DNA from: Caldilineaceae bacterium
GTDB lineage: Bacteria; Chloroflexota; Anaerolineae; Caldilineales; Caldilineaceae
Length of the DNA stretch: 64,000 nt
Direction of reading: 5' to 3'
Assembly (NCBI GenBank): GCA_965220715.1
Contig: CBDCQZ010000002.1
Span: 9,332-73,331 of the forward strand
Shown here: piece after piece, positions 1-64,000 of the stretch
Position numbering within the stretch: the stretch's first letter is position 1
How the letters are laid out: each line of letters begins with the position of its first letter
Translations under genes and position numbers: made by a program
The notes under the pieces: model-generated
Seen by the model: only the letters and a program-made list of their open reading frames with translations
Databases searched by the model: none
Told to the model about the DNA's origin: nothing

Positions 1-334
1 AGCAGTCCCCAGCGAAAACCATCTCCCGTCCGTCTCGACATCGGCCCACCTCAATGTGGCCGGTCACCGTCGCGTCAACCGGCATCTCGTTCCATCCGAG
101 GCGTCAGCATCGATCGGCAAACAGTCTGGAGTTCTGCCATTGGCGCTCACCGTCCAGAGAGGCTGTGCATCGAAAGCACCGAAATCGGTGACACAAACAA
201 CTAAAAACGGTGCTTTTAAGCAAGACAGCACCAGAGCAGTTCAGCTAGACTGTACAGGGAACTGTGTTGGGCTTACAGAGAGGGAGTACTTTTAGCGGAA
301 GGGCGCAAGAGATATCTTCACATCTCGGAGACAA

Positions 335-365
335 GAACGTGTATAAGTGGAGTTATACACGCTTT
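335..365. repeat. dif/lox-like recombination site, imperfect 13-6-13 (AGAACGTGTATAA-GTGGAG-TTATACACGCTTT)
   Basis: Read directly. About 28 nt (338-365) equal the reverse complement of the site at 1652-1683. The ATAA-N6-TTAT core resembles Xer/dif architecture. The spacer is the reverse complement of the partner spacer, so the two sites are inverted. Confidence 0.7.
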
Positions 366-485
366 GGCGTTTCCCAGCCTCTCCTTGATCCGCGTTTTCC
401 GCAGCTTTTCCACAAGATAATATCACAACCGCCTGAAAGCGCCAAACAGCATTTTTCGCGCTGCTGATGTGCCCCGGAACACCCC

Positions 486-1484
486 TCACCAACCGTTGTA
501 GAACTGCGCCACCGCCCCCCTGCCAGCGCTCTCGTTGCGCGTGTACAACGCCGGCATCTTGGTCGAACGCCAGCGCCCCGCGTTCATCAGATTGCTCAAC
601 TCCGTCCCCGCCCGCGCCAGGTCGCGCGCCATGCCAATCCGCGGCGAATGACCGCTGAAGCCGTTCCCCAGGCCGGCTGCCCGCGCGGCCTGCTTGATGC
701 GCTTTGAAATCTGGTTGGGACGCAGCCCGATCACGCGGTCAGAATCGGTCGCGCCGTTGCGCATGGCGGCGAGCGACTTCATCGTGCGGCGGGATAGGAA
801 AGCGACCGCGCCTTCCCCCTCGGGGTCGGTCTTGGAGCGCCTGATCAGCAGGCGGCCGGTGCCGTCGGGCTGGACTTCGATATCCTCCCACTTGACCGCT
901 GCCGCTTCGGACACGCGTAGCATGGCGTCCCGCATCAGGCTGATCATGGCAATGTCAGCCTTGCCCCGGAGTTTTGCGGCTCTCCTCCTCTCCAAATTGC
1001 CGCCCCGCCCCTGTCGAGGTCTGCAGGCCGTCGCACGTATCTCCGCCAACACGTCCACAGTAAGCGCCTCTGCCTGCCGCTGCAATTTGCCGGTCCTGCG
1101 GCTTGCGTTTTTCAGCGCACTCTTGACACCCGGGTCGTCGCAGGGACTGCCCAACCCGGCGGCCCTGTGCATGGAAGCGATGGCGGCGACCGCGGTGTGC
1201 AGCGTGGCAGGTTTGTGCCCACGTTTCGCGTTGCGTTCAGCGATGTATACGGCAACCTGTGCGGGGTCAGCTGGCAGCGCGGGAACGCCTATTTTCTGAG
1301 CCCAATCCGCGAAAAGTCGCCACTGGCCGAGATAGTTCTTCCTCGTATTTTCGGCCAGTTCATTGTCGAAATCTCCGCTCAGCGCTTCCATATGCTCTTC
1401 AAACTGTCGGTTGGTTCCTGACCGGGCGGCAGAACGCTTCTGCTCGCCACACGCAAGAGGAATCTCCTGCAGAACCGTTTCCAC
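486..1484 (-). CDS. tyrosine recombinase (phage-integrase/Xer/Cre-like family)
   Basis: 332-aa ORF. C-terminal catalytic motifs are visible: RRSKTDPEGEG, GHSPRIGMARDLARAG, RWRSTKMPALYTRNE with the catalytic Tyr. Paralogous to the ORF at 32364-33338. Confidence 0.9.
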   Translation of the reverse strand: METVLQEIPLACGEQKRSAARSGTNRQFEEHMEALSGDFDNELAENTRKNYLGQWRLFADWAQKIGVPALPADPAQVAVYIAERNAKRGHKPATLHTAVAAIASMHRAAGLGSPCDDPGVKSALKNASRRTGKLQRQAEALTVDVLAEIRATACRPRQGRGGNLERRRAAKLRGKADIAMISLMRDAMLRVSEAAAVKWEDIEVQPDGTGRLLIRRSKTDPEGEGAVAFLSRRTMKSLAAMRNGATDSDRVIGLRPNQISKRIKQAARAAGLGNGFSGHSPRIGMARDLARAGTELSNLMNAGRWRSTKMPALYTRNESAGRGAVAQFYNGW

Positions 1485-1651
1485 TTCGCCTACGCCATGC
1501 TCGAATTTTGGAACCTACGCTACTCGCTTTCTGCACTCTGCTGTTGCTCCCCAACGACTGTTTTTACAGGATTGGAGCGGCACAAATGCAAGCCGTCTTG
1601 CTCGCCGGCTTTCATGCGCGGTCGCGGTCTCTCCAGCCGCTTCAAGAGGCT

Positions 1652-1683
1652 AAAGCGTGTATAACTCCACTTATACACGCTTT
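1652..1683. repeat. dif/lox-like recombination site, perfect 13-6-13 palindrome (AAAGCGTGTATAA-CTCCAC-TTATACACGCTTT)
   Basis: Perfect 13-bp inverted arms around a 6-bp spacer. Inverted partner of the site at 335-365. The two sites bracket the recombinase gene. Confidence 0.75.
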
Positions 1684-2118
1684 AGCGATGTTCACTTTGG
1701 CGCTAACCGGGCAAAGCGGCGAGGGAGGCACCACCACTAGGACTTTCTCAGTGTTGATAAAGGTTCGATGTTTTCGTGCTTATGCGCTGGCTGGACGCGT
1801 GGTCGGGTTCGACCTTTTACTGGGCAAGCATAACGGTCTCGGCCAGTACTTACAAAAAATCACAATTTGCACCTGCTTTTTCTTACGACCATCTTATATG
1901 AGTCTGCTAAGGTTATAGCAGGAGTTGCCTTCAGTTTGGCAGTGTTCATTCAGGATGTACGCGTTTGGTGTTCGCTCGGCGACAGCCCCAATGAGGGACG
2001 CCGAGTTGACTGTTCCTGCGAACTACCCGACAACAAGCGGGGGCGCTTGCTTGACTTGAGCCCAATGCGCGTCGGCTGGAGAAACAGAGAAGCAATTTCT
2101 TATTGGGGGACATGAGCC

Positions 2119-5100
2119 ATGATTCATCGAAAGAGATCTATGACCATTCCCATCGGTTTGGGCGTATGGTCAGCGATATTCCTGCTGATCATGTCCATCG
2201 GTTCTCTGATAGTTCTGGACAACGTATACGCCCAGGAGGACACGAAGGCTATCGGCGCTGTGCAGTTGGAGAGCAACCAGCCCGGCGAACTTCACGTGTC
2301 GTGGGATGCGCCGACGGATACGCCGCGCGACTACCGCGTCGCTTGGGCGCGCGTCGGCGAGAACTTCAAGACCTGGACCGACCTTTCGGGCAATGCCTTC
2401 CCCACGAGTCCGTCGTATACGATCTCCGGCCTGGACGAGGGCGTGCGCTACAAGGTGAGAGTGCGCGCCCGCTACGACGGCCCTCCTGGTGCCTGGAGTG
2501 ACACGTTTGAAGCTGTGGTCGCGTCCGCGCCTCCGCCCACGGCGACAGACACGCCCATTCCCACGGCGACAGACACGCCCATTCCCACGGCGACAGACAC
2601 GCCCATTCCCACGGCGACAGACACGCCCATTCCCACGGCGACAGACACGCCCATTCCCACGGCGACAGACACACCCATTCCTACGGCCACCCACACGCCC
2701 ATTCCCACGGCGACAGACACGCCCATTCCCACGGCGACAGACACGCCCATTCCCACGGCGACAGACACAGCTGTGTCGCCAACCGCGACCGCAGCCGTGG
2801 CGGAAGAGCCAGTGTGGTCGGCGGACATGTTGGTGGTGGAGTACACCAGCGCTTCCATCGGTGCAGCCAGCGCCGACCTCTTCTCCAACGTCGGTGGCAG
2901 TGCAGGTCTTCAGATAAAGTCGCTTTGGTCCTACACCCAAGGACGGGATCTTCGCCTGGCATTTGTCGAGGCCGTTCCAGATGCCGAGGACTTGACGCTG
3001 CAAGTTGGCGATCTCGTGCTGGCATTTCCGGCAGGGAGTTCTGGGCAAAGCAGCTTTAAGTGGAATGATGTGGACGTCGATTGGGAAGACGGTCAGACGA
3101 TTTCGGTGCGCATCGTCCCAACGTCTACATCCACGGCGACAGACACGGCCACGCCGATCCCTGCGGACACGGCAACATCCACATCCACGCCGACAGACAC
3201 GGCTACGCCGATCCCTGCGGACACGGCGACATCTACATCCACGCCGACAGACACGCCTACTCCAACAGCCACCGCAACGGATACAGCTACTTCAACAGCT
3301 ACGGCGACAGACACGGCCACGCCGATCCCTGCGGACACGGCGACATCCACATCCACGCCGACAGACACGGCCACGCCGATCCCTGCGGACACGGCGACAT
3401 CTACATCCACGGCGACAGACACGGCCACACCAACAGCCATCGCTACATTAAGCGTCGAGACTGATAGGAACGCGCTGGTTGCTCTCTACAATGCCACGGA
3501 TGGCGCGAACTGGGACGCCAACTCTAATTGGCTGAGCGACGAGCCACTTGATAATTGGTCTGGAGTCGAAACCGACAGTTGGGGTCGCGTGACCAAACTG
3601 CGCCTTTATCGCAATGACTTGAGTGGCTCCATTCCGGCCGAACTGGGCAACCTCACCAATTTGAAAAAACTGCAGCTGAATGGCAACCAGTTGAGCGGTT
3701 CAATCCCCTCTCAGCTGGCCAACCTCACCGCGCTTAAAGATCTGAGACTTCACGAAAACCAGTTAAGCGGTTCGATCCCCTCTCAGCTGGGCAACATCTC
3801 CACGCTTGAAGAGTTGACTCTCAACAACAATCAGTTAAGCGGTTCGATCCCCTCTCAGCTGGGCAACCTCTCTGCGCTTGAAGAGCTGACTCTCAACAAC
3901 AATCAGTTGAGCGGTTCGGTCCCGGCCGAACTGGGCAGCCTCTCCAACCTGAGTGCATTGTATCTCAACAACAATCAGTTGAGCGGATGCATCCCGGGAG
4001 CATTGCGGAATGTCAGATACAATGACTTTACAAGCCTGGGTTTGCAACCTTGCGATGGTACACCGTTTCCCACGCCTACGACGACACCCACAGCGACATC
4101 AACGCCTGACGCCGCGGCCATTGCGTCGGACAGGGCGGCGCTGGTTGCGTTCTACAATGCTGCGGACGGGCCCAACTGGTCCTGGTATGACAGGAGGAAC
4201 TGGTTGAGCGACGGGCGGCTCGGGAACTGGGCCGGCGTCACGACCGACGACAGCGGCCGCGTCACTGAACTGGACCTCGATGGTTCGGTCACCATGCTGG
4301 AAGCGTCCATCCCGGCTGTGCTGGGCAACCTTTCCAAACTTGAGGTTCTGGACCTTGCCAACAACCAGTTCATCGGCACCGTCCCGGCAGAACTGGGCAA
4401 CCTCTCCAATCTGAGAGTGTTGCATCTGAACTTCAACGATCTGACCGGCATCTCGCCACAACTGGGCAACCTCTCCAATCTGGAGACGCTGTATCTGAAT
4501 GGCAACGAATTGAGCGGTTCGATTCCGTCGGAACTGGGCAACATGTCCAGCCTGGAAGACCTGTGGCTTCAGGACAACGAGCTGAGCGGCGCGATTCCGC
4601 CACAACTGGGTAACATGTCCAGTCTGGAAGATCTGCGGCTTGATGGCAACAGCCTGTCGGGGTCTATCCCGGCAGAGCTGGGCAACCTCTCCAATCTGAG
4701 CACCCTCTCCCTTTCCTCCAACAGTTTGAGCGGTTCGATTCCGGCCCAGTTGCTGCAGCAGGGGAACCTCCCCCGGATATGGCAGGTGATTCTGAGCGGC
4801 AACAACCTGAGCGGCTCGATCCCGGCGGCGTTTGGCAACCTGACCAGCCTGCAGTATCTGAGCCTCGACAACAACAGCCTGACCGGCGGCATTCCGTCAG
4901 AGTTGAGCAATCTTGTCAATCTGAAAAGGCTGAAGCTGAACGATAACAGTCTGAGCGGGACCATCCCGACGTGGCTGGGTGACATCATGCCCTGGTATAC
5001 GCATGGCATAAGCACCGGGCTCTACCTGGCGGGCAACAGTTGGAGCGGATGCATTCCCTACGCGCTGCGACTTGTGCGCGGCGACTATCACAATAACGGC

Positions 5101-7488
5101 ATAGGATTGTCGTTCTGCGACGCGCCCACAGCCACGGCTACACCAACTCCGACGGCGACGGCCACGGTCACAACGACGCCCACACCGACGGCGACGTCCG
5201 GTGCGCCACCGATTCTGACAGAGACCATCACGCCGTCGTATGACTGGGTAGAAAACATAATGGTCGTGAGCTGGGATGCGCCCGTAAATGGCTCCATAAG
5301 TCATTACATTCTCACTCGAACCCATACTGCTGACGACGGAACTACGACAACGAGGGAGTTCACAGTTGACGGCGCAGCGACTGCTTACATAGACAATGAT
5401 GCGGTATTCGCCAACTCTTACAGTTACGTCTTGACGGTCCATTACAGTGCGGCGACAGCGACGCCCACCGCGACGCCGACGCCCACCGCGACCGCGACAC
5501 CGGATGCCGCCGCCGGCGTTGCGTCGGACAGGGCGGCGCTGGTTGCGTTCTACAATGCTGCGGACGGGCCCAACTGGTCCTGGTATGACAGGAGGAACTG
5601 GTTGAGCGACGGGCGGCTCGGGAACTGGGCCGGCGTCACGACCGACGACAGCGGCCGCGTCACTGAACTGGACCTCGATGGTTCGGTCACCATGCTGGAA
5701 GCGTCCATCCCGGCTGTGCTGGGCAACCTTTCCAAACTTGAGGTTCTGGACCTTGCCAACAACCAGTTCATCGGCACCGTCCCGGCAGAACTGGGCAACC
5801 TCTCCAATCTGAGAGTGTTGCATCTGAACTTCAACGATCTGACCGGCATCTCGCCACAACTGGGCAACCTCTCCAATCTGGAGACGCTGTATCTGAATGG
5901 CAACGAATTGAGCGGTTCGATTCCGTCGGAACTGGGCAACATGTCCAGCCTGGAAGACCTGTGGCTTCAGGACAACGAGCTGAGCGGCGCGATTCCGCCA
6001 CAACTGGGTAACATGTCCAGTCTGGAAGATCTGCGGCTTGATGGCAACAGCCTGTCGGGGTCTATCCCGGCAGAGCTGGGCAACCTCTCCAATCTGAGCA
6101 CCCTCTCCCTTTCCTCCAACAGTTTGAGCGGTTCGATTCCGGCCCAGTTGCTGCAGCAGGGGAACCTTCCCCGGATATGGCAGGTGATTCTGAGTGGCAA
6201 CAACCTGAGCGGCTCGATCCCGGCGGCGTTTGGCAACCTGACCAGCCTGCAGTATCTGAGCCTCGACAACAACAGCCTGACCGGCGGCATTCCGTCAGAG
6301 TTGAGCAATCTTGTCAATCTGAAAAGGCTGAAGCTGAACGATAACAGTCTGAGCGGGACCATCCCGACGTGGCTGGGTGACATCACGCCCTGGTATACGC
6401 ATGGCATAAGCACCGGGCTCTACCTGGCGGGCAACAGTTGGAGCGGATGCATTCCCTACGCGCTGCGACTTGTGCGCGGCGACTATCACAATAACGGCAT
6501 AGGATTGTCGTTCTGCGACGCGCCCACGGCCACGCCTACAACTACGCCAGCAGTCACGCCTACACCGTCACCCACAACTGCGGCCAGCCAGTTTGTATCC
6601 GGCGGATCGGGAACATCGTCCGACCCGTACATTATCAGCAACCCGGCCAGCGTATCGGCGCATTCAATTCACAGCTACGTTGCCAGTCTGTCGCGCGGTC
6701 AGTCCGTTTATTTCCAGTGGGACGTAGGGGGCCGACCCGGGTCGTGGACAGTCCGTATCGACACTTCACCGACTAGCCACGACTTCGACCTCTATGGCCG
6801 CGACGACCAGGGGACCGGTTGGGACGACACAGACACGAGCGGAGACGGAGATGAGAATATCACCATCTCAGTGCGATCCGGCGGACACATCTTAATCAGG
6901 GTTAAGAACTACCGCGGCGGCGCGCCAACGGACTTGACACTCACTATCGAAGCACCCGCGGTAGCTGATACATCTGACCCGACAGCCACACCGACAGCCA
7001 CACCGACAGCCACACCGACAGCTACGCCAACAGCTACGCCAACAGCCACTCCTACGGCTACTCCTACAGCCACGAGTACACCGATTCCCACTGAGGAATC
7101 GTCCAACGAGTTTACATCCGACGGATCAGGAACGGAGGCCGATCCGTATATCATCACTGACCCGACCGACGTATCCGCGCAATCCATTCGCAGTTACGTT
7201 TCCAGCCTGCAGGCCCGCCAGTCCGTTTACTTCCAGTGGGACGTAAAGGAGCGACCCGGTTCGTGGACAATCAGTATCGACGCTTCACCGACCAGCCACG
7301 ACTTCGACCTCTTCGGCCGCGACGACCAGGGCAAAAATTGGGACGACTCCGACCAAAGCTACGACGGAGATGAGATCATCACCGTCAGTGTGCAGTCGAA
7401 CGGTCACATCTACATCGGTGTTAAGAACTACGACGGCGGCGCGCCAACGGACTTGACGCTCACGATTGAACCGCCCAGCGGGGGTTGA
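2119..7488 (+). CDS. giant secreted/cell-surface protein: signal anchor, FN3-like domain, Thr/Pro-rich linkers, two plant-type LRR blocks, two C-terminal PPC-like domains
   Basis: 1789-aa ORF with GGGGGA upstream of the ATG. N-terminal hydrophobic segment GLGVWSAIFLLIMSIGSLIVL. FN3-like stretch (LHVSWDAP...YKVRVRARY). LRR consensus LxxLxLxxNxLSGSIPxxLGNL repeated many times, preceded by LRRNT-like ALVA(L/F)YNA(T/A)DG.NW. Two roughly 110-aa C-terminal repeats (SVYFQWDV...SHDFDL(Y/F)GRDD...VKNY.GGAPTDLTLTIE). Confidence 0.85.
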   Translation: MIHRKRSMTIPIGLGVWSAIFLLIMSIGSLIVLDNVYAQEDTKAIGAVQLESNQPGELHVSWDAPTDTPRDYRVAWARVGENFKTWTDLSGNAFPTSPSYTISGLDEGVRYKVRVRARYDGPPGAWSDTFEAVVASAPPPTATDTPIPTATDTPIPTATDTPIPTATDTPIPTATDTPIPTATDTPIPTATHTPIPTATDTPIPTATDTPIPTATDTAVSPTATAAVAEEPVWSADMLVVEYTSASIGAASADLFSNVGGSAGLQIKSLWSYTQGRDLRLAFVEAVPDAEDLTLQVGDLVLAFPAGSSGQSSFKWNDVDVDWEDGQTISVRIVPTSTSTATDTATPIPADTATSTSTPTDTATPIPADTATSTSTPTDTPTPTATATDTATSTATATDTATPIPADTATSTSTPTDTATPIPADTATSTSTATDTATPTAIATLSVETDRNALVALYNATDGANWDANSNWLSDEPLDNWSGVETDSWGRVTKLRLYRNDLSGSIPAELGNLTNLKKLQLNGNQLSGSIPSQLANLTALKDLRLHENQLSGSIPSQLGNISTLEELTLNNNQLSGSIPSQLGNLSALEELTLNNNQLSGSVPAELGSLSNLSALYLNNNQLSGCIPGALRNVRYNDFTSLGLQPCDGTPFPTPTTTPTATSTPDAAAIASDRAALVAFYNAADGPNWSWYDRRNWLSDGRLGNWAGVTTDDSGRVTELDLDGSVTMLEASIPAVLGNLSKLEVLDLANNQFIGTVPAELGNLSNLRVLHLNFNDLTGISPQLGNLSNLETLYLNGNELSGSIPSELGNMSSLEDLWLQDNELSGAIPPQLGNMSSLEDLRLDGNSLSGSIPAELGNLSNLSTLSLSSNSLSGSIPAQLLQQGNLPRIWQVILSGNNLSGSIPAAFGNLTSLQYLSLDNNSLTGGIPSELSNLVNLKRLKLNDNSLSGTIPTWLGDIMPWYTHGISTGLYLAGNSWSGCIPYALRLVRGDYHNNGIGLSFCDAPTATATPTPTATATVTTTPTPTATSGAPPILTETITPSYDWVENIMVVSWDAPVNGSISHYILTRTHTADDGTTTTREFTVDGAATAYIDNDAVFANSYSYVLTVHYSAATATPTATPTPTATATPDAAAGVASDRAALVAFYNAADGPNWSWYDRRNWLSDGRLGNWAGVTTDDSGRVTELDLDGSVTMLEASIPAVLGNLSKLEVLDLANNQFIGTVPAELGNLSNLRVLHLNFNDLTGISPQLGNLSNLETLYLNGNELSGSIPSELGNMSSLEDLWLQDNELSGAIPPQLGNMSSLEDLRLDGNSLSGSIPAELGNLSNLSTLSLSSNSLSGSIPAQLLQQGNLPRIWQVILSGNNLSGSIPAAFGNLTSLQYLSLDNNSLTGGIPSELSNLVNLKRLKLNDNSLSGTIPTWLGDITPWYTHGISTGLYLAGNSWSGCIPYALRLVRGDYHNNGIGLSFCDAPTATPTTTPAVTPTPSPTTAASQFVSGGSGTSSDPYIISNPASVSAHSIHSYVASLSRGQSVYFQWDVGGRPGSWTVRIDTSPTSHDFDLYGRDDQGTGWDDTDTSGDGDENITISVRSGGHILIRVKNYRGGAPTDLTLTIEAPAVADTSDPTATPTATPTATPTATPTATPTATPTATPTATSTPIPTEESSNEFTSDGSGTEADPYIITDPTDVSAQSIRSYVSSLQARQSVYFQWDVKERPGSWTISIDASPTSHDFDLFGRDDQGKNWDDSDQSYDGDEIITVSVQSNGHIYIGVKNYDGGAPTDLTLTIEPPSGG
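2539..2762 (+). repeat. 24-bp tandem coding repeat, about 9.3 copies (ACGGCGACAGACACGCCCATTCCC, encoding TATDTPIP)
   Basis: Counted directly. The period is exactly 24 nt. Most copies are identical and two carry 1-3 substitutions. Confidence 0.95.
3121..3440 (+). repeat. imperfect roughly 60-bp tandem coding repeats (TSTSTPTDTATPIPADTA units)
   Basis: Repeated nucleotide blocks ...ACGGCCACGCCGATCCCTGCGGACACGGCGACATC(C/T)ACATCCACGCCGACAGAC... are seen several times. Confidence 0.8.
4121..5129 (+). repeat. copy 1 of a 1009-bp near-identical intragenic direct duplication (LRR block 2)
   Basis: Aligns base for base with 5519-6527 at an offset of 1398 nt (466 codons, in frame). I spotted only three single-base differences. 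Confidence 0.95.
5519..6527 (+). repeat. copy 2 of the 1009-bp intragenic direct duplication (LRR block 3)
   Basis: See copy 1. The identical antisense shadow ORFs in the ORF track (4152-4544 versus 5550-5942) confirm the duplication. Confidence 0.95.
6979..7074 (+). repeat. 12-bp tandem coding repeat, 8 units (CCGACAGCCACA-like, encoding (PTAT)n)
   Basis: Counted directly. The units drift at synonymous positions. Confidence 0.9.
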
Positions 7489-7547
7489 TACCACAACGGC
7501 TACGGCCACGTCTACGCAATGACCTGGGGAATTGAGTACAGAGAGTC

Positions 7548-7582
7548 TTTGAGAAGGACCGCTCAGCCCCGGATGAGTTGGG
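7548..7582 (+). terminator. stem-loop 60 nt downstream of the LRR gene (13-bp perfect stem ACCGCTCAGCCCC / GGGGCTGAGCGGT, 9-nt loop)
   Basis: Perfect inverted repeat read directly. There is no clear U-tract after it, so intrinsic-terminator function is inferred. Confidence 0.55.
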
Positions 7583-8277
7583 GCTGAGCGGTGTATGTTC
7601 CGGGAACAACCGGAGGGGGGAGTTGGAAAAGTGCCAGAAATGGTAACTCGCTGGCTTTCTACCCAATCCAACCCAACCTTGGCCGGGACCCAGAGATGCG
7701 CGTGCTTCAACGAGGGTGCGCCTGTAACCAGCTTCTCGGTTGCGGTATCTCGCAGTTGGACAGGCCAGGACGGGCAGCGCCCAGGCGCGCGCGACCTGGT
7801 TCCGCGTATCGGCTTGGAACCGGCTGGCGGAGAGTTGTAACCAGTCCCTGGCCAAAGGGCTTGGAGCTTGAGAGGCGCCGAACCTGCTCCTCTCCCTCTC
7901 TCACGCCAACTGGACGACACCAATCCGGCTTCCCAGGCAAAAGAAGACCTGACGCATTTCGCGTCTGGAGGAAAAACGCAACAGGCCCAAAGCGTCGAAA
8001 TCGTCTTTTTCGGCGAAGCATCCGATTCAAAAACGCCACAAGAGCCGTTCTAAACGCTTTTTTCAGGGGTTCAGGTGCTAAAGCTAAAGACTTTGCAATT
8101 CGTTTCGAATCAGACATGACGGCAGCAAAGGAGTGATTACGACTGATAAACCTGATACCTGGAAGGGCGTGATTCTTGCAAGCCGCCCTCGCTGCCGCCC
8201 TCCCCGTCGTCTTCCAGCGGCCTTACGCCATGGTCTCATGCGTCGGTGCATCGGCCGTGATCATACAGTGGGCCGCC

Positions 8278-11271
8278 TTAGAGCAAGGCCAGAGCCGCTT
8301 TTTCGGCCTCCTCCATCGCGTTGGACAGATTGTCAACGGTCATCACGCGACTTGGTTGCAGGAAAAGGAACGATACCTCCTTCACGGTGACACCGGTCGC
8401 CCGGTTCAAAGCGAGCGCGTACGCTCCACCTTGCAGGCGATAGCGCGCTGTCGCCAGTTCGACCGCGTCATCGGAGCCGAGCGCGTCGGTCTTGTAATCT
8501 ACGATCACGAAGCCGCCCTCCTCCTCGAACAACAGGTCGATGAACCCTTCAACAATGCCGGCGCCGACGGGGCCGGCCACCGGCGTCTCCCGCCACCAGC
8601 GCCCCGATGCCAGCGCACGCTGCACGAGATGGTTGTCAAGCGCGCCGCGCACGAGCCGCGCAATCTCATCCGCACGCCCCGGCACGCCTTCGGCTGCGGC
8701 TTGCGCCTGGGCGATATCGTCGAGGCCGCGCCCCGTGTGCAGATCGACAACCTGCAGCACCGCGTGAACCGCCCGTCCGATGTTGGTGCCGGCGCGCCCG
8801 CGCCTCCAGGGTTCGTCGGGGATCTCCTGCTCCGCCTTCGCTTCCTGGGCGAGACGGGTGGCGGCCGCCGAGATGGGGCGGGCGCGGGCCGCGTATAGCT
8901 CGCTTCTCTGCTGCTGCCAGCGCTGGCGCGCCGCGGGGGTGTCGTCGGCGGGGGACGCCGGCTCGTCGTCGGTGACGGAGGCGCGCGGCGCGGCGAGCAC
9001 CGGGGGATCGAATGGCTGCCAGAGATGGTCCGCCCCCTGCATGAATGCCTCGATACGGGCCGCGGCCGATTTGCTGCCCCTTGCGTTCCGGTAGAGGCTG
9101 ACGATGAGATGATCGCGCGCGCGCGTGGCGGCAACGTACATCAGTCGCACACGCTCCTCTTCTTCACGTTCCTTTTCAAACTCGGCCAAACTTTCGTGGC
9201 CCGCCGTCTGCAGGGACGCTCCTCTCGAACCCACCTTCACCTCGACCCGTCCGTTTTTACGGTCGAACAGCACGGGATCAGACCTGGGATTCTGGGCAGC
9301 GTTCAGCCCGGCCAAGAGGACGATGGGGAACTCCAGCCCCTTGGCGCCGTGGACGGTCATCACGCTGACTGCGCCGGCGTCGGACTCCCGGACGACCGTC
9401 TCCCGCGCTCTTGCCTGTTCTTCGCGCTGGCGATCCGTCCACGCGAGGAATGCGCGCAGGGAGGCTTCACCGGCCGCGGCAAAGGCCCGGGCGCGGTCTA
9501 TCAGGAAGCCGTAACGTGTCCACCGCCCGCGCCACTGCCGCTCGTCGAGGGCCAGTTCTCTGAGCCGCCGCGTGCGCACGAACTGCTCGATGAGCGCCGC
9601 CGGAGAGGTCCATCTGCGGCGCTCGTGGAACTCCCCCAGAACCGCCAGCGCGTCGGCGATGCGCCCAGGCGGGGCGTTGTCTTCGGCAAGGTAGTCGAAC
9701 TGGCCGCCCGCCTCGACGAATTTCAGCAGATCTGCGTCGGAGCAGGCGAAGGCCGGAGAGCGCAGCGCGGCCACGACCGCGACCGGATCGGTCGGATCGT
9801 CTATAGCCGCGAGACAGTTCAGCAGATCGCGCGCCTCCTGCGTATTGTAGATCAGGGTGGCGCTTTCGAGCCGGAAAGGTATGCCCGCGTCTTCGAATGC
9901 AATTTCAAGAGCATCAAAGCCGGCGCGGCGAGGCATCAGGACGCAGATGTCCTGATAGGCCGCGGGGCGGAAGACCGTGCCGTCGTCCTCGGAACGAACC
10001 TGCCAGCCCTCCTCGATCGCTGCCCGTACCGCATTAGCGATGGCTTCGGCTTCCTGGCGGCGCACGACTCCGATATTTCCGTCGATTTCTCCTCCCATGT
10101 AGCGAACGGGGGGCGACTGATCATCCTGCGTGCCCGCGACAAGGTCGGAGTAGTCGGCCTGCGCTTCGCCCTCCTGCATCCATTGAGAGAATACGTGGTT
10201 GACCCAGTCGATGACCGGCGGCAGCGAGCGGAAGTTCTGTTGGAGTAACACGTTGACTCCGCCGACCGCCTCGTGCATCTGTTCAACCTGTTGAATGTCG
10301 GCGCGGCGGAAGCGGTAGATCGACTGTTTGGGGTCGCCGACGATGAAGAGCTTGCCGGTGGCGGGCTGCACTTTGCGCCAATCTTTGGGGCGGTCGTGCG
10401 GCCGCGTGCGTGCGTGCGTCTCTTCGGCCAGGAGCATGGCAATCTCGGCCTGAAGCGGGTCGGTGTCCTGCACTTCGTCGATGAGAATGTGGGTGTAGCG
10501 CTCTCGGAAGTGGTCACGCGCGTCGAGATTGTCCCGGAGCAGATCGCGTGCGAGGACGATCATGTCCAGGAACTCGACATGGCCGTCGGCCTTGCGTTCG
10601 GCGGCGTAATCGAGCGTAAAGCGGCGGAGCAGTTCGAGCGCCGGGATCAGTTCCGAGGCCTTCTCGCCTTCGATGGCATGGGGTGCAGGCGTATCAAAAG
10701 GGACGCCGCCAAGCAGATCGTGGTTCTTGTGGAAACTGTCCGCGATCTCACGGAGGTGACGCAGGGTCATGCCTGCGGCCAGGCCGGGCCGGAGCGCCTG
10801 CTGTGCCTTGGGGTCGTCGAGGGTCGCGTCGAGCCACGCTGACCAGCGGTTTTCGAATGCGATCTCGGCCTCGATTTCGTCGCGGATGGCGAAGCCGGGC
10901 GGCAGGCTCGCTTCCAATGGACGCTCGCCCAGAAGGCTGCCGGCGAAGCTGTGCAGCGTCTGAATGGCGGCCTGGTCCAACTCTGCCACGGCGTGTTGGC
11001 AACGTGCCCGCTCTTCCTGCCCCAGATGGGGATCACTGGCGGCCTTTTCGAGGCTCTCTGCGATGCGGGCACGCAGTTCGGCGGCAGCCGATTCGGTGAA
11101 GGTGATCGCCGCGACGCCGCCCAGCGTCGCGCGTCCCGTCTGTATGAGCGCGACGACGCGGTCGACGAGCGCGCGTGTCTTGCCGGCGCCGGCGCCCGCT
11201 TCGACCACCATGTTTTCGTCAAGGCGTTCGAGAATTGCGTTGCGTGCCGCCTGGTCGGAAAGGGTTCTCAT
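8278..11271 (-). CDS. addA: ATP-dependent helicase/nuclease subunit A (UvrD/PcrA-like motor plus C-terminal PD-(D/E)xK nuclease)
   Basis: Walker A AGAGAGKTRAL, UvrD-type motifs (LIDEVQDT, IVGDPKQSIYRFR, VMTVHGAKGLEFP) and C-terminal GFIDLLFEE..VIVDYKTD. I prefer the ATG at 11271 (MRTLSDQAARNAI). It overlaps the addB stop by 1 nt (TGATG). The longer track ORF to 11391 would overlap addB. Confidence 0.9.
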   Translation of the reverse strand: MRTLSDQAARNAILERLDENMVVEAGAGAGKTRALVDRVVALIQTGRATLGGVAAITFTESAAAELRARIAESLEKAASDPHLGQEERARCQHAVAELDQAAIQTLHSFAGSLLGERPLEASLPPGFAIRDEIEAEIAFENRWSAWLDATLDDPKAQQALRPGLAAGMTLRHLREIADSFHKNHDLLGGVPFDTPAPHAIEGEKASELIPALELLRRFTLDYAAERKADGHVEFLDMIVLARDLLRDNLDARDHFRERYTHILIDEVQDTDPLQAEIAMLLAEETHARTRPHDRPKDWRKVQPATGKLFIVGDPKQSIYRFRRADIQQVEQMHEAVGGVNVLLQQNFRSLPPVIDWVNHVFSQWMQEGEAQADYSDLVAGTQDDQSPPVRYMGGEIDGNIGVVRRQEAEAIANAVRAAIEEGWQVRSEDDGTVFRPAAYQDICVLMPRRAGFDALEIAFEDAGIPFRLESATLIYNTQEARDLLNCLAAIDDPTDPVAVVAALRSPAFACSDADLLKFVEAGGQFDYLAEDNAPPGRIADALAVLGEFHERRRWTSPAALIEQFVRTRRLRELALDERQWRGRWTRYGFLIDRARAFAAAGEASLRAFLAWTDRQREEQARARETVVRESDAGAVSVMTVHGAKGLEFPIVLLAGLNAAQNPRSDPVLFDRKNGRVEVKVGSRGASLQTAGHESLAEFEKEREEEERVRLMYVAATRARDHLIVSLYRNARGSKSAAARIEAFMQGADHLWQPFDPPVLAAPRASVTDDEPASPADDTPAARQRWQQQRSELYAARARPISAAATRLAQEAKAEQEIPDEPWRRGRAGTNIGRAVHAVLQVVDLHTGRGLDDIAQAQAAAEGVPGRADEIARLVRGALDNHLVQRALASGRWWRETPVAGPVGAGIVEGFIDLLFEEEGGFVIVDYKTDALGSDDAVELATARYRLQGGAYALALNRATGVTVKEVSFLFLQPSRVMTVDNLSNAMEEAEKAALALL

Positions 11272-14200
11272 CAGCTTCCCTCCCCGTCGGCCATCGCCAC
11301 GTAGGCGGCCAATCGTGGATCGTTGCGCTTGCGCTGCCAATGCTGCTCGCGCCGTGTCGGACAGAGATTCTTGAAGTCGCAGTAGCGGCAATTGGTCCCG
11401 TCCTTGCCCGGATTGGCGGGGAAGAGGCCGGCGCCGATGCCGTCGGTGATGGTGCCCACGACGGCGGCAAAGGCGTCGAGCATCTTGTCGAGATGCCCCG
11501 GTTTGGGGGGGCGTGTCACAAATTTTTCCTTCGCCGTCACGAACCAGTAAGCGACCTGTATGTCGACCCCGTCGCCCAGCAGCTGCCGGGCCGCGAGACC
11601 GTACACGGGCAGCTGCAAGCGTGTGCCTCGTCGGACGGGGTCTTTATTCAAGTTCGTGTATTCACCCGTTCCGCCCGACTTGTAATCGAGGACGAGGGCG
11701 GTATCGCCGGACGGTGAGAGGTCGATGCGGTCGATGAAGCCGCGAAACCGGAGCGGGCCGGTCTGGGCGCTCGACCACTCGACGGGGCCCAGCGGCGGCG
11801 GTTGTTCGTGCCGGGGAATTCCGAAAGCGCTTTCGACCGCGTGGGGCGAGACGCCATGTTTGCGGCGAAGTTTGGCGTCTTCATCCAGGAATCGGTTCAG
11901 ATCGTTCAGTATTTCACTTTGGGCCAACTCCCACAGGAGCGGTTTGCCCGTCACCCCGCGCTGTTCGGCCTGCTGAAACTCCTGTTCGGCGATCTCGATG
12001 AGCTGGCGACGATGGTCATCCGTCCAGGGTTGGTCGGGCAGCGGGATGGTGCCTTGCTCCTGCGCGGTTCTGATGAAGCGCTCAAGAATCGTATGCAGCA
12101 ACGAGCCTCGCTCCAGGGAGGAAATGGTCGTTACCTCCTCCGGCTGCTCCAGTGCGGCGATGCCGAGCACGTTGGAAAGAAAGTAGCGGAACGGGCAGGT
12201 CGCCCACGTCTCAAGTCGCGTTGGCGAGAAAATGTCACGGTTGGAAAGGCCGATGCGTCCGGAGGAAGAGGAGGCCGACGCAAGGTCTCCGTCCCAGCGT
12301 GTCAACGGTCTTGCGTTCCTGGCCCGCTGCATTTCCAGGGCGTTCGTGAAAACGGTTTCCGACTGGGCGAGGTGATGATCGCCGATGTGGTAGCCAAGTT
12401 GCCGCCACTGTGACAGCCGGTGGAGATCATAGTCATGGATGTCGGCAGGCTGCGCTTCTGATAGGGCGTTGATGCCGTCCTGGGCCGATACCACTTCTTC
12501 AAACCAGGGCTGTTCTCGCAGTGAGGCGAGATCACGGGGGGAGGAGAGCATCGAGGGGTAGACGGGCGAGCCGTTCAGGCGGGAGGCCTCTTCGAGAAAC
12601 CAGCGGGAGGGATGCTGCTCTCGCTGGGCGATGTTGTTGCCGCGGGCGAAGGTGAGCACGCGGGTGCGTCCGGCCGCGGCCGCGATGAGGTAGTCGTACC
12701 GTTCGGCGGCGGAGGAGCGGGGCGGGAGTCCCGCTTGCTCGCGTTCCCGCTGCGAAAGCAATGGATCGTCACGGATTTGCGCAGGCACGAGGCCCTCGAC
12801 CATGCCCACAAGGTACACCCTGTCGAAGCGCAGTCCGGCGGCGCTGCCGACGGGGCCGACGAACAGACCTTCGCCCAATGCGCCCACTCTTGTAGCGGAG
12901 CGATTGAGCGCTTCGTCAAGTGCAGCCCGGAAAGCGTCCAACTCCGCGCTGTCCTCCACCGCGTCGAGGATCGCCAACTCCCGCAGAGCCGATAGGATGA
13001 GGGCATGGTTTTCCCGCTCGGCAGAGGGGAGCGCGTCTTCGTCAAGGTATTGGGTGAGCAGCTCTTCGGCCCATTTGACGAACTCGGCCCATGTCAGGCG
13101 GCCGGTAGGACGCGCGAGGTTATCGTGCAGCCTCAGCATAAAGCTGCGCAAGGTCCACGCTTCTTCCGCCGACTGCTCCAACTTCGTTTGCTTGGCTGCG
13201 GATAGCTCTTCGCTCTGGCTTTTGGCCGTGCGCTGCTGGCGCGTCGCATAGTGCGCCAGGCGGTCGCGCCACTGCTCTATCCCGGCAACGACGCCCGCTT
13301 CACGCGAGACTGCGTCCCAACGCGAAGGGCTGAATCTGGCCGTTTGGGGCTTGACCGGACAGGAGGTGAGCCAGCGCATCACGTCGTCCCTGGGCAAGTC
13401 GCCGCCGGTGAGATCGACGATGCCTTTGAGCATGCGCCCGACCGGGGTCGCGGCCAGCTTTGCCGTTGATGGGCCGGCGGTGGGGATGCACGCGCCGGCG
13501 AACTGTTCGGCGATAAGCGCGGCATACGGCTCCCGCTGCCAGTAGAGGACCGCCATCCGCTGGAAGGGGGTGCCCGCGTGCGCGGCGGTGGCGATCGATC
13601 TGACGATGCTACGCACCTCTTCGCCGGTGTCGGAGGCGACGAGCAGGTGTGCCGGACGTTGGGGCCGTGTCGGGGGCGCAGAAGGCGCAGCGGTGGTGAG
13701 CATGGTTTTGTCGGCTTCTGGATCGCCGGTGGCGGCCAGGATCGTTACGCACGTCCATGCGTCGCGAAGGGCGTCGAGTAGGCGCCGCTCGGCGGGCGTC
13801 AGGGTGCGCGGCAGGTATGCGATGACGGGGCCGAGCGCGGTGAGGGCGGTTGCGGCGTGGTCGGTTCCCACCACGTCGGCGGCCGCTTCAGTGAGCGCTT
13901 CCCGGTCGTAGTATGCTTTAGTGTGGTGGCGAAAGCGTGAGTATAGTCGGGCGATTTCGCCGGGGATTCCGGGCTGCTGTTCGAGCGCGGTGAGGGCGTC
14001 CGGAGCGGCGGAGCGGAGGTCTCGGAACGTCGTGCGCAGGCTGGCGTGGAAGGAGGGATGGGCGCGGAAAGGTTCAAGCTGGCCTGCGGCATCGTTGGCC
14101 ACGCGGCGGACGGCAGCGAATTCGATGGGGGGCTTGAGCGGACGCCGGCCGCTGGCGGCCAGGCTGGGCGCTCCGATCAGTTCGGCGAGGCGGGCAAGCG

Positions 14201-14402
14201 GCATGAAACGCACGTTGACGAGGCCGCGCTTGCCGATGTCGCGACGCAGGTAGAGTCCTGCATAGGTTGTTGGCACGACGACGGTGACAGGGGCGAAGCG
14301 GTCTTCGGCCTGATATTCACTCAGAAGGCGTTCCAGGCGTTCCTGGGCCTGTTCGATGTGTTCAACATACGGGGGAGATTGCTGCATGTAACTTGTCTCC
14401 AT
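11271..14402 (-). CDS. addB: helicase/nuclease subunit B (AddB-type, inactive helicase-like domain plus nuclease with Fe-S cysteines)
   Basis: 1043-aa ORF directly upstream of and coupled to addA. No Walker A. C-terminal WATCPFRYF ... LVLDYKSG ... NCRYCDFKNLCP gives a four-Cys cluster around a PD-(D/E)xK core. Confidence 0.8.
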   Translation of the reverse strand: METSYMQQSPPYVEHIEQAQERLERLLSEYQAEDRFAPVTVVVPTTYAGLYLRRDIGKRGLVNVRFMPLARLAELIGAPSLAASGRRPLKPPIEFAAVRRVANDAAGQLEPFRAHPSFHASLRTTFRDLRSAAPDALTALEQQPGIPGEIARLYSRFRHHTKAYYDREALTEAAADVVGTDHAATALTALGPVIAYLPRTLTPAERRLLDALRDAWTCVTILAATGDPEADKTMLTTAAPSAPPTRPQRPAHLLVASDTGEEVRSIVRSIATAAHAGTPFQRMAVLYWQREPYAALIAEQFAGACIPTAGPSTAKLAATPVGRMLKGIVDLTGGDLPRDDVMRWLTSCPVKPQTARFSPSRWDAVSREAGVVAGIEQWRDRLAHYATRQQRTAKSQSEELSAAKQTKLEQSAEEAWTLRSFMLRLHDNLARPTGRLTWAEFVKWAEELLTQYLDEDALPSAERENHALILSALRELAILDAVEDSAELDAFRAALDEALNRSATRVGALGEGLFVGPVGSAAGLRFDRVYLVGMVEGLVPAQIRDDPLLSQREREQAGLPPRSSAAERYDYLIAAAAGRTRVLTFARGNNIAQREQHPSRWFLEEASRLNGSPVYPSMLSSPRDLASLREQPWFEEVVSAQDGINALSEAQPADIHDYDLHRLSQWRQLGYHIGDHHLAQSETVFTNALEMQRARNARPLTRWDGDLASASSSSGRIGLSNRDIFSPTRLETWATCPFRYFLSNVLGIAALEQPEEVTTISSLERGSLLHTILERFIRTAQEQGTIPLPDQPWTDDHRRQLIEIAEQEFQQAEQRGVTGKPLLWELAQSEILNDLNRFLDEDAKLRRKHGVSPHAVESAFGIPRHEQPPPLGPVEWSSAQTGPLRFRGFIDRIDLSPSGDTALVLDYKSGGTGEYTNLNKDPVRRGTRLQLPVYGLAARQLLGDGVDIQVAYWFVTAKEKFVTRPPKPGHLDKMLDAFAAVVGTITDGIGAGLFPANPGKDGTNCRYCDFKNLCPTRREQHWQRKRNDPRLAAYVAMADGEGS

Positions 14403-14984
14403 TGCGGGGCGTAGGGCACGCGGTTAATCTGTTTTCCGTCAGAGTATACGTCAGGATGAGCAATGGTCGCACATGCTCGTGGGGTGAAACGGAGAGGTGC
14501 CGCGATCATGCGGCGGGCGGGAGAGAAACCTTTCAATCAGCCGCAAGTGGTAAACGTACTTCGACGTTCCTGCCACCTTCGATGACCCGATGACCGGCCC
14601 TGCCGTCCGCATTATCCGCTGAGCTTTCGCGTCCATGTTCCTGTTGTTCCATTTCCTGGCTGGGCTTGGAACATCACCCGCTGAATCCACCTTGTTCCAC
14701 TTTCCCCATTTCGTAGCTAAGGCTGCCCCATGACCGTGGAAGGAGCTCCGGAAACAGATTGCTCTGCTCTGATGTGGCAGACTACGCCATTCGCCTCGCT
14801 TTCAGCTACGGAATCGCCCGATCTGCAACTTTCCGCTCTGCGAGATCTCCTGTACACGGGTAACACACCGCCAACGTCCCCTCGAATCTCGCGCCTCGTG
14901 AGGTGGGCTGTGCGCGAGCCCGTTGACAGGCCGCCCCCCTCTAATCCGGCGCTGCCGTTCAACGTCTGCCCGAGGCATTGCATC

Positions 14985-15006
14985 ATGGTAACGGTGACGT
15001 TACCAT
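14985..15006. promoter_or_regulatory. palindrome ATGGTAACG-GTGA-CGTTACCAT immediately upstream of the toxin-antitoxin remnant (candidate operator)
   Basis: 9-bp perfect inverted arms ending 6 nt before the ATG at 15013. Operator function is inferred from its position. Confidence 0.4.
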
Positions 15007-15012
15007 ATCTAC

Positions 15013-15483
15013 ATGATCGAGATCGGAGAATACTATAGACGACCGAGGCCGCAGTCCATTCGGTCGATGGTCTCGACGCTAGGGCAGCGGTCAGGGTCAG
15101 GACGGCCCTCGCCCGGCATGGAGGCTGGAAACCTGTCCAACGTCAGAGGCGTTGGGAGCGGAGTGCTAGAGTGCCGCATAAACGTCGGCCTGGGCTGCAG
15201 AGTCTATTTCGGCAGGGACGGAGCCACCTTGATAGTCCTGCTCGGTGGTGGGACCAACTCTCACCATCAGCGGGACGTCGATATGGGCAAGATCGTACTG
15301 CGTGACTACATCAACGCGACCATCGGGTTCGAGGAGCTTGGCTCCCTCACGAACAAGCCGCCCAAGAGTCTCATGCGCATGTTCGGACCGTCCGGCAATC
15401 CCCATGCCCGCAACCTGTTCGAGGTCATCAGCCGCATTCAGCAGCACGAGGGCGTCCAACTCGAAGTGAACGCCGTTCGATAG
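15013..15483 (+). pseudogene. decayed HigB/RelE-like addiction-module killer fused to a truncated HigA-like antidote
   Basis: The killer core is readable (EAGNLSNVRGVGSGVLECRINVGLGCRVYFGRDGATLIVLLGGGTNSHHQRD). The expected N-terminal residues (DDRGRSPFGRW..., AVRVRTALAR) lie in the two other frames, which implies frameshifts. There is no stop before an antidote-like tail (DYINA...KSLMRMFGPSGNPHARNLFEVI...GVQLEV). Confidence 0.55.
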
Positions 15484-15578
15484 TCGAAAGGTCTCCAACT
15501 GAACCGCCGGGGCTGGTAGAACGGTAGTTCAGGTTCCGTCGCAACTTGATTACCAACTCTCCACAAGGAGAAGTAGAA

Positions 15579-16367
15579 ATGTCCAACATCGTCTACGTGT
15601 TAACCAATCCGGCGATGCCGGGAATCGTGAAAATCGGTATGACCGATAGGCCGGACGTACAGCGTAGAATGGGAGACCTGTACACGACAGGTGTGCCGCT
15701 TCCCTTTGACTGCGTCATCGCCCGAGAAATCGAGGACAGGGAAGCTGTTGAGATTGAGCGGGCACTGCACACGGCCTTTGGGCCAAACCGGATAAACCCC
15801 TCTCGAGAGTTCTTCCAAGTGGAACCCGAGCAAATCGAGGTCCTGTTACGGGTGATGCCAGGCCGAGACGTAACGTCGCAGGACACCGATCAGTCGGCGG
15901 AGCTTCAGCCGGATGACAGGGAGGCATCTTCAGAGTTCAAGAGGCGTCAGAGCCGAACCGACGAACTGGAATTCATCGAGTCTCTTAACAAGAACGGGAA
16001 AACTGTCTACGAAAGAGTGCTGGCACTTGGAAAGCAGGGCGGAATGAGAATCAAATGGGGCCTCAAGGGGTTCTCACTCAACGCGGTATCCAGCGGGGCT
16101 CTGATCGTGGTCTGCTACGGCTACCCGCCATCGGCGTACAACCAGAACATTTACACTGACTTCGACTCGGTGCTAAGGAAGTCAAACGTCCCACAGGATG
16201 TGGTGGAAACACTGAGGACCAATGCGCTGAACACTCGCCTGTTTGCGCCTGCGGGCAGGGGCAACAATCTTGTGTGTCGGACCGACCGGAGTTGGGACGA
16301 ACCCGAGTTGGCTGAGCTGACGAGGTGGTTGAGTACAGTCGTAGAGCGCATCCGCGAATTCGAATAG
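15579..16367 (+). CDS. T5orf172/MUG113-type GIY-YIG-like domain protein with an uncharacterised C-terminal half
   Basis: AAGGAG RBS at 15565-15570 with ATG at 15579. N-terminus VYVLTNPAMPGIVKIGMTDRPDVQRRMGDLYTTGVPLPF...ALHTAF...NPSREFF fits the T5orf172 pattern. Confidence 0.65.
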   Translation: MSNIVYVLTNPAMPGIVKIGMTDRPDVQRRMGDLYTTGVPLPFDCVIAREIEDREAVEIERALHTAFGPNRINPSREFFQVEPEQIEVLLRVMPGRDVTSQDTDQSAELQPDDREASSEFKRRQSRTDELEFIESLNKNGKTVYERVLALGKQGGMRIKWGLKGFSLNAVSSGALIVVCYGYPPSAYNQNIYTDFDSVLRKSNVPQDVVETLRTNALNTRLFAPAGRGNNLVCRTDRSWDEPELAELTRWLSTVVERIREFE

Positions 16368-16535
16368 GTGAACCCAAGCAAGGTAGCTGGGTACGTCTTC
16401 CTAGTCCTTCCCTTCTTTAGTCCAACGGCGACACGGGGCGGATACGAGTTGCTGCAGTCGGCCGTGCCCTGACCGGCCGACGAGGGGGAGCGAGAAGGCC
16501 CGCCGCCGACAACCGGCGCGGGTCAAGGAGCAAAG

Positions 16536-16967
16536 ATGATGATGACAGTTCACCGCGCCCAGCTTGTACTGTTGCGCTGGCTGGTCCTGCTTTCCCCCTT
16601 CTTGTTGACCGGAGCCTGTGTGGCACAGGATTTGGTTGTCAGCCCGCTGGGGACAGTGGTGGTCGGTCCTGGGGAGGAGATTCAGATCCGTTCGGTTGAG
16701 GTTCTCACGGGCATCGGCGAACTGGGGATTCCCAGGCAACGGGCGGTGGCGATGGCACTGGCCGATTACGGCCCGATCAAGGGGCATACCGTCAGCATGG
16801 GGGCCGGCCTCGACTCGCTCTGCACTGCGGAAGGCGGTCTGGGAGCGGCGGAGATGGTCGTTGACGACGCGCGCGTTGTGGGGGTCATCGACCGCACCCC
16901 CGAGCCGCCCCACCACGGCCTGGGATCGGGGTACTATGTCAACGTTCTGGCCCGTCGAGTTCAATGA
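16536..16967 (+). pseudogene. 5-prime fragment of a periplasmic solute-binding protein gene (LivK/branched-chain amino-acid type)
   Basis: Signal peptide (LVLLRWLVLLSPFLLTGACVAQ). Conserved N-terminal lobe pattern (IQIRSVEVLTG..., ALADYGPIKGHTV, DSLCTAEGGLGAAEMVVDDARVVGVI). Homology stops near 16920, where the convergent SbcC-like gene ends. Confidence 0.55.
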
Positions 16968-19719
16968 GCTTGTGCGGTTCACTCACCAACCGGCCCCGCG
17001 CCCACGCGCAGACATCGTCCTCATGGGTGAATAGGATCACTTGCGTGGACTCACTCACCGCCAGCAGCGTCTCGAGCAGCTCCTGTTTCCGTCGGCTGTC
17101 GGAAGCGGCCACGGCATCATCAACGATGAGCGGGCAGGCCTGGCTGGCCAGGTGGCGGGCCAGCGCGAAGCGCAACAACAGATAAATCTGCTCGGCTGTT
17201 CCGTGCGAGAGGAGCTCGGCCTGTCGCCAGCGGCCGTCCCTCGTTTCGACCTCGACAGCGAGCTTCTCGGGGTCGACGCGGCAGTCCGTATACCGACCAT
17301 CCGTGACCTTGGGAAGCCACTTTCGCACTATCTTGGCGAGAACCGGGGCAACGGTCCGGTGGACGTTCTCCTCGGCCTTCTCCAAGAAGCTGATCGTCGA
17401 ATTCAGCGTGTCGCCGAGCGACCGAACGCGAGCGTGTGCATCCTTTGCGGCCGCGAGATCCTCTTCCGCTTCCGCCACATCCATCAGCTCCCGAGCGAAC
17501 ACCTCAAGTTGACTCTGCGCGCGGTTGAAGTCGGTACGCGATCTGTCAACCTTGTCTTCGGCGTCCCTGAACTCAGATTCCGTAAGCGGAGCGAGAAGTT
17601 CGGCCGTGTCCTCGATGTCCACCTCGTCCGCCAGAGCGCGAGCTTCAGTGCGCAGGCGTTCCATCTCACCAGCCAGGTCGTCCAGCGAGGACTGGCCAAG
17701 GATCCGCTGCAGTTCCTCCCATTCATCGAGCGCGCCGCCTGCCTTCTCAAGTTCGGCATCGCGATCATCTTGCCAGGAGCGGAGTGCCTCGATCTGTTCA
17801 TCGGGGGAAATCTCCTCAACACCGACGAGCCGCGCGGCTTCTGCCACCGCTTTCTCGGCCGCGGCGACGCCGGCGGCAGCTTTTTTGTGCTCCTCCTCCT
17901 GCCTGCGACGCTCTTCGATCTTAAATAAAAGGGCCGCTCTCTGCTGCTCAGTGGTTGCTTCCTCCGAAGCTTCCAGCTCAAGTCTTGAGAGCGCGGCGGT
18001 AAGCGCATCAGCGTCCGGGCGAGTCGCAGTTACAACCGCCTCGTCACGGGCGGCTGCAGCCTTCTCCGCAAGCTCCTCCAGCGTCCCCTCGCCGAGGACC
18101 TGCTGAAGCTCCACCCAGTCCTTCATCTGCTCGTCGATCTCCGTGAGGCGGTCGGTACGACGCTTTTGCCATTCGAGGAGCGATGCCGCCGCCGCACCTG
18201 GACCGCTCGCCGTGAGCTCTGCCGCCAAAGCTGCCTCTTGTACATTGTCGGCAGCCTCCCGAGCTCGCTGCGTATCCTCCTCCAAACGCCGATCAGCATG
18301 CTCCCGCGCCGCGATAAGTTCCCGGATGTGCGCCCGACTCTCCTCCAATGCCTGTCTTCTCTCTGGTTGCACTGATGGGTCACGACGCCCAACGCCGAAC
18401 AGTCGCAAAAAGGCCGCGAAGAACGTGCGCATGACGCGCAGGAGCGTAGCCAACAAGCCGCCGCGAACATCCCCCTCTTGATGTCTGGCGGACTCTCCTG
18501 CACCTTCCAGTTGAGCCTCGACACGGGCAAGATCTTCTTCTAGCTCGTCCACTGTTTGGCCGGGCGACACCTGGACGTCGGGACGCGACGCCCAGGCGCT
18601 GAGGGCGCTGTCAATGCGCCGTTCGAGTTGATCGTCCTCGCTCGGGCGAGGCGGCCGCCCATGCGGAAAACGTTCGTCCAGTTCCCGTGCCCGCTCCAGC
18701 CGCTTCTCGACTTCCCTCGCCGTTCGCTCGGCGTTCACGGCGAAGTGAAGGTTGGCCTCGGCCAGCCGCGCTTCGAGGGCCGGTATTGTCTCTCCCTCCG
18801 GCTCGCGGACGCTCGGACGCTGTTCCCACGCGGCGAGAGCGCTGACGACCTGTCGAACAATGTTGTCATCCTCGCTCGGACGTCTGGGCGCTCCGCCAGG
18901 GAAGTTGGCGTTCAGCTCCCGCGCTCGGCGGAGCCGCGCAGCGGCCTCCTCCTCCTCCTCCTTCTTACTCGCCGCGCGCGCAACACCGAGTCTCCGCTCC
19001 GCATCGCGAGCCTCCTGATCGAGTTTGTCCACCTCCACCCAACGGGTCAGGTATGCCTCGTGCGCGGCCTGCGCCTCTTGCAGTTGCCTTTCGGCGCTCT
19101 GGACTTTCTCCTCTGTAACCCTAAGCGGTTTGGTCCACGCCTGCGTGCTGCCGACAAAGTCGGCGTGGAAGTCGCGTAGCCGAACGAGAGCCTCTGACGC
19201 CGTGCCATCGCGGTCGGTGGTATCGGCGGCGCGTTGCAGTGCATCCTGAAGCGTGTTCGGAGGGCTGAGCAGCTCAAGGATCTCGGCTTGGCGGATGCAG
19301 GCGGTCATGATGAACGAGCGCCGGTCGAGCCCGAGCCACTGCGCGCCGTCGGGCGCGCCCTCGAACATGATCTCGTTTGTGTAATCGCGCCCAGCGATTT
19401 CAACGTCGCTGGCGCTGCTGTTCACGCGTCCTGCGAGGTCGTGGCGCAATTCGACGCGTCTTTCGTCGTCCAGCTTAATGATGGCGCCGACATCCCAGGA
19501 GGTGTCGCCGTCCCATGGCCTGTACCGTTCGACAAACTTCGCGACCTTATCCTTTCTGCGGTCGCGCCGCCTCCCGCAGAGGCCGGCGTAGAGCGCGGCG
19601 TGCCACGACGACTTCCCAGCCTCGTTCGGGCCGTACACGACGTTCATGCCAGGCGAGAGTTCTAGCGTCTCGTCCCTGAACGGTCCAAATGCGTGCGCTT
19701 TCACGGACTCGAATCGCAT
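16939..19719 (-). CDS. SbcC/Rad50-like ATPase with a long coiled coil
   Basis: N-terminal FGPF...LSPGMNVVYGPNEAGKSS Walker A. Roughly 700 aa of heptad-rich sequence with an internal approximate duplication. C-terminal LSHGTAEQIYLLLRFAL signature and CPLIVDDA Walker B. Confidence 0.85.
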   Translation of the reverse strand: MRFESVKAHAFGPFRDETLELSPGMNVVYGPNEAGKSSWHAALYAGLCGRRRDRRKDKVAKFVERYRPWDGDTSWDVGAIIKLDDERRVELRHDLAGRVNSSASDVEIAGRDYTNEIMFEGAPDGAQWLGLDRRSFIMTACIRQAEILELLSPPNTLQDALQRAADTTDRDGTASEALVRLRDFHADFVGSTQAWTKPLRVTEEKVQSAERQLQEAQAAHEAYLTRWVEVDKLDQEARDAERRLGVARAASKKEEEEEAAARLRRARELNANFPGGAPRRPSEDDNIVRQVVSALAAWEQRPSVREPEGETIPALEARLAEANLHFAVNAERTAREVEKRLERARELDERFPHGRPPRPSEDDQLERRIDSALSAWASRPDVQVSPGQTVDELEEDLARVEAQLEGAGESARHQEGDVRGGLLATLLRVMRTFFAAFLRLFGVGRRDPSVQPERRQALEESRAHIRELIAAREHADRRLEEDTQRAREAADNVQEAALAAELTASGPGAAAASLLEWQKRRTDRLTEIDEQMKDWVELQQVLGEGTLEELAEKAAAARDEAVVTATRPDADALTAALSRLELEASEEATTEQQRAALLFKIEERRRQEEEHKKAAAGVAAAEKAVAEAARLVGVEEISPDEQIEALRSWQDDRDAELEKAGGALDEWEELQRILGQSSLDDLAGEMERLRTEARALADEVDIEDTAELLAPLTESEFRDAEDKVDRSRTDFNRAQSQLEVFARELMDVAEAEEDLAAAKDAHARVRSLGDTLNSTISFLEKAEENVHRTVAPVLAKIVRKWLPKVTDGRYTDCRVDPEKLAVEVETRDGRWRQAELLSHGTAEQIYLLLRFALARHLASQACPLIVDDAVAASDSRRKQELLETLLAVSESTQVILFTHEDDVCAWARGRLVSEPHKLIELDGPER

Positions 19720-20828
19720 CAGATAACCTCCAGATCGGTGCGACCTTCCAATGCCCGCAGACCGGTGACCACCACCCGCTGCTTCTCTTCCTCGGCAAGG
19801 TTGGAGTCGAACACATCACGGACGAACTGACCCCGGACCGTAGGCTCCTGGCTGATCGACGCCAAGTTGTAGGTCGGGCGAAGGTCGCCAAACACGATCT
19901 TCATGGCCTCGAAATTGCTCAGTCTGTCGCGCAGGTCGCTTTCGTGGATGTCGATGGTCGAGGCGATCTCGCCCCTCACAGTCAGGCGGACGAATCCTGA
20001 GAGGGATGAAGCCTTCGCCTCAAGCCGGTCGAGAATCTGCTGTTGGGTCGTCAACCCCGTGACATCAAGTTCCAGGTCGTGCGCTTCGGTCACCGCGACC
20101 CGATGGCGCGCGCGCGCGACGCGTCCATCCGGGCTGATGGTCGCAACGACGGCGCCGCGTTCGCCATTCTCGTCGAAGGCCAGCGGGTCGGGATTACCAG
20201 GATAGGTGTGAGACTTCGCATCCTTGGGACGGTGATAGTGACCGAGAAAGGCGTGGGCGATCCCTGCCTCCTCGATTTCACTGGCGTCAAATGCAGCGTG
20301 CGCTTGCTTCCCGGTGTCTTGCTCACCGAACCACGAACGCTCCGCGCCGTGGAACAAGGCGATGTGGATGCCTGACCGTTCCACGGGGAATCCGTTGAGA
20401 AAACCGTCAGTATTGGCTGGTCCCAAGTGGGCTGCCCCCCATAGCCACAGGCCGTTATTCAACTCAACCCGGCGGAGGACCGCTTCCCGGAAGACATGGA
20501 CGTTCTCACTCCAAGCTACCTGTGCGTACAGGCTTTGCGGCCCGTACCAATCATGATTCCCCGGCGCGATGTAGATGGGAAGCGGGGCGAGCCCGGCAAA
20601 CGTGTCCCTTAGAAATTCTGCGGTGTCAAGTCTGAAGTAATCATGCTCGTAGAGGTCGCCACCACAGAAGAGCGCATCGGCGTTCACCTTGCGTGTCAGA
20701 TCGACGATGCGCACTAGGGTGTCGCGAAGCGCCTGTCGACGTTGCCTGGCTGCCTCTCCTGTTGCGCCGGCCCAAGCGAATGGGGAGTCCAGATGAAGAT
20801 CAGAGAAATGAACTATTTTCATGAGCAA
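19719..20828 (-). CDS. SbcD/Mre11-like metallophosphoesterase nuclease
   Basis: MKIVHFSDLHLD, GGDLYEH, APGNHD and GHYH motifs. The stop overlaps the SbcC-like ATG by 1 nt (TGATG). Confidence 0.85.
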   Translation of the reverse strand: MLMKIVHFSDLHLDSPFAWAGATGEAARQRRQALRDTLVRIVDLTRKVNADALFCGGDLYEHDYFRLDTAEFLRDTFAGLAPLPIYIAPGNHDWYGPQSLYAQVAWSENVHVFREAVLRRVELNNGLWLWGAAHLGPANTDGFLNGFPVERSGIHIALFHGAERSWFGEQDTGKQAHAAFDASEIEEAGIAHAFLGHYHRPKDAKSHTYPGNPDPLAFDENGERGAVVATISPDGRVARARHRVAVTEAHDLELDVTGLTTQQQILDRLEAKASSLSGFVRLTVRGEIASTIDIHESDLRDRLSNFEAMKIVFGDLRPTYNLASISQEPTVRGQFVRDVFDSNLAEEEKQRVVVTGLRALEGRTDLEVI

Positions 20829-20982
20829 CAGCCCCTTCTACGGAATTCTCTATTGCGATGATCGGCTCCAGCACTGCCTTCGAAAAGATAGCTGACGTTG
20901 ATCACGCGAGCATCGGGAAGCGGCGTGAAGGCGCCTTCCTTCGCTATGGCAAAGAGAAGCCCCATAACGAGTGGATCAGACG

Positions 20983-21273
20983 CTAGAGCTCGCAATGCAC
21001 TGATTGCATCTGCGAGTCACCCTGGACATAGCCGGGGCGGACGTTGGCGAAGGTAGACTGGCATACTCGCAACGATTCCATTTTCGCCACATCCCACAGG
21101 CGCCACCCCAATTGTCCACTTGAACTTTGTCCGTCGGTTTGGTAGCCTCGTACAACTTCCTTGCCTGTCGGGGATGTCCCGTGGGCATGAGGCTCGATCT
21201 CGCGCGGAAAGCCATCGTAGTTGAACGCTAGATGGTGCTTGTTCTTAATCGCCTCGCAAATCCGTCGATCCAT
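20983..21273 (-). CDS. small conserved-looking protein downstream of the OLD nuclease (possible SH3/WYL-like beta fold)
   Basis: 96-aa ORF 74 nt downstream of the OLD gene on the same strand. Pattern ...LAFNYDGFPREIEPHAHG...GYQTDGQSSSGQLGWRLWDVAKMESL. The fold assignment is a guess. Confidence 0.4.
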   Translation of the reverse strand: MDRRICEAIKNKHHLAFNYDGFPREIEPHAHGTSPTGKEVVRGYQTDGQSSSGQLGWRLWDVAKMESLRVCQSTFANVRPGYVQGDSQMQSVHCEL

Positions 21274-21346
21274 GATGTCCTCCCTGCATTTAAAAATGGA
21301 ACAATCTTAGCCAGCCGCTTACGGCCTGAAGGTATCATGGGCACAC

Positions 21347-23317
21347 CTAGGGCTGGCTCTTAAGGGCAAAAATACTCTCGACGATGCGCTCCAGTGACCT
21401 GCTGGTCTTGCCGCTCAGCGCAGCCTTGTCGATTACGTATTCAAGAATCGCTGGATTCTTGAGTGCATGTTTCTTCTTGCCTATGCCGAATTCTTGCTGA
21501 GCTTCCGACAACCACTGGGTGAAGGATTCCTTGCCTATTTCATCCTCCAAAGTCTTTTCTAAATTGACTTTGAAGCAAGCGGATGAGTCGGCAACAAAGT
21601 GAGGCCAGTCCTGCTCGGGCTTGCATAGAAGCCGGAGCAGGTACCTGTTATCTTCGGGTTTTGCATTATTTTCGCCACAGTCTCCGTCCCATACTACATA
21701 CACCGATATGCCCAATTGCCTAAGAATGACAAGGGGACGATCTATGCTGGATTTTCCGGAGCAGGGTATGACAGCAATCCCCAGACTATCAAGATCGCAC
21801 TTCTTTAATCTTGCGAAACCCAGGATTGCCGCACGGTCATCTTCACCTTCAACCAATACGACCACATCAGCAAAAAATCCTTCTCCCATCCAAGGGGTCA
21901 TCATGGATTGGAGACGAGGTTTGAGCGTCTCTGCTGTGAACCTCTCGCCCTGTCTATCGCTCGCATGCCACAGTTCACTAGCCACAGCTCCCATATCGGC
22001 TCTTTTGAGATGAGTAGTCCTGGGTCTACCATCTTTCCGGGACACCTTGCGTAGGACCCGAATTTGGTCGAAACGATCTAGACCAACGAATAACGGAGAA
22101 TGCGTAGCGTAGATGACTTGTGTGTTTTCGACCACGCCGGGAATTGCACCCGCCGCAAGGTTTAGCAGGACTGAAGCCAAGTGGCGTTGACGACTAGGGT
22201 GCTGATATAGTTCTGGTTCCTCAATTGCCAGAATTAGGTTCGGAAGCTGGAAATTGATAGCTCCTGCGTCTGATTCAGCTCCTTCTGAGGCTCCATCCTC
22301 TGGCACCGGCTCCACGTATCTGACCGCATCAAGATGCTGTAGCATTGTAATGATGAATGCGCGTTGGAGACCATGCCCGGTCCTTTCTACTCTCGATTCG
22401 TAATCATCTTCCATAAGCTTGACTTCCGCTTGTGGCATAGGAATTGAAATGTCCGGCAGTTCAGACCATTGCAAGAGAACCTTGGCATCCGGGACATATG
22501 ATTGAAGTGTCCGAGATAAGTCATGCGATAGGTTGTCTAGTTCAGAGAGATTCATGGGGTTCATGATTGCCCTATATTGGTCTTGTGTACGCTGTCTGAA
22601 ATCTTCAACATTTTTTCGCTTCGCGAGGGCACTTCTCACTACTAGATCCATTAACTCTGTGACTGATGAACCTCTTCTCTCAGTTGCATCTTCCAGTGCA
22701 TCTCTCACAGCTGGGACGTGAATGAACTTAGTGTATCGCCCAAGATAACCTTGACCTACCTGCGTGAATCCAAAGAATTGGCCTTCATCCCTTAGTGGTT
22801 TGCAATGTTCTGGGTTCTGCGTTTCCCAGATAACTAACTCTCTTCGCACGGCATCCGCCGAATTGACGGAAGGCAATGATGCGTACTTTTCCTTCTTCCT
22901 AATTTCGTCATATTTTTTTCTGATAGCCATGGCGGCGGGGCCAGCGTTCCTAATGATAACGAAATCCGGATTCTGAAGGCGCATTCCGTGGTAGCTGCTT
23001 GACCTTCCCGACTGGGGATCAGAAAAAATCCGAACAACTGTTAGCCTGTCATTGTCGATGTAGGCTGAGAAAAAGTCTTTTGCCTCTGCATTGAGGTCGG
23101 TGTAGGTGACCGCGATCTCGATATCCTGAGTCACGTCTTCAGCATAGAAGTCCTCTGGAGTCACTCTGGCCGTTGGGTTGTAAAACAGTTCTAATGCGCT
23201 CAAGAACGAAGATTTCCCTGAACCATTGCGGCCCACTAATGCTGTGAGAGAATCGCATGGCAGTGATTCATTCAAGATAGAGCGGAAGTTTTTCACTTGG
23301 ACGTTCTGAATCAGCAT
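21347..23317 (-). CDS. OLD-family nuclease (N-terminal ABC-like ATPase plus C-terminal TOPRIM)
   Basis: MLIQNVQVKNFRSI...LVGRNGSGKSS Walker A. ILAIEEPELYQHP Walker B. ATHSP. TOPRIM signature DVVVLVEGEDDRAAI ... VVWDGD. Visibly AT-richer than the flanks. Confidence 0.85.
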   Translation of the reverse strand: MLIQNVQVKNFRSILNESLPCDSLTALVGRNGSGKSSFLSALELFYNPTARVTPEDFYAEDVTQDIEIAVTYTDLNAEAKDFFSAYIDNDRLTVVRIFSDPQSGRSSSYHGMRLQNPDFVIIRNAGPAAMAIRKKYDEIRKKEKYASLPSVNSADAVRRELVIWETQNPEHCKPLRDEGQFFGFTQVGQGYLGRYTKFIHVPAVRDALEDATERRGSSVTELMDLVVRSALAKRKNVEDFRQRTQDQYRAIMNPMNLSELDNLSHDLSRTLQSYVPDAKVLLQWSELPDISIPMPQAEVKLMEDDYESRVERTGHGLQRAFIITMLQHLDAVRYVEPVPEDGASEGAESDAGAINFQLPNLILAIEEPELYQHPSRQRHLASVLLNLAAGAIPGVVENTQVIYATHSPLFVGLDRFDQIRVLRKVSRKDGRPRTTHLKRADMGAVASELWHASDRQGERFTAETLKPRLQSMMTPWMGEGFFADVVVLVEGEDDRAAILGFARLKKCDLDSLGIAVIPCSGKSSIDRPLVILRQLGISVYVVWDGDCGENNAKPEDNRYLLRLLCKPEQDWPHFVADSSACFKVNLEKTLEDEIGKESFTQWLSEAQQEFGIGKKKHALKNPAILEYVIDKAALSGKTSRSLERIVESIFALKSQP

Positions 23318-23410
23318 GGCTGCACTCTCTTATCCCAAAGTGGCGGCTGGCGAAGCTGAGCGGGTGGATTCTATGGCAAGGTTCCCTGTAATGCGTATCA
23401 CTTGAGGGCC

Positions 23411-24253
23411 TCACAATCGCCCCATGGAACGGAGAAGCTCCTGCGCGTAACCGACCACGTCCGCCTGTACGTTCTCGTCAAGCTCTTGAGTTATGAACCG
23501 TGCCGTCCCTATCGGTCCAAGCCCATCGTGATGGCAGAAGTCTCTCTCAATCACGGACAGTGCGTCGTCGATGCAGGTGTCAGGCTGGAGAGGAACCAGG
23601 CTCTCTGCAACACCGGGGACGCCAAGCCCGCTCCATACGTAGAAGAGGTCGTAGGCGTCCTTGTTTTCTGCCCTGTTCCCAAAGGCAAGCGCCTTGAGCA
23701 CGGTAAAGGCGCCTGGGCCGCATACCGGAATATCCCGGGTAGCCCATGCACCGGAAGGAATGCGGCCGGACAGCTCTTTCCAGCGTCGGTCTTTGAATGC
23801 CAGTTCGAGACCTGGCGTGATTATCGCGGCCAGATCAGATTCGAAATGTCGAAGTTCACCCCCCTTATCCCTCTCCGCGATGGGAGGAATCAGAAAGTCT
23901 ACGGTTACAAGATGGGGCGCGCCTGCAGTCCAGGTCTGCAATCTCCTGTTGCCCTGGTCATTGACTTCCGGCTCGAAGCCCGCGTCCCGTAACCTGCGCC
24001 CCAGCTCTCGATAGCGCTCGCAGTTCAGAATGGCCAGCGCCAGGCCCATGTCCAGGTCCATCGTGCCCGCGTGAGGTCCCAAGCCCGGCGGCAAATTTTC
24101 CTGGTCAACAAGGAGATATGGAACCAGTCCGCCAACCACAACGATTTCATCAAGCAGATCGCCCAGCCTGGTCGCCATGTAGAGACATGTCCGGTGGACA
24201 AAGCCCAACTGCTCGATGCCGTACCCGTCTCTTGTCGATGGCTTAGCGATCAT
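23411..24253 (-). CDS. nucleotidyltransferase, AbiEii/AbiGii-toxin-like
   Basis: VVGGLVPYLL...GTMDLDMGLAL (NTase-like G..D.D) and KDAYDLFYV motifs. The preferred ATG at 24253 overlaps the upstream gene by 11 nt. Confidence 0.5.
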   Translation of the reverse strand: MIAKPSTRDGYGIEQLGFVHRTCLYMATRLGDLLDEIVVVGGLVPYLLVDQENLPPGLGPHAGTMDLDMGLALAILNCERYRELGRRLRDAGFEPEVNDQGNRRLQTWTAGAPHLVTVDFLIPPIAERDKGGELRHFESDLAAIITPGLELAFKDRRWKELSGRIPSGAWATRDIPVCGPGAFTVLKALAFGNRAENKDAYDLFYVWSGLGVPGVAESLVPLQPDTCIDDALSVIERDFCHHDGLGPIGTARFITQELDENVQADVVGYAQELLRSMGRL

Positions 24254-25454
24254 CGTTGCCCCGCAAGAGGAGCCGCCTCCGCAGCGCATCGGCGGCTTCC
24301 GCCGCCCTTTCGGGATGGTCCTTCAGGTCGACATAGGCCTGCACAGGATGGACGCAGCGAATCCCGTCGACAAGTACAACGCCGTCGAATACGCCCTCGT
24401 CGTTGGGCACAACCAGCCACGTGTTGGCTCCCCTGGCTTCTTCACGGAAACCGAGTTCCTTCTTCAACCCAGCCGACGGCGAGCTTGAGAGGTACACAGT
24501 CGCAAGGCGGAATCCCGCGTAGCGTGTCCACAGCCACGCCGCGGGGAGCGCAGTCGCTGCGTAGGGCTCCGCAATCCTCGACAAGATTTCGGATATGGCC
24601 TGAATCAGCAGATCGCCTCCCCGGGACGCAATGTGGCCTCGAATAACGTGATGCCGGTCAAACCTGTACTCATCCCGCCAAGCAGCGAGCAGCACGCTCG
24701 TGTCAGTGACACTGATGCCGTCCTCTCCTCGATTGACAAGGCCGGCCTCCAGGAGCTTGCCGACGATGCGGCTCGTATGTCCCTCATCCAGACCGGTGCA
24801 GGAGGCCAGGCTGCGCTGCCTTACCGGTTTGGTGGGTTCCATAAGCAGCCGTCGCGTTATCCGCGCGCCCTTTGGTCCGAATGCGCTCTCCGGTCGTCCT
24901 ACGCGGCGGAAGCGGTTGGGATTGCCCAGGTTCTGATAGAATATACCGGGCGCATTGATGCGCGCGTTTCCTGAGAGATCCAGCCAAGGCAGTTTGGCCC
25001 GCGCGCACAATTTCTGCGCCGCTTCTCCCATGTAAGGGACTGCCAGCAGCGGAATTACTTCATGAGGGAAGCTATGCTTGGCCATCTCCAGTTGGCGGAT
25101 CGCGGCAGCGACATGGCCAGGGGATCCTGAACGCTTCCATTCCAATACAAAGGAAAGATCTCTGGCAGCGAAGAGCGCGTCCCATTGCCGGCCGTCACTG
25201 CTGCGTACAGCAATGTGAGTATCCTCAGCGAACTCGAGATCACCAAGAATCTCGGCGAGACGATCTGCCGCCTGCCGGATAGCGATGGCTTCGCGTGGAA
25301 TTTGCATACTTGCTTTTATACCATTACTTGCGGAAATGCGCAAGTAATGGTGTTTACGCAAATCTTGGCCGTTGTAGACATCTGCCCGGGAAAGCGGTAA
25401 GTTGCCTGGCGTAGAGGTATGGCGGCCAGTGTTATGCCATTGGCTGTTGCTCAT
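24243..25454 (-). CDS. AbiEi-like wHTH antitoxin/regulator with an extra N-terminal domain
   Basis: Central wHTH (RQRSLASCTGLDEGHTSRIVGKLLEAGLV). C-terminal VDGIRCVHPVQAYVDLKDHPERAAEAADAL resembles AbiEi C-termini. The N-terminal roughly 190 aa (DALFAARDLSFVLEWKRSG...) is unassigned. Confidence 0.5.
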   Translation of the reverse strand: MSNSQWHNTGRHTSTPGNLPLSRADVYNGQDLRKHHYLRISASNGIKASMQIPREAIAIRQAADRLAEILGDLEFAEDTHIAVRSSDGRQWDALFAARDLSFVLEWKRSGSPGHVAAAIRQLEMAKHSFPHEVIPLLAVPYMGEAAQKLCARAKLPWLDLSGNARINAPGIFYQNLGNPNRFRRVGRPESAFGPKGARITRRLLMEPTKPVRQRSLASCTGLDEGHTSRIVGKLLEAGLVNRGEDGISVTDTSVLLAAWRDEYRFDRHHVIRGHIASRGGDLLIQAISEILSRIAEPYAATALPAAWLWTRYAGFRLATVYLSSSPSAGLKKELGFREEARGANTWLVVPNDEGVFDGVVLVDGIRCVHPVQAYVDLKDHPERAAEAADALRRRLLLRGNDDR

Positions 25455-25707
25455 GATCGGGTGGCAGGTCTTCGAGTTTGCTCATGTCGCGATTCCTGTA
25501 AGATGAGCGCGCTCGTCTGCTCCGCATTCCCGTGCCCATTGGGAAGCGTCGCGCGCAACTGCCTGTCGCATTCGTTGTGCGCCGAATGAGCGATGACTAC
25601 CCAGACATTGGCGCAGCCAGTGCCATTCACGACGCCCTGGTTTACGCGTTTGGTGGCGTGGCGACAACGCAATTTGAGCCGAGGGGATGCTTCTTTGGCC
25701 CTACCGA

Positions 25708-26109
25708 TTAGGAACGGGGTGGAGCGATGATTTCACAAATGGGGCCGCTGGCGCGGCTGAGCTTGCGGTCGAGCGTCACCAGTGGACAATCCAGAGCCTC
25801 TGCCAGCGCAACGTACCATGCGTCGTAGCTGGTCAGGTTGCCGCGCAACGCCCATATCCGCTCAGCGAAAGGCGCGAAGGGAAACAACTCTATGTCCAGC
25901 CGCAGCAGGTCTCGATGAGCGCTGGTGGCTTCTATACGCGATATCTTCTCACCCAGCTCCAGCCGGCGCAGGATGTTGCTGGCCTCGACGAGAACCAACT
26001 CCGGCCCGGCCAGGTCGCCTTCGGCAAATGTAGCTTCCGCCCACTTGCCCTCGTCGCCCGAATCGACCAGTATCGCGACCAACACGGATGCGTCAACGAC
26101 TGTCGTCAC
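25708..26109 (-). CDS. vapC: PIN-domain toxin VapC
   Basis: MTTVVDASVLVAIL... acidic PIN residues. 133 aa. 4-nt overlap with the upstream antitoxin. Confidence 0.85.
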   Translation of the reverse strand: MTTVVDASVLVAILVDSGDEGKWAEATFAEGDLAGPELVLVEASNILRRLELGEKISRIEATSAHRDLLRLDIELFPFAPFAERIWALRGNLTSYDAWYVALAEALDCPLVTLDRKLSRASGPICEIIAPPRS

Positions 26110-26342
26110 GTTCGATCCGCGTCACGGGCGCGCAGGATATGGTCCGGTTCTACCCGTGTTTCCGCCACTGCCTTCCGCTCGCGAATGCTTTGCAGCCATG
26201 CGGCTATGGAGGGACGCGACGCGATACGCTCCAACTCGCAACGCAAGAACTCTTGCATCGACTGGCGTTGGCGCGCGGCGCGCACGGCGAGCTCATCACG
26301 CACTTCTTCAGGAACATCCCTTATCGTAATCTGTACAGGCAT
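26106..26342 (-). CDS. vapB: VapB/FitA-type ribbon-helix-helix antitoxin
   Basis: MPVQITIRDVPEEVRDELAVRAARQRQSMQEFL, the typical RHH antitoxin N-terminus. Coupled to vapC. Confidence 0.8.
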   Translation of the reverse strand: MPVQITIRDVPEEVRDELAVRAARQRQSMQEFLRCELERIASRPSIAAWLQSIRERKAVAETRVEPDHILRARDADRT

Positions 26343-26543
26343 GACCGCATTATGCCATCAACGATGGCGTTTTGCAATAGCCATCACTCTTGGGGAACTG
26401 TCCATGCGGCTTGATAAGCGCGCAGAGGGCTGGCCGCTTGCGTGTTATTGCCCCTTCGGATCGGGACCGCTCCTCTAATCAATCACGAGGTTCCCGGACT
26501 TCGCTTGGGACGCACACCGTGTTGTACGGATCTGGTCCAACCG

Positions 26544-26690
26544 TCACGCGAGCCATTTCGCCGCGCGCCCCGCCTTCTCCGCCCGCGTGTAGACTTCGAC
26601 CATGCGTGCCGTCTTCCAGTGCCCCTGCGCCATGATTCCATGCGCTGGCGCACCGGCCACCTTGATGCGGTAGGAGAGCGCCACGATCGA
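26544..26690 (-). pseudogene. 3-prime remnant of a tyrosine recombinase gene (last roughly 40 codons including the catalytic Tyr)
   Basis: The reverse strand translates to ...KVAGAPAHGIMAQGHWKTARMVEVYTRAEKAGRAAKWLA*. The intact integrase at 32364 reads AAGAPTHEIMAQGRWKTARMVEVYTRAEEAGRAAKWLA*. There is no upstream catalytic domain. Confidence 0.85.
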
Positions 26691-26964
26691 CAACTCAAAC
26701 AGTAGTAGAATCGGGAAGACGTGCGTCCTGATCGCCTTGCCTTTGCTGGGTGAAGGGGTTGCCCGGCTCCGACAGGAGCGACCCGCTCAACCGGTTTCCA
26801 TCACAGTTCAGCCAGCGATAGAGAGGAGCTCGGACGGCTCCCGCCCCTCAATCGATGCCTTATCCCGTTTCATTTTGCCCCCATTTCTGCTCTCAATTCC
26901 TCACTAAAATCTGCACCCTGGCTCTTTCCCAAAAATCTGGGATGGATCTGGTATACTCGTTCGC

Positions 26965-26993
26965 TTGACAAATTTAGCATTGCGAAATATACT
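26965..26993 (+). promoter_or_regulatory. sigma70-type promoter TTGACA-17 nt-TATACT driving the pAgo operon (apparently leaderless)
   Basis: -35 at 26965-26970 and -10 at 26988-26993. The ATG of the first gene is 7 nt after the -10 and no RBS is present. Confidence 0.6.
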
Positions 26994-27000
26994 TAGCAAT

Positions 27001-27360
27001 ATGGCGCGGAACACAGAAAAGTTGGGAGCCTTTCTCGCATCGGCGCGAAGTAAGTTGGACATGTCGCTCCGAGCAGTAGAGAAAGAGACTGGAATATCCA
27101 ACGCCTATCTTAGCCAGTTGGAACACGGCAAGATCAAGACGCCGGCGCCGCAAAACCTGTACAAGCTCGCCCAACTCTATCGAGTGCCCTACAAGTTGTT
27201 GATGGAACTTACCGGATATCCGGTGCCAGAAGCCCCATCCGCTGAGTCTCGGGCCGCCCATGATGCCTTTGCGGCTCGCATTGGCGCGGTCACGGAGGAG
27301 GAAGAAGAGGCGCTCGTCGAATACCTGCAATTCATCCGGTCGCGAAGAAGGAGACGCTAA
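27001..27360 (+). CDS. XRE-family HTH transcriptional regulator
   Basis: LRAVEKETGISNAYLSQLEHGKIKTP is a classic Cro/C1 HTH. The stop overlaps the next ATG (TAATG). Confidence 0.85.
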   Translation: MARNTEKLGAFLASARSKLDMSLRAVEKETGISNAYLSQLEHGKIKTPAPQNLYKLAQLYRVPYKLLMELTGYPVPEAPSAESRAAHDAFAARIGAVTEEEEEALVEYLQFIRSRRRRR

Positions 27361-28301
27361 TGCGGTGGTCCTATTCGGCGAGCCGCTCATTTCGCCAGTG
27401 CCAGAGGCAATGGTTTTTCAAGAATGTCGTGGCAAATGCAAGAGCCAAAGACCCATTCCGAAAGCGAGCCTATCTGCTCAGTAAGCTCCAAAGCATAAGC
27501 GCGTGGCGAGGCAGTATCGTCGATAACGTGATCTCGAACACGATCATTCCCAATATCAATCGCCGCTCCCCAATCACGCTGAACGACGCCAAGACGTACG
27601 CCCGCAGCCTGTTCGACCGGCAACTGGCCTATGCCCGGCGGCATCCGCTCGGGGATTTGGCTCTAAAAGTGTCCCAAGAAGGAGACGATTTTGCGGTCTT
27701 GTACCCTATGGAATATGGAGGAGAATTGCCGGAGCATGAAATCGAACGGGCGTGGGGTGAGGTCGAGACCGCTCTGGAAAACCTGTTCAGGATGGAAGAT
27801 ATCAAACAGATCCTCAAGTCGTCCGATTACGTCGTTGCACAACGCGCGCTCCAGTACAAGCTTATGGATGGTGTGACAGTGCTCGCCTATCCTGACGCAA
27901 TTGCGTTCCGTCGCAGTGCTCCACCCGTAATCATCGACTGGAAGGTTCACGCCTTCGGCACGAACGACGCCTGGCTGCAACTGGCGATCTACGCCATCGC
28001 GCTGAGCCGCTGCAATCCGCATAGTGACTTTCCAACTGGCTTTGGAATGCAGCCTCAAGCATCAACGCTCTATGAAGTCCAACTCCTGACGAACGTCGTG
28101 CGTGAACACTCGCTTGACGAGGAACAGATCGTAGAGGCCGAGGAATATATGTGTAGCTCTGCTTACGAGATAACCTGTCTGACCGAAGGTAGGAAATACT
28201 CTGAACTGAGCGTCGAAGATTTCAGGCTCGCTACGTATGAACAGACCTGCCAACGCTGTGCATTCCGGGCCATCTTCTGGGAGGAGCCCCATGTCGATTG
28301 A
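27360..28301 (+). CDS. PD-(D/E)xK nuclease, Cas4/RecB-like
   Basis: N-terminal SASRSFRQCQRQWFF. Core YPDAIAF...PVIIDWKV (D...DxK). QLAIYAIAL (QxxxY). C-terminal CQRC cysteines. Confidence 0.7.
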   Translation: MRWSYSASRSFRQCQRQWFFKNVVANARAKDPFRKRAYLLSKLQSISAWRGSIVDNVISNTIIPNINRRSPITLNDAKTYARSLFDRQLAYARRHPLGDLALKVSQEGDDFAVLYPMEYGGELPEHEIERAWGEVETALENLFRMEDIKQILKSSDYVVAQRALQYKLMDGVTVLAYPDAIAFRRSAPPVIIDWKVHAFGTNDAWLQLAIYAIALSRCNPHSDFPTGFGMQPQASTLYEVQLLTNVVREHSLDEEQIVEAEEYMCSSAYEITCLTEGRKYSELSVEDFRLATYEQTCQRCAFRAIFWEEPHVD

Positions 28302-30642
28302 AACGAATTGCTTCCGCATTGAAGGCTTGGAGGCGTTAAGCACAACCTATCGTCTATACCGGATCGCCGGTCTTCACCGGGATGGTCAAGAGTACTATGG
28401 CAATGTGCAACGGCTCGTTCGGAAGTTGAGCTATGATCTGAAAGCGCCGGTGACGACCTGCAACATAGAGGACGAGAACTTCCTGGCAGTTCCAACCAAG
28501 TATGGGCACCCTCCGGCGCAAATTCCTCTTGTCCATGCTGTTGCCCTGTTGAAGGACACTGGAAACGAAATCGAGCTCGACTTCACTTCGAACAGACCCG
28601 AGCTTGATACTCTTCGAATTCGGTATCTCCAGTTCGCTTTTCAGAATCCACTCTGGAACAAACCACAATTATGGCAGCCGAGTGCGGGGAAACCGTACTT
28701 CTTCAAAAATCCTCAGCGCCAATTCGGTGAAATCGATCTCTTTGAAGGCTTCACCTTTCGCATTGCGCCACATCCGGAAGGTGGGTTCGGACTCATTGTC
28801 GATCTGCGTCGAAAGCTTGTCTCAAAACGACCTTTGCCGTCATCTCCTCTGCGCGAACATATCAACAAGCTCAAAGGTCGCTCATGTGTTTACAAAATGG
28901 GCCACAATTGGTTCGAGGTAACCCTTGATGGACTCGCCGACGTGAAGGCAGGAGAGCCTTTCATTCCTCTTGGCGGCGAGGCGGTCAGTCTGATCGACTA
29001 CCTGACAAAAAGATCTCGGAAACCTGTCCCGTCCTCAATAGCGAACCTTGCGTCGGACGGCGCTGCAATTTACTACCGTACCAACGGTCCAGGGAAAAAG
29101 TCGGCGCCCACGGCGCTCTGCTATCTGGTCCAGGACACGCATAGCCGAGAGGGCGCGAGGCATCATCATGAGACGCCCATGAAACCACAGGATCGGTACA
29201 GGCAGATCAACCGGCTTGTCACAAAGTTTTTGAAGAAGGTGCCGGTCGGGAACATCACTCTTTCGGTTTCGGAACGGCCAGGGTGTGTGAGAGCGAAACC
29301 GTTCATGCCGCCCAGCTTGCGCTTCGGCAACGGTGCAGTTTTGTCGATCGATGGGGACAATCAAGATGACTGCGCGGCGATCAAGGACTATGGGCAATGC
29401 AGGCTGACGCTCCTGAAAGACAATAAGGCAGGCTTCTATGAACAGAGTCGCCTGAATCGACAATATCTCGTACTACCCAAAAGTGTTCGGAACAGCTTCG
29501 GCGCGCAGTTTCTCAAAGATCTCACGAGGGAGGTAGATAAACTTTACCCCGCAGGTGGCGGATACGATCCCGAAATTGTCATTTATGACGACCCTGATGG
29601 TCGCCGGGGCTTTGCCGGACAGTCACGTGCGATTAAGAAGGCCGTGGAGAACCACCGAGTCAAGCCGGGAGACGCGCTCGTTATGGTACACCGCTACGAA
29701 CGCCGCCCGCGCTCAGCCGATCAACTGGCCGCCTGGACGGTAAAGGAATTCCCCTCCCTGTTCGGTCTCAATGGGGCCGTGATTCACACGGACATGGCAA
29801 AAAAGGCATATGCCGCTAAGAAGTATGGGAACGAAACGCGTTACGTCGTTAGGAGCGCGGAACGTGGTCGTCTCTCCGGTTACTTGCGCAATGTCGCGCT
29901 CAATAAGATATTACTCGCCAATGGGAAGTGGCCATTTGTCCTTGATACGCTTTTGCATGCCGATCTGGTAATCGGAATTGACGTAAAGAATAACACCGCC
30001 GCCTTCACCCTCATTGCTGACAGAGGACAGATCATCAGGTTTTCCATGAGTCCGTCGCGGCAAAAGGAGCAGTTGCTTAAAGCACAGGTCAAGAAAGTCG
30101 TGTACGAAATCATTCGCAAGGATGCCCCCTATTTCAAACAACGCCCAGCAAAGATCGTCATCCATCGTGACGGACGCGCCTGGCCGGCGGAAGTCGAAGG
30201 ACTAAGGGCAGCGTGCGAACAACTTGCCGAAGAGGGCCATTTCGATACGGACTGGCGCCTGACGGTTGTCGAGATCAGAAAGTCTGCGCCGGCGCCGCTG
30301 CGGATGTTCAATGTCAAGCGGCGGAAGGACAGTCAGGTGCTCGATGTAGAGAACCCCACGGTCGGTACCTGGCTACAAACTGCTCCGGACGAGGGCTATG
30401 TCTGCACGACCGGGCAACCATTCTCGATTCCAGGCACATCCAACCCGCTCCACATCCGGCGGGCAGAAGGCGATATGTCCATCGAACACTGTCTGTCGGA
30501 TCTCTTTTCACTAAGCTGTCTCACATGGACCCGGCCGGAGGGTGCGACGCGCCTGCCGCTTTCGCTCAAGCTCTGTGATCGCAGCCTATTCGACGAGGCC
30601 GCAGAATATGATCAGGATGCCATTGAATTCGAGGACAGCTGA
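28291..30642 (+). CDS. long prokaryotic Argonaute (pAgo) with candidate DEDD catalytic tetrad
   Basis: PIWI hallmarks LVIGIDV, KEQL, IVIHRDGR and LKLCDRS. MID-like RYERR..TVKEF..NVALNKILLANGKWPF. 783 aa from the ATG at 28291, which overlaps the nuclease gene by 11 nt. Confidence 0.85.
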   Translation: MSIETNCFRIEGLEALSTTYRLYRIAGLHRDGQEYYGNVQRLVRKLSYDLKAPVTTCNIEDENFLAVPTKYGHPPAQIPLVHAVALLKDTGNEIELDFTSNRPELDTLRIRYLQFAFQNPLWNKPQLWQPSAGKPYFFKNPQRQFGEIDLFEGFTFRIAPHPEGGFGLIVDLRRKLVSKRPLPSSPLREHINKLKGRSCVYKMGHNWFEVTLDGLADVKAGEPFIPLGGEAVSLIDYLTKRSRKPVPSSIANLASDGAAIYYRTNGPGKKSAPTALCYLVQDTHSREGARHHHETPMKPQDRYRQINRLVTKFLKKVPVGNITLSVSERPGCVRAKPFMPPSLRFGNGAVLSIDGDNQDDCAAIKDYGQCRLTLLKDNKAGFYEQSRLNRQYLVLPKSVRNSFGAQFLKDLTREVDKLYPAGGGYDPEIVIYDDPDGRRGFAGQSRAIKKAVENHRVKPGDALVMVHRYERRPRSADQLAAWTVKEFPSLFGLNGAVIHTDMAKKAYAAKKYGNETRYVVRSAERGRLSGYLRNVALNKILLANGKWPFVLDTLLHADLVIGIDVKNNTAAFTLIADRGQIIRFSMSPSRQKEQLLKAQVKKVVYEIIRKDAPYFKQRPAKIVIHRDGRAWPAEVEGLRAACEQLAEEGHFDTDWRLTVVEIRKSAPAPLRMFNVKRRKDSQVLDVENPTVGTWLQTAPDEGYVCTTGQPFSIPGTSNPLHIRRAEGDMSIEHCLSDLFSLSCLTWTRPEGATRLPLSLKLCDRSLFDEAAEYDQDAIEFEDS

Positions 30643-30662
30643 TTTCAAAAGGAGGAGGAAAC

Positions 30663-31028
30663 ATGAGTGATCTGAGTCTGCTGACCGGCGTTTACGCTGA
30701 TGTCGAAGCATACGGTGTGCTGATAGACAAAGTGATTGAACGCCTGGGACGGGGGCAGGCTGACCCGACTGATCCGGACCAGAAGAAGCTGGCGCAACTC
30801 TTCGTTGATGCCGGCGATCAAGGTCTGGCATCGCAGTCCCTTGAAGCTTTGACATTGGACAGCCTGCTCAGGACAAGAACCGCCGAACCTATGGCAAACT
30901 TGAAACTGCTTGGTGAACGACTTCAGGACGGCGACGTCGATCAAGCATATCTGAGTCAACTCGAGGAACTCGCCAGGAAATTGGAACAGAAGCGGGCGGA
31001 CATTGCCCGCCGGCTACGGGGACGCTGA
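30663..31028 (+). CDS. small acidic helical protein of unknown function
   Basis: 121-aa ORF with an AGGAGG RBS. Heptad-like C-terminus (LSQLEELARKLEQKRADIARRL). The stop overlaps the next ATG (TGATG). Confidence 0.6.
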   Translation: MSDLSLLTGVYADVEAYGVLIDKVIERLGRGQADPTDPDQKKLAQLFVDAGDQGLASQSLEALTLDSLLRTRTAEPMANLKLLGERLQDGDVDQAYLSQLEELARKLEQKRADIARRLRGR

Positions 31029-32179
31029 TGGTCGAGAGATACTTGAGCGGGTCAATTGGTCAACTGCTGGAGCGGGCGCGGCAGTTGCGCCAAATCGTGC
31101 ATGGAACGTATCCGCGTGAATATGATGGCCTGCGGCAAATCTGTTTGAAACACCTTGAAGACATCCAGGCAGAGCTTCAATACTTGGCCCAAGAGACGGT
31201 TGTCGATACGACGTTGCAGACACCGTTGCGTTTGAGGCGCTTCAAACGCATCGTGGAGCATCTCAAAAGCGTCGAAGGAATTGGGGTATTCGCCCTCAGC
31301 AGAGCAAACCATGATGACAACTTTCTCAACCGTCTTATTACGGAGATCTGCCGTGAGATCGCCTTTCCTCTGATCTCTCCGACCATCAGCCACATGTCCC
31401 AGGACTATTTCCATGTATACACAGATTTCTATCTCCTCTGTGTACCCTTGATGGAGAGCAGATTCCTCCTGCATCTGCCCGATATCTATCACGAGTTGTG
31501 CCATCTTTTACACCACGGTCAGAACAACGATCTGCCAACCCTTGAAACGTACCATGCCGCCTACAAGCAAAGTCTGTTCGAGATGGTGAGACATTTCCGC
31601 GACGAAACTGTAGCCGCAGAACGTGTGCGCAAGACGGAGGGCCATCTGTACCAACTTCAACTATGGCGCACCTCTTGGGCCGAGTACTGGATGCAAGAGT
31701 TTTTCTGCGACCTGTTCGGCGTGCTGACTGCTGGGCCCGCATTTGCCTGGTCGCACTATCATCTGTGCGTCAAGCGTGAGAGCGACCCTTTTGAGACGCC
31801 CTTGGCGTTCGTGACGACGCATCCGGCCGATGATGCGCGGATGCGAGCAGCCCTCCTGATGCTAACGGCGACCGGTTTCGCTGCGGAAGTCAAACAGATC
31901 GAAAAAGCCTGGCGGGAGTATGTAGGGATCATGGGTTACTGTCCAGTACCTGAATACTGGCACTGCTACCCGGAAATTCTGCTGTCTGGAATCGTCTCAG
32001 CGGTACAAGACAGCATCGAAGGGATCGGCGTGGTGACGGCAAAGCAGGAGTCGTTGACACCGGTAGTCGGCCTTCTCAACACCGCATGGCAGGAATTCTG
32101 GCGGGCGCCGGAAGGCTATCAGGCTTGGGAGGCGGAGCAGCTCAAGGCATTGCGCGCAACTTTTGACGTGACGCTTTGA
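31028..32179 (+). CDS. HExxH...ExxxD protein (putative gluzincin-like metallopeptidase)
   Basis: HELCH at 31490-31504 and EFFCD at 31697-31711, both in frame. No other recognisable domain. Confidence 0.5.
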   Translation: MVERYLSGSIGQLLERARQLRQIVHGTYPREYDGLRQICLKHLEDIQAELQYLAQETVVDTTLQTPLRLRRFKRIVEHLKSVEGIGVFALSRANHDDNFLNRLITEICREIAFPLISPTISHMSQDYFHVYTDFYLLCVPLMESRFLLHLPDIYHELCHLLHHGQNNDLPTLETYHAAYKQSLFEMVRHFRDETVAAERVRKTEGHLYQLQLWRTSWAEYWMQEFFCDLFGVLTAGPAFAWSHYHLCVKRESDPFETPLAFVTTHPADDARMRAALLMLTATGFAAEVKQIEKAWREYVGIMGYCPVPEYWHCYPEILLSGIVSAVQDSIEGIGVVTAKQESLTPVVGLLNTAWQEFWRAPEGYQAWEAEQLKALRATFDVTL

Positions 32180-32363
32180 ACGGTCTGCGCTGAAGGTATT
32201 ACCAAAAAAGATCTTTCCCGGGAAAACACCCGACCGGCAAACTTCTAACTGAGGTCGCGAATTCGCTGCAGCAAACGTCCCTCGACTCCCTGCAAGTGGC
32301 GAATCTCCGCCGCTTGCATCTCCCTTCTATGCATATCCGGCCGGCGAGCCGGACGCAGCGATC

Positions 32364-33338
32364 CTACGCCAGCCATTTGGCGGCACGTCCCGCCTCCTCC
32401 GCGCGCGTATAGACCTCGACCATCCTTGCCGTTTTCCAGCGTCCCTGCGCCATAATCTCATGCGTGGGCGCACCGGCCGCGGCCATGCGCCGCGCCATGC
32501 CGACGCGGCCCGAATGGCCGGAAAAACCCGCCCCCAGGCCGGCCGTCGCGGCCGCGGCGCGGATGCGGCGCGCGATCGAGGGGGCTGAGAGCCCGAACAG
32601 CGCCGCCGCGCCGTCCGCGTCTACCGGCCGCATCGCCGCCAAAGCCGCGACCGCGGCCGGCGTCAGGTAGACGGTGCGTTCCTCGGCATCGGTCTTCGAG
32701 CGGCCCACGGTCAGCCGGCCCGAGCCGTCCTCCCAGCGCGCCACGTCGTCCCAGACCAGCGCGGCCGCCTCGGAGCGGCGCAGGCCGGCGTCCGACAGCA
32801 CGCGGCACAGCGCGATGTCGACCCGCCCGCGGCGCCGCGCCTGTTCAGCCAATTCCAGACGGCCGCCGCGGCCGACGCGCGGCTGGCAGGCGGAGGCGCT
32901 GATCATTGCCAGCGCCTCCGCGGTGAGCGCGTACGCCTGGCGCGGGGGCGGGGCCTGGCGCGCCAGCCCGCTGATCGTATCGGTCACAACCTGGTCGTGC
33001 GCGCTCGGCTCGACGCCGACGAGCGCTTGCAGCTTGCGCAGCGCGGCCACGGTCAGCCGCAGCGAGGAGAGGCCGACGCCGGCCGCGGCCCGCTCCTGCA
33101 GGTAGGCGCGCAGCGCGAACGGCGGCGCGGCCAGCGCATGCACGCCCTGCAACGCGGCCCAGCGGCCCCAGGCCGCCAGCGCGCCGCCGTAGGCGCGGCG
33201 CGTGTTGGGCGCGAGCGCTTCCAAAGCGGCCTCGAAGCGGGTCGAATGTTCGGCGTCGAAGGCTCTGACGAGGCCGGGCGCGGCCTCTTGGACGTTGACC
33301 AGGACGCTTGCGGACGCGCTGGCGGGCGCGGCGCTCAT
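32364..33338 (-). CDS. tyrosine recombinase (same family as 486-1484)
   Basis: GRSKTDAEERTVYL, GHSGRVGMARRMAAAG, RWKTARMVEVYTRAEE. Confidence 0.9.
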   Translation of the reverse strand: MSAAPASASASVLVNVQEAAPGLVRAFDAEHSTRFEAALEALAPNTRRAYGGALAAWGRWAALQGVHALAAPPFALRAYLQERAAAGVGLSSLRLTVAALRKLQALVGVEPSAHDQVVTDTISGLARQAPPPRQAYALTAEALAMISASACQPRVGRGGRLELAEQARRRGRVDIALCRVLSDAGLRRSEAAALVWDDVARWEDGSGRLTVGRSKTDAEERTVYLTPAAVAALAAMRPVDADGAAALFGLSAPSIARRIRAAAATAGLGAGFSGHSGRVGMARRMAAAGAPTHEIMAQGRWKTARMVEVYTRAEEAGRAAKWLA

Positions 33339-33612
33339 GGCTCTCTCCTTTGCTTGCGGGAACCCATAAAAAGGTCTGTTGGGATAAGTGCGCGCTAATT
33401 GTACTTAACAGACATCTGTATCACCGCCAACATAACACAGAACCCACTCAAAACCAACCGCTTGTAGAGCCTGATTTAGCTACATTTCCGCAATCCTGTA
33501 GACGGAGCGCACAGAAAGGAGCCAGCACCATACGCAATCCAAAACCAATCCCCGCGTGAGACAATCTACCCAGGTGTCGATGGCGTCCCGTGCGGCGGCC
33601 ACCCAACCGCAT

Positions 33613-33641
33613 TTGACGATCCAGCAACACAATGTTATAGT
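33613..33641 (+). promoter_or_regulatory. sigma70-type promoter TTGACG-17 nt-TATAGT (leaderless), overlapping the palindrome AACACAA-N8-TTGTGTT
   Basis: The ATG at 33648 lies 6 nt after the -10. The inverted repeat at 33626-33647 spans the -10 and may be an operator. Confidence 0.55.
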
Positions 33642-33647
33642 TGTGTT

Positions 33648-34088
33648 ATGATCCCGGAATTCGAGCCCGACGGCAACCTGCCCCCAGGTGTCCACTGGGC
33701 CACTTGGCGTGAACTCCATGACCGATTTGGGACAACACGCTGGCGGCGCCGGTTGCTCGTTGGCCTGCGAGCTGCTTTGGAGAACCTGCGGAGCGCCGGT
33801 TGTCTTACAGCTTACGTGGACGGCAGCTTCGTCTCCTCCAAGTCGGAACCCGGCGACTTCGACGCCTGCTGGGAGGAAGCGGGCGTGGATCTCGACAGGC
33901 TTGATCCCGTACTGCTGACATTCGATGACGGCCGCGCGGCGCAGAAGGCCAAGTACGGTGGCGAGTTCTTTCCGGCATCCGCGGTCGCCGGTTTGGGAGA
34001 AGGTGTCTTCTTGGACTTCTTTCAGACCGATAAGGATACGGGTGACCGGAAAGGCATCGTCGCCTTAGATCCAGGAGGTCTGATATGA
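33648..34088 (+). CDS. minimal nucleotidyltransferase-fold protein (DUF6932-like)
   Basis: MIPEFEPDGNLPPGVHWATWRELHDRFG...RRRLL.GL..AL..L..AGC..AYVDGSFVS.K.EPGDFD.CW fits my memory of that family. Confidence 0.5.
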   Translation: MIPEFEPDGNLPPGVHWATWRELHDRFGTTRWRRRLLVGLRAALENLRSAGCLTAYVDGSFVSSKSEPGDFDACWEEAGVDLDRLDPVLLTFDDGRAAQKAKYGGEFFPASAVAGLGEGVFLDFFQTDKDTGDRKGIVALDPGGLI

Positions 34089-34561
34089 TCAAGAATGAAA
34101 GGCAATATCGAATCACTAAGGCCCAGGCAGACCGCTTTTCTGAGGCGCTGCGTAGACTTGATGCCGGTGGGGCAGATCAATCCGAATCCCATCCGCGTTT
34201 GCTCGCCGTGCAGAAAGAGGCGCTGCAGAGCCAACTTTCCGACCTTGAGGCGGGTATTCAGGAGTATGAAACTCTCAAGGCCGGAAACTTTGCGTTTGAG
34301 CAACTGGAGCGTATTTCGGAACTCCCCAGGCTTTTGATCCGGGCGCGCATCGCGAGCGGCCTCAGTCAACGGGGCCTGGCTGACCGCCTCGGCTTGAAGG
34401 AGCAGCAGATCCAGCGCTATGAGGCGAGCGACTACGCTTCTGCGAGTTTTGCCAGAATCAGAGAGGTGGTGTCCGCTTTAGACATAGAGGGAGACGATAC
34501 CGATACCCGACTTGCCTATGAGGGAACTGAGCCTGGCCCTCAAAACTGGACCACGAGCTAA
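34085..34561 (+). CDS. HTH (XRE-type) protein with an N-terminal helical extension, antitoxin-like
   Basis: MIKNERQYRITKAQ... then GLSQRGLADRLGLKEQQIQRYEASDY. 4-nt overlap with the upstream gene. The last five codons and the stop are supplied by the IS3 end. Confidence 0.6.
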   Translation: MIKNERQYRITKAQADRFSEALRRLDAGGADQSESHPRLLAVQKEALQSQLSDLEAGIQEYETLKAGNFAFEQLERISELPRLLIRARIASGLSQRGLADRLGLKEQQIQRYEASDYASASFARIREVVSALDIEGDDTDTRLAYEGTEPGPQNWTTS

Positions 34562-34592
34562 GGTGTATAATGGAGCAGTTCACCAAGCTGGT
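34548..34592 (+). mobile_element. solo left end (IRL plus about 25 bp) of an IS3-family element
   Basis: TGGACCACGAGCTAAGGTGTATAATGGAGCAGTTCACCAAGC matches the reverse complement of 59699-59740 (TGGACCACAAGCGAAGGTGTATAATGGAGCAATTCACCAGGC) at 37 of 42 positions. Confidence 0.75.
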
Positions 34593-34754
34593 TCTTAAGG
34601 TCCATCCGAGATGACGTGCGGTCGCCTGCGGAGTGGCGGAGGATCACGGAAGGGCGGCGGGCGGAGCAGTGATGACCAAGTCGTCATTGCGTGACCAGCG
34701 AATTGCGCATGAGGGACGACCATCTTTTGGAGTGATTGGAGGAACTACCAAATC

Positions 34755-37700
34755 ATGCCGTTACCGGGCGGAGCAGCTGAGAAGTTTGGCAACCGATACG
34801 AAGGACGTTGGACTGTGGCGTGCCTGCTGGATGTCATGGCCGAAAAGGCTGACTCGATACGGCTGGAACCGCCCGAACCCGAAGGACAAGGGTTTGAGTT
34901 CTGGACCACGAAACAGGGTATCCAGGAATATCACCAAGTAAAGCGACAACATTCCATCGGGCATTGGACACTCAACGCTCTGAAAAGAGAGGGAGTTCTG
35001 ACCAACTTCACCGCAAAACTCCAAGAAGACCCAATGGTGCGTTGCGTATTCGTCTCTGCCATCTCGGCAGGCCAGTTAGCCGAACTATCTGATAGAGCCA
35101 GAAGGTCGGCTAACTGGGAGGAATTCAACGCAGCATTCATTAACACCGACCAAATGAGGACGAACTTCGATCTTGTTCGTGATTCCCACCCAAGTTTGCC
35201 AAAGCAGGAGACATACGAACAATTAAAGCGCGTCCACATCAGAACGATCGACGAGCCCTACCTCCTCACTATGATCGAAAGCCGCGCATCAACCCTGGTC
35301 GAAGGAGATGACGCAACCGTTGTAGACGTTCTGGCTGCGATGGCTTCAGATGGAGTCCACTATGAACTCACAACTCATGATATCTGGAACCATTTGAAGT
35401 CCAGAGGATTTCGTCGCCGCCACTGGGACAAAGACCCTCATGTCCTGAAGGCCGTTGATGAGGCCAACCAGCGCTACGTTAACTTTCTACGCTATCAAGC
35501 CATCGGCCATACTGTCCTCCCACGCCAAGAGGTTCAAACAGTTCATGATCGCCTGAAAGAATCCAGCGGGAAAACCGGCGTTCTGGTAACCGGAGAGGCG
35601 GGCATCGGCAAGAGTGTGGTGATGCTCCAGGTGGTTGAGGAACTCCTCGACGCTGGCACTCCAGTCGTGGCGTTGCGCGCCGACCGATTGGAGTTTACCC
35701 TGTTGCCAAATGACGTTGGCGAGCAGATTGGACTACCCGGCTCTCCAGCCAACGTCCTTGCCAACGTAGCTCAGGGCAGGCACTGTGTCCTTGTCATAGA
35801 CCAACTGGATGCTTTAAGCATTGCCTCGGGCCGGAATACCGAACTTTTCGACTGCGTCTATGAAATCATCCAGCAAGCGCAAGCCCATCCCAATATGCGT
35901 ATCCTGCTGGCTTGCCGCAAGTTCGATCTTGACAACGACCACCGCCTGCGCCGCCTTACGGACTCAGATGGAGTCGCCGAGCCCGTGGCTGTTGAGCGGC
36001 TGGCGCATGAAACCGTACGTGAAGTTGTCGCAAGGTTCGGCTTGGATGCAAACTCGCTTAATTCCAGCCAACTGGACCTGTTGTCGATCCCATTGCATCT
36101 GAAACTGCTGACGGAGTTGGTGGCAGATGCAGAAATCCGTGCCCTGAACTTCGAGACGTCCCAGGATCTTTACGCGCGGTTTTGGCAGTACAACCAAAGA
36201 GTCATCGAAGAGCGGCTTGGGCGGCCGGTGCAATGGACCCGGGTGGTATATGCCCTGTGCGACCATATGCACGCGCGGCAGACTTTGAGCACTCCGGAAG
36301 TCTTCGTGGAGGACTGGAATAGCGACGCCGAGGCGATGGTGTCGGAAAATGTTCTCGTCCTTGAAAACAAGCGGTACTCCTTCTTCCATGAAGGATTTTT
36401 CGATTACGCATTTGCCCGGCGTTTTGCAGGAGGTTCCCAGAGCCTGTTGGGCCTATTGGAAAGCGGTGAACAACATCTGTTCCGGCGCGCGCAGGTGCGG
36501 CAGATATTGCTTTACCTGCGCGATGCAGATTTCAATCGGTACATCGCCGACCTCGAAGAATCCCTCTCCAGTCCTGACGTTCGCTTTCACATCAAGCAGG
36601 TGGTTTTTGCCCTCTTGGCCGATCTGTCGGGACCTGTAAAGGAAGAGTGGGACGTCTTATCCAGTTTTGCTGGGAAAGACTTCAGCGACTCCTTAACACG
36701 CCTTACCTGGATGACAGTGCGCCGTCCTCCCTGGTTCCGGTTGGTGCACTCCCAAGGATTCGTGCAGCAGTGGCTGGATGACCCGGATGAGGCCTTCGTC
36801 GACCAGACTGTTTCGCTCTTGAGGGTAATCCAGAGGGAATTGCCTGACAGGGTGGCGGAACTTGCAGAACCGTACGTCGGTAAGTCAGAACGCTGGAACA
36901 ACCATCTACTCCACTTGGCAGTGTGGGGAGATTGGAGTCAAGAGCGGCGCTTCCTCGAGTTGGTGTTCCAACTGATAGACAAAGGTGTCCTCGACGACAT
37001 AGCAGACAACCGTGACTTATGGAGCAATTTGTATAGCTTGCAATCCACCCACCCTGTGTGGGGCTGTGAGGTAGCCGGACATTACTTCGATCGCCGGCGT
37101 CACCTGAGCCTCAACGCAGGGCAGCCCAACCCCTTTGACGACAACGACGGCGCCATCGCAAACAGCCAATTTGCTGAAAACACGCTGAAAGAACTTGCCA
37201 GCAATGCCCCAGAGTCTTTCGTTCGAGAGGTTATGCCGTTCATGCGAGCAGTCATAGAGGACTGTGCTTCGCAAGAGCGTGGCGGACTCCTCCAAGACCC
37301 AATCTGGTCCTTCAGGATCTTCCAGAGTGGCTACAGTATCCAAGACGCTCTGCTAAATGCTATGGAAGTTGCCTTGTCCAAGCTGGCTATACTGCATACG
37401 GCGATATACCGCTCAGTGATAGAGCCCCTTCGCGAGTCTCCGTTCGAGACAATCCAATACCTGCTGATCCGCAGCCTCGCTTCTAACGGACCGCTATTCG
37501 CGGACGAGGGAGTAGACCATCTCTGCAAAAGACCGGAGCGACTAAAGATAGGTTACACGTCGAACTTATATTGGGCGTCGAGGCAATTGATCGAATCCAT
37601 ATCGCCCCATTGCTCTGACGAAAAACTCAAACAACTGGAGACATTGCTGCTTGGATATTACCCGGACTGGGAAAAGAGTGTCTTGGGTAGAAATCAACAC

Positions 37701-39257
37701 GGGCACGCTCAGTTTACTCTGCTGAGCGGCATCATTGCGACTCGACGTTCAAAAAAAGTTCGCAAACGTCTCGAAGAGCTTCAACGGAAATTTGGACGGC
37801 CGGAACCGGCATCTCCGACGCCAATGAAAGCGCAGAGGGCCCAGCCTCCGATACCTGCGAATGCGACTGAAAAGATGAGCGATGAGCAGTGGCTTTCAGC
37901 TATACGCCAGCACGATACAGATGATCGCGAATTTGTGCAGAATGATCGTTATGTCGGGGGTGCGGTTGAATTATCCCGACTTCTGGAAGACAGGGTAAAG
38001 CACGAACCTAAGCGGTTCGCGGACTTGGTGTTAAGATTTCCGGATCACACCCATCCATCTTACTTCAAATCGGTGTTGCGTGGAATCAATGACACGAATT
38101 TAGAAATAGAGACCATCGTGAGAGTCGTTGAACGATGCCACCGGGTTGAGGGCAGGCCGCTAGGCCGCTATATCTGCGACCTAATCGCCAGTTCAGCCCA
38201 AAGCAACGTCCCGCCCAAGGCGCTTGATCTTGTGGCGTGGTATGCGACTGCGGATCCCGACCCCCAGCGGGAATTGTGGCGAACTCAGGTTTCGCCTGGG
38301 AAAGAGCATTACTATCGCGGGGACATCCTCACCAACGGCATTAACACAAATCGCGGCAGGTCCGCGCAGGCCATTGCGAGATTGATCGAGATCGACCACA
38401 AAAGAATAGCGCACCTTCAGCCTGCATTGGAGAAAATGATCCAAGACCCTTCAATTGCTGTCAGGTCATGCGTAGCCCAAGCATTGTTGGCCGTTTTGCG
38501 TCATAACCGCGACCTGGCAGTCGAGCTGTTCCGACAACTCTGCAATACAGAAGACGCGTTGCTCCAGACACACTTCATAGAGCGGTTCTTGGTTTTTGCT
38601 CTCCAAACCCACTTTCAGGAACTATCGCAAATTCTGGAACGCATGGCCGTTTCCCAAGTGCCTGATGTCGCTTCCGCTGGCGCGCGTCAAGCCTGCCTGG
38701 CCGCTTTGGACCTGCCAGAGGCCGCTGATATAGCGGGGCGCTGCCTGTCCGGGTCAGAAGCCCAAAAGATCGGCGCGGCTCAAGTAATGGCGGCCAACGT
38801 CAGGATAGCTACGTGCCGCGCATTTTGCGAGGATGCACTGATTATGCTGTTCAACGATACCAGCGCCGACGTCCGTGCTGAAGCTGCGAAATGCTTTCCC
38901 AGTTTCGAGGGAACTCAACTTGAGGAATATGTCCATTTAATCACGCAGTTTGTTTCCAGCAATGCCTTCCAGCAGAATAACTACCCCTTACTGATGGCCT
39001 TGGAACAGACCACGGCCAAGCTTCCTGAAGTCACTCTGGCGGCGTGCGAGCGATTTGTAGACATTGCCGGACTTGCGACATCCGACATCAGTACAAGAGC
39101 GGCATGGGACGCAGACACTGTCATAAAATTGACTCTACGCACCTATCAACAGAGTTCAGGCGAAACAACACGAGCCAGAAGTCTTAATCTTATCGACAAG
39201 TTTATGGAGCATGACACCTATGGAATAAACAAAGCGCTAGAGGACTTCGAGCGGTGA
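34755..39257 (+). CDS. 1500-aa nuclease-like N-domain / P-loop NTPase / HEAT-repeat protein (STAND/AVAST-like candidate)
   Basis: The N-terminus (FGNRYEGRW...IRLEPPE...FEFW...YHQVKRQ) resembles a Cap4/DUF4297-type PD-(D/E)xK. Walker A VLVTGEAGIGKSVV. Walker B CVLVIDQLDAL. The C-terminal roughly 900 aa is helical with HEAT-like units (DPSIAVRSCVAQALLAVL, DTSADVRAEAAKCF). Confidence 0.65.
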   Translation: MPLPGGAAEKFGNRYEGRWTVACLLDVMAEKADSIRLEPPEPEGQGFEFWTTKQGIQEYHQVKRQHSIGHWTLNALKREGVLTNFTAKLQEDPMVRCVFVSAISAGQLAELSDRARRSANWEEFNAAFINTDQMRTNFDLVRDSHPSLPKQETYEQLKRVHIRTIDEPYLLTMIESRASTLVEGDDATVVDVLAAMASDGVHYELTTHDIWNHLKSRGFRRRHWDKDPHVLKAVDEANQRYVNFLRYQAIGHTVLPRQEVQTVHDRLKESSGKTGVLVTGEAGIGKSVVMLQVVEELLDAGTPVVALRADRLEFTLLPNDVGEQIGLPGSPANVLANVAQGRHCVLVIDQLDALSIASGRNTELFDCVYEIIQQAQAHPNMRILLACRKFDLDNDHRLRRLTDSDGVAEPVAVERLAHETVREVVARFGLDANSLNSSQLDLLSIPLHLKLLTELVADAEIRALNFETSQDLYARFWQYNQRVIEERLGRPVQWTRVVYALCDHMHARQTLSTPEVFVEDWNSDAEAMVSENVLVLENKRYSFFHEGFFDYAFARRFAGGSQSLLGLLESGEQHLFRRAQVRQILLYLRDADFNRYIADLEESLSSPDVRFHIKQVVFALLADLSGPVKEEWDVLSSFAGKDFSDSLTRLTWMTVRRPPWFRLVHSQGFVQQWLDDPDEAFVDQTVSLLRVIQRELPDRVAELAEPYVGKSERWNNHLLHLAVWGDWSQERRFLELVFQLIDKGVLDDIADNRDLWSNLYSLQSTHPVWGCEVAGHYFDRRRHLSLNAGQPNPFDDNDGAIANSQFAENTLKELASNAPESFVREVMPFMRAVIEDCASQERGGLLQDPIWSFRIFQSGYSIQDALLNAMEVALSKLAILHTAIYRSVIEPLRESPFETIQYLLIRSLASNGPLFADEGVDHLCKRPERLKIGYTSNLYWASRQLIESISPHCSDEKLKQLETLLLGYYPDWEKSVLGRNQHGHAQFTLLSGIIATRRSKKVRKRLEELQRKFGRPEPASPTPMKAQRAQPPIPANATEKMSDEQWLSAIRQHDTDDREFVQNDRYVGGAVELSRLLEDRVKHEPKRFADLVLRFPDHTHPSYFKSVLRGINDTNLEIETIVRVVERCHRVEGRPLGRYICDLIASSAQSNVPPKALDLVAWYATADPDPQRELWRTQVSPGKEHYYRGDILTNGINTNRGRSAQAIARLIEIDHKRIAHLQPALEKMIQDPSIAVRSCVAQALLAVLRHNRDLAVELFRQLCNTEDALLQTHFIERFLVFALQTHFQELSQILERMAVSQVPDVASAGARQACLAALDLPEAADIAGRCLSGSEAQKIGAAQVMAANVRIATCRAFCEDALIMLFNDTSADVRAEAAKCFPSFEGTQLEEYVHLITQFVSSNAFQQNNYPLLMALEQTTAKLPEVTLAACERFVDIAGLATSDISTRAAWDADTVIKLTLRTYQQSSGETTRARSLNLIDKFMEHDTYGINKALEDFER

Positions 39258-39480
39258 GGACTGAGCAACAAAAAAGGCCCGCGCATATGGCCTTACAGGG
39301 GGAGGACACCGTATCTCAGGTGCGCTTCCCGAACGGAAGTGTTAGAGACCGGAGGAGCCTGTACGGGGAGACTGTAGATGCCTCTATTCAATAGGGGGCC
39401 AAAGATCGAACTGAGAGACATTTCAGGACCTTGGTTCAAAATCCAGGAAGATGCCCCCTCACGAGTTGAGGTGTAAGAAC

Positions 39481-40857
39481 ATGAACAGGCTAAGGCTCTC
39501 CAACCTGATTGCCCTCGGCGAGGGATTCACCACCGAGTTCAAGCGCTCCATGCCATCCGATCTCGGTAGGGAGATATGCGCCTTTGTCAACGCCACCGGC
39601 GGGGCGATTCTGATCGGGGTTGATGACGCCGGCGCCGTGATCGGCGTGAAGGAGCACAACCGGCTGAAATCCCAGGTCCAGAGCGTCGCCCGGTCGGCTG
39701 ACCCGCCCGTAGCCGTGGAAGTGGAGAGCGAAGGAGATGTGCTGTGCGTGACAGTGCCAGAGCAGCGCGGCAAGCCCTACTCCTTCAGAGGGAGATTCTT
39801 CATTCGGGAGGGCGCGACCTGCCAGCAGATGTCCCGCGATGAGATTCGCGACTTCTTCTTCAAGGAGGGGCTCATCCGGCTGGATGAGACGCCCTGCAAC
39901 GCCTTCGACCCTGCCGTCGAGATCACACCCGGCCGTTGGGCCGAGTTTGCGCAGCGCGCTGGTATCGACCCTGGATTGGACTCGATGACGGTGTTGGAGA
40001 ACCTGCACCTGGTCAAGGACACCGGGATGACCCACGCCGGGGCCTGGCTTCTGGCTGACGACATTACCCGTTTCACCCTCCAAGCGGGAGTGACCTGCGC
40101 CGTCTTCCGTGGCAGCGCCAAGACCCACATCCTGGACCGCAAGGAGTTCAAGGGGAATCTCTACGACATCTACCAGGAGGTCATGACCTACTTTCAGGCC
40201 AAGCTGAACTCAGCTCTCATTCCCCACGCCCAGGGAAGAGACGAGCGTTTGGAGCTGCCCGAGAGCGCCCTGCGGGAGGCTGTGGTAAACGCCATCGCCC
40301 ACCGTGACTACCGCAGCACGGCCAACGTGCAGGTTTACATCTTCCAAGACAGGGTTGAGATCGTGACACCGGGGGGACTTCCCGCCGGGATGCGGGAGGA
40401 GGACTTGGGCAGCAGGAGCGTCCCCCGCAACCCCTTGCTCTTCAATATGCTCTACCGCATGAAGTTGGTCGAGCAGATCGGCAGCGGCATCCAGCGAATT
40501 CACGACGCCTGCCTGGAGCACGGCGTTGCCGAACCGACTATTCATGTGTCCCCTGATTGGCTGACGGTGACCTTCCCGCGCCAGGAAAATACAGTTGCCC
40601 CCCATGTAACACCCCATGTGACCCCCCATGTAACACCCCATGTAAAACGACTCATTGCGGCCTTGCGAGGGGAAATGAGCCGGGTGGAACTCATGGACGC
40701 TCTGGGTCTGGCCGCCCGCAAACACTTTGCCGAAACGTACCTGCAACCCGCTCTTAGTGCGGGCCTGGTCGAGATGACGCGCCCGGACAGTCCGCGGAGC
40801 AGGACGCAAAGATACCGGCTGACCGCTCTGGGCAGGCAGGTACGGGATTCCCTGTAG
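39481..40857 (+). CDS. AlbA_2 (Schlafen-like) DNA-binding domain / HATPase_c_4-like / C-terminal wHTH protein
   Basis: LGEGFTTEFKRSMPSDLGREICAFVNATGGAILIGVDDAGAVIGV is the AlbA_2 signature. REAVVNAIAHRDY. C-terminal wHTH-like tail. Confidence 0.7.
   Translation: MNRLRLSNLIALGEGFTTEFKRSMPSDLGREICAFVNATGGAILIGVDDAGAVIGVKEHNRLKSQVQSVARSADPPVAVEVESEGDVLCVTVPEQRGKPYSFRGRFFIREGATCQQMSRDEIRDFFFKEGLIRLDETPCNAFDPAVEITPGRWAEFAQRAGIDPGLDSMTVLENLHLVKDTGMTHAGAWLLADDITRFTLQAGVTCAVFRGSAKTHILDRKEFKGNLYDIYQEVMTYFQAKLNSALIPHAQGRDERLELPESALREAVVNAIAHRDYRSTANVQVYIFQDRVEIVTPGGLPAGMREEDLGSRSVPRNPLLFNMLYRMKLVEQIGSGIQRIHDACLEHGVAEPTIHVSPDWLTVTFPRQENTVAPHVTPHVTPHVTPHVKRLIAALRGEMSRVELMDALGLAARKHFAETYLQPALSAGLVEMTRPDSPRSRTQRYRLTALGRQVRDSL
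40600..40647 (+). repeat. 12-bp tandem coding repeat x4 (CCCCATGTAACA-like, encoding (PHVT)n)
   Basis: Counted directly inside the AlbA_2-family gene. Confidence 0.9.
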
Positions 40858-41325
40858 GATACCTGGGGGCTGGCTTCTATGACTGGGCAACAACCGCGTT
40901 GACAAAAACAAACCGCCCCGCTGAAATCGGGGTGAACGGGACGGTCTGCCATTTCGGAGCAGGCAATCCAGTTCCGGGGTTCCTTCTGCGGTCATGGGGC
41001 AGCCGCAACTGAGAGATGGCGCAAGTGGCACATGGCGGATTCGAGGGGTGATGTTCCCGGGGCAACTGCGGAACGGGGACGGTGGAACATCGACGCGCAA
41101 TGCCGGGGACGATGCGAACGGCGGGACCGATCACAGAAGAGCGTAGGGGCGTGGATAACGTTTGCCACCCGCGGTTCATGACGCTGCCATACGCGGCTGG
41201 CGCGGGAGAATGGAAAGCAGCGGTTCAGTCCGCGCACGACCATCTCCACGCCGGCATCGAACCTGGTGATGTGATAGCAACGCAATCACGATATAATGGC
41301 GTGACATCGTAAATGGAGATCTGTC

Positions 41326-41571
41326 ATGGCCAGCATAACCGTGCGCAACCTTGAAGAAGGGCTGAAGCGCCGGCTGCGTATCCGGGCAGCTGAGAACGGT
41401 CGTTCCATGGAAGAGGAAGCCCGCGCCATCTTGAGAGCGGCGCTCTATCACCAGCCCCCAGCCCAGGCGGACTTGGCGAATGCCATTCGCGCCAGGTTCG
41501 CACCCCTGGGCGGGGTCGAACTGGACATCCCTCCCCGTTCACCCATGCGCAAACCGCCTCGATTCGGCTGA
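41326..41571 (+). CDS. vapB: FitA/VapB-type RHH antitoxin
   Basis: MASITVRNLEEGLKRRLRIRAAENGRSMEEEARAIL. Confidence 0.8.
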   Translation: MASITVRNLEEGLKRRLRIRAAENGRSMEEEARAILRAALYHQPPAQADLANAIRARFAPLGGVELDIPPRSPMRKPPRFG

Positions 41572-41582
41572 ACTGGCTGAGA

Positions 41583-42005
41583 ATGATCCTCCTGGACACC
41601 AACGTCGTCCCATAGCGTATGCGCCCCGATCCCAGTTCCAACGTTGTGGACTGAGTGGCCGGGCAGGTGGCTCCGAACCTGTACCTCTCCACTCTCAGCG
41701 AAGACGAGTTGCTGTACGGCGTTGAGATACTGCCGCCTGGCGGAAGACGAGACAGGCTGCTTGAAGAGGTGGAGGGGATGCTGCGGGAGAATTTTGATGG
41801 ACGCATCCTTGCCTTTGACAGTGCCGCAGCCCAGACCTACGCCGTGATAGCCGCCGCTCGCCGCGCCGCCGGGCGTCCCATCAACCATGCCGGCTGCCAG
41901 ATAGCAGCCATAGCCCGTTGTCGCGGCGCGTCGGTTGCGACAAGAGATGTGGACGACTTTGCGGGGATCGGGATTGAAGTGATCAATCCCTGGACAACTG
42001 GATGA
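41583..42005 (+). pseudogene. vapC: FitB/VapC PIN toxin inactivated by two in-frame nonsense codons
   Basis: MILLDTNVVP-TAG(41613)-RMRPDPSSNVVD-TGA(41652)-VAGQ... all lie in one frame. The stops sit where the family has E (GAG) and W (TGG). Confidence 0.8.
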
Positions 42006-42214
42006 GGACAACGAAGCTGACATCGGCGGTTGAGGAATATCTTACCGACCTGCGTCGGATCTAGAGCGTCTGGCGGCGCCACGGGCGAGCGTTCCTACTA
42101 CCCTCCTCTGACCAACCTGCTGAACGCCATTGGAGGCATGCGCAAGACCAAGGTGTTCCGCGCCGGCGAGCAGGGCGCGGGCCATCCTGACCTCGGTCTC
42201 TATGCTGCTCCCAG

Positions 42215-42478
42215 GTCCAGCGTGGATGGCCGCGGCCTCGACAACGTCTTCTGCGGACGCCTATGGCGCAGCCTCAAATACGAGAACATCTATCTCAACC
42301 AGTATGCGACGGTGCGCCAGCTGCCAACTGGCTTAAACGCCTACTTCGACTTCTACAACCATGAGAGACCACATCAAAATCTCAACTATCGCACCCCGAC
42401 AGAAGAGCACTTCGTGCTCTGACCAGAGCCGGCCGCATCCGTCTGGATGCACCTCATTTTCCCTATTTCATGATCTAG
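42215..42478 (+). mobile_element. 3-prime remnant of an IS3-family element (last roughly 68 codons of orfB plus IRR)
   Basis: DNVFCGRLWRSLKYENIYLNQYATVRQLPTGLNAYFDFYNHERPHQNLNYRTPTEEHFVL parallels the intact orfB at 58522-59181. The downstream 55 bp match the reverse complement of 58491-58550. Confidence 0.85.
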
Positions 42479-42516
42479 TCATTGGGGCCAACCATATTCT
42501 ACTGGGTCAAGGCCGG

Positions 42517-45500
42517 TCATGAATTCTGACATAAGCTTTGAAGCTTTTGAAAACGGGAGTCAGTTTCGAGACTAGGACGGCCACTCCGAATAGTGCTCAA
42601 ACATTCCGACAGTCGATCGCTAAGTAACCATGCATCATCACTGCTGAGTTTAAGACTATCCAAGAGCATTAAGGCCTCATCCGGGAATTGTGAGCCCAGA
42701 TTAGCTTCGGCAAGCTCACGAATCACCCTGTTTGCTCTATGTGTTTTATGTGGATCATCGACCGGATGTTGCAACCAAGCTTTCAGTTTGTTGGTTGCTT
42801 CAGGGAACGCATCCCCCGCTCTTATGCACAGAAGGGAAAAGCTCTCTAAAATCCCCGGGATGACAATATCGATTGATCTTGGCCAGATCGAATCCAGATA
42901 TGGAACTATGCGGTTCTTCCAGTACTCGACACGCTGGTTTCCAGCCCCGGAAAGTGTTCTGACTAATGAATTCGCCACGTAACCCAATCCTTCTGAAGGT
43001 AGAACTCGAGTAGCGGACTTCAGTTCACTATTGTTGAACACTTCGCCTTGGTCCAATGCTACGAACGTCAGCAAGGATGCGTAATTCTCCCCGTATCTTC
43101 CGAGTGAAGAGAAGCGCCCCGCGGAATCGAGAAACGACTCTTTGAGAGCTTCCATTAGAGGCCAGTTGAGGCGAGGAGACAACAGAAAGCCTTGCCACAT
43201 GGCCAAAGCTTCAGCTTCGGAGCGCTGCCAATCAAATAAAGGAAGCACGTGTTCAGCAGCCCATCCTTGGTCAACTCGGTAGAGAGCAAGAAGATTGATC
43301 GCCAGAATCACCCTGCCATGACGGAATTTCTCGACTCCAGTATTGCAAAGTTGATCAAGAAATAACTGCAATTCATTCGGTAGGCCCTCGCCGGCTTGTG
43401 GCGAACGGCTGTACCACCACCGCATCAATACTTCGGTCACGCGTCCTATTGGGTGGTTAAGTGCTTGTGTGACTAGGTCCCCATCGCTACGGACCGGGTC
43501 TTGAAACTCCATTTCCAAGAGGCGACCGATAAGACCAAAGAAGCATTCTTCTTGGCCTGCAAATTTACCAGCTTGATCCAACATCCACAGGATAAGTTCG
43601 TGGGAAACGGCCAGGATGAACTCGTCTGGCGCTTTGGCAAGAAATTTCGGCAGGTGACACCAGGAGAGCTTGAGGTTTTCTTCGTCAGTCCAAGCTAGCA
43701 GTGCTCTCGCCCAGCGTTCCTTTAGTTCTTCCCAGTTATCTGCCAAAGTAATCAATGCACTTGCTACCGTCGTAAAGTCTTCCCGGCAACGTTTCTGCCA
43801 GTCATCGACGTGCCAAGCGTCGAAACGTGGGTGCTGCCTAAGCCATTCCACTAACTCATCTTGTCCTTGAGGCGTTGTAATGAAATCGCGTTCATCCTTG
43901 CTGTCACTTATCCAGCTTGCAAATTCATCACTCTGGTCAGCCGCGAGCTTCCATTCCGGATGCCGCCGCGACAACTCGTCTAGTTTGTTCTGGGCTGATC
44001 TCCCGAATACTGCACCGGCTTCCTCGGCTTTTGCAAGCCGTAGCCACACATCTCGATCTGTTAAACGAACCCTTTCATCCTCTTCAATATCGCTGCTATA
44101 CGTTTCACACGGAGGTCCCTTCAGAATAGCCCGTTCAAGTCCTGACATTGCTGCTGCGTCAAGACGTGGAGCCAGCGTTACTATCAGCCGGATTGCCTCA
44201 CGTTCAGTTTCTATCGACCACAGCCATCGGTTCTCGTCATGAAGCAGCCAGCTAACTGCCTGATCGACAGGGATCACATCCTCTTCTGAAGCGGCGAAAA
44301 AAGCCAACCGTTTGAACAAGGGATAAAGTGAATGCACCCAACCTTCGGCAACCGGCCGCGCTCGCGTGGAATCAAACCTAGCCATCTCAATCCAAGCGTC
44401 CCGGGTCAGGTCCACCAAGACGGTCCAGTCAAAGAAACGCTCATTCTGCGGATGTTTGCTTATAGAAGGTTGCTCAACATATGAATTGACCCTTCTATGT
44501 TCGACGCCACTAAGATCACGCTTCAAGTCAAGCGCATCTTGTAACAGCAAGCTAAAATCAGGCAAAAGGTCGGGGAGTACTTTCTTCCATTTCTCATCGC
44601 CCATCAATTCTGATACCGTTGCAGGCAAGTGGCCGGCACTAAGAGTGACTTCCCAGTCGACAAGACTCTCCATACTCTGCGATTCACCTGATTCGCCCTG
44701 TTCAATAGGCGGAAGAATCCGTCTGCGTATCGCTATTCGTGGAGCAAGGATGTCGCGCAACTCTATCCTCAAGGGCAGCGTTAGCCCATCACGCTTGAAA
44801 CAGGCGCTCCATCTGACCAGGGGGAATGTTTCGCCTGCTGATTTCAATCGCCCGCTCAGAATCAACATCCATAAAATTCGCATAAAGGACGTGGGGACCG
44901 CGTTTGGGGCGGCCCCACGAATATTATTGAGTTCCTGATATTCACCGTTGTGCTCCAGTTGAGCAAGGTATTCGAGCCTTGTTTCGATTTTCCTGTGAAA
45001 CCTGCTATGCAAATGCCCTCCTTGCTCTGCTATCCATAAAACTAACTTTGGCTCATTCAGATGACGAATGAGCCAGTCCATTAAATGATTCATGACCCTG
45101 TCTGGGGGCCGAACGCCGAAAAAATCGAGAATAGAGTGCTTAAACCCCTCCTCACTCAAAGGTGTCAGCCAATTGAGGCTAGGAACTGGATCGTTTTCGG
45201 CGAATCGTTTTGCGGGGTTGCCAGATGGGTCGCTGAGAGCCCACAACATCCGACCAACAAAATCATCTTGCTCGGTGCTTACAAGCGGGTCGGCTCCGGC
45301 AAAAGAGACGACAACCTGCTCCTTTCCCTGAACACCATCGCGATACATCTCACTCCAAACGCGCAAAGTCTTATGTAGATAGAAGTGGCGTTTGTGTTCT
45401 CGATATAGAATCGGAGTGATGTTCTTTGCCTTCCATTCATTTTGTTGTTCCAGTTCTTTCCTCTTGGAAAAGCTGCCAAAGGCAAACATTTCAGACGGCG

Positions 45501-46212
45501 ATTCGCCAAGCAGCTTATCTGCAGCGAGTGAGTCTGTCATATAGCGAAGCACGGGATCATTTATGCTGTAACCGATGAAGCAGATGGTGAAGTTGCGGAA
45601 TAACTCCGCCACGAAACGCGCTGCCCAGGCCTCGGTAAGGTAAGCCAATCCAAAGTCCCCGCTGGACAGGACCAGATGATCCAGATTGCCCTTGTTTTCT
45701 TCGCTCGGCAAGATCCCATGCAAATAAACTATGCCATCCCATCTACGCTTTGGAACGGGAAGCAGTGGTGCCTCAAATGTGGGCACTGAAATACTCTTTC
45801 TTTCGACTACTGTTTGGAAAAGCCGATCAAAATTAGTGGTGACAAGCCGAAGTGACCCCTCGCGATTTCTAGCCAGGATAAGCAAAGCCTCATGTGTCGC
45901 GGTAGCACCGGTAGCCGAAAGATCGGGGGATAGAATCTCAGGCAGATTCCCCCTTACCGTATCCCGGCGTCCCATGATACGTCTCTCAAGCAATCCTATC
46001 ACTGTATCATACTGCTGCCTCCTGAAGGCAGTCTTTTCGCGAGGGTCAAATTCCTCTCCCAGCTTGCAATATATCTTCTCAACCAACCCCTTGAATCCTG
46101 GAAGACCCGCTGGATAAGAAATACCTGCCCCACAGAAAAAAACTGCCTTATCGTCTTCATGTGCTTGTAGAAGACGATCTGGAACATCAGGGCCATTCCT
46201 TATGAATTGCAT
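42517..46212 (-). CDS. 1231-aa SIR2-domain protein with a large helical C-terminal region (DSR-like defence candidate)
   Basis: N-terminal SIR2_2-type motifs VFFCGAGISYPAGLPGF, VTTNFDRLF, YLHG, LVLSSGDFGLAY. AT-richer than the surrounding DNA. Confidence 0.75.
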   Translation of the reverse strand: MQFIRNGPDVPDRLLQAHEDDKAVFFCGAGISYPAGLPGFKGLVEKIYCKLGEEFDPREKTAFRRQQYDTVIGLLERRIMGRRDTVRGNLPEILSPDLSATGATATHEALLILARNREGSLRLVTTNFDRLFQTVVERKSISVPTFEAPLLPVPKRRWDGIVYLHGILPSEENKGNLDHLVLSSGDFGLAYLTEAWAARFVAELFRNFTICFIGYSINDPVLRYMTDSLAADKLLGESPSEMFAFGSFSKRKELEQQNEWKAKNITPILYREHKRHFYLHKTLRVWSEMYRDGVQGKEQVVVSFAGADPLVSTEQDDFVGRMLWALSDPSGNPAKRFAENDPVPSLNWLTPLSEEGFKHSILDFFGVRPPDRVMNHLMDWLIRHLNEPKLVLWIAEQGGHLHSRFHRKIETRLEYLAQLEHNGEYQELNNIRGAAPNAVPTSFMRILWMLILSGRLKSAGETFPLVRWSACFKRDGLTLPLRIELRDILAPRIAIRRRILPPIEQGESGESQSMESLVDWEVTLSAGHLPATVSELMGDEKWKKVLPDLLPDFSLLLQDALDLKRDLSGVEHRRVNSYVEQPSISKHPQNERFFDWTVLVDLTRDAWIEMARFDSTRARPVAEGWVHSLYPLFKRLAFFAASEEDVIPVDQAVSWLLHDENRWLWSIETEREAIRLIVTLAPRLDAAAMSGLERAILKGPPCETYSSDIEEDERVRLTDRDVWLRLAKAEEAGAVFGRSAQNKLDELSRRHPEWKLAADQSDEFASWISDSKDERDFITTPQGQDELVEWLRQHPRFDAWHVDDWQKRCREDFTTVASALITLADNWEELKERWARALLAWTDEENLKLSWCHLPKFLAKAPDEFILAVSHELILWMLDQAGKFAGQEECFFGLIGRLLEMEFQDPVRSDGDLVTQALNHPIGRVTEVLMRWWYSRSPQAGEGLPNELQLFLDQLCNTGVEKFRHGRVILAINLLALYRVDQGWAAEHVLPLFDWQRSEAEALAMWQGFLLSPRLNWPLMEALKESFLDSAGRFSSLGRYGENYASLLTFVALDQGEVFNNSELKSATRVLPSEGLGYVANSLVRTLSGAGNQRVEYWKNRIVPYLDSIWPRSIDIVIPGILESFSLLCIRAGDAFPEATNKLKAWLQHPVDDPHKTHRANRVIRELAEANLGSQFPDEALMLLDSLKLSSDDAWLLSDRLSECLSTIRSGRPSLETDSRFQKLQSLCQNS

Positions 46213-46215
46213 ATG

Positions 46216-46496
46216 TCAATAAGCGGCGGCGACATACGACAGCCTACAGGTTACGGGGTGCGCTAGAAGAGCTTGAAGGCAACATATCATCGTGATTTCA
46301 CGTCCCTCGCTCTCCATGTAGCAGATGTAATCCTCTTCGTGGGCCAGTGCAGCGGCCTCAACTCGGGGTCCCAGTTGTAGGGCGCTGCGCGTTCTCCTCT
46401 TGCTACCCCGAGGTTCAGTGTTGTCAGATGACGACAAACAAGGTGATTAACCAAATCGCTCGTGCTAAACTGCATCCTTCCGTTGACCCTATTCAT
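46216..46496 (-). pseudogene. frameshifted N-terminal fragment of a RecB-family nuclease
   Basis: FSTSDLVNHLVCRHLTTLNLGVARGE...WDPEL in one frame continues as ...EAAALAHEEDYICYMESEGREIT in another. There is no nuclease core downstream. Confidence 0.5.
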
Positions 46497-46515
46497 CGAC
46501 CCGTACCCAACCGCT

Positions 46516-47520
46516 TCAGGAGGTTATTTCCTCCTTCTCATTAGATTGCTTGTTCCAGACAATAGGCTTTCCGGTATTGGCGTCAAAGACACCATAAAGT
46601 CTGGGTCCATCATCTGAATCAACCTGTACATAATCAAGATCTAACTGGGTAAGGCCAGTTGCATGTGATAGGTCAACGCGGGTTAAGTTTGTCGCTAGCA
46701 ATCTTGCGTCGTCCAGTTTTACGCCCCGCATATTTGTGTAAGTGTTAATTGCTATCATCTGGTAAAAGGGAATCGGAGCGTCAAACCTCCGTGGCGCTCG
46801 CGACAAGTTCATGTCTGAAAGGTTCGCGCCTCTCAGATCAGCGCCTTGAAGATCAAACCAATAATTCGCTGTCGTTTCAATCTCTAAATTTCCGGCATGG
46901 CAGAATGCGATAGCGTTCATGGCTTCCTGGATGTCGTTGCGCGCCCTGAAACGCTTGATGACCAACTCATTCGGCAGATCCTCACGATCCGGATCAAGGG
47001 CCAACAATTCTTCACGCGTGACCAGACGTTCTTCGATGACCGCTGTTGATTGCCCGTCGGCGCCGGAGGTTCCCCTAAGGAAGGCGCATAACTGCTCCAT
47101 CACCTGGACATGGTAATGTTCAGCATGTTCCACGGCGAGATGCCTTAGCGCATAGATGCCACCCAAGCGAACTGAAAGGATATTACTTCCTAGCATCTCA
47201 GCACCCTTCTGAAATTGCTGATTGAGCAAATCCCGCTGAGCCGTTTCTGCCTGACGCTGTGCTACAGCTGTCTGGCGTTCCCCCACGATGCTGCGCCACA
47301 GGGCGAGCTCCACCGCGATGATGCCGCCAATGACGAGACTTACATTTCTTACAGTTGAACTGAAGGAATCTCTGCCATCATGCAGATAAGGCCAGTAAAT
47401 CAGCGTAAGATAGCCACAAACCGCAAGTGTGGATAGAACAAGGGCAATCCACCAGAAGCCGCCCTTTTTCAAGATGGCTCCAATGGATCGTCTGAGACGC
47501 CTCCAGCTTCGTTTGATCAT
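46516..47520 (-). CDS. membrane-anchored pentapeptide-repeat protein
   Basis: Two N-terminal hydrophobic helices (FWWIALVLSTLAVCGYLTLIYW, LVIGGIIAVELALW). C-terminal pentapeptide units (DLQGADLRGANLSDMNLSRA...). Confidence 0.7.
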   Translation of the reverse strand: MIKRSWRRLRRSIGAILKKGGFWWIALVLSTLAVCGYLTLIYWPYLHDGRDSFSSTVRNVSLVIGGIIAVELALWRSIVGERQTAVAQRQAETAQRDLLNQQFQKGAEMLGSNILSVRLGGIYALRHLAVEHAEHYHVQVMEQLCAFLRGTSGADGQSTAVIEERLVTREELLALDPDREDLPNELVIKRFRARNDIQEAMNAIAFCHAGNLEIETTANYWFDLQGADLRGANLSDMNLSRAPRRFDAPIPFYQMIAINTYTNMRGVKLDDARLLATNLTRVDLSHATGLTQLDLDYVQVDSDDGPRLYGVFDANTGKPIVWNKQSNEKEEITS

Positions 47521-47630
47521 GTAACGTCTGCTAGCAACACGATCAGTACCGTCTCCCCGCGTTTCATTCCGACACCGGCCCCGCTGCCAAGTCCTCGGCT
47601 ATCTCCTCACAACCTTCAGTGTATAACGCT

Positions 47631-50600
47631 CTAACCTAACCGTAACTCCTCCGACACTTCAGAGAGCAACTCGTTTATCCTCTCCACCTTTGCCGCATCG
47701 GGCCTTGTTTCGCCGCCAAATTGAATCCGCACTTTGAACACGATTGGATCTCCGACGGCCGCTTCGAGAATCCTCGGCACCAGTTCTGCCAGGTCCTGTA
47801 TCCCGTGGCCTTCCAACGTTGCCTCGGCCGCCGGCATCCCCGCCTGGTAGTCGGCCGGGAGTTCCCGGAGCCCGACAAAACTGGCCGTCGGCGTCTGCAG
47901 CAGGACACTTCGAGCGCCAGATCGGTCAGTATCCAAGGGCGCGCTCCCTTCAGCCAATTCCAGCCACTGCGCGCGGATCGCTTCGGCTATCGCGGTCCTG
48001 GCCGTACTCCAAGGCAGACTGACCCCTCGTTTGCTTGACAGTGCGGTCACGATTGCCAAGGCGCTGGTCCCGCTGTCCGTCCAGGCATCGGGAATTTCCT
48101 CGGCCATCAGTTCACTGACAGCAATCGGCTCCGGCGGAGGACGGAGGACAGCTGTGGGACCGAGAACGCCCGCGGGAACCGGTTCGCCCAGCATCGAGGC
48201 AGGCCCGTTCGTCATCCATATCAGGCCCTCGGCTACCGCCTGCGAGATAGCCTCATCAACCTGGGACGGCTCACAGGCGGGAATGAAAAACGTGTCCTCG
48301 TACCCTCCCATCGGCACTTGTACGGCGCGTCCGCCCGCGAAGTAGTCATGTACGGACTGGACGCTGATCTCGTCGGTCGGCCAAAGGTCGGGAAGCGCCC
48401 GGTATGCGAGCAACGCCGGATTAAGGTCGCTAAGCTTGGCGGCCTCCGGCAGCCAGACTTCCAGGCTCGTATCACTCAACACGGTATCATCGACCCGCGT
48501 GCGCCAATAGGTCTTTCCCGTTTTGTCAGGCCGCACCGTGCGCCCCACCCAGATTCCCGCTTCGATCCCCTGTACAATCGTATCCAGAATCTCCCTGTGG
48601 CGCAGCATCTTGGGCAGTTTGGCATTCTGGGCGAAGGCCCCCACCAAGACTCTGACACGACGTGCGGTTTCATCCTCTCGCCACAGGTCATAGGGGCCGC
48701 CCGGCATCATCGCTTCAGCACTGATGGCGGTCTCCTGGATGCGGGCGCGTCGATCGGCTTTGATGGTTATGAAGAGTGGGTCGCCGGTCAGCGCGATTCT
48801 GAAGGCATGGATCTCATTGGCCTCATTGACGGTGACAACGATCGAATAGGCCTGCCTGATGGCTTCGGGGATGCGACCGCCGGCCGCCCGCGTCTCCGAG
48901 GCCAGCAACTCTTCGCGGATGGGATCGATCGGCTGATCCTTGAGCTGCTCACCGACCTCCTGCCAGCCGAGATGCTCCCGAATGCGCGTGCGCGCGGCCT
49001 CAAGTCCGTCCCTGGAAGGAACAGCCAGCACGATTGCATTGCGATTGACGCGGGGGCGGTCCGCCGCCGTCGTCTCGTTGATAAAGCGTTTGGCCTCCGC
49101 GCTCGGTTTGCCCGACTCCGAACCGGCCTGCGGGCCAAGGATGGCAAAATGAAACTCGCCATCGTCCTGAACATCCCTGGGCGACCGCGGCAGCGTGTGG
49201 ACTCGGGCGCCCGCCGCGGACGCTCCCCCTGTCAGCGACTTCTCTTTCCCTATCGCCTCAATGAGTTGCGATTCGATCAACTGGGGAGGAACCCGGTTGC
49301 GGCAGGCGTCGTCGTGCATCTGACGCAAATTGGGGCGGTTGCCTAGCCGCCACGCTTTCGGCAGTTGCGGCATACCGTCACGGCCAGTGGTTTCCCCCGA
49401 TCCAAACTCAGCTTCGTCCAGAAACCAAGAAAGCTCAGTCCAGCGGTGCAACGCCTTCTCCAACTCGATCTTGTCAGGCTTTGTCGCGCCGAGCAGCGTC
49501 ATCAACTCGCGCGTCTGCGCCTTCTGGCCGATCGGCTGGGAGCTGAGGAAGACTGAAATGACGGCCTGCTCTATTTCGCGCTGGTTCAGGCCGCTTGCTT
49601 GGGCCTGGATCCCGCGCGCTTTGTCCAGTTCGCCCTCGATGATCGGCCGCCACTCCTGGTGGCCGCCGGCGCCGGCCTCGACGCTGGCGACAGAGGCCAA
49701 CTCGCTGGCCGCTTCGGCCAAGTCCGCCGCGTCCGGCCCACCCAGAAAAACGTTTGGCCCGACCAGAGGGTTGGTGTCCCACTTCTCTGCGTCGCGCAGC
49801 GCGATGGCAAAGGTGCGCAGGATGCCGCGCGTACGCTGGAAACCTGGCAACTGGGTCCAGCGGGTGTAGAAAATCTCGGTGACATCGGGGTGAAACGGAT
49901 AGCTTCTGAGGTATCGCTCCTCGGCCGCCTGCCGCCCCTTTTTTGTCTGTTCATCGAGCGCCGCGACGTTGGCGACGGCCGCGGCGACGTGCGGACGGAA
50001 TCGGTCCTGTTCGCGGATCGACTCCGGCTTGAAAAAGCGCCGCCGCAGGACCTCGGATACATCCTCCTTGCTCACCGGGCTGGCGTCCTCCTCGGTCTGA
50101 CGGCCGAAGACCTCGGACACCTGGCGCAGGATCTCGTTCCCCAACTCATCGTGTTTGCCGGGGTCGGAGGCGAGCAGCGAGGCAACCATGGCGCAGCGGT
50201 CCACCTTGACGACCGCCTGCGTGAGGTACTGGAAAAAGGCGACCATGCGCCCGCGCGCCGCTTGATCGGTCTCGACCTGCGCGCGCAGGTACATCAGCGC
50301 TTCGTCCAGAAGCACGAGCGTAGCAAGCTCCTCCTCCTGAGGCTTCGACAGTAGCCGGACGATCAAGGGTTCGGCCGGCGGCGTGTCGCGCTCCTCGTCC
50401 TTGCCTTCGGCGTGGATCATTCTCAGCCCGTCGGCCCCGGCCAGTTGGTAGGCAAGAACGCTCCAGGGATGCTTGAGCATCCTGATCGACCCGTCCGGCG
50501 CCGACGTCTCGACGCCCAGCTCCAGGTCGATCTTGTCAAAGCACAGGGCGGCGACGCGGGCGCGGGGCATTGGGCCGCCGCTATGCGCTTCAAACTCGGC

Positions 50601-50942
50601 TACAGTTTGCAACTCCGGCAAGGTGGACAGGTCCTGCACCAGGTGCCACAGCGTGATCAGCGTGTGGGTCTTGCCCCCGCCGTAGGTGACCGATAGCGAG
50701 CGATAGGCCTTGTCGCTGCGGCCGGCCAGACGCTGGGCCACATCGCGCACCAGATCACGCAGATTCAGGGTTGGGAAGGTCAGGGCAAAAAACTCGGCCG
50801 GATCCTCGTAGACCTTGCGCTGCCCCTTCTGCAAGATAACGTCGTACAGATCAGCGGCGAAGACGGCCAACGACAGCTTGCCGCTCTTGAGATCGTCGCG
50901 CAGGCTGACGACCTCGTGCCAGGGTGTCCAGGAAAGCTTCAT
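47631..50942 (-). CDS. DUF499-family ATPase
   Basis: MKLSWTPWHEVVSLRDDLKSGKLSLAVFAADLYDV...YGGGKTHTLITLWHL. I prefer the start at 50942 because the 86-codon upstream extension in the track has no family-like sequence. Confidence 0.7.
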   Translation of the reverse strand: MKLSWTPWHEVVSLRDDLKSGKLSLAVFAADLYDVILQKGQRKVYEDPAEFFALTFPTLNLRDLVRDVAQRLAGRSDKAYRSLSVTYGGGKTHTLITLWHLVQDLSTLPELQTVAEFEAHSGGPMPRARVAALCFDKIDLELGVETSAPDGSIRMLKHPWSVLAYQLAGADGLRMIHAEGKDEERDTPPAEPLIVRLLSKPQEEELATLVLLDEALMYLRAQVETDQAARGRMVAFFQYLTQAVVKVDRCAMVASLLASDPGKHDELGNEILRQVSEVFGRQTEEDASPVSKEDVSEVLRRRFFKPESIREQDRFRPHVAAAVANVAALDEQTKKGRQAAEERYLRSYPFHPDVTEIFYTRWTQLPGFQRTRGILRTFAIALRDAEKWDTNPLVGPNVFLGGPDAADLAEAASELASVASVEAGAGGHQEWRPIIEGELDKARGIQAQASGLNQREIEQAVISVFLSSQPIGQKAQTRELMTLLGATKPDKIELEKALHRWTELSWFLDEAEFGSGETTGRDGMPQLPKAWRLGNRPNLRQMHDDACRNRVPPQLIESQLIEAIGKEKSLTGGASAAGARVHTLPRSPRDVQDDGEFHFAILGPQAGSESGKPSAEAKRFINETTAADRPRVNRNAIVLAVPSRDGLEAARTRIREHLGWQEVGEQLKDQPIDPIREELLASETRAAGGRIPEAIRQAYSIVVTVNEANEIHAFRIALTGDPLFITIKADRRARIQETAISAEAMMPGGPYDLWREDETARRVRVLVGAFAQNAKLPKMLRHREILDTIVQGIEAGIWVGRTVRPDKTGKTYWRTRVDDTVLSDTSLEVWLPEAAKLSDLNPALLAYRALPDLWPTDEISVQSVHDYFAGGRAVQVPMGGYEDTFFIPACEPSQVDEAISQAVAEGLIWMTNGPASMLGEPVPAGVLGPTAVLRPPPEPIAVSELMAEEIPDAWTDSGTSALAIVTALSSKRGVSLPWSTARTAIAEAIRAQWLELAEGSAPLDTDRSGARSVLLQTPTASFVGLRELPADYQAGMPAAEATLEGHGIQDLAELVPRILEAAVGDPIVFKVRIQFGGETRPDAAKVERINELLSEVSEELRLG

Positions 50943-51016
50943 AGTCCTCTTGTCCTTGTTGTGCTGAATGGCATTCTCGCCTGCCGTTTTCCAGGATATG
51001 GTTCCAGCATCGACTC

Positions 51017-51667
51017 TCAGGTCAACGCCCGCAGCTTCTCCCGAAAGTACTGGAAACTGGGAGAGGCGTTCTTTTCCACGTCCATCAGTGGGGGGATTTT
51101 CGTCGCCCATACTGACTTCTCCCTGCCCACCGCTCGCCATCCCCTTCTCACCAACGCTTTTGAACCGCCCGCGAACACAGCGTCCGCCAAGAACTCCCAT
51201 GTACCGCAGATCGAGTCATTGGTGTAACTGTTCAAGACAGCGTCCCTGGCCTGCGGATATGCCGCCTTGATCGCGGGCATGTCGCCGAGCAGCCAGGCTT
51301 CGCCTTCTTCGATTGCAATACAGAAGCGGGTGCTCGGTTTGGGGTTACACGCATGGAAAACTGCGAGGAGTTCCTGGCGAAATGTTTTCAGACATCTGTC
51401 GTCCAGGTCGCAGACCACAACCAACACTGCCGGATAGTTGACGGGGTAATTGGCGAATGTCTGACCATACCCCCTGAGCAACCTGGGTAGCCGGTCGAGC
51501 AAAATGCGTTGATCGGCATTCGTCTTCGGTGTGAGATTTTGGGGAATGCGGCCGATTCCTCTGTAACCAACTACTCTGAATGTATCTTGCGCACAGATGA
51601 TCTTCGGGATCAAAATGTCGAGCGCCTTCTTGCCGGACAGATCTTCGACAAGGATCTCAAAGTGCAT
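51017..51667 (-). CDS. DUF4276-family protein (TOPRIM-like partner of the ATPase), intact copy
   Basis: MHFEILVEDLSGKKALDILIPKI...VVVCDLD...CIAIEEGEAWLLGD. The start at 51667 is 4 nt after the ATPase stop. The 313-aa track ORF is an artefactual extension. Confidence 0.6.
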   Translation of the reverse strand: MHFEILVEDLSGKKALDILIPKIICAQDTFRVVGYRGIGRIPQNLTPKTNADQRILLDRLPRLLRGYGQTFANYPVNYPAVLVVVCDLDDRCLKTFRQELLAVFHACNPKPSTRFCIAIEEGEAWLLGDMPAIKAAYPQARDAVLNSYTNDSICGTWEFLADAVFAGGSKALVRRGWRAVGREKSVWATKIPPLMDVEKNASPSFQYFREKLRALT

Positions 51668-51671
51668 CCGC

Positions 51672-52952
51672 TCACCTCGCGTCCAGATAGTCGCTATACC
51701 AGAGACCGCCCAGCGGCAACCCCTCCCCGACCAGATTCCTGACAAGAGGATCGTCGCTCGCCCGCCGGATGGTCGAAAAACCGTCCGTCCCCTTCTCCAA
51801 AATCCAGACCTCTTGCGGGTCGAGCGCATCCACAAGATAAGGCTGATGCGTCGTGACGAAGACCTGCGAACCGCCCCCGGGTCCGCTGGCGTATTCGCGG
51901 AGCTCATCGGCCAGCGTCTCCAGCAGATTGTGATACAAACCGTTCTCAGGCTCCTCAATGCAGAGGAACGGAGGCGGGGTCGGGTCTTCGAGCAGCAACA
52001 GATAGGCGAAGACCTTCAGCGTCCCGTCCGACATCTGCTGGGCATAGAAGGGATCCGCAAAACCTTTGTCGTTGAATCTGAGCAGCAGGCGCCCATCACT
52101 GGTCTTCTCGGTATCGATCCGGTCAATGCCGGGTATCTTCTCGGCAATGCCTTTAAGGATCATCTCAAAACGCTGCGGATGCTCGCGCTCCATGAACTGG
52201 ACGACGTTGCCGAGGTTGTCGCCATAGATGTTGAGATGCGGTTGGGGACCGGCCAGCGGCAGGCCGCGCGCCGCGTCCGGCGTGAAGTAGCTGAGATGCC
52301 ATCCCGCGATGAAGCGGCGGAAAGCCGAAATGCGCGGGTGCTGTTTCAAGGCGCCGAGCGTGGCAATGCCGAGCCTGCGCCGGTCCTCCAATTCGATGAT
52401 CTCCATCTCGCTCGATTCCTCCGCCATGTCCAACGCGACCAGCGCCTCAAAGTCGAGTTTCTCCTCGCTTGGGTCGATTACATACCCTTTCTCTTCTCCG
52501 GTGAATACAAAACCTCTGCCGCCACTGAGAATCAGAAATACAGCTGGGCGCTCGTAGCTCACTCCTTTCGGCCTCTGCCTGAGCTCTTCTCGCAACACAT
52601 GAGGACGTCCGAACTCGTCCACATCAATCGCCACCTCGTAGGTGATCGGCCGGGCGTTCGCATCTTCCTTGTAATGCACTTCAAATTCAATCGGCCCGGT
52701 TTCTCCCTGCGACCGTATCCTCTCGAAACCGCCGCGACCGCGTGCATCGCAGGCCGCTTCCACGCCGGAGTTCAGGGCATCGAACAGGAACCCGAACGCG
52801 TCGAACAGGGCGCTCTTGCCAACGCCGTTCTTGCCGATGACCGCCGTCAAATCTGTGAGCGGCTGATCTTCGCGTTGATTCCACAGGCGGCCCAGGGTCA
52901 AATCCTTGAGCACCTTGAAATTCCTTACTCTGAACCCCTGAATCTTGGCCAT
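51672..52952 (-). CDS. ABC/SMC-like AAA ATPase (AAA_15/21-like), intact copy
   Basis: FRVRNFKVLKDLTL...AVIGKNGVGKSALFDAFGFL, FLCIEEPENGLYHNLL, VTTHQP. Confidence 0.8.
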   Translation of the reverse strand: MAKIQGFRVRNFKVLKDLTLGRLWNQREDQPLTDLTAVIGKNGVGKSALFDAFGFLFDALNSGVEAACDARGRGGFERIRSQGETGPIEFEVHYKEDANARPITYEVAIDVDEFGRPHVLREELRQRPKGVSYERPAVFLILSGGRGFVFTGEEKGYVIDPSEEKLDFEALVALDMAEESSEMEIIELEDRRRLGIATLGALKQHPRISAFRRFIAGWHLSYFTPDAARGLPLAGPQPHLNIYGDNLGNVVQFMEREHPQRFEMILKGIAEKIPGIDRIDTEKTSDGRLLLRFNDKGFADPFYAQQMSDGTLKVFAYLLLLEDPTPPPFLCIEEPENGLYHNLLETLADELREYASGPGGGSQVFVTTHQPYLVDALDPQEVWILEKGTDGFSTIRRASDDPLVRNLVGEGLPLGGLWYSDYLDAR

Positions 52953-53178
52953 TTTGCAGTCCTCATTTGCTATGCAATAGGACAGGGATCACATCGCATC
53001 TGCTGTGAACGCTCAGTCGTCATGCCAGGGTGTCCACGAACGTTTCGTTACTCATCGTGACCGCTTTGCATGCAACTGAATCTTCTGTAGCAGCCTGGGT
53101 GCGCAAAGCCATTAGGATCCGGGGTCTATCCGATAGCGATGCACAATATAGGGGCTATTCCCGCTTACGTCCCTGGCC

Positions 53179-53715
53179 CTACTCTAGTGTTCTCATCGGG
53201 CTGCTTTGGGGGATGACAGGCGGCAACAGAGGCGCATCATCATTGCCCTGCATTCGCCGTATCTTCTCGGCCATCTCGACAAAATGGTCATAGCTGCCAA
53301 AACGATACGTTGTCGGTTCGTCTTTCGATATTCGTCTCCACTTGTCTTTTCCGACCTCCGTTCGATAGGTTACAGGACCACTCGCCGATACCACTTCCAC
53401 GATGCCCAGCCTGATAAAATCGAAGACCAGCTCGGCAACGAACTCAGGCGTCATGCTTCCGTGACGGTAGCCGCCCGACCTTTTGGCAATTTGGGTATGC
53501 GATGCCGGAAACTTTCTGCCGCCGCACGCGTCTGCCATCTCCGCCATACACGTAAGCAACATCCGATATTGCGGGTACATCAAATCGATCAATCCGCTCC
53601 CTTCCAACTCCTCGGTTACGTTCTCAAAGCTGTGTTCACCCATCCGTCCCCTCTTGCTCATGCTATATCTGTTGTCTTCTTGCTGGACTGCTTCGGTACT
53701 CCAAAACCAGAGCAC
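53179..53715 (-). CDS. hypothetical protein, possible wHTH
   Basis: ORF only. TQIAKRSGG...EFVAELVFDFIRLGIVEVV looks like a winged helix. The real start may be the internal MSKRGRMG at 53661. Confidence 0.35.
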   Translation of the reverse strand: MLWFWSTEAVQQEDNRYSMSKRGRMGEHSFENVTEELEGSGLIDLMYPQYRMLLTCMAEMADACGGRKFPASHTQIAKRSGGYRHGSMTPEFVAELVFDFIRLGIVEVVSASGPVTYRTEVGKDKWRRISKDEPTTYRFGSYDHFVEMAEKIRRMQGNDDAPLLPPVIPQSSPMRTLE

Positions 53716-53973
53716 AGATTGCGGATCTCAGAATGACACTGAACCAATTCCATGCCTATTCAATTGGGATTTATATACTTGACTCAGCAAAGCGGGTTTG
53801 ACAAACTTGGCGAAGTGTGCGATACTTGAGTTCACCATAGCGATTGTACAATTTTGTAGTCAATAAGTAGTTGTAGAACGAGTGGGCGCGTTGCGCCCCC
53901 TTGTTGGCTACAAAAATAATGGAATCGCTATGGTGGCATCCATTCATTCTACAACCACCAAGGGGGTTCCATC

Positions 53974-54384
53974 GTGCGGAAACAATTACTCATTCTTGCG
54001 TTTGTAGCGATACTCGTTGCATTCAGTGTATCACAAGTGCTTGCTCAAAGTGAACTTACACTTGAAAGTCTAGCAGAACAGGTAACGTCACTGCTTCAAC
54101 GAGTAGAAGCACTTGAATCTCTATGGGATGGGCCAGGGTCTATTGCTTTAGATGATGGCGGTTGCGTAGTCGCAACAGGCGAATTGCAGAGAGAAACCGC
54201 CATTAAGTATTACGATCAGTTTGAAGAGTTCCCGGATCGCATTAGGATCAAGACGGTAGCCATTCAACCAGAAGAAAATAAGATAGCGATTCTTTACACT
54301 GACCTTTGGGAAAATGAATGGGCTTGGGAATATTGGACTGATTGTGAGTTTGTAGGTAGCTCTGATTGGGAAAGAGATGAGTAG
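53974..54384 (+). CDS. small secreted protein (signal peptide), passenger ORF
   Basis: MRKQLLILAFVAILVAFSVSQVLAQ signal-like N-terminus with GGGGG/AAGGGGG upstream. Confidence 0.5.
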   Translation: MRKQLLILAFVAILVAFSVSQVLAQSELTLESLAEQVTSLLQRVEALESLWDGPGSIALDDGGCVVATGELQRETAIKYYDQFEEFPDRIRIKTVAIQPEENKIAILYTDLWENEWAWEYWTDCEFVGSSDWERDE

Positions 54385-54413
54385 TCAAAACAGAATACAT
54401 CGAGGAGGGTAAA

Positions 54414-54911
54414 ATGTTGAAATTCCTTGGCGTAATCGGGTTGGCTATTGTAGCACTAGGTCTTGTGGGCGTTATCTGTTCATCATCCAGTACGGCGGGG
54501 GTATCACGAGCAGAAACAACGCCCACACCCGCTTTAACATGGGAGCAGTGGCAAGAGAAAGCAGTAGAAATTTCCTATAACGATCTGTTCCGTTACGCTG
54601 AGACGCATGAAGGAGAAATCGTCTTCTATCGTGGCAAGGTCATTCAAGTCATTGAAGATGAAGGCGATTTCCAACTACGCGCCAATGTGACCAAAAACGA
54701 ATACGGTTGGAGCGATACCGTATTCCTCCGTTACAGAGATGCGCCAGTCCGCATACTGGAAGACGACATTGTTGCTTTCGTTGGGAGGATGAATGGCACT
54801 CTAACGTATGAAGCAGTGATGGGGAACAAGGTGACAATCCCCGACATTACAGTTCATATCCTACTCGTCAAAGATGAAAATAGTAAAGATGTCCCGTCAT
54901 TTGACTGGTAA
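54414..54911 (+). CDS. small membrane-anchored protein, passenger ORF
   Basis: GAGGAGGG RBS. MLKFLGVIGLAIVALGLVGVICSS TM segment. Confidence 0.5.
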   Translation: MLKFLGVIGLAIVALGLVGVICSSSSTAGVSRAETTPTPALTWEQWQEKAVEISYNDLFRYAETHEGEIVFYRGKVIQVIEDEGDFQLRANVTKNEYGWSDTVFLRYRDAPVRILEDDIVAFVGRMNGTLTYEAVMGNKVTIPDITVHILLVKDENSKDVPSFDW

Positions 54912-55048
54912 AGGAGAAACTATCATGGCAGAACAAGCGGGAGAGTCCAACAACAAAGTCGATATGGACATTATACATGCTGCCATCGACAAGGTGCTCG
55001 CCTACGGTCCAAGTCGGAAACAACGCAAGCCACGAAAGGGGATAGGTA

Positions 55049-55270
55049 ATGGCCCTGCCAAAGAGAAGACCAGAAAGCGGTCTGCCCGACGACCTGCTGG
55101 CCCTTCCAACTCTGTTCGCTGAATTTAGGAAGGAAATGAATCAGCGTCTAGGCAATATCGAAAACCGCCTAGAAAATATAGAGAGTGATTTGGCTAATGT
55201 CGATGGTAAGGTGGAAACAGTTAGTCTACGTCTTACCGAGATTGAGAAGAAGCTGCCCGTCTCTTACTGA
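55049..55270 (+). CDS. small coiled-coil ORF (uncertain; overlaps the alternative ORF 54926-55122 in another frame)
   Basis: ORF only, with a heptad pattern NIENRLENIESDLANVDGKVETVSLRLTEIEKKL. Confidence 0.3.
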   Translation: MALPKRRPESGLPDDLLALPTLFAEFRKEMNQRLGNIENRLENIESDLANVDGKVETVSLRLTEIEKKLPVSY

Positions 55271-56295
55271 TTAACAACGCCACCAGTTTCATTGCTGGTG
55301 GCGTTGTTTTGCCTTTCCTTTGCAATCAGTTCCTCGTAGGTTAGTCGTTTTCCGATTGCGCCTTCAATGATATGGTTCAGTCTAACCATCGTGTGATTTT
55401 TCACATTGCCTTCGTTCAGTCTGAACACGAATTCGTTTACGTACCGTCTCATATGTTTCTTGCTCCAGTGGTGATACACTCCGTTGTAGCCCCGCTTTAG
55501 CACCGCCCAAACGCTTTCGATTCCGTTTGTGTGCGCCATGTGGTTGACGAACTCTTTGGCGCTGTGCTTGACTGATTCGTGCCGGTAGAGTTCCTCTAGG
55601 CCCGTGTATGCGCCGTGTTCGTCCGTGTAGAGCGTTGCGCCCTGCTCGACAGTGTTCAGAACTTCTGTCTGAATCGTCTTGGAGCCGGTATCGTCAATCG
55701 GCTTGGCCGTTACCCGGCCCTCTCGCTCTCGCATCCCCAACACCGCCTGCTTGCCTACCGTGCCGCGCCCGGCGTTCAGTTTCTTTGATTCGTGCTTGTT
55801 GGATTCCTTACCGCCAATGTAGGTCTCGTCAATTTCGACCTCGCCATCCATGCGAACTGCTTCAATATCGCACGCTTCGCGCAGGCGATGAAGGAGAAAC
55901 CAAGAAGATTTTTGTGTAATGCCCAATTCCTTCGATAGCTGTAAGCTACTGATCCCTTTACGTGCTGTCTGAAGTAGATACATGGCATACATCCACTTAT
56001 GTAGAGGTATATGAGAACGTTCAAAGATTGTGCCAGTGCGGACCGTGAACTGCTTACGACAAGCGTTACACTGATGATATTGTGGCCTCTTGCTAAGGCG
56101 ATTCGTTTCTTCGCTATCACAATAAGCGCAGCGAACGCCATCAGGCCAACGTCTATTCTCTATACAATCAATGGCAGCCTGCTCGTCCGGGAACTGCTGA
56201 AAGAATTCGTAAGTGCTAATTGTGCCACCGTATTTATTGCTAGTCATAGTTGCGCCCTTTTCACTGAATCGTTTACGATAAATACAGTATAGCAC
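55264..56295 (-). CDS. IS1595-family (ISXO2-like) transposase
   Basis: N-terminal zinc ribbon CAYCDSEE...HQCNACRKQFTVRTGTIFE, HTH LQLSKELGITQKS, and EIDETYIGGKE of the DDE domain. The probable start is MTSNKYGG at 56247. Confidence 0.85.
   Translation of the reverse strand: MLYCIYRKRFSEKGATMTSNKYGGTISTYEFFQQFPDEQAAIDCIENRRWPDGVRCAYCDSEETNRLSKRPQYHQCNACRKQFTVRTGTIFERSHIPLHKWMYAMYLLQTARKGISSLQLSKELGITQKSSWFLLHRLREACDIEAVRMDGEVEIDETYIGGKESNKHESKKLNAGRGTVGKQAVLGMREREGRVTAKPIDDTGSKTIQTEVLNTVEQGATLYTDEHGAYTGLEELYRHESVKHSAKEFVNHMAHTNGIESVWAVLKRGYNGVYHHWSKKHMRRYVNEFVFRLNEGNVKNHTMVRLNHIIEGAIGKRLTYEELIAKERQNNATSNETGGVVNQ
55273..55308. terminator. 14-bp perfect stem-loop (AACAACGCCACCAG-N8-CTGGTGGCGTTGTT) between convergent genes
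   Basis: Read directly. It is followed by TT on the plus strand and preceded by the complement of TTAA. It overlaps the last codons of the transposase ORF. Confidence 0.6.
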
Positions 56296-56347
56296 AACTT
56301 GGCTGCTGAGTCAAGTATATAATTCCCATTCAATTATCTGTTCACGG

Positions 56348-57514
56348 TCAGCGTCCGAAGTCGAACTGTTTGCGGATATTTTCCCATGAGTTCATACAAT
56401 CCTCTTTCAAGTCTTCCCCCAATTCATTCTCCAATTTTACCCACGATCCTTCATGCTCACGCTCCAGATATGCCATCAACTTGTTCTTCAATTTTTTTTG
56501 TTCCTCCTTCTGCTCACTTGTCAAACCTCCATCAATATACTGACGACAACCCAGTTCCTCTTTCCTAAAAGAATGCTGCAATTTTATTGCAAACTTATCC
56601 CACAATTCATTATATTTCTTCAGTGAATAATTCCAGCTATATTCCAATTCTCTTAAAAGCAATTGTGTTCTTGCAACTCTGCAGTCGTCGTATGCGTTGT
56701 AAAACTGCGGATTATACTCAGTCGTTTTTTCGTACCACTCTATTGCACGTTTGAAATTTGCTTGCTGGTGAAAACTCTTACCCAAAGAATAAAGTCTCTC
56801 CGTCGTGAGCAAATATGGTCTATTGTGCGAATTGTAGCGGGCAAACCCGTCGAGATCGTTAAAAAGAGATTGTTCTCCGATACCAAACGATTTTTTCAAT
56901 GTCTCTCTGATGTTCCCCTTTTTATTTACTTCTATCTCAATTTCTTTGTAATCAACATTCCACTTTTCTATTCTTCCTTTTCCAAATAAGAAAGTGGATT
57001 GTTGAGAGACAATGCGATTGTTAATACTATCGGGCTTCCATTTCCACAATTTTCCCTGATCAATGAATGATTCAATTGGCTTGTCAATATCCTCATAGGA
57101 TATGGTAAAGAAATCAGTGGTATCACCTGTTTCCACCGCGACAACTTTTCCATCATAGCTGGGACATTCATAGCATGCGAACCAAAGAGCAATCATGGCA
57201 TTCTCGCTAAAATCAATCAGGCAGGTTGCCGCGCCATAATGTTGCAATTCTGCCAGCATCTCTAAATCAGAGAGGTTCTTGCTCTGCCTCTCCCGAAAGC
57301 CACGTAAGCTTGCATCATTCAATAATTCAACAGTATAGCCATGAATCATAGAGTCACTCGTGAACAATGATTCATTTTCCGATTTTTCTATTCTCCGATA
57401 CGCTGATGACGACACATCCCAGTTTGCCTTAGCCAGACCGCGATAGAGCATTATCTCGCCTTGCAAATCTTCTGTCCACTTAATAAATTCTTCGACGGAT
57501 CTTATTCTGTTCAT
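56348..57514 (-). CDS. FRG-domain protein with a TPR-like/helical C-terminal half
   Basis: GGGAGGGG RBS with ATG at 57514. MLYRGLAKANWDVSSSAYRR...LAELQHYGAATCLIDFSENAMIALWFAC matches the FRG pattern. AT-rich. Confidence 0.65.
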   Translation of the reverse strand: MNRIRSVEEFIKWTEDLQGEIMLYRGLAKANWDVSSSAYRRIEKSENESLFTSDSMIHGYTVELLNDASLRGFRERQSKNLSDLEMLAELQHYGAATCLIDFSENAMIALWFACYECPSYDGKVVAVETGDTTDFFTISYEDIDKPIESFIDQGKLWKWKPDSINNRIVSQQSTFLFGKGRIEKWNVDYKEIEIEVNKKGNIRETLKKSFGIGEQSLFNDLDGFARYNSHNRPYLLTTERLYSLGKSFHQQANFKRAIEWYEKTTEYNPQFYNAYDDCRVARTQLLLRELEYSWNYSLKKYNELWDKFAIKLQHSFRKEELGCRQYIDGGLTSEQKEEQKKLKNKLMAYLEREHEGSWVKLENELGEDLKEDCMNSWENIRKQFDFGR

Positions 57515-57639
57515 TTGTCCCCTCCCTTTACATTGTACATCGTACTTCGCTTGCAAAGCGGTCAACGCAACCCGCCATGCCCTCTGTAAGTCGTCACCGC
57601 TTAATCAAAGACGCCCCCTGCGTCTTAACCAGAACCGAC

Positions 57640-57843
57640 AAATCCGGCTTCTCACCCCAACATGTATGCGCACAGACATTTCTGTCTGTGCCGCCTGCAG
57701 AGTGATTTTGCCTCTGCCCATTGCGACCAACTCCTTGATATGCAGTCACATTGAAAAGTATCTTGCGCGCCGAAGATCTTCGGTATCAAAATGTCGAGCG
57801 CCTTCTCGCCGGTCGGATCTTCGACGAGGATTTCAAAATGCAT
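57640..57843 (-). pseudogene. degenerate 5-prime remnant of a DUF4276 gene (copy B)
   Basis: MHFEILVEDPTGEKALDILIPKIFGAQDTF, then homology to copy A decays with indels. Confidence 0.7.
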
Positions 57844-58486
57844 CCGATCGCCTCGCGTCCAGATAGTCGCTGTACCAGAGACCGCCCAGCGGCAGCCCCT
57901 CCCCGACCAGATTCCTGACGAGAGGATCGCCGCTCGCCCGGCGGATGGTCGAAAAGCCGTCCGCCTCCTTTTCCAGAATCCAGATCTCCTGCGGGTTGAG
58001 CGCATCCACGAAGTAGGGCTGATACGTCGTGACGAAGACCTGCGAACCGCCTCCGGGCCCGCTGGCGTGTTCGCGGAACTCGTCGGCCAGCGTCTCCAGC
58101 AGCTTGTGATACAAACCGTTCTCAGGCTCTTCAATGCAGAGAAACGGAGGAGGCGTCGGGTCTTCGAGCAGCAACAGATAGGCGAAGACCTTCAGCGTCC
58201 CGTCCGACATCTTCTGGGCATAGAAGGGGTCTTCAAAGCCTCTGTCGTTGAAACGGAGCAGCAGGCGGCCGTCACTTGTCTTTTCCGTGTCGATCCGGTC
58301 AATGCCGGGTATCTTCTCGGCGATACCCTTAAGAATCGCCCTAAAGCGCTGCGGATGCTCACGCTCCATGAACTGAACGACATTGCCGAGGTTGTCGCCG
58401 TGGATGTTGAGATGCGGTTGGGGACCGGCCAGCGGCAGGCCGCGCGCCGCGTCCGGCGTGAAATCGCTGAGTATGGTTGGCCCCAA
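57833..58486 (-). pseudogene. C-terminal half of the ABC-like ATPase (copy B), 5-prime truncated at the IS3 insertion
   Basis: FTPDAARGLPLAGPQPHLNIHGDNLGNVVQFMEREHPQRF...FLCIEEPENGLYHKLL parallels residues roughly 215-426 of copy A. The stop codon is mutated (TGA to CGA). Confidence 0.85.
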
Positions 58487-58521
58487 TCGTTAGACCACAA
58501 AATGGGGAAAATAAGGTGCAT

Positions 58522-59181
58522 TTAGGCGAATGCGGCCGGCTCTGAACAGAGCACGAAGTGCTCTTCCGCCGGTGTGCGATAGTTGAGACTTTGATGTGGT
58601 CTCTCATGGTTGTAGAAGTCGAAATAGGCGGTCAGCCCAGCGTGCAGCTGAGGTACCGTGTTATACTGGTTGAGATAGATGTCCTCATATTTGACGCTGC
58701 GCCATAGGCGTTCGCAGAAGACGTTGTCGAGGGCGCGGTCGCGCCCATCCATGCTGACTTGTATGTTGGCCGCGAGCAGGCAGGCGGTGAAGGCATCGGC
58801 CGGGAACTGCGCGCCTTGGTCGGTGTTGAAGAGCTTGGGTCGACCCTTGACGAGCGCCTGACGCAGGGCATCGAGACAGAAGCTACCGTCCAAGGTGTTG
58901 GAAAGCTGCCAGGCGAGCACAAAGCGGCTGTGCCAGTCGATGACAGCGACCAGGTACATGAAGCCACGCAGCAGCAGCATATAGGTGATGTCTGCACTCC
59001 AGACCTTGTTGACATGCGTAATCGGGAAGTTGCGCAAAAGGTACGGATAGCGCTTGTGCCCTTTGCCCGGAGAACTGCTGCTTCTCCTGGGGTAGATGGC
59101 TTGAATGCCCATCAGACGCATCAGCCGCCTGACCCGCTTGGCGTTGACAGCATAGCCCAGGCGACGCAGATACGCGGTCAT
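58522..59181 (-). CDS. IS3 transposase orfB portion (DDE integrase core)
   Basis: WSADITYM..., NTDQGAQF, ERLWRSVKYEDIYL...FYNHERPHQSL. Confidence 0.85.
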   Translation of the reverse strand: MTAYLRRLGYAVNAKRVRRLMRLMGIQAIYPRRSSSSPGKGHKRYPYLLRNFPITHVNKVWSADITYMLLLRGFMYLVAVIDWHSRFVLAWQLSNTLDGSFCLDALRQALVKGRPKLFNTDQGAQFPADAFTACLLAANIQVSMDGRDRALDNVFCERLWRSVKYEDIYLNQYNTVPQLHAGLTAYFDFYNHERPHQSLNYRTPAEEHFVLCSEPAAFA

Positions 59182-59221
59182 CTTGGGCCAACCATAGAAG
59201 GGCGTACGCAGAAATTGCTCG

Positions 59222-59680
59222 TCAATGTCGGCAGACCGACCGCTTTGCGAACAGCCGCATCAGGTCCAAGTTCAATGCCGACTCGGAAGCCGCTTGATAG
59301 TAGAAAGAGGCCCGATTAAGCCCCAGCAGTTGGCACTGCCGCCGTACACTCAGGGTCGCATGCTGGCTATCAACCATACCCCGTCTCTCACGAACCGAAG
59401 CGGGCAACTTTTTCTTCAGCCACTCAAGTTCCATCTTGAGCCGCCCGATCTGTTCATAGAGTTCTGCTTCCTGCGCCTCCTGCTCCCGTTGCTTGCGCTC
59501 GCCATTGCTGACGAAAACGCTGGGCCCGTCTTCAAGAAGTTGCCGTTTCCAAGCCCATATCATGTTGGGATGAATCTCGTGTTCACTGGACAACTGGCTC
59601 ATCGTCTTGCTGCCTTCAAGCGCTTCGAGCGCAATCCGAAACTTGTAGGCCGCCGAGTGTCGCCGCCGTTTCTTGACCAT
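59222..59680 (-). CDS. IS3 transposase orfA (HTH plus leucine zipper), reading through into the start of the orfB region
   Basis: MVKKRRRHSAAYKFRIALEAL...EIHPNMIWAWKRQL, LKMELEWLKKK. It continues in frame through VRRQCQLLGLNRASFYY. A 25-nt stretch then breaks the frame before IDEQFLRTPFYGWPKMTAYL. Confidence 0.8.
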   Translation of the reverse strand: MVKKRRRHSAAYKFRIALEALEGSKTMSQLSSEHEIHPNMIWAWKRQLLEDGPSVFVSNGERKQREQEAQEAELYEQIGRLKMELEWLKKKLPASVRERRGMVDSQHATLSVRRQCQLLGLNRASFYYQAASESALNLDLMRLFAKRSVCRH

Positions 59681-59772
59681 CGTTCTGCCCCTCCACAGGC
59701 CTGGTGAATTGCTCCATTATACACCTTCGCTTGTGGTCCAGTTTTTGGGGCCAAGCTCAAGGAGCCAAAACC

Positions 59773-60921
59773 TTGAAGAAGAAATATAAGTTCCCTCACT
59801 TTCGCTTGTTCATACTTGGGGCAGGATTTTCGAAGCCGGCGGGACTGCCACTCGGATGTAGACTATTCGAGAGTGTTCGCCATGAGATTGGGTGTCAGTC
59901 TCAAGTTCTTGAAAGGGAAATCGAAGAGTGGACAAAACTATATCCGCTAGAGAAGCTAGACCTAGAACGTGTATTGGCTTACAGCCACGGCCGACACTAT
60001 CTTCGCCTCAAAGGGCCAAAGGAGTATTACGCCGACGGAAGCGAAAGTATTGTTGCGGCGAGAAAGGCCATTCAGCAGGTCTTGATCAAATCCACACCGT
60101 CTTGCACACCATCTCTGTACCAAAGGTTTTCCAAGCATCTATCACCCAATGATGTTGTCTTAACCTTTAACTATGACACACTCCTGGAGCAATCGCTTGA
60201 CTCCATCAGCAAGCCATACTCTCTTACCCCTGAATGGTGGCTAAGTCGAGAATTGACTGAGTCGGGTTTTGAATATGTCGATCTGCTGAAACTTCATGGG
60301 TCAATTGATTGGTACGATCGAAAACACTACGATGACTCAGTTCGTTGGTTACGGGAAAATTCTACTTGCAATGTGACAGATAGGGATCCGATTTTTGGAC
60401 CCGCCCCATTGGTTCAACCAGTACCCCTTAACAAAGGTGAGACCGATACCGATTTGGGACAGAGGATCTTGCCGAGAGTTTTCCGCGTTCCAAATCATTT
60501 GGAGTTCTTCCCATTGGATAGCCATGGATATCCTTTCAATAGAGTAGTGCCTTTTATGCTCCCTCTTTCCCATAACAAGCTGCTTGGACATGATCCTATA
60601 CTTGACCTTTGGAAAAACCTTGATTACGTCGGAAACGAACTTACTTCGATTGTAATTATTGGGTATTCTATTCCTCAGTATGATAGCTATGCATATGAGA
60701 CAATCGGGCATCTCTGTCAACGGTATCAGTCGGGCGGCAGAAGGACTGGGTACGGCAATAGGCGAGTTCCGATTCAGATCATAACTTTGGCGGAATCGAC
60801 AACATCTGTCCTTAAGAGTTTACCTTTCTTGGACTCCTCTCGAACCCTAATTTGGCTCAAGGGATTCTCCAATGACTCTCTTGATTGGCTGGACTGGGGA
60901 GATGAAGATTTTACAGAGTAA
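59773..60921 (+). CDS. stand-alone SIR2-like (SIR2_2) domain protein, about 382 aa
   Basis: AAGGAG at 59759-59764 with TTG at 59773. FILGAGFSKPAGLPLG, VLTFNYDTLLEQSL, LLKLHGSIDWY. AT-richer. Confidence 0.7.
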   Translation: MKKKYKFPHFRLFILGAGFSKPAGLPLGCRLFESVRHEIGCQSQVLEREIEEWTKLYPLEKLDLERVLAYSHGRHYLRLKGPKEYYADGSESIVAARKAIQQVLIKSTPSCTPSLYQRFSKHLSPNDVVLTFNYDTLLEQSLDSISKPYSLTPEWWLSRELTESGFEYVDLLKLHGSIDWYDRKHYDDSVRWLRENSTCNVTDRDPIFGPAPLVQPVPLNKGETDTDLGQRILPRVFRVPNHLEFFPLDSHGYPFNRVVPFMLPLSHNKLLGHDPILDLWKNLDYVGNELTSIVIIGYSIPQYDSYAYETIGHLCQRYQSGGRRTGYGNRRVPIQIITLAESTTSVLKSLPFLDSSRTLIWLKGFSNDSLDWLDWGDEDFTE

Positions 60922-61007
60922 AAGTGCTTCATTTTATCGAGAAATTCCATTGACATGACCGATCACTGATCCGTTCAACTTCGACGAGGATTTCAAAGTG
61001 CATCCGC

Positions 61008-61526
61008 TCACCTCGCGTCAAGATAGTCGCTGTACCAGAGGCCGCCCAGCGGCAACCCCTCCTCGACCAGATTTTTCACCAGAGGATCGTCGCTGGCCCG
61101 GCGGATGCTCGAAAAGCCGTCCGCCTCCTTTTCCAGAATCCAGATCTCCTGCGGGTTGAGCGCATCCACGAAGTAGGGCTGATGCGTCGTGACGAAGACC
61201 TGCGAACCGCCTCCGGACCCGCTGGCGTGTTCGCGGAACTCGTCGGCCAGCGTCTCCAGCAGCTTGTGATACAAACCGTTCTCAGGCTCTTCAATGCAGA
61301 GAAACGGAGGAGGAGGGTCTTCGAGCAGCAACAGATAGGCGAAGACCTTCAGCGTCCCGTCCGACATCTTCTGGGCATAGAAGGGGGCTTTGCCGACGCC
61401 GTTCTTACCGATGACTGCCGTCATGTCGGTGAGTGGCTGGTTTTTCTGTTGATTCCAAAGGCAGCCCAGGGTCACATCCCTGAGCACCTTGAAATTCCTT
61501 ACTCTGAACCCCTGAATCTTGGCCAT
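61008..61526 (-). pseudogene. internally deleted ABC-like ATPase (copy C): the Walker A segment is joined directly to the C-terminal third
   Basis: MAKIQGFRVRNFKVLRDVTL...AVIGKNGVGK | APFYAQKMSDGTLKVF...FLCIEEPENGLYHKLL. About 250 codons are missing relative to copy A. It is followed by an 8-codon DUF4276 stub (MHFEILVE, 60980-61003). Confidence 0.8.
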
Positions 61527-61723
61527 TTTGCAGTCCTCATTTGCTATGCGGCAGGACAGGGATCACATCTCATGCGCACTTGTTACGAATCCCATTTGAC
61601 ATCAAGACTTTCCAACCTACTGGGGCGCAGGCGTCTCGCTTTCCCCTATCCAATACGGAATACTCAATTCACGAAGGAGAAGTAGCGGATCTTCGATGTG
61701 AACGCTCAGTCGTCATGCCAGAT

Positions 61724-64000
61724 TTATCCAAGTGCAAATCGGCCCTGGCGCGACGGGCTGACATTGCCTCGGGTCTTAATATGGTTGCTGAGGGACTCCA
61801 GGAGCGAGCGCTCTTCGGAGCCGGCCTCGGCCAGTTCGATCAGCGCCTGCAGGATCTGGGCGAAGAGAGCGTTGCGTGGCAGGCCGCGTTCGTCGAGGTA
61901 ACTGTTCACCTTGCCTTGATCGCCGCCGCGCCAAAGCTGCATCAGCTTATGCACCTGGTCGATCAGCGGCACAGGCCGCCCGCCCGCCCCCTGCAGACCT
62001 AGATTGCGGCCCGTGCGCCGGTTCCAGGGCTTGAGCTTGACCTTGGCACCACCGCCGCTGCCGGATTCGTCCTCTTCCCCGCTATTTTCTTCATCCTCTT
62101 CGTTGCGGCCCCGCCCCTGCGCCAACAGGTCGTGCTGTTTCACCAGGGTGGCGTCGGAGAGGTTGCAGGAAAGGGCGTAGAGGATACAGCCGCCGACCGG
62201 CGCTTCGGCCATGCCGAAATCGTGCCGGTGCAGCAGGTAGTATGTGGTGACGTCGTCCAATCCGGTCACTGTCTCTTCGCCGTCCTGGGTCAGCACGCGG
62301 CCTACGACGAAATCGACGACCATGCGCCGCACCTCGCGCAGGAACTCAGAGACGCTCATCAGCTGATTGGGATCGTTGGCCTTCTTGACGACCGGGTACT
62401 TGCTGAACGCCTCCAGCGCCGGCCCAGTCGCCGCCCACACGAAGTCCGGCCCGCGAATGCCGGCGTCCCAGAAGTCGCGCAGTTGCTTGGTAATGTTTTC
62501 CCGCATTTCCTGCAGTACGCTACTGTCCCAGCCGGGGCGTGGACTCTGGCGCTTCCGACAGACCAACCATATGGACGATGCAAGTGAAGAGCGGCCATAG
62601 TTACGAACTCCACCGCGCATTTCCGTAGCAATTGGCCAACTTGCATTTACAGCGAAACCTGCACGAATTATGGCTGATACAAGTGTCTCCCAAGCATCCG
62701 GTTGCTTGTTGGCAAAAACTACAACGAGGTATCCTTCCTTTGCTAGTGCTAACCCGCAGGCATTGAACGCCCGGAACATTCCATCTTCATAGTTAATCTT
62801 CGATTTTTTCCTGTCTCCATCGAAACGTGACGAATCATCGATCAATTCACCATCGTGATCGATACTGCTCCATTTGGGTCCTAGCAGATCCTTGAATGAT
62901 TTGTCGATTTCCGGTGAAATGCCATGTAATGTACGGCGCAGCCAAACGTAGAAGAAGTCCATCAAGTCAGAGTAAGGTATTGCATCGTAGTACGGAGGAT
63001 CGGTAACAACCAAGTCATGCTCTTCAACCGGCACGATTGCGCTCTGGCACAACACTCTTGGTGAGTCACAATCCTGGGAGACAGCAGTTCCCAAGGAATC
63101 AAGGACCCTGCTAACATTCGTGACTCCGCCCGCAAAAAACCTGTCCACCGTGGCAAGCGGGTTTCCTTCAGCGAAATCCCAAGTAATCGGCAGCGCAAAA
63201 CGCAAAAAGGTCTGTTTAACTTCGGATGCAACCGACTCCCATAAACAAAGGGTACTCAAATAATTGATCGCTCTGTCCAGGCAAACTGAAAGCATCAAGG
63301 TCGTTGCAATTGCCCAATCGGATTCATCTTGAAGGGCACTAACGGTTCGGATACTTCTGATAGGCCCAATGAGGGCTCCGATTGCTAAGAGTTGCCGATT
63401 CGTAAACAGCTTACGCCAAGTGTCGAAGCCATAGTTGTATACACCAGAAAACTGGGTCTTGGTCGGGGTCGGTTCTTCCGGCAGCCCGAACGGAATGTCG
63501 GCGTACAACGCCTGCAACTGCTCCTCTGTCACTTCCGCCGCTGACAGCTCATGCTCCGTCGGCAGGCGGTACTCCTTGCCCTTCGGCCCGTTGACGACAA
63601 CGGCGGTCATAACCGCGCCCAACCGCCCCGCCCGCCCCTCCAGGCGGATATCCTGCATGGTCATGATGACGCCGCAGCAGGGGCAGGTTGCGCCGGTGCG
63701 CGACATGGTGCCGCCGCCGATGCGTTTATCGTGTTCCCGCCGCTGCGCCGCGTTGCCGCCGACGCGCGGGACGTCGGCCTCAACCCCGAAGACGACGCCT
63801 GTGCGCCCGGCATCCGGCTCCATCGTCAGCAGGACGCGCTTGCGCTCCTTCTTGCACAGCCAGCGCGTCTTGAGCAGGGCCAGCATGGCGCGGCACTGCT
63901 TGCAGGTCACGATACGCGCCCACAGATAGGCCACGGTCGGCTTGGCGATCCAGCGGGGATTGCGCGGGTCACGCAGATAGGTTTCGTTATACCCGGCGTT
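61724..64000 (-). CDS. DUF1156-family DNA methyltransferase (5-prime end lies beyond the window)
   Basis: AYLWARIVTCKQCRAMLALLKTRWL (DUF1156 zinc-ribbon region). VVTDPPYYDAIPYSDLMDFFYVWL (motif IV, DPPY). The reading frame stays open to position 64000. Confidence 0.75.
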   Translation of the reverse strand, partial: NAGYNETYLRDPRNPRWIAKPTVAYLWARIVTCKQCRAMLALLKTRWLCKKERKRVLLTMEPDAGRTGVVFGVEADVPRVGGNAAQRREHDKRIGGGTMSRTGATCPCCGVIMTMQDIRLEGRAGRLGAVMTAVVVNGPKGKEYRLPTEHELSAAEVTEEQLQALYADIPFGLPEEPTPTKTQFSGVYNYGFDTWRKLFTNRQLLAIGALIGPIRSIRTVSALQDESDWAIATTLMLSVCLDRAINYLSTLCLWESVASEVKQTFLRFALPITWDFAEGNPLATVDRFFAGGVTNVSRVLDSLGTAVSQDCDSPRVLCQSAIVPVEEHDLVVTDPPYYDAIPYSDLMDFFYVWLRRTLHGISPEIDKSFKDLLGPKWSSIDHDGELIDDSSRFDGDRKKSKINYEDGMFRAFNACGLALAKEGYLVVVFANKQPDAWETLVSAIIRAGFAVNASWPIATEMRGGVRNYGRSSLASSIWLVCRKRQSPRPGWDSSVLQEMRENITKQLRDFWDAGIRGPDFVWAATGPALEAFSKYPVVKKANDPNQLMSVSEFLREVRRMVVDFVVGRVLTQDGEETVTGLDDVTTYYLLHRHDFGMAEAPVGGCILYALSCNLSDATLVKQHDLLAQGRGRNEEDEENSGEEDESGSGGGAKVKLKPWNRRTGRNLGLQGAGGRPVPLIDQVHKLMQLWRGGDQGKVNSYLDERGLPRNALFAQILQALIELAEAGSEERSLLESLSNHIKTRGNVSPSRQGRFALG

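Follow-up and report, generated by a model that had tools for sequence, protein, structure and literature searches.

The window, a 64,000-nucleotide stretch of Caldilineaceae DNA, contains a prokaryotic Argonaute (pAgo) operon whose regulator, nuclease and pAgo genes (P1, P2 and P3) form, judging from their sequences, a further member of the published PliAgo-type family. The new point is the pair of partner genes that follows, P4 and P5, which nearly all of the related loci sampled carry and which go unexplained in the literature searched, as far as its available text extends. P4 and P5 most likely constitute a zinc-hydrolase (protease) module that would act with the pAgo, by a mechanism that we infer below.

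Five plus-strand open reading frames, delimited by an earlier note that worked from the letters of the sequence, were recovered at 26965/27001-27360, 27360-28301, 28291-30642, 30663-31028 and 31028-32179, and the stop/start junctions, 20-nt gap and TTGACA-17-TATACT promoter of that note were all confirmed on re-reading. The cassette and its edges comprise:

26546-26669, minus strand: relic of an integrase gene's 3' end (its final ~41 codons), displaced and forming the left-hand 124-nt repeat (repeat search, tblastn)
26962-27000, plus strand: operator-like repeats, cGCTTGACAAATTTAGCA over the -35 box and ...ATATACTTAGCA over the -10 box/transcription start
26965-26993, plus strand: sigma-70-type promoter TTGACA-17-TATACT (11/12 matches; conserved in related loci)
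27001-27360, plus strand: P1, XRE-family HTH regulator, 119 aa (Pfam, PADLOC, invariant ATG after the -10 box)
27360-28301, plus strand: P2, pAgo-associated Cas4-like PD-(D/E)XK nuclease (PADLOC, Pfam, conserved residues)
28291-30642, plus strand: P3, long pAgo of the PliAgo group, 783 aa (PDB 7R8F, PADLOC pAgo_II, DEDD tetrad)
30651-30658, plus strand: Shine-Dalgarno GGAGGAGG before P4 (read from the sequence, within the 20-nt gap)
30663-31028, plus strand: P4, predicted helical-bundle protein, 121 aa, unannotated family (AF2 model, homologue motifs)
31028-32179, plus strand: P5, predicted all-helical HExxH protein, 383 aa, unannotated family (homologue alignment, AF2)
32364-33338, minus strand: tyrosine recombinase/integrase (Pfam Phage_integrase 1.5e-12, Phage_int_SAM_1)

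The five co-directional genes are a translationally coupled set behind one promoter. P1 and P2 meet in TAATG at 27358-27362; P3 opens with an ATG (28291) that is 11 nt ahead of the P2 stop and has GGAGGAG upstream; between P3 and the P4 ATG at 30663 there are 20 nt; and P4 and P5 overlap in TGATG (31026-31030). The promoter has the top score in its region, and the match is beyond chance because conservation in an alignment of 8 related loci sets in abruptly at the -35 box, the upstream DNA being otherwise unalignable, and because neither TTGACA nor a pair of TTTAGCA repeats nor the ATG at 27001 varies among the 8; the -10 box is conserved. This promoter/operator/ATG layout recurs in ~37 much more divergent loci, and promoter and operator are kept across ~45 loci while the DNA upstream is not. 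Equivalent operator positions in other lineages are clear palindromes (e.g. TGCTTGAcataTCAAGCA). The repeats at 26962-27000 are probably binding sites for a P1 repressor, and P1 is a probable autorepressor of the operon. Its true start is almost certainly the ATG at 27001 (119 aa) and not TTG 26965, the mechanically listed start (131 aa), which is the first half of the -35 hexamer TTGACA; we infer that the P1 mRNA is leaderless or near-leaderless.

The domain calls of the earlier note (XRE HTH, Cas4-like PD-(D/E)XK nuclease, DEDD long pAgo, small helical protein, HExxH protein) were correct. P1 matches Pfam HTH_19 (1.5e-12) and HTH_3 (2e-10) as well as the PADLOC profiles HTH_VI and capH (2.4e-8), and both its GYPVP linker and its C-terminal helix are conserved. 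P2 covers positions 1-306 of the 308 in the PADLOC model Aga_Cas4-like_Nuc (E=2.4e-127), matches Pfam PDDEXK_1 (1.6e-10), and conserves D179, D193-W-K195, Q207...Y211 and Cys14/297/300. P3 aligns with PliAgo (PDB 7R8F) over residues 1-782 (E=5.9e-213) and with PADLOC pAgo_II at 1035 bits, scoring 713 bits to PliAgo versus 228 to MbpAgo. The proposed DEDD codons at 29980, 30067, 30169 and 30577 encode D564 (GIDVK), E593 (KEQL), D627 (HRDG) and D763 (LCDRS), which align with PliAgo D563/E592/D626/D762, and PliAgo-specific residues, as numbered in the available text of PMC9360449, are present as K566, K760, R468 and Y531. Of two candidate starts, 28291 (783 aa) is favoured over 28237, from which an ORF lister gives 801 aa, since it agrees with PliAgo residue 1 and with the public gene call. 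By homology, P3 is thus identified as a DEDD-active long pAgo of a clade that cuts RNA via small DNA guides in vitro, with P2 as the Cas4-like PD-(D/E)XK nuclease of the PliAgo clade and P1 as its XRE-type regulator.

The cassette is a mobile ~5.8-kb unit inside a defence island. It is bracketed by the 124-nt direct repeat (81% identity, spacing 5820), whose right copy is the integrase 3' end (32366-32489); tblastn aligns integrase residues 279-324 to the left remnant at 76% identity, with homology beginning exactly at the integrase stop codon. GC content is 0.52-0.56 in the cassette versus 0.58-0.69 in the flanks. The integrase (32364-33338) forms the edge of this low-GC cassette.

P4 and P5 are near-obligate core parts of these systems, in the branch with an HTH regulator as well as in the one with a sigma factor. 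Synteny of the partners around the closest pAgo homologues, a test that the earlier note itself proposed, holds in L001-L007 (Latescibacterota, Nitrospirales and Entotheonella MAGs), in Bradyrhizobium and in metagenome loci, the five-gene order extending to L011; the genes flanking the cassette are not common between loci. A pAgo lies directly upstream of P4-P5 in 59 of 60 P5-anchored metagenome loci, which span pAgo identities of about 25% to 70% and two regulator types, and HTH, nuclease and pAgo are all found in 35 of 37 loci. In L095 an MbpAgo-like pAgo has a P4-slot gene and P5 after it; the two also belong to a sigma70-like/nuclease/pAgo_II operon in L097 and are kept in L048 and L055, where an HTH is undetectable; P4 overlaps the pAgo stop in L008 and L094. 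At a single locus, L099, P4-P5 occur with an adjoining AAA ATPase and no pAgo or nuclease nearby, and in L007, a single decayed copy, pAgo and nuclease are deleted and P4-P5 remain. Neither P4 nor P5 is mentioned in the available text of PMC9360449 or in the other literature searched.

Every one of the 192-228 P4 homologues is labelled 'hypothetical'. P4 has no family match in Pfam, NCBIfam, PADLOC, PHROG or PDB sequences and no fold match by Foldseek; its AF2 model (pLDDT 91.3) has five helices. Conservation is at the ends, MSDxxLxxGxY...LxD (N) and LExLAxxLExER...R(L/M)RG(R) (C), and the ORF in the P4 slot, 112-124 aa long in related loci, reaches 137-150 aa where divergence is greatest.

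P5 is the larger family (664 homologues; 924 cluster representatives at 50% identity), and it too is without a match in Pfam, NCBIfam, PADLOC, PHROG, PDB sequences or Foldseek. Its motifs are H155-E156-x-x-H159, E224-x-x-x-D228 (E-F-F-C-D-L-F-G) and H265-P266...R271. Among 47 sequences, down to 23% identity, 12 columns are invariant, including H155, E156, H159, E224, D228, H265 and R271, all seven of which are kept in every variant examined. The AF2 model (pLDDT 81) is all-helical with HExxH and ExxxD each in a predicted helix, and its least confident segments, 118-142 and 251-263, are the most conserved stretches. Some members of the P5 family are fusions in which an N-terminal helical domain precedes a C-terminal CHAT protease with an intact caspase-like His/Cys dyad. 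A zinc-dependent hydrolase, probably a peptidase, is the most likely identity of P5: gluzincins (thermolysin M4, neprilysin M13) likewise have an HExxH helix, a later ExxxD helix and a downstream His/Arg pair, and the real neprilysin sequence, HEITH...ENIAD...HSPGNFR, has the same motif order as HExxH...ExxxD...HxxxxxR in P5, with spacings of 59/61/6 versus 65/37/6. This resemblance is one of motifs and not of membership, P5 differing from gluzincins in having no significant similarity of sequence, no fold similarity by Foldseek and no predicted beta-sheet subdomain; against the neprilysin catalytic segment hhalign aligned HExxH alone (probability 0.4%). Zincins typically contain beta-sheet. 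The predicted AF2 fold without a zincin beta-sheet, the lack of a metallopeptidase match in Foldseek and the restriction of the hhalign match to HExxH therefore count against a metallopeptidase. Per-member Pfam searches gave four weak matches to zinc-peptidase families (M78 twice, M48 once, M50 once; 47 members), scattered amid equally weak matches to unrelated families.

On balance we favour an intact PliAgo-group cassette in which P4-P5 would be a proteolytic output or control module with the pAgo, and not an HTH switch. P1 would repress the operon through the two operator repeats over the -35 and -10 boxes; P2 would supply or process single-stranded DNA guides from invader DNA, as the PliAgo authors proposed for the nuclease (PMC9360449, available text); P3 would slice invader transcripts complementary to those guides; and P4-P5 would operate alongside the pAgo. 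In P5, H155, H159 and E224 would be metal ligands and E156 the general base, with D228, H265 and R271 supporting; P4, its translationally coupled partner, may be substrate, inhibitor or adaptor. PliAgo alone cuts RNA in vitro according to the available text of PMC9360449, and P4-P5 would therefore be dispensable for slicing; long pAgos with catalytic activity that have been characterised to date function with no effector partner (Ryazansky 2018, PMC6299218, and general knowledge). The CHAT fusions, the retention of P4-P5 in L097, L048 and L055, and the resemblance of L099 to a swappable module suggest proteolytic output rather than a link to the HTH.

A less probable explanation makes P5 a signal-activated metallopeptidase that cleaves P1 and so turns the operon on, with P4 modulating P5. 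Pairing of an XRE repressor with an HExxH peptidase is a common theme, the models being ImmA/ImmR (ICEBs1), IrrE/DdrO (Deinococcus) and CapP/CapH (CBASS). The capH match of P1 (E=2.4e-8) runs over nearly its whole length, GYPVP between the HTH and the C-terminal helix is a plausible cleavage site, weak Peptidase_M78 (IrrE-like) matches occur in 2 of 47 P5 members (best E=0.011), and the operator layout implies tight autorepression, which would require a release mechanism. However, the known pairs adjoin, whereas P5 and P1 stand at opposite ends of the operon and P5 is translationally coupled to P4; P5 has no PADLOC capP or Pfam M78 match at any meaningful threshold; P4-P5 persist with a sigma70-like regulator (L097) or an undetectable HTH (L048, L055); and a CHAT fusion makes little sense in a dedicated repressor protease.

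It is similarly doubtful that P4-P5 are a non-proteolytic pair aiding the pAgo or nuclease in guide generation, loading, turnover or localisation, with HExxH serving as a structural or regulatory metal site or hydrolysing nucleic acid or nucleotide instead of peptide. HExxH-type sites occur in non-peptidase hydrolases too, e.g. the RNase YbeY, and strict synteny with pAgo and nuclease, a scaffold-like, all-helical predicted fold and the lack of support for a peptidase from fold or family searches are all consistent with such a role. Yet HExxH followed 65 residues on by ExxxD, and then by His and Arg, is a full gluzincin complement beyond a metal-binding pair, the CHAT fusion partner is a protease rather than a nuclease or helicase, and L099 has P4-P5 with neither pAgo nor nuclease nearby.

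That P4-P5 are an independent two-gene unit (e.g. a toxin-antitoxin or separate defence system) travelling with the pAgo genes is very improbable: L099 carries them without a pAgo, and they overlap each other while standing 20 nt off the pAgo, but 59 of 60 loci place them right after a pAgo across identities of about 25-70% and two regulator types, P4 overlaps the pAgo stop in some relatives (L008, L094), promoter scoring of the region found no promoter-like site ahead of P4, and L007, which keeps them without pAgo and nuclease, is a single decayed copy.

We give hardly any credence to the earlier note's view of a previously undescribed five-component Argonaute system. Its failure to match a described system stands for P4 and P5, which are without a family match and undiscussed in the available text of the literature searched, and falls for the HTH, nuclease and pAgo: P3 is an end-to-end relative of PliAgo (E=6e-213), and the supposedly new configuration of slicer pAgo, Cas4-type nuclease and HTH is already in print and in PADLOC. 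Profile search of the operon finds PADLOC models for the pAgo (pAgo_II) and the nuclease (Aga_Cas4-like_Nuc), and Lisitskaya et al. 2022 (PMC9360449, available text) describe an HTH regulator, Cas4-like nuclease and pAgo operon for the PliAgo group, so three of the five genes correspond to an already named system and for these the undescribed-system reading is rejected. The five-gene layout is the norm for the PliAgo group, and the locus is therefore no new arrangement.

Among known systems, CapH/CapP, ImmR/ImmA and DdrO/IrrE resemble the locus in having an XRE repressor with a C-terminal extension, in a defence or mobile operon that encodes an HExxH protein; P5, in contrast, has no detectable homology to CapP, ImmA or IrrE, and is 383 aa long, predicted all-helical and not beside P1. 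Type III-E CRISPR Craspase consists of gRAMP/Cas7-11, the TPR-CHAT protease Csx29, Csx30/31 and RpoE. Like the locus with its putative protease P5, it couples a guide-directed, RNA-targeting and RNA-cleaving effector to a protease with a helical domain, to small proteins whose fold is unknown and to a transcription factor, RpoE having its counterpart in the sigma-factor regulator of the PliAgo sister group and TPR-CHAT its domain order in some P5-CHAT proteins. The effector of the locus is a DNA-guided Argonaute and not a Cas protein, and P5 in the window has a putative metallo-site in place of a CHAT domain. Long-B and short pAgo systems also join a pAgo to a dedicated nuclease and other partners (SIR2, TIR, membrane) in defence islands, leaving the killing to the partner of a pAgo without a tetrad (PMC6299218, and general knowledge), unlike the window pAgo, with its intact DEDD tetrad and a clade that cleaves RNA itself. 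Closer is the PnyAgo/MbpAgo group (MbpAgo structures 9WMD/9WMF/9WMH, PMC13346755), a related DNA-guided RNA-cleaving clade with the same Cas4-like nuclease, whose operon of sigma-70-family factor, nuclease and pAgo (PMC9360449, available text) has a sigma factor where the window has an XRE HTH. Closest is the PliAgo group of DNA-guided RNA-cleaving pAgos, whose named members are Pseudooceanicola lipolyticus PliAgo and Runella RslAgo (PDB 7R8F-7R8K) and whose operons share 'the same gene composition', the available text naming nuclease and regulator and not P4 or P5 (PMC9360449). The window has the same DEDD positions, the Lys beside the first Asp, equivalents of K759 and of MID-pocket R467/Y530, and the same Cas4-like PD-(D/E)XK nuclease before the pAgo together with an HTH regulator; structurally no different, the locus is a member of that group.

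Direct reading of the sequence bears out the earlier note's account of five forward-strand open reading frames within 26965-32179, joined in the manner it described:

27001-27360 (+), XRE-family helix-turn-helix (HTH) protein, P1
27360-28301 (+), Cas4-like nuclease, P2
28291-30642 (+), Argonaute (pAgo), P3
30663-31028 (+), 121 aa protein, P4
31028-32179 (+), 383 aa HExxH protein, P5

The junctions between the first and second and between the fourth and fifth reading frames are TAATG and TGATG, respectively; the pAgo ATG (28291) lies 11 nt ahead of the P2 stop with GGAGGAG upstream of it, and P4 is preceded by a 20 nt gap bearing GGAGGAGG. The promoter proposed previously, TTGACA-17-TATACT at 26965-26993, is the top sigma-70-like site in the region (11 of 12 matches); the TTG 'start' of the first reading frame belongs to its -35 hexamer, and it is the ATG at 27001 that is conserved as the start. 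An 801 aa version of the pAgo starting at 28237 was rejected because residue 1 of the Pseudooceanicola lipolyticus pAgo (PliAgo) aligns to 28291 and public annotation gives a 783 aa gene product. No second copy of the operon was found within the 64 kb window, and neither Rfam nor tRNA scans gave a match in the region.

P3 is homologous to PliAgo along its full length (N-L1-PAZ-L2-MID-PIWI) and aligns from one end to the other with the Argonaute whose structures are 7R8F-7R8K (phmmer against PDB, 7R8F_A, E=5.9e-213, query 1-782 to chain 1-781), and the PADLOC pAgo_II model recovers it with 1035 bits over 1-775 of 782. The DEDD tetrad that had been suspected is present in the 783 aa protein as D564, E593, D627 and D763 (codons 29980, 30067, 30169 and 30577) and aligns one-for-one with PliAgo D563/E592/D626/D762; this intact tetrad distinguishes P3 from systems that pair an inactive pAgo with an effector (long-B, short pAgo), which lack DEDX. 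Also kept are the PliAgo group residues K566, K760, R468 and Y531, equivalent to PliAgo K565, K759, R467 and Y530, of which K565 adjoins the first Asp and R467 and Y530 form part of the MID pocket (residue roles from PMC9360449). From close full-length homology to PliAgo, and from that only, we infer that P3 has the biochemistry of the PliAgo group.

The pAgos of this group sit in operons of constant composition, containing a preceding PD-(D/E)XK nuclease that is a distant relative of Cas4 and a putative HTH regulator, the place of the latter being taken by a sigma-70-family factor in the sister group of PnyAgo; guide production by the nuclease was offered by the same authors as speculation only (PMC9360449). 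Because P1, P2 and the pAgo fit this description, and P2 and the pAgo dedicated PADLOC models as well, three of the five genes are a system already described. The 'new configuration' claimed in the earlier note therefore does not hold for the HTH, nuclease and pAgo, a published (PMC9360449) and catalogued system, and the locus as a whole is not a new configuration either; P4 and P5 are uncharacterised. PADLOC 2.0 models cover only two of the five genes, and the locus itself is ordinary for annotation. We are nearly certain that it is an intact, typical member of the PliAgo-type operons. To our knowledge, no programmable nucleases other than those of the PliAgo/PnyAgo clade cut RNA with DNA guides, and the clade is under development as an RNA tool.

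P2 matches the PADLOC model Aga_Cas4-like_Nuc along its whole length (E=2.4e-127). Its catalytic motifs, D...(D/E)xK and QxxxY, occur as D179, D193-W-K195 and Q207...Y211, at least 95% conserved among 38 homologues. Its only cysteines conserved in these homologues are C14, C297 and C300, with no conserved fourth Cys after C300; the four-Cys iron-sulfur cluster of Cas4/AddB consists of one N-terminal Cys and CxxCx5C.

Searches of P4 and P5 against Pfam, NCBIfam, PADLOC and PHROGs gave zero matches, and their named database homologues are all labelled 'hypothetical'. The five genes nevertheless recur, 64-81% identical and in unchanged order, in metagenome-assembled genomes of Latescibacterota, Nitrospirales and Entotheonella, in Bradyrhizobium genomes and in one metagenome contig. 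Genes flanking the cassette are unrelated from locus to locus, so the conserved unit extends from the promoter to the P5 stop. A metagenome search anchored on P5 only yielded 80 loci with P5 36-65% identical. The pAgo is directly upstream in 59 of the 60 that have at least 1 kb of upstream sequence, and 35 of the 37 whose upstream sequence reaches 4.3 kb or more show a recognisable HTH, nuclease and pAgo; the P4 slot holds a 112-124 aa ORF at every locus where extraction was possible. This pattern persists at ~25% P5 identity (L093, L094), in a locus whose pAgo is nearer MbpAgo (9WMD) than PliAgo (L095), and in one whose operon opens with a sigma70_r4-like gene (L097), and the distant P4-slot proteins retain terminal motifs (N-terminal MS[DES]xG...Y and a basic C-terminal tail). 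Both branches of DNA-guided RNA-cleaving pAgos thus have P4 and P5, whatever the regulator. P4 and P5 go unmentioned in the literature searched, which included all papers citing PliAgo and covered pAgo with metalloprotease, CHAT and Cas4-like proteins; the legend to Fig. 1b of the PliAgo paper says that nuclease, regulator and sigma factor 'are indicated', and P4/P5 may be drawn there unlabelled (PMC9360449). Judged by conserved gene order, P4 and P5 are core components of the PliAgo-type family, linked to these pAgos as tightly as the nuclease is. That two of five core genes are uncharacterised, one of them with a complete metallohydrolase signature, is the real interest of the locus, and the cellular role of the pAgo can now be addressed by specific experiments on all five genes.

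The P5 family is large, with 924 representatives after clustering at 50% identity. An alignment of 47 members, down to 23% identity, has just 12 invariant columns, and these include H155, E156, H159, E224, D228, H265, P266 and R271, the first five of which are also kept in all variants examined. They make up an HExxH motif, an ExxxD (within E-F-F-C-D-L-F-G) 65 residues on, and then HxxxxxR. In residue order and type these are the residues of the gluzincin zinc site and transition-state network, as in neprilysin (HEITH...ENIAD...HSPGNFR, checked on the PDB sequence), where the spacings are 59/61/6 as against 65/37/6 in P5. The AF2 model is all-helical and fairly confident (pLDDT 81), with HExxH and ExxxD each inside a helix, and model quality is poor over the two best-conserved stretches, 118-142 and 251-263. 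Foldseek comparison of this model with PDB and BFVD found nothing at E<0.2, and profile searches against PDB sequences (A1, A2) returned coiled-coil noise only. Assignment to the M13 family was rejected, since hhalign against the neprilysin catalytic segment aligns HExxH alone, and P5 likewise cannot be placed in any recognised peptidase family, no significant sequence or fold homology having been found in the databases searched. A Pfam scan of 47 diverse members produced scattered weak M78, M48 and M50 matches amid equally weak unrelated families, which are suggestive and do not amount to evidence of family membership. P5 is accordingly best described as a predicted metallohydrolase of an undescribed family; that it is a metal-dependent hydrolase we consider probable.

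In two P5 cluster representatives (P0245, P0273) the C-terminal part is a CHAT domain whose His/Cys dyad is intact, and every putative metal-site residue is retained. The locus of P0245 (L011, 8001-9830) encodes this caspase-like domain as HFSGHG...LNACYS in an otherwise standard operon, in which the Cas4-like gene is split into ORFs of 128 and 107 aa, and an unrelated integrase lies just downstream.

P4 is confidently modelled as a five-helix bundle (pLDDT 91), and Foldseek against PDB found nothing at E<0.2, the 'hits' being generic four-helix bundles. The conserved tail of P4 proteins reads R-(L/M)-R-G plus 0-4 residues, after an LExLAxxLExER helix, and P5 could dock on this basic tail or cleave it. 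At two loci (L048, 93-1622; L055, 2708-4252) the Cas4-like gene is immediately preceded, on its own strand, by a 509-514 aa ORF that combines a JAB/MPN-like HTHP...SPRD motif with a ThiF/E1-like GxGGxG region. This JAB/E1-like gene had raised the idea that R-x-R-G is a ubiquitin-like tail, which was rejected because P4 is helical and not a beta-grasp.

The cassette has a GC content of 0.52-0.56, below that of its flanks, and is bracketed by a 124 nt direct repeat of 81% identity (26546-26669 and 32366-32489). The repeated sequence is that of the 3' end of a tyrosine-recombinase gene lying downstream at 32364-33338(-), with homology beginning exactly at the stop codon. This pattern looks like that of site-specific insertion at a gene 3' end, the repeats resembling attL/attR, and the 5.8 kb insert has no recombinase of its own. 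Whether the neighbouring integrase travels with the cassette was tested, and no homologue of it lies near any other cassette. A third related integrase (42% identical) occupies 486-1484(-), with a short fragment at 8208-8264. Around the cassette, the window is a defence island with the following features:

8278-11391, AddA-like UvrD/PDDEXK
11271-14402, AddB-like
16939-20828, SbcC/SbcD-like
21347-23317, OLD-family ATPase/TOPRIM nuclease
24243-25454, 403 aa HTH protein
25708-26342, VapBC
33648-34561, DUF6932 and HTH pair
34755-39257, 1500 aa nSTAND NTPase with HEAT repeats
39451-40857, Schlafen/AlbA_2-HATPase protein
42517-46212, 1231 aa SIR2_2 protein
47631-51200, DUF499 protein

The window also encodes (2119-7488) a 1789 aa protein that combines a fibronectin type III domain with a great many leucine-rich repeats; genes resembling NEL/LRR effectors occur near the Bradyrhizobium cassettes too (L008-L010). 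Those cassettes have a 1012 aa DEAD/Helicase_C protein upstream on the same strand (710-3748) and an unannotated ORF after the cassette (9297-11153; 618 aa in L009 and L010, 350 aa in L008), neither of which is conserved at other loci. The genes just 3' of P5 vary elsewhere (SMODS/nucleotidyltransferase-like, DUF6602 and DUF123 at L001 11983-12903, L003 12299-13204 and L006 11890-12513), consistent with the cassette having inserted into different defence islands. Several related cassettes are decaying: a ~930 bp insertion interrupts the pAgo of L005 (9225-10156), a ~1.7 kb insertion interrupts the Cas4-like gene of L006 (6230-7915), and L007 has lost the nuclease and pAgo almost wholly (8000-8001) and retains HTH, P4 and P5.

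P1 is an XRE HTH protein (Pfam HTH_19/HTH_3) with a conserved GYPVP linker and C-terminal helix, and its C-terminus is a basic run, SRRRRR. Across 8 related loci the DNA 5' of the first gene is unalignable up to exactly the -35 box; from there on, TTGACA, a pair of TTTAGCA repeats and the 27001 ATG do not vary. In ~37 more divergent loci the -35 box lies within an inverted repeat, e.g. TGCTTGAcataTCAAGCA, and a second related site covers the -10 box, with the ATG usually immediately after. In ~45 loci, conserved repeats or palindromes span the -35 and -10 boxes and appear to be the signature of an autorepressed promoter, with predicted P1 operator sites at 26962-27000. The P1 ATG directly follows the -10 box without a Shine-Dalgarno, as in most related loci, and the mRNA therefore appears to be leaderless or nearly so; a few lineages instead carry a short GGAGG Shine-Dalgarno leader before the first cistron.

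The role of P4 and P5 is best approached through loci in which their usual partners differ. The pair is kept where a sigma factor replaces the HTH (L097) and where an HTH is undetectable (L048, L055). At L099 (GCA_040961635.1, 3400-9131) a P4-like protein of 147 aa and a P5 of 376 aa, with no pAgo or Cas4-like gene within 8 kb, lie downstream of a 68 aa HTH, a 755 aa AAA ATPase and a 157 aa protein, and may represent a different sensor with the same P4-P5 module. The ATPase has a weak PADLOC RTasDnaG-like match; a further locus, L100, was noted alongside. Together with the CHAT fusions, these loci favour a separable proteolytic-output module that is normally slaved to the pAgo, and a proteolytic module acting with the pAgo is our leading, if still tentative, reading of P4-P5.

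P5 might instead be a protease dedicated to the XRE repressor, forming a switch like ImmA/ImmR or CapP/CapH, and P1 does match the PADLOC capH model. However, P5 has no match in PADLOC (capP included) or to Pfam M78, such M78 matches as occur among its relatives are weak (2 of 47, E>=0.011, that is, at least 0.011), and P5 is four genes from P1 rather than adjacent to it. The CHAT fusions, the retention of the pair in sigma-factor and HTH-less loci, and the pAgo-less pair of L099 also count against a switch, which we still take seriously as a rival though regard as unlikely. Improbable too is that P4 and P5 are a non-proteolytic accessory pair.

A more specific form of the proteolytic module, which we hold to be possible though rather doubtful, is a target-activated, Craspase-like output of Argonaute in which P5 would be the founding member of a new metallopeptidase family and have a new fold. 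The pAgo, on recognising invader RNA through its DNA guide, would activate the P5 metalloprotease, reinforced in some lineages by the fused CHAT caspase-like domain, and P5 would then cleave P4 and/or cellular or regulatory proteins, giving a transcriptional or abortive response. If true, this would explain how an RNA-cutting pAgo protects against DNA invaders. Unlike Craspase, the P5 of the window has no CHAT domain, that fusion being limited to some relatives (P0245, P0273). Type III-E Craspase combines an RNA-targeting effector with a protease that has a helical domain, small proteins and a sigma factor, and it is in this gene content only that the PliAgo-type operons, with their RNA-cutting pAgo, P4, P5 and, in some lineages, CHAT domain or sigma factor, resemble it.

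Follow-up and report, generated by a model that had tools for sequence, protein, structure and literature searches.

A five-gene Argonaute operon headed by a CapH-like regulator

Within the window (the whole 64,000-nucleotide stretch that was analyzed), we found a plus-strand operon of five genes encoding, in order, an XRE-type helix-turn-helix (HTH) protein, a Cas4-like nuclease, a PliAgo-type Argonaute (pAgo), a 121-residue protein (p121), and a 383-residue protein (p383). A preliminary description of this DNA had placed p383 last in a pAgo operon headed by an XRE-type HTH gene, and gene order together with Pfam and PADLOC matches bore this out. The regulator gene (27001–27360, plus strand) encodes an XRE/CapH-like repressor (Pfam HTH_19, 1.5e-12; PADLOC capH, 2.4e-8, covering HTH residues 18–122 and profile positions 5–96 of 103), and the nearest PDB sequence to this protein is an "Immunity repressor protein" (8bny, 1e-4). 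We chose the ATG at 27001 as its start instead of the TTG at 26965 given in the list of open reading frames, which is the −35 box. An alignment of orthologs shows the HTH followed by a GYPVP motif, then a linker of ~15 aa that varies, and finally, at the C terminus, a conserved helix with the consensus ARIGxVTxEEEEALVEYLQFIRSRK.

Upstream of the regulator gene, positions 26962–27000 of the plus strand hold a promoter and two imperfect palindromes, putative operators, lying over the −35 and −10 boxes. The promoter (TTGACA-17-TATACT at 26965–26993, score 11/12) probably drives a leaderless mRNA. The palindromes, being imperfect, gave no inverted repeat in an automated repeat search of the promoter; they emerged by comparing loci, and the layout TGCTTGACA-N5-7-(T/A)AGCA ... 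GCT..-N7-9-..AGCA-N1-3-ATG recurs, as compared by eye, in most of 20 genome loci. The palindrome pair ends 1–3 nt 5′ of the HTH ATG, a placement conserved among the compared loci, and we infer that they act as operators.

The second gene (27360–28301, plus strand) encodes a Cas4-like PD-(D/E)XK nuclease (Pfam PDDEXK_1, 1.6e-10; PADLOC Aga_Cas4-like_Nuc, 2.4e-127), and the third (28291–30642, plus strand) encodes an Argonaute of the long-A type that belongs to the PliAgo group and keeps its DEDD tetrad intact (PADLOC pAgo_II, E = 0; PDB 7r8f, E = 6e-213 over the full length). We took 7r8f to be PliAgo because its tetrad numbering is the same as in PMC9360449. The window tetrad D564, E593, D627, and D763, together with K566, is invariant in our pAgo alignment (A6); the PliAgo counterparts are D563/E592/D626/D762 and K565, as given in PMC9360449. 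This arrangement, a PliAgo-group DEDD pAgo following a Cas4-like nuclease and an HTH regulator, is that of a PliAgo-type operon, and judged by its residues the window pAgo is a DNA-guided RNA-cleaving enzyme of the PliAgo group, whose members slice RNA by themselves in vitro (PMC9360449). With the tetrad kept in the window pAgo and RNA slicing in vitro by its group, we rejected assignment to the SPARTA/SPARSA/SPARDA or long-B BPAN/BPAS/BPAM types, in which a catalytically inactive pAgo depends on an effector encoded with it. In the part of their paper available, Lisitskaya et al. 2022 (PMC9360449) describe PliAgo-type operons as constant in gene composition, name the nuclease and the regulator alone, and in their discussion leave the cellular function of DNA-guided RNA-cleaving Argonautes open. 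Our literature search found no published function for a p383-type gene and nothing on a protease-linked pAgo.

p383 carries conserved motifs of a predicted zinc metallopeptidase

The p383 gene (31028–32179, plus strand, ATG start, 383 aa) encodes a predicted M48-like zinc metallopeptidase. Reading the DNA confirmed the two motifs singled out in the preliminary description, which lie 64 residues apart. HELCH (31490–31504, plus strand; cac gag ttg tgc cat; H155-E156-L-C-H159) would provide two zinc ligands, H155 and H159, and the catalytic base E156, and EFFCD (31697–31711, plus strand; gag ttt ttc tgc gac; E224-F-F-C227-D228) would provide the third zinc ligand, E224, alongside D228 and the near-invariant C227. 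A third M48-type motif, (S/T)-H-P-x4-R, was read from the DNA as THPADDAR (T264–R271) at 31817–31840 of the plus strand.

Taken by itself, the motif is weak evidence: HExxH is present in 6.5% of shuffles of p383, HExxH followed by ExxxD 15–90 residues on is present in 1.3%, and of the 216 six-frame ORFs in the window that reach 100 aa, 3 contain HExxH. We count it as real because it is conserved across homologs, not because it is rare by chance. In 30 close homologs, H155, E156, C158, H159, E224, C227, and D228 are invariant. A 19-sequence alignment reaching down to 16% identity keeps only 13 invariant columns, namely P140, H155, E156, H159, E224, F226, C227, D228, L229, F230, G236, P266, and R271. 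Among 54 full-length metagenomic copies, gathered independently via the pAgo gene, HExxH and HPx(3-5)R are each present in all 54, and ExxCD stands at 61–65 residues in 51. C158 is variable beyond the closest relatives, the commonest form being HELAH. Conservation of the motifs is seen in the close, distant, and pAgo-recovered sets alike. A chance motif in a noncoding ORF is ruled out by 664 p383 homologs and by this pattern of conservation.

The p383 family is most like M48 peptidases

We consider p383 very probably a gluzincin-type zinc metallopeptidase, in support of the proposal in the preliminary description. As far as sequence comparison can tell, it would be a soluble, zinc-dependent endopeptidase whose family has no name and is a distant relative of M48 (HtpX/YcaL/BepA type), the link to M48 being indirect. 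HExxH, ExxCD, and T-H-P-x4-R in p383 fit M48 in order and spacing: H159 to E224 spans 65 residues, versus 55–79 in Escherichia coli HtpX, BepA, LoiP, and YcaL, whose ExxAD motif aligns with EFFCD, and E224 to HP spans 41 residues, versus 43–54 in the E. coli M48 enzymes. The strongest hhalign segment against HtpX/YcaL falls at THPADDAR. Profile comparisons connect the two through a sister family, which is homologous to the p383 family over 324 columns (hhalign probability 98.5%, E = 2.5e-15). Peptidase_M48 was the Pfam match of 17 of 93 sister-family members (best E = 1.5e-4), versus 3 for the runner-up family, and the superfamily member P0272 scored above the M48 gathering score (21.3 versus 20.3 bits). 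The sister family (A4) aligned with YcaL at an hhalign probability of 75% (P = 2.6e-5), and reversed and shuffled controls for the comparison of the sister family with M48 scored at most 19, versus 32–45 observed. The A2 profile aligned with YcaL at a probability of 34.5% over 98 columns; alignment A1 gave no significant hhalign match to M48. p383 itself had no Pfam match at E ≤ 1, M48 included, and searches of Pfam, NCBIfam, PADLOC, PHROGs, and PDB sequences with the single sequence and the A2 profile returned nothing, apart from coiled-coil noise in the N-terminal helices from the PDB sequence search.

An AF2 model of p383 (pLDDT 86, pTM 0.86) predicts a helix, a three-stranded sheet, the HExxH helix (152–161), and a long Glu helix, in an order that would fit a zincin core. 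Structure prediction with a Foldseek search, suggested as a check in the preliminary description, gave no structural match: with the full model, the best PDB hit had E = 0.55 and TM <0.2, with no peptidase among the 50 matches listed, and BFVD gave no usable match (best E = 0.19, TM <0.25). A core-only model (residues 108–305, A3), built to reduce helical noise, was dropped at pLDDT 56.6.

Two narrower assignments made earlier fell away. The third ligand of M4 (thermolysin) enzymes lies ~20 residues past HExxH (NExxSD). With a spacing of 65 residues and no Peptidase_M4 Pfam match, the thermolysin-type arrangement attributed to p383 was not borne out, and M4 membership was rejected. An ImmA/IrrE-like (M78) identity was rejected as well, p383 having no M78 Pfam match and a Glu 65 residues away versus about 25–30 for the Glu of the M78 motif ExxAN.FA..LLMP; hhalign of the p383 family against three M78 proteins from loci examined here covered 11–24 columns, at HExxH only. 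YgjP/DUF45 and SprT were discarded as relatives at hhalign probabilities of 3% or less.

p121 and p383 accompany the Argonaute

The p121 gene (30663–31028, plus strand) overlaps the start of p383, its TGA and the p383 ATG sharing one base (cgc tga tgg). Its product belongs to no known family: Pfam, NCBIfam, and PHROGs gave no match, and the one from PADLOC was marginal (PDC-S48, E = 0.02). The gene lies immediately 5′ of p383 in each of the 38 PliAgo-type genome loci examined; this constant, overlapping neighbor had been overlooked in the preliminary description. PnyAgo-type operons contain a probable counterpart with the same termini and position, and the two match weakly (hhalign P = 0.01; one hmmsearch match, 3e-5). 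p121 showed no detectable similarity to the 145-aa protein encoded in the dCTP-deaminase (sister) cassettes described below.

We scored gene content in metagenomic loci found outward from the Argonaute, counting p383 where downstream sequence sufficed. p383 was present in 53 of 53 such loci, p121 in 71 of 71, and the Cas4-like nuclease in 63 of 63. The HTH gene was found in 55 of 57 operons, L099 and L115 keeping p383 without it; at L009, too, p383 is present and the HTH absent. The majority of complete genome loci share the five-gene order, as do 80 loci from metagenomes.

At L003, L008, L011, L012, L017, and L029, the Cas4-like nuclease and pAgo genes are deleted and HTH–p121–p383 is intact with its motifs kept. 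These pAgo-less cassettes show at least four distinct deletion end points, and that of L029 is divergent (39% identity); they were seen only in loci found via p383, which is an ascertainment bias. p383 lies three genes from the HTH in the full operon and is near-adjacent to it only in the pAgo-less cassettes. The p121–p383 pair also follows pAgo in PnyAgo-type operons, which have no XRE HTH and whose regulator is, by literature assignment, a sigma70-family factor (PMC9360449).

A peptidase superfamily with defense-type partners

The p383 superfamily comprises ~3,600 clusters at 50% identity; it is unnamed and has no model in Pfam, NCBIfam, or PADLOC. In some otherwise normal operons, p383 ends in a CHAT caspase-like domain (P0318/L074, E = 4e-9; P0346/L075, E = 2e-4), and in another (P0330/L076) it bears a 420-aa domain with a second HExxH. 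The sister family adjoins a dCTP-deaminase-like enzyme, with one fusion of the two. Most sister cassettes examined have a small ORF immediately 5′ of the peptidase; they contain no Argonaute, and XRE–M78 pairs are found right beside them. PADLOC recognized no known system in the sister cassettes, and our literature search found nothing on an M48-like/dCTP-deaminase cassette. A candidate transcription factor, confirmed in some cases, stands at or beside the head of every examined cassette subtype with the p383 peptidase family. XRE regulators are confirmed, a MerR/HspR-like type is a weak NCBIfam match, a sigma-like type comes from the literature, and an AbrB-like type was assigned by reading of the sequence only.

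Discussion

p383 resembles the M48 peptidases (HtpX, YcaL, LoiP, and BepA; clan MA gluzincins) and the related M56 proteins BlaR1/MecR1 in three collinear motifs and their spacing, the profile matches to M48 coming via its sister family and not from p383 itself. Unlike M48 enzymes, it has no transmembrane or periplasmic parts, the helices at its N terminus (~110 aa) and C terminus (~115 aa) are peculiar to it, and Cys replaces the Ala of the Glu motif. The operon shares with XRE + M78 pairs (ImmR/ImmA, DdrO/IrrE, and CapH/CapP) a CapH-like HTH at its head, an HExxH peptidase in the same transcription unit, and operators, putative here, that overlap the promoter. It departs from these pairs in that p383 is not adjacent to the HTH and has an obligatory small partner, p121. 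Moreover, p383 has neither a Peptidase_M78 match nor a GAF domain, its Glu lies 65 rather than about 30 residues past HExxH (29 in CapP; bioRxiv 10.1101/2022.04.27.489752), and other members of its family are found beside non-XRE regulators or joined to effector domains.

With its upstream nuclease and HTH regulator, the window pAgo belongs to the PliAgo group of the described PliAgo/PnyAgo operons (PMC9360449), whereas the two downstream genes, the peptidase nature, and the fusions are not discussed in the available part of that paper. APACE1 (PMC12094033) likewise has an active long-A pAgo and a Cas4-family nuclease (ACE1) that may make guides, but it is a two-gene, DNA-targeting system, and an HTH, a small protein, and a peptidase are unmentioned in that paper. 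An inducible type I R-M + DarTG defense operon also has a repressor first and a predicted M48-family metallopeptidase last; its defense genes differ, and we liken the two by gene order. The type III-E CRISPR "Craspase" consists of Cas7-11, the TPR-CHAT protease Csx29, the substrate Csx30, and a sigma factor. As in Craspase, the genes that accompany a guided, RNA-targeting nuclease here are those for a predicted protease, a transcription factor, and a small protein whose fold is not known; CHAT is found on some p383 copies, and a sigma70-family factor is reported in PnyAgo-type operons (PMC9360449). The predicted enzyme is a metallopeptidase here and caspase-like there, and the resemblance, one of gene content, is not one of homology.

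Both roles put forward in the preliminary description, derepression of the operon and action as an effector downstream of pAgo, gained some support. The reading that we favor, though only tentatively, is that p383 and the translationally coupled p121 form a proteolytic switch of a normally repressed PliAgo-type operon, with p383 cleaving the HTH protein. It starts from the gene order, motif conservation, M48 link, and conserved promoter layout that we observed, and it supposes zinc binding and proteolysis by p383, its substrate, and its signal. By sitting on two operators over the −35 and −10 boxes, the CapH-like HTH would keep expression of the leaderless operon basal. Invasion or DNA damage would give a signal, perhaps sensed via p121 or via nucleic acids produced by the Cas4-like nuclease and pAgo, and this signal would activate latent p383, which would cut the HTH protein in its variable linker or C-terminal helix. 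The operon would then be derepressed, with positive feedback because p383 is itself encoded in it. Such cleavage is suggested by the match of the HTH protein to the CapH profile over its whole length and by its variable linker between two conserved parts. The conserved operator pair, the HTH in 55 of 57 operons, and the HTH–p121–p383 cassette outliving pAgo loss argue for it, as do the transcription-factor candidates, some of them confirmed, at the heads of the examined cassette subtypes. There are precedents: ImmR and ImmA are products of a single operon (immR-immA-int), and BlaR1, an M56 protein from the clan that also holds M48, cleaves BlaI, the repressor that shares its operon. CapP cuts CapH in its C-terminal domain, derepressing the immune operon (bioRxiv 10.1101/2022.04.27.489752).

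Repressor cleavage is opposed by the lack of a specific link between p383 and the HTH, by the occurrence of the p121–p383 pair in PnyAgo-type operons without an XRE HTH, by the presence of p383 without the HTH at L099, L115, and L009, and by its place three genes away, whereas canonical XRE–M78 pairs are adjacent. The CHAT and dCTP-deaminase-like fusions, moreover, would be surprising in a protein that only regulated transcription. Only somewhat less probable is that p121 and p383 instead act as an output arm downstream of the Argonaute, p383 being activated after RNA-target binding or cleavage by pAgo or by products of the Cas4-like nuclease. By analogy with the protease arm of type III-E CRISPR (Cas7-11/Csx29/Csx30/sigma factor), it might then cleave p121 or another protein, leading to growth arrest or a transcriptional response. 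The presence of p383 and p121 at all 53 and all 71 pAgo loci scored, as tight as that of the Cas4-like nuclease (63 of 63), would fit such a role, as would the stop/start codon overlaps running from pAgo via p121 to p383 and the placement of the pair after pAgo in PnyAgo-type operons despite a different regulator. The fusions of p383 to CHAT (P0318/L074 and P0346/L075) or to the 420-aa domain (P0330/L076) point the same way, together with the sister family adjoining, and once fused to, a dCTP-deaminase-like enzyme. This placement downstream of pAgo is at odds with the intact DEDD tetrad of the window pAgo, whose group slices RNA alone, since it is inactive pAgos that typically come with accessory effectors (PMC12094033), and with the survival of HTH–p121–p383 without pAgo and the absence of Argonaute from the sister cassettes.

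Those stand-alone cassettes, with motifs intact in several lineages including L029, could also reflect an autonomous toxin/antitoxin-like or abortive-infection pair, in which p121 would be the inhibitor or bait and p383 the protease, accompanying defense genes without acting on them. The small ORF overlaps the peptidase start in all PliAgo-type operons and precedes the peptidase in most sister cassettes, and the superfamily is joined to unrelated partners (pAgo + Cas4, dCTP-deaminase-like enzymes, and CHAT), both as such a pair might be. We regard it as quite improbable, however: the 53 of 53 linkage to one pAgo clade and the conservation in a second D-R clade argue for functional integration, and p121 has no detectable similarity to the 145-aa sister protein.

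The identification as an M48-type peptidase has evidence against it as well, in the missing Pfam M48 match for p383, the nonsignificant A1 alignment, and the empty Foldseek search. The zincin-like domain might be a metal-dependent hydrolase of another substrate, for example a nucleotide, or a noncatalytic scaffold, and the family's linkage and fusion to a nucleotide-metabolizing fold (dCTP-deaminase-like) would agree with this, as would the want of a structural match to a solved peptidase and of a direct Pfam match. That p383 is not a protease nevertheless seems very improbable to us: the catalytic Glu and three ligand positions are invariant across ~3,600 clusters, which a mere scaffold would not need, and the sole family to recur in profile searches is a peptidase family.

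A broader reading, which we judge unlikely, would make the RNA-targeting Argonautes of the PliAgo/PnyAgo groups protease-signaling systems. Recognition of invader RNA by the guided Argonaute would switch on the M48-like peptidase, reinforced in some lineages by the fused CHAT domain, and its cleavage of p121 or of the transcription factor of the operon would bring about a transcriptional or abortive response.

The constant presence of a predicted peptidase as the last gene of RNA-cutting Argonaute operons suggests a possible proteolytic switch in this defense system. DNA-guided RNA-cleaving Argonautes have so far been studied as single enzymes for biotechnology. Two unstudied genes, p383 and p121, are tied to them as tightly as the Cas4-like nuclease, and the natural system therefore has five parts, including a predicted proteolytic step. 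These data also define a large, uncharacterized superfamily of predicted peptidases that recurs with defense-type partners: Argonaute, dCTP-deaminase-like enzymes, and CHAT. If the protease-signaling reading is true, the operon would be to Argonautes what Craspase is to type III-E CRISPR, and it would be the first case of an Argonaute coupled to a protease.

Conservation of the p383 motifs

In p383, the 383-aa protein encoded by the last gene of the pAgo operon (31028-32179, plus strand), reading of the DNA confirmed the HELCH (31490-31504, plus strand) and EFFCD (31697-31711, plus strand) motifs that the preliminary description had placed 64 residues apart. The start ATG of p383 overlaps by one base the stop codon (TGA) of the 121-aa ORF before it (p121). 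HExxH occurred in 6.5% of shuffled p383 sequences, and together with a downstream ExxxD in 1.3%; HExxH was also present in 3 of the 216 long (>=100 aa) six-frame ORFs of the window. Taken alone, the HExxH/ExxxD motif is not strong evidence, and we took the HExxH motif as real because it is conserved in homologues. There were 664 of these at E <= 1e-3, each unnamed and without Pfam domains, and the motif residues were invariant across the 30 close ones. A 19-sequence alignment reaching down to 16% identity left only 13 invariant columns (P140, H155, E156, H159, E224, F226, C227, D228, L229, F230, G236, P266, and R271). As an independent set, 54 full-length copies were retrieved via the Argonaute gene; HExxH and HPx(3-5)R were kept in 54/54, and ExxCD, 61-65 residues off, in 51/54. 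The Cys within HELCH is not conserved beyond the closest relatives; the Cys of EFFCD is nearly invariant.

p383 as an M48-like protein

Direct searches with p383 gave no match in Pfam, NCBIfam, PADLOC, PHROGs or PDB sequences, and its family assignment came from sequence comparison by way of a sister family (A4, an alignment of 93 sequences) whose homology to the family of p383 extends across 324 columns (hhalign probability 98.5%, E 2.5e-15). Peptidase_M48 was the Pfam match for 17/93 sister-family members (best E 1.5e-4), with 3 matches for the runner-up family; one member is named Peptidase M48 domain protein in UniRef, and superfamily member P0272 scores above the M48 gathering cut-off. 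We used E. coli HtpX, BepA, LoiP, and YcaL as hhalign references, and all three p383 motifs lined up with these M48 enzymes, with scores of 32-45 versus <=19 in reversed or column-shuffled controls. The best comparisons were both with YcaL: A4 reached a probability of 75% (P 2.6e-5), and A2, the p383-side alignment, reached 34.5% across 98 columns that run from HExxH as far as THP. The H-to-E spacing is 65 residues in p383 versus 55-79 in the E. coli enzymes, and the E-to-HP spacing is 41 versus 43-54. The three-motif order and spacings match M48. The thermolysin-type ligand arrangement proposed in the preliminary description was rejected, and so was its ImmA-like alternative; hhalign with M78 proteins was confined to the surroundings of HExxH. 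YgjP and SprT gave no alignment by hhalign.

A confident AlphaFold2 model of p383 built from 30 homologues (pLDDT 86, pTM 0.86) opens with four N-terminal helices, after which come three short strands at 119-140. The HExxH helix spans 152-161 and is followed by a pair of long helices, of which the second bears E224 and D228; a disordered loop then leads into a helical C-terminal region that begins at T-H-P-A-D-D-A-R. This predicted order of elements fits a zincin core; a Foldseek search of PDB and BFVD with the model gave no match. Compared with M48, its closest enzyme family, p383 shares the three motif features, whereas the profile match is indirect only and a structural match was not found. 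Distant relatives from the genome scan are 430-510 aa long and carry HE(I/L/M)GH, EE(F/L)FCDLFG..GP, and THPPx3R. The superfamily is large: with clustering at 50% identity, a cut-off of E <= 1e-3 gives 3,581 clusters and one of E <= 1e-10 gives 1,148. We conclude that p383 represents a new family of predicted soluble, M48-like gluzincins, and it is very probably a metal-dependent peptidase.

Distribution of p121 and p383 in Argonaute operons

The window pAgo matched PDB 7r8f with E 6e-213 and retained both the DEDD tetrad and the lysine specific to its group, which places it among the PliAgo-group DNA-guided RNA-cleaving enzymes (PMC9360449). The longest ORF for pAgo begins at 28237, giving a 65-nt overlap with the nuclease gene (28237-28301). 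Its start is more plausibly M19 (ATG 28291, MSIETNCF...), the residue at which the match to the PADLOC profile and the alignment with PliAgo both begin. PMC9360449 notes that the composition of PliAgo/PnyAgo-type operons is constant; besides a Cas4-like nuclease it names only the regulator, of HTH type in the PliAgo group and a sigma70-family factor in the PnyAgo group. In its available text and supplements, we found no discussion of the two genes downstream of pAgo. As far as this source extends, the operon is already described and its last two genes are not.

The order HTH, Cas4-like nuclease, pAgo, p121, p383 recurs widely among 63 genome loci found through p383, in Chloroflexota, Nitrospirota, Latescibacterota, Poribacteria, Gemmatimonadota, Proteobacteria, Planctomycetota, Cyanobacteria, Bacteroidota, Verrucomicrobiota, and Acidobacteriota. 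In the archaeon Nitrosotalea, the genes detectable beside p383 were limited to pAgo and, at the position of p121, a 144-aa ORF. To avoid p383 bias, we searched metagenomes with pAgo alone and counted loci with enough flanking sequence; p121 was present in 71/71, p383 in 53/53 (one truncated), the Cas4-like nuclease in 63/63, and the HTH in 55/57. Neighbouring genes of the operon overlap at their stop and start codons. Two operons without the HTH (L099:1963-6005 and L115:93-2641) kept p121 and p383; upstream of the nuclease, the former has an unrelated 845-aa protein and the latter an unrelated 509-aa protein that, judged by eye, may be E1/ThiF-like. PnyAgo-type operons of Verrucomicrobiota (L050:2850-8726; also L053, L055-L058) carry directly after pAgo a p121-like 137-aa gene (7157-7570 in L050), whose product shares both termini with p121 (MSxLG..., ...RRLRxR), and a p383 relative as the last gene. 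They open with a 208-aa protein, for which no significant family match was found, and a 126-aa protein of no known family; Pfam and NCBIfam gave no confirmation of a sigma70-family identity for the regulator.

At least four independent deletion events, in several lineages, have removed Cas4 and pAgo but left HTH, p121, and p383 intact with all catalytic motifs. These losses comprise clean deletions (L003:2546-4512 and L029:7218-9131), an in-frame Cas4(1-17)::pAgo(715-783) remnant (L008:6990-9152 and L012), and loci with a Cas4 stump (L011:6915-9170 and L017). Many pAgo-less loci belong to MAGs of lineages that we take to be mostly sponge-associated. All were found through p383, a set in which the reverse loss is not visible; from the pAgo-centred scan, loss of p383 with retention of pAgo is rare at best.

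In the window, the operon sits in a defence or mobile island (21347-26342 and 32364-39257). On the minus strand are an OLD-family AAA/TOPRIM nuclease (21347-23317), two genes of no known family (23411-24289 and 24243-25454), a VapC/FitA-like toxin-antitoxin pair (25708-26342), and a tyrosine recombinase (32364-33338); on the plus strand are a DUF6932 protein with HTH (33648-34561) and a 1,500-aa STAND NTPase with HEAT repeats (34755-39257).

Promoter and HTH regulator

A near-consensus sigma70 promoter, TTGACA-17-TATACT, lies at 26965-26993, and the HTH start chosen by the ORF finder (TTG 26965) is its -35 box. The HTH likely starts at ATG 27001, in which case the mRNA would be leaderless. The -35 and -10 boxes are covered by two imperfect palindromes, which we infer to be putative operators of the HTH and which end 1-3 nt before its start codon (26962-27003). 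The layout, TGCTTGACA-N5-7-(T/A)AGCA, then GCT..-N7-9-..AGCA with the ATG 1-3 nt on, recurs by eye in most of 20 genome loci and implies what would be a leaderless, auto-repressed operon. For the HTH protein, PADLOC gave a full-length match to its CapH model (E 2.4e-8). Besides the HTH itself, the protein has a conserved GYPVP and a C-terminal helix that is also conserved, with a variable linker of ~15 residues in between; CapP cuts CapH within the CapH C-terminal domain (bioRxiv 10.1101/2022.04.27.489752).

Fusions and sister-family cassettes

Within otherwise normal HTH-Cas4-pAgo-p121 operons, p383 is fused to a C-terminal CHAT caspase-like domain (P0318/L074:8001-9830 and P0346/L075:8001-9899), and in another otherwise normal operon to a 420-aa domain of no known family with a second HExxH, HEFLH (P0330/L076:5311-7710). 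A 401-aa gene of no known family overlaps the end of the CHAT fusion gene in L075. Sister-family members lie in a four-gene cassette of MerR/HspR-like regulator, 145-aa protein, M48-like protein, and dCTP-deaminase-like enzyme (L068:5028-7969, L071:1249-4287, L070:5136-7986, and L051:6946-9314), with the last two genes fused once, in P0214. PADLOC matched no system in the sister cassettes, and this four-gene arrangement is apparently undescribed. Elsewhere, the regulator of the cassette is replaced by a divergent XRE HTH or, in some lineages, by a divergent ORF lying upstream, which we read as possibly AbrB-like, without profile support. Among Proteobacteria, at loci L068/L069 and L071/L072, the cassette adjoins a canonical XRE and Peptidase_M78 pair and a ubiquitin-like operon (Bub-type; Multi_ubiq/E2/ThiF/BubE).

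Possible roles of p383

We tentatively favor a model in which p383 would act as a protease removing the operon's HTH repressor, a role we regard as possible and short of probable. We favor it because it fits the promoter layout, the CapH-like HTH, and the survival of HTH, p121, and p383 after pAgo loss, and because every cassette subtype examined has a candidate transcription factor, only sometimes profile-confirmed, either as its head gene or next to that end. CapH/CapP provides a precedent, as do ImmR/ImmA, encoded in one operon, and BlaR1/BlaI, whose peptidase belongs to M56, a family related to M48. CapH/CapP-type pairs are the closest functional analogues and share this logic, but they differ in peptidase family, in gene order, and in having no small partner. 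EPEC has a defence island with the repressor first and an M48 gene last.

A slightly more doubtful reading places p383 on the effector side, as a protease output arm coupled to the Argonaute; such a system would have a parallel in the protease pathway of type III-E CRISPR. The p383 fusions to CHAT and to the domain with a second HExxH, the dCTP-deaminase-like enzyme of the sister cassettes, the unbroken p383-pAgo linkage, translational coupling, and the p383 relative in PnyAgo-type operons that lack an XRE HTH all fit it. A third reading, in which p121 and p383 would be a toxin/antitoxin-like pair acting autonomously, is improbable, and a non-proteolytic role for p383 is more improbable still. 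Our literature search found no paper tying an Argonaute to a protease. The finding brings what RNA-targeting Argonautes do inside cells within reach of simple experiments.

Follow-up and report, generated by a model that had tools for sequence, protein, structure and literature searches.

Hma is a Type-1 DUF499-centred BREX-related (BR) system, built from a helicase-nuclease, a DUF1156 methylase and a DUF499 ATPase, and OLD-type ABC-ATPase/TOPRIM pairs embedded in BREX-related operons have already been described (PMC12839542). The embedding of the HEC-01 module in Hma is likewise published (Payne et al., bioRxiv 10.1101/2024.01.29.577857; PADLOC-DB v2). That original study observed no protection in E. 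coli, excluded any locus in which over three genes are embedded between hma genes, and did not deal with either the arrival or the decay of cassettes, the subject treated here; protection by a cold-seep HEC-01 was found in only one later report. The second protein of the module belongs to DUF4276, which the literature places in the Toprim superfamily and which has a conserved Glu and a DxD motif. A further relative, as summarized in a secondary source, is the methylation-associated system MADS, in which Mad3 is an AAA ATPase and Mad4 a DUF4276 homolog (Maestri et al. 2024, cited in PMC12065111).

In the window analyzed here, a stretch of 64,000 nucleotides from the genome of a member of the Caldilineaceae (Chloroflexota), an Hma defence operon has its hmaB-hmaC gap enlarged to 10.8 kb (Table 1). 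As in other Hma/BR systems, the DUF1156 methylase and the DUF499 ATPase stand in operon order; unlike in those systems, the gap between them contains a convergent gene as well as two IS elements, which makes it doubtful that hmaB and hmaC are co-transcribed. The 3′ 765 codons of hmaB lie inside the window, aligning with residues 295-1059 of HmaB on a sister contig (L081); the frame is open to 64000 and the gene continues past the window end. A helicase (Helicase_C/NOV_C) is encoded upstream of hmaB on the sister contig, and hmaA falls outside the window. The hmaC copy of L081 is 100% identical. Family searches gave no match for orf178, whose usual place in these arrays is just upstream of hmaC. 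We read the growth of the gap as stacking of embedded cassettes between hmaB and hmaC, within an explanation to which, taken as a whole, we give a probability of roughly 0.7: stacking and exchange of divergent Hma arrays, through homologous and microhomology recombination, were followed by erosion through IS-linked and small deletions.

Table 1. Features of the hmaB-hmaC region (window coordinates)
Feature	Position	Strand	Basis
hmaC (DUF499 ATPase), intact, 1103 aa	47631..50942	-	PADLOC HmaC 2e-75; Pfam DUF499
HEC-01B, intact DUF4276/TOPRIM-like protein, 216 aa	51017..51667	-	PADLOC HEC-01B 1.4e-92
HEC-01A, intact OLD-type ABC ATPase (AAA_21), 426 aa	51672..52952	-	Pfam AAA_21 3.8e-45; PADLOC HEC-01A 4e-182
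Leader of copy A, with the 25-nt repeat	52953..53028	-	Sequence comparison
hmaC upstream relic and first ~27-33 nt of hmaC (ATG 53053-53055)	53029..53134	-	Homology to hmaC 5′ regions of L003, L007, L165
orf178, conserved ORF without family assignment	53179..53715	-	Homologs in L002, L004, L005, L007, L081, L162, L165
IS1595-family element	53765..56328	-	Transposase 55264-56295; 25-nt inverted repeats; 8-bp target duplication AATTGAAT
FRG + TPR gene (PADLOC candidate PDC-S15), cargo	56348..57565	-	PADLOC; homologous cassettes elsewhere
HEC-01B remnant behind relic B, ~41 codons	57722..57843	-	Homology to intact relatives
Relic B of HEC-01A, 3′ 49% (nt 658-1281)	57848..58471	-	Self-BLAST; comparison with intact relatives
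IS3-family element (orfA 59222-59680, orfB 58522-59181)	58472..59759	-	Pfam HTH_Tnp_1 and rve
SIR2-like gene, cargo, 382 aa, TTG start	59773..60921	+	Pfam SIR2_2; weak PADLOC SIR2 matches
HEC-01B (DUF4276) stub behind relic C, 8 codons	60979..61003	-	Homology breaks at 60979
Relic C of HEC-01A, in-frame 172-aa ORF	61008..61526	-	Self-BLAST; alignment
hmaB-to-HEC-01A intergenic leader of relic C	61527..61723	-	Sequence; leader conserved after hmaB stop in relatives
hmaB (DUF1156 N6-adenine methyltransferase)	61724..64000	-	PADLOC HmaB 2e-73; NCBIfam DUF1156_antiphage

[quoted passage not shown] By sequence, the pair is PADLOC HEC-01 (“Hma-embedded candidate 01”), and the DUF1156 and DUF499 proteins correspond to HmaB and HmaC, in agreement with the earlier view of a two-gene ABC-ATPase/TOPRIM-like module in a methylation-based operon, comparable to Rlo/PARIS. 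Full-length relatives of HEC-01A are 70-88% identical, and proteins identical to both of copy A are encoded on an independent metagenome contig. Among 4556 homologs of HEC-01B, which has a β-α repeat pattern, the acidic residues D9, D87, D89, E120, E121 and E123 are invariant and E4 and E8 nearly so. The proposed HMM check for DUF4276 had a split outcome: the PADLOC HEC-01B model matches strongly (1.4e-92) but Pfam DUF4276 reaches only 24 bits, under the 30.2 cut-off. Because the structure model is poor (pLDDT 51) and fold and PDB searches gave no informative match, the TOPRIM assignment rests on motifs and the literature.

The module resembles PARIS (AriA/AriB) and Rlo/AbiL in combining an OLD-type ABC ATPase (AAA_15/AAA_21) with a separate partner protein from the TOPRIM superfamily, and in being embedded in or beside restriction systems (type I R-M loci), plausibly as an anti-anti-restriction back-up; it differs from PARIS and Rlo in that the partner is DUF4276, not DUF4435 (AriB) or RloB, and profile searches of the module for AriB and RloB gave no match. 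It is also similar to MADS, another ATPase + DUF4276-type pair in a methylation-associated system, and weakly matches mad3 models, but the mad3 score is 89 bits against an NCBIfam cut-off of 420. By analogy with PARIS, PrrC and Rlo, from which we infer the function of HEC-01, HEC-01A may sense a phage cue, e.g., an anti-restriction protein, and would then free or switch on the TOPRIM nuclease, which would back up the methylation-based system as an additional layer.

Unlike published HEC-01, the locus holds an intact copy together with two relics whose TOPRIM gene is replaced by FRG-TPR or SIR2. The claim that the module is present three times, once intact and twice decayed, is borne out by self-BLAST (88.6-94.9% identity); pairwise alignments reveal homology well beyond short motifs (up to 717 nt) and map the breakpoints. 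Relic B as a whole extends over 57722-58471: the loss of its 5′ half at IS3, whose end directly adjoins at 58472, and the degraded DUF4276 had been described correctly, but not its end, placed at 57640, as homology stops at ~57722 and unrelated sequence follows 3′ of the HEC-01B remnant down to the FRG gene. The stop codon of relic B is mutated (TGA to CGA), as is the H-loop (His to Tyr). Relic C (60979-61526) lacks ~254 ATPase codons, close to the ~250 first estimated, and keeps the 8-codon stub; its deletion joint, GGCAAAGC meeting CCCCTTC, falls inside the Walker A motif. The joint of the relic B remnant with FRG recurs in L081 (95.7% identity) and the stub joint of relic C in L165; the IS3/copy-B joint and the internal deletion joint of relic C are found in this window only.

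What follows each relic is different cargo, as had been noted: the FRG-TPR gene and IS1595 behind B, the SIR2-like gene behind C. FRG-TPR-like cassettes also lie behind HEC-01A in three related contigs (L004, L081, L162), which have empty IS1595 sites, and IS1595 is evidently a recent simple insertion. The SIR2-like gene is full-length and convergent to the operon, its RBS abutting the IS3 end; homologs are 377-388 aa long, one (P0121) being 98% identical. In L165, whose array is otherwise divergent, the SIR2 cassette occupies the same position, here following a full-length HEC-01A: the cassettes are 97-100% identical, the flanking HEC-01A 3′ parts 81-95% and hmaC ~81%. The breakpoints at which the DUF4276 partner is replaced differ: codon 42 for FRG-TPR, codon 8 for SIR2 and, in L004, immediately behind the ATPase stop. 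L081 is 99.9% identical to the window over 9.3 kb, yet has one relic only and lacks SIR2, IS3 and IS1595; at the protein level its hmaB shares only 75% identity with that of the window. Cross-strain comparison (L004, L081, L162, L165) thus shows that related strains differ at the hmaB-hmaC gap, which is therefore a variable exchange site; to this extent the suggested cassette-exchange hotspot stands, but not as a special or attachment site, the joints being heterogeneous and associated with microhomology or IS elements.

Is there a fixed point of entry? The 25-mer TGTGAACGCTCAGTCGTCATGCCAG is present in exactly two places, 53004-53028 and 61697-61721, the latter 2 nt from the DUF1156 stop codon (61724-61726), just as reported, and none of 100 shuffles gave a match. 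Diverged forms of the leader lie directly 3′ of the hmaB stop in L001, L003, L004, L082, L084 and L085; the 25-mer is where the native intergenic leader between hmaB and HEC-01A begins, a leader conserved among related Caldilineaceae loci, and the shared boundary is an ordinary leader start, not an insertion or attachment site. In relic C, the leader also contains a 106-nt insert (61591-61696), and both are ~99% identical in L081. Repeated arrival at one junction fails as well: the leader of copy A is fused instead to the hmaC-start relic, the two sharing 6-9 nt of microhomology, CTGGCA(Y)GA. Identical in three independent assemblies (the window, L081 and L162), the joint is a tandem-stacking scar. 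Independent scars of the same type are present in L005 and L165, where the orf178 flank is joined to an hmaB tail and leader, and in L007, where an internal fragment of hmaB adjoins the first ~90 nt of hmaC. The unrelated contigs L161 and L051 also have HEC-01 copies in tandem or as relics.

The divergence of the copies is informative about their source. In the window self-BLAST, B 57819-58233 and C 60979-61390 are 94.9% identical over 415 nt, A 51579-52295 and B 57755-58471 90.1% over 717 nt, A 51643-52052 and C 60979-61385 90.2%, and A 52807-52999 and C 61382-61573 88.6%; B and C are the closest pair (95%), each ~90% to A, as first described. For A-B and A-C, dS (0.23-0.32) is similar to that between orthologs of different species (0.30-0.52 for A vs orthologs); for B-C it is 0.10. 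The dN/dS ratios (0.14-0.18 for A-B and A-C; 0.22 for B-C) indicate that the copies diverged under purifying selection, as functional genes, but a low dN/dS alone cannot tell horizontal stacking apart from an old duplication in situ after which both copies were long retained. The available data support an origin of the three copies from at least three diverged HEC-01 source genes. Could the module instead have been duplicated in tandem within this genome, its paralogs diverging slowly and decaying with no horizontal input? A, B and C do group weakly in a neighbour-joining tree of the shared 410 nt, the joint of the hmaC 5′ end with the leader is exactly what tandem duplication leaves, and near-identical tandem HEC-01 copies exist elsewhere (95.9% in L161, 96.8% in L051). 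We nevertheless consider this unlikely: A is as far from B and C as from other-species orthologs, the L162 copy is about equally close (~93%) to all three, and the flanks are mosaic, as seen in the SIR2 cassette relative to hmaC of L165 and in L081, near-identical on the hmaC side but not in hmaB.

It is more doubtful still that the triplication is partly an assembly artefact, co-existing SIR2-array and FRG-array strains having been chimerically joined through a shared IS3. This IS3, whose ends were set by comparing four copies, has no target-site duplication in the window (flanks GAG/AGG; the L004 copy has a 3-bp CTG); IS3 fragments recur in the window, the IS3/B joint is absent from every other assembly searched, and the two halves resemble arrays observed separately (L165-like and L081-like). 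However, the copy A joint, the relic B-FRG joint and the C-stub-SIR2-IS3 joint are each seen in independent assemblies, and IS3 of L165, with the same SIR2-side flank and a different far flank, is also without target duplication, which fits real IS-adjacent deletions; even a chimera would leave three diverged HEC-01A 3′ ends in the population. An integron-like or other dedicated site-specific system that would place ATPase/TOPRIM cassettes at one fixed attachment point, 2 nt past the hmaB stop, is highly improbable: an exact 25-nt repeat precedes two copies and the leader is conserved across loci, but the repeat is native leader, copy A has its leader joined to the hmaC relic rather than to hmaB, joints vary between loci and use 3-9 nt microhomologies, no repeated attachment site was found and the 3′ cassette ends carry no repeat, and the gap has no recombinase besides IS transposases, the nearest tyrosine recombinase lying >14 kb from hmaC.

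Variable cargo between conserved flanks and mosaic identity are familiar from core-gene-flanked defence hotspots and from homology-facilitated illegitimate recombination, in which a joint is anchored by homology on one side and by microhomology on the other. This locus also displays variable cargo, mosaic identity and homology/microhomology joints; it differs in that one and the same defence operon supplies both flanking genes and that the conserved embedded HEC-01A also seems to act as a homology arm. For the stacking and exchange of divergent arrays, the following order of events can be reconstructed. In an older stacking, an array whose end is formed by orf178 and the hmaC start would have been joined, through the 6-9 nt microhomology, to a second HEC-01 at its leader, and the joint would have become fixed in the lineage; the TOPRIM genes of the upstream modules would then have been swapped for FRG-TPR and for the convergent SIR2. 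A recent exchange may have moved the SIR2 cassette between divergent arrays, probably with the HEC-01A 3′ end and IS3 as homology arms. An IS3-adjacent deletion would have taken the 5′ half of copy B, a deletion at a 3-4 nt microhomology the 254 codons of copy C, and IS1595 would have inserted recently. Ordinary homologous recombination in hmaB, hmaC, HEC-01A, the leader and IS3, together with illegitimate microhomology joints, would drive such exchange, with no dedicated site-specific system involved. The kind of gene is ordinary, because HEC-01 is a known module and Hma a known operon, and both module and embedding have been described; what the scars show is the pile-up and swapping of cassettes at the hmaB-hmaC gap.

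The genes of copy A, the intact module in the gap between hmaB (DUF1156 methylase) and hmaC (DUF499 ATPase), form an embedded module of an already known kind: HEC-01 in Hma. The ATPase, HEC-01A, matches PADLOC profile PDLC04182 (4e-182, residues 1-425 against profile 1-402 of 406) and Pfam AAA_21 (3.8e-45); its partner HEC-01B, on the same strand, matches PDLC04205 (1.4e-92, residues 1-214 against 1-211 of 213). The DUF1156 methylase and DUF499 ATPase genes that mark an Hma/Type-1 BR locus lie on one strand and are recognized as HmaB and HmaC, bearing out the earlier proposal of a two-gene ATPase/TOPRIM-like module within a methylation-based defence operon. The position of HmaA falls beyond the window; in the sister contig, L081, a Helicase_C gene and a NOV_C gene lie upstream of hmaB. 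As to PARIS, the AriA match of the window ATPase is to a generic AAA_21 profile, and HEC-01B matched the partner AriB/DUF4435 in neither PADLOC nor Pfam.

The name HEC abbreviates "Hma-embedded candidate"; embedded genes are present in 62.7% of Hma systems, and HEC-01 is described as an ABC ATPase with a TOPRIM-like protein (Payne et al., bioRxiv 10.1101/2024.01.29.577857). HEC-01 gave no protection in E. coli K-12 assays (bioRxiv 10.1101/2024.01.29.577857); a cold-seep HEC-01 is reported to protect E. coli B against one or more of T4, T5 and T7 (PMC12881386). Hma has been renamed a Type-1 DUF499-centred BREX-related (BR) system; at least 1242 taxa have OLD-type ABC/TOPRIM modules embedded in BREX and BR loci, and in 594 taxa the ATPase is paired with alternative nucleases (PMC12839542). 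By analogy, HEC-01 would act as a sensor-nuclease pair backing up Hma.

Features of the window and their assignments
Feature	Position	Strand	Details
1789-aa ORF	2119-7488		long internal repeats
PD-(D/E)XK nuclease gene	27360-28301
Piwi-domain (pAgo-like) gene	28237-30642
Tyrosine recombinase gene	32364-33338
IS3 end fragment	34528-34588
STAND NTPase gene	34755-39257		1500 aa; HEAT repeats
Schlafen/AlbA_2-HATPase_c_4-Fic-like_C gene	39451-40857
IS3 fragments	42218-42499, 46215-46284		bracket Dsr1
Large SIR2 gene	42517-46212		PADLOC Dsr1, E-value 0
Pentapeptide-repeat gene	46516-47520
hmaC (DUF499)	start at 50942		PADLOC HmaC, 2e-75
Copy A HEC-01B	51017-51667	-	216 aa; start 4 nt past ATPase stop
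Copy A HEC-01A	51672-52952	-	intact; 426 aa; AAA_21
25-nt repeat	53004-53028, 61697-61721		exact
hmaC relic	53029-53134		upstream of copy A leader
orf178	53179-53715	-	no family match
IS1595	53765-56328		25-nt inverted repeats; 8-bp duplication AATTGAAT; empty sites in relatives
IS1595 ORFs	53974-54384, 54414-54911	+	no Pfam match
IS3	58472-59759		ends set from four copies; no target duplication
Copy C leader insert	61591-61696		106 nt, right after the 25-nt sequence
hmaB (DUF1156)			PADLOC HmaB, 2e-73
FRG-TPR gene			PADLOC candidate PDC-S15, 1.1e-34

Is the partner a DUF4276 protein, as the preliminary description had it? The assignment holds for close homologs, which carry precomputed PF14103 matches, but not outright for the window protein, which scores 24 bits, under the gathering threshold of 30.2; HEC-01B is thus a divergent member or a relative of DUF4276. 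In an alignment of 38 homologs, D9, D87, D89, E120, E121 and E123 are invariant and E4 and E8 nearly so, placing a Glu after strand 1 and a DxD after strand 3, as in TOPRIM domains; conserved residues follow predicted strands 2-7 and 80-84 in a beta-alpha repeat pattern. These motifs agree with the published placement of DUF4276 in the Toprim superfamily on its conserved Glu and DxD (PMC12065111); Mad4 of MADS is likewise related to DUF4276 (PMC12065111). An AlphaFold model built from the 38 homologs to look for the three-layer alpha/beta TOPRIM fold with its 2-1-3-4 sheet order reached a pLDDT of only 51, too poor for fold comparison, and neither a Foldseek search of the PDB with this low-confidence model nor a PDB-sequence profile search gave a meaningful match.

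Self-BLAST and a repeat finder recovered three related minus-strand segments in the window, upholding the preliminary description of one intact and two decayed copies. A and B are 90.1% identical over 717 nt (51579-52295 and 57755-58471); A and C align in two blocks (51643-52052/60979-61385, 90.2%; 52807-52999/61382-61573, 88.6%); B and C, also as first described, are closer to each other than either is to A (94.9%, 57819-58233 and 60979-61390). Pairwise alignment mapped the breakpoints: copy C lacks the ~254 codons between the two A-C blocks, its deletion joint (GGCAAAGC joined to CCCCTTC) shows 3-4 nt of microhomology and replaces the Walker A serine, and what remains is an in-frame 172-aa ORF followed by an 8-codon stub of the partner gene. 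Copy B keeps the 3' 49% of the ATPase gene, with its stop codon mutated and the H-loop His changed to Tyr, and ~41 partner-gene codons; homology to intact relatives stops near 57722. No contig turned up in exact-protein look-ups, whether with the copy C ORF or with either of two versions of the SIR2 ORF. That copy C is a chimera, L081-like at its 5' end and L165-like at its 3' end, was not supported: its 3' ATPase part shows 95.1% identity to B against only 88.8% to L165, and only the SIR2 cassette behind it is L165-like.

The 25-nt identity between the leaders of A and C is exact, as noted earlier, with no other occurrence and no match in 100 shuffles. Does it mark a special site past the hmaB stop? 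Scanning one genome per species gave 80 loci, the closest in Caldilineaceae MAGs, many from sponges. In six related loci (L001, L003, L004, L082, L084 and L085) a diverged 25-nt sequence directly follows the hmaB stop and a ~75-nt leader reaches the HEC-01A start; the 25-nt sequence therefore marks the native beginning of the spacer between hmaB and HEC-01A, an ordinary leader rather than the special boundary first proposed, and in copy C it occupies its usual position. An origin of the 25-nt sequence as an hmaC 5' fragment was rejected: past CTGGCA(Y)GA, similarity to hmaC is at chance level. Promoter and terminator scans of the array gave counts no higher than in shuffled sequence, and the consensus RNA fold of the leader is a weak hairpin without real covariation. 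The copy C leader insert is 99% identical in L081; L002 carries a different, GC-rich palindromic insert (9870-9935) within its own version of the 25-nt sequence, flanked by the direct repeat CTGAGC. Such inserts may represent a small mobile element or a hairpin-prone site.

If the leader is native, what lies upstream of it in copy A? Compared with L003, L007 and L165, this stretch shows homology to sequence upstream of hmaC and to the gene's first ~33 nt, and at the joint this relic shares only CTGGCA(Y)GA with the leader. The 25-nt sequence is native leader, and in copy A only the sequence upstream of it is hmaC relic; copy A adjoins an hmaC relic and not hmaB, and the copies do not share one junction, contrary to the first reading. 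A joint between hmaC start and hmaB-proximal leader is the new junction to be expected after tandem duplication from hmaB-3' through the cassette to hmaC-5', or after single-crossover integration of a circularized segment spanning the same interval.

The junction was also compared across strains, and the content of the hmaB-hmaC gap differs among L004, L081, L162 and L165. L081, a long-read metagenome contig, is 99.89% identical to window positions 44460-53765 and has the same hmaC-leader joint and identical HEC-01 proteins; its IS1595 site is empty, it has neither SIR2 nor IS3, and its single relic fuses leader and ATPase nt 1-72 to a partner stub, with FRG next in order. At the protein level, HmaB of L081 and HmaB of the window share only 75% identity. 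A third assembly, L162 (~93% identical), shows FRG, orf178, the same joint, HEC-01 and hmaC, with other genes after hmaC; the scar is thus present in three assemblies. Scars of the same logic with other breakpoints occur elsewhere: in L005 and L165 the 3' flank of orf178 runs into the final ~16-25 nt of hmaB and then the leader, and in L007 the opening ~90 nt of hmaC abut a fragment from inside hmaB. The order in L004 (hmaB, HEC-01A, FRG, two orf178 copies, hmaC) is colinear with copy B, FRG, orf178 and hmaC relic in the window; FRG there is interrupted by an element of the window's IS3 family, flanked by a 3-bp target duplication. L165 combines full-length HEC-01A, the same 8-codon stub, a convergent SIR2 gene (98% aa identity), a partly deleted IS3 and hmaC. 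In 100-nt windows, its SIR2 cassette is 97-100% identical to ours, the ATPase 3' part 81-95%, IS3 73-96% and hmaC ~81%: an identity island within divergent flanks, which marks a recent exchange of this cassette between arrays that are otherwise divergent.

In many Caldilineaceae Hma arrays (L002, L004, L005, L007 and L165) orf178 immediately precedes hmaC, and it may be an unrecognized accessory gene or regulator of this clade. Further modules stand directly before hmaB in sister arrays: in L081 an AAA_21/AAA_15 protein plus DUF2806 (1400-4239, between the helicase/NOV_C genes and hmaB), and in L165 a fused OLD-like ATPase-TOPRIM plus a TIR_2 gene (16851-21149).

Were the copies duplicated in place or stacked? 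The dN/dS ratio is 0.14-0.17 for A-B (dS 0.23-0.32), 0.16-0.18 for A-C (dS 0.30-0.32), 0.22 for B-C (dS 0.10; 8 synonymous and 6 non-synonymous changes in 126 shared codons) and 0.18-0.25 for A against orthologs of other species (dS 0.30-0.52). These low ratios indicate that most divergence accumulated under purifying selection; inactivation is recent relative to copy divergence. Together with the mosaic flanks, they make it more likely that alleles from different lineages were stacked than that the module was recently duplicated in situ. Less favoured but tenable is an old duplication whose two copies were both long retained. Duplication is not confined to Caldilineaceae: in unrelated metagenome contigs, L161 (3396-6270) holds tandem HEC-01 with ATPase starts 2560 nt apart (95.9% identity), and L051 (223-2093) a full copy next to a 190-nt relic that shares 96.8% identity with it.

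The window IS3 and that of L165 both lack a target duplication and share an identical SIR2-side flank; on the far side, the element borders nt 658 of copy B in the window and sequence from upstream of hmaC in L165. IS3-adjacent deletion is the simplest explanation of these flanks; chimeric assembly across IS3 is the alternative, for the joint with copy B only. The IS1595 element spans 2.56 kb and its transposase covers only 1 kb; the two plus-strand ORFs in the remainder may be passenger genes.

Could HEC-01A and its leader be a reusable docking arm in Hma/BR operons, with FRG-TPR or SIR2 replacing TOPRIM as effector? Intact HEC-01A without HEC-01B adjoins FRG in L004 and SIR2 in L165, which points that way; SIR2 is convergent to the ATPase, which counts against it, and in the window both cargo genes are intact beside dead ATPases, suggesting that the cargo works alone. 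We consider such swapping improbable. Intact or nearly intact HEC-01A without any HEC-01B occurs in L004, L005, L025 and L165, followed by FRG, nothing recognizable, hmaC directly or convergent SIR2; the effector is replaced at different codons among arrays, and the TOPRIM gene seems more prone to loss than the ATPase gene. An integron-like or site-specific cassette system finds no support: the joints are heterogeneous, the 25-nt sequence is native leader, and a search for a recombinase and a repeated attachment site at the cassette boundaries found neither, the gap holding only IS transposases. The driver would instead be recombination that relies on homology at one side and on microhomology at the other; the order of events in the array is one that we infer.

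The window is a large defence island, detailed for 27360-40857 in the table. Downstream of hmaC, a low-GC (~50%) block (42218-47520) holds Dsr1 and the pentapeptide-repeat gene, and the order of the bracketing IS3 fragments is "wrong" for one IS. In L081 Dsr1 is interrupted by a DDE_Tnp_1 element, and L162 carries other genes in place of the block, which looks like a second variable slot. Within the 1789-aa ORF, 4069-5150 and 5464-6548 are 97.7% identical, and many repeats have a 72-nt period.

The locus reveals no new kind of system; its added value is the record of cassette turnover. Published embedding work lists the contents of Hma and BREX-related operons and, apart from a "genomic sink" suggestion, leaves the arrival and turnover of cassettes unaddressed. 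Pipelines that permit only a few embedded genes will overlook such expanded arrays. Here the locus and its strain-level relatives form a readable record: joints of hmaC start to hmaB tail or leader, a shared near-identical SIR2 cassette, codon-varied effector replacement, and IS-adjacent and microhomology deletions. It is chiefly useful as a worked example of how embedded defence evolves over time.
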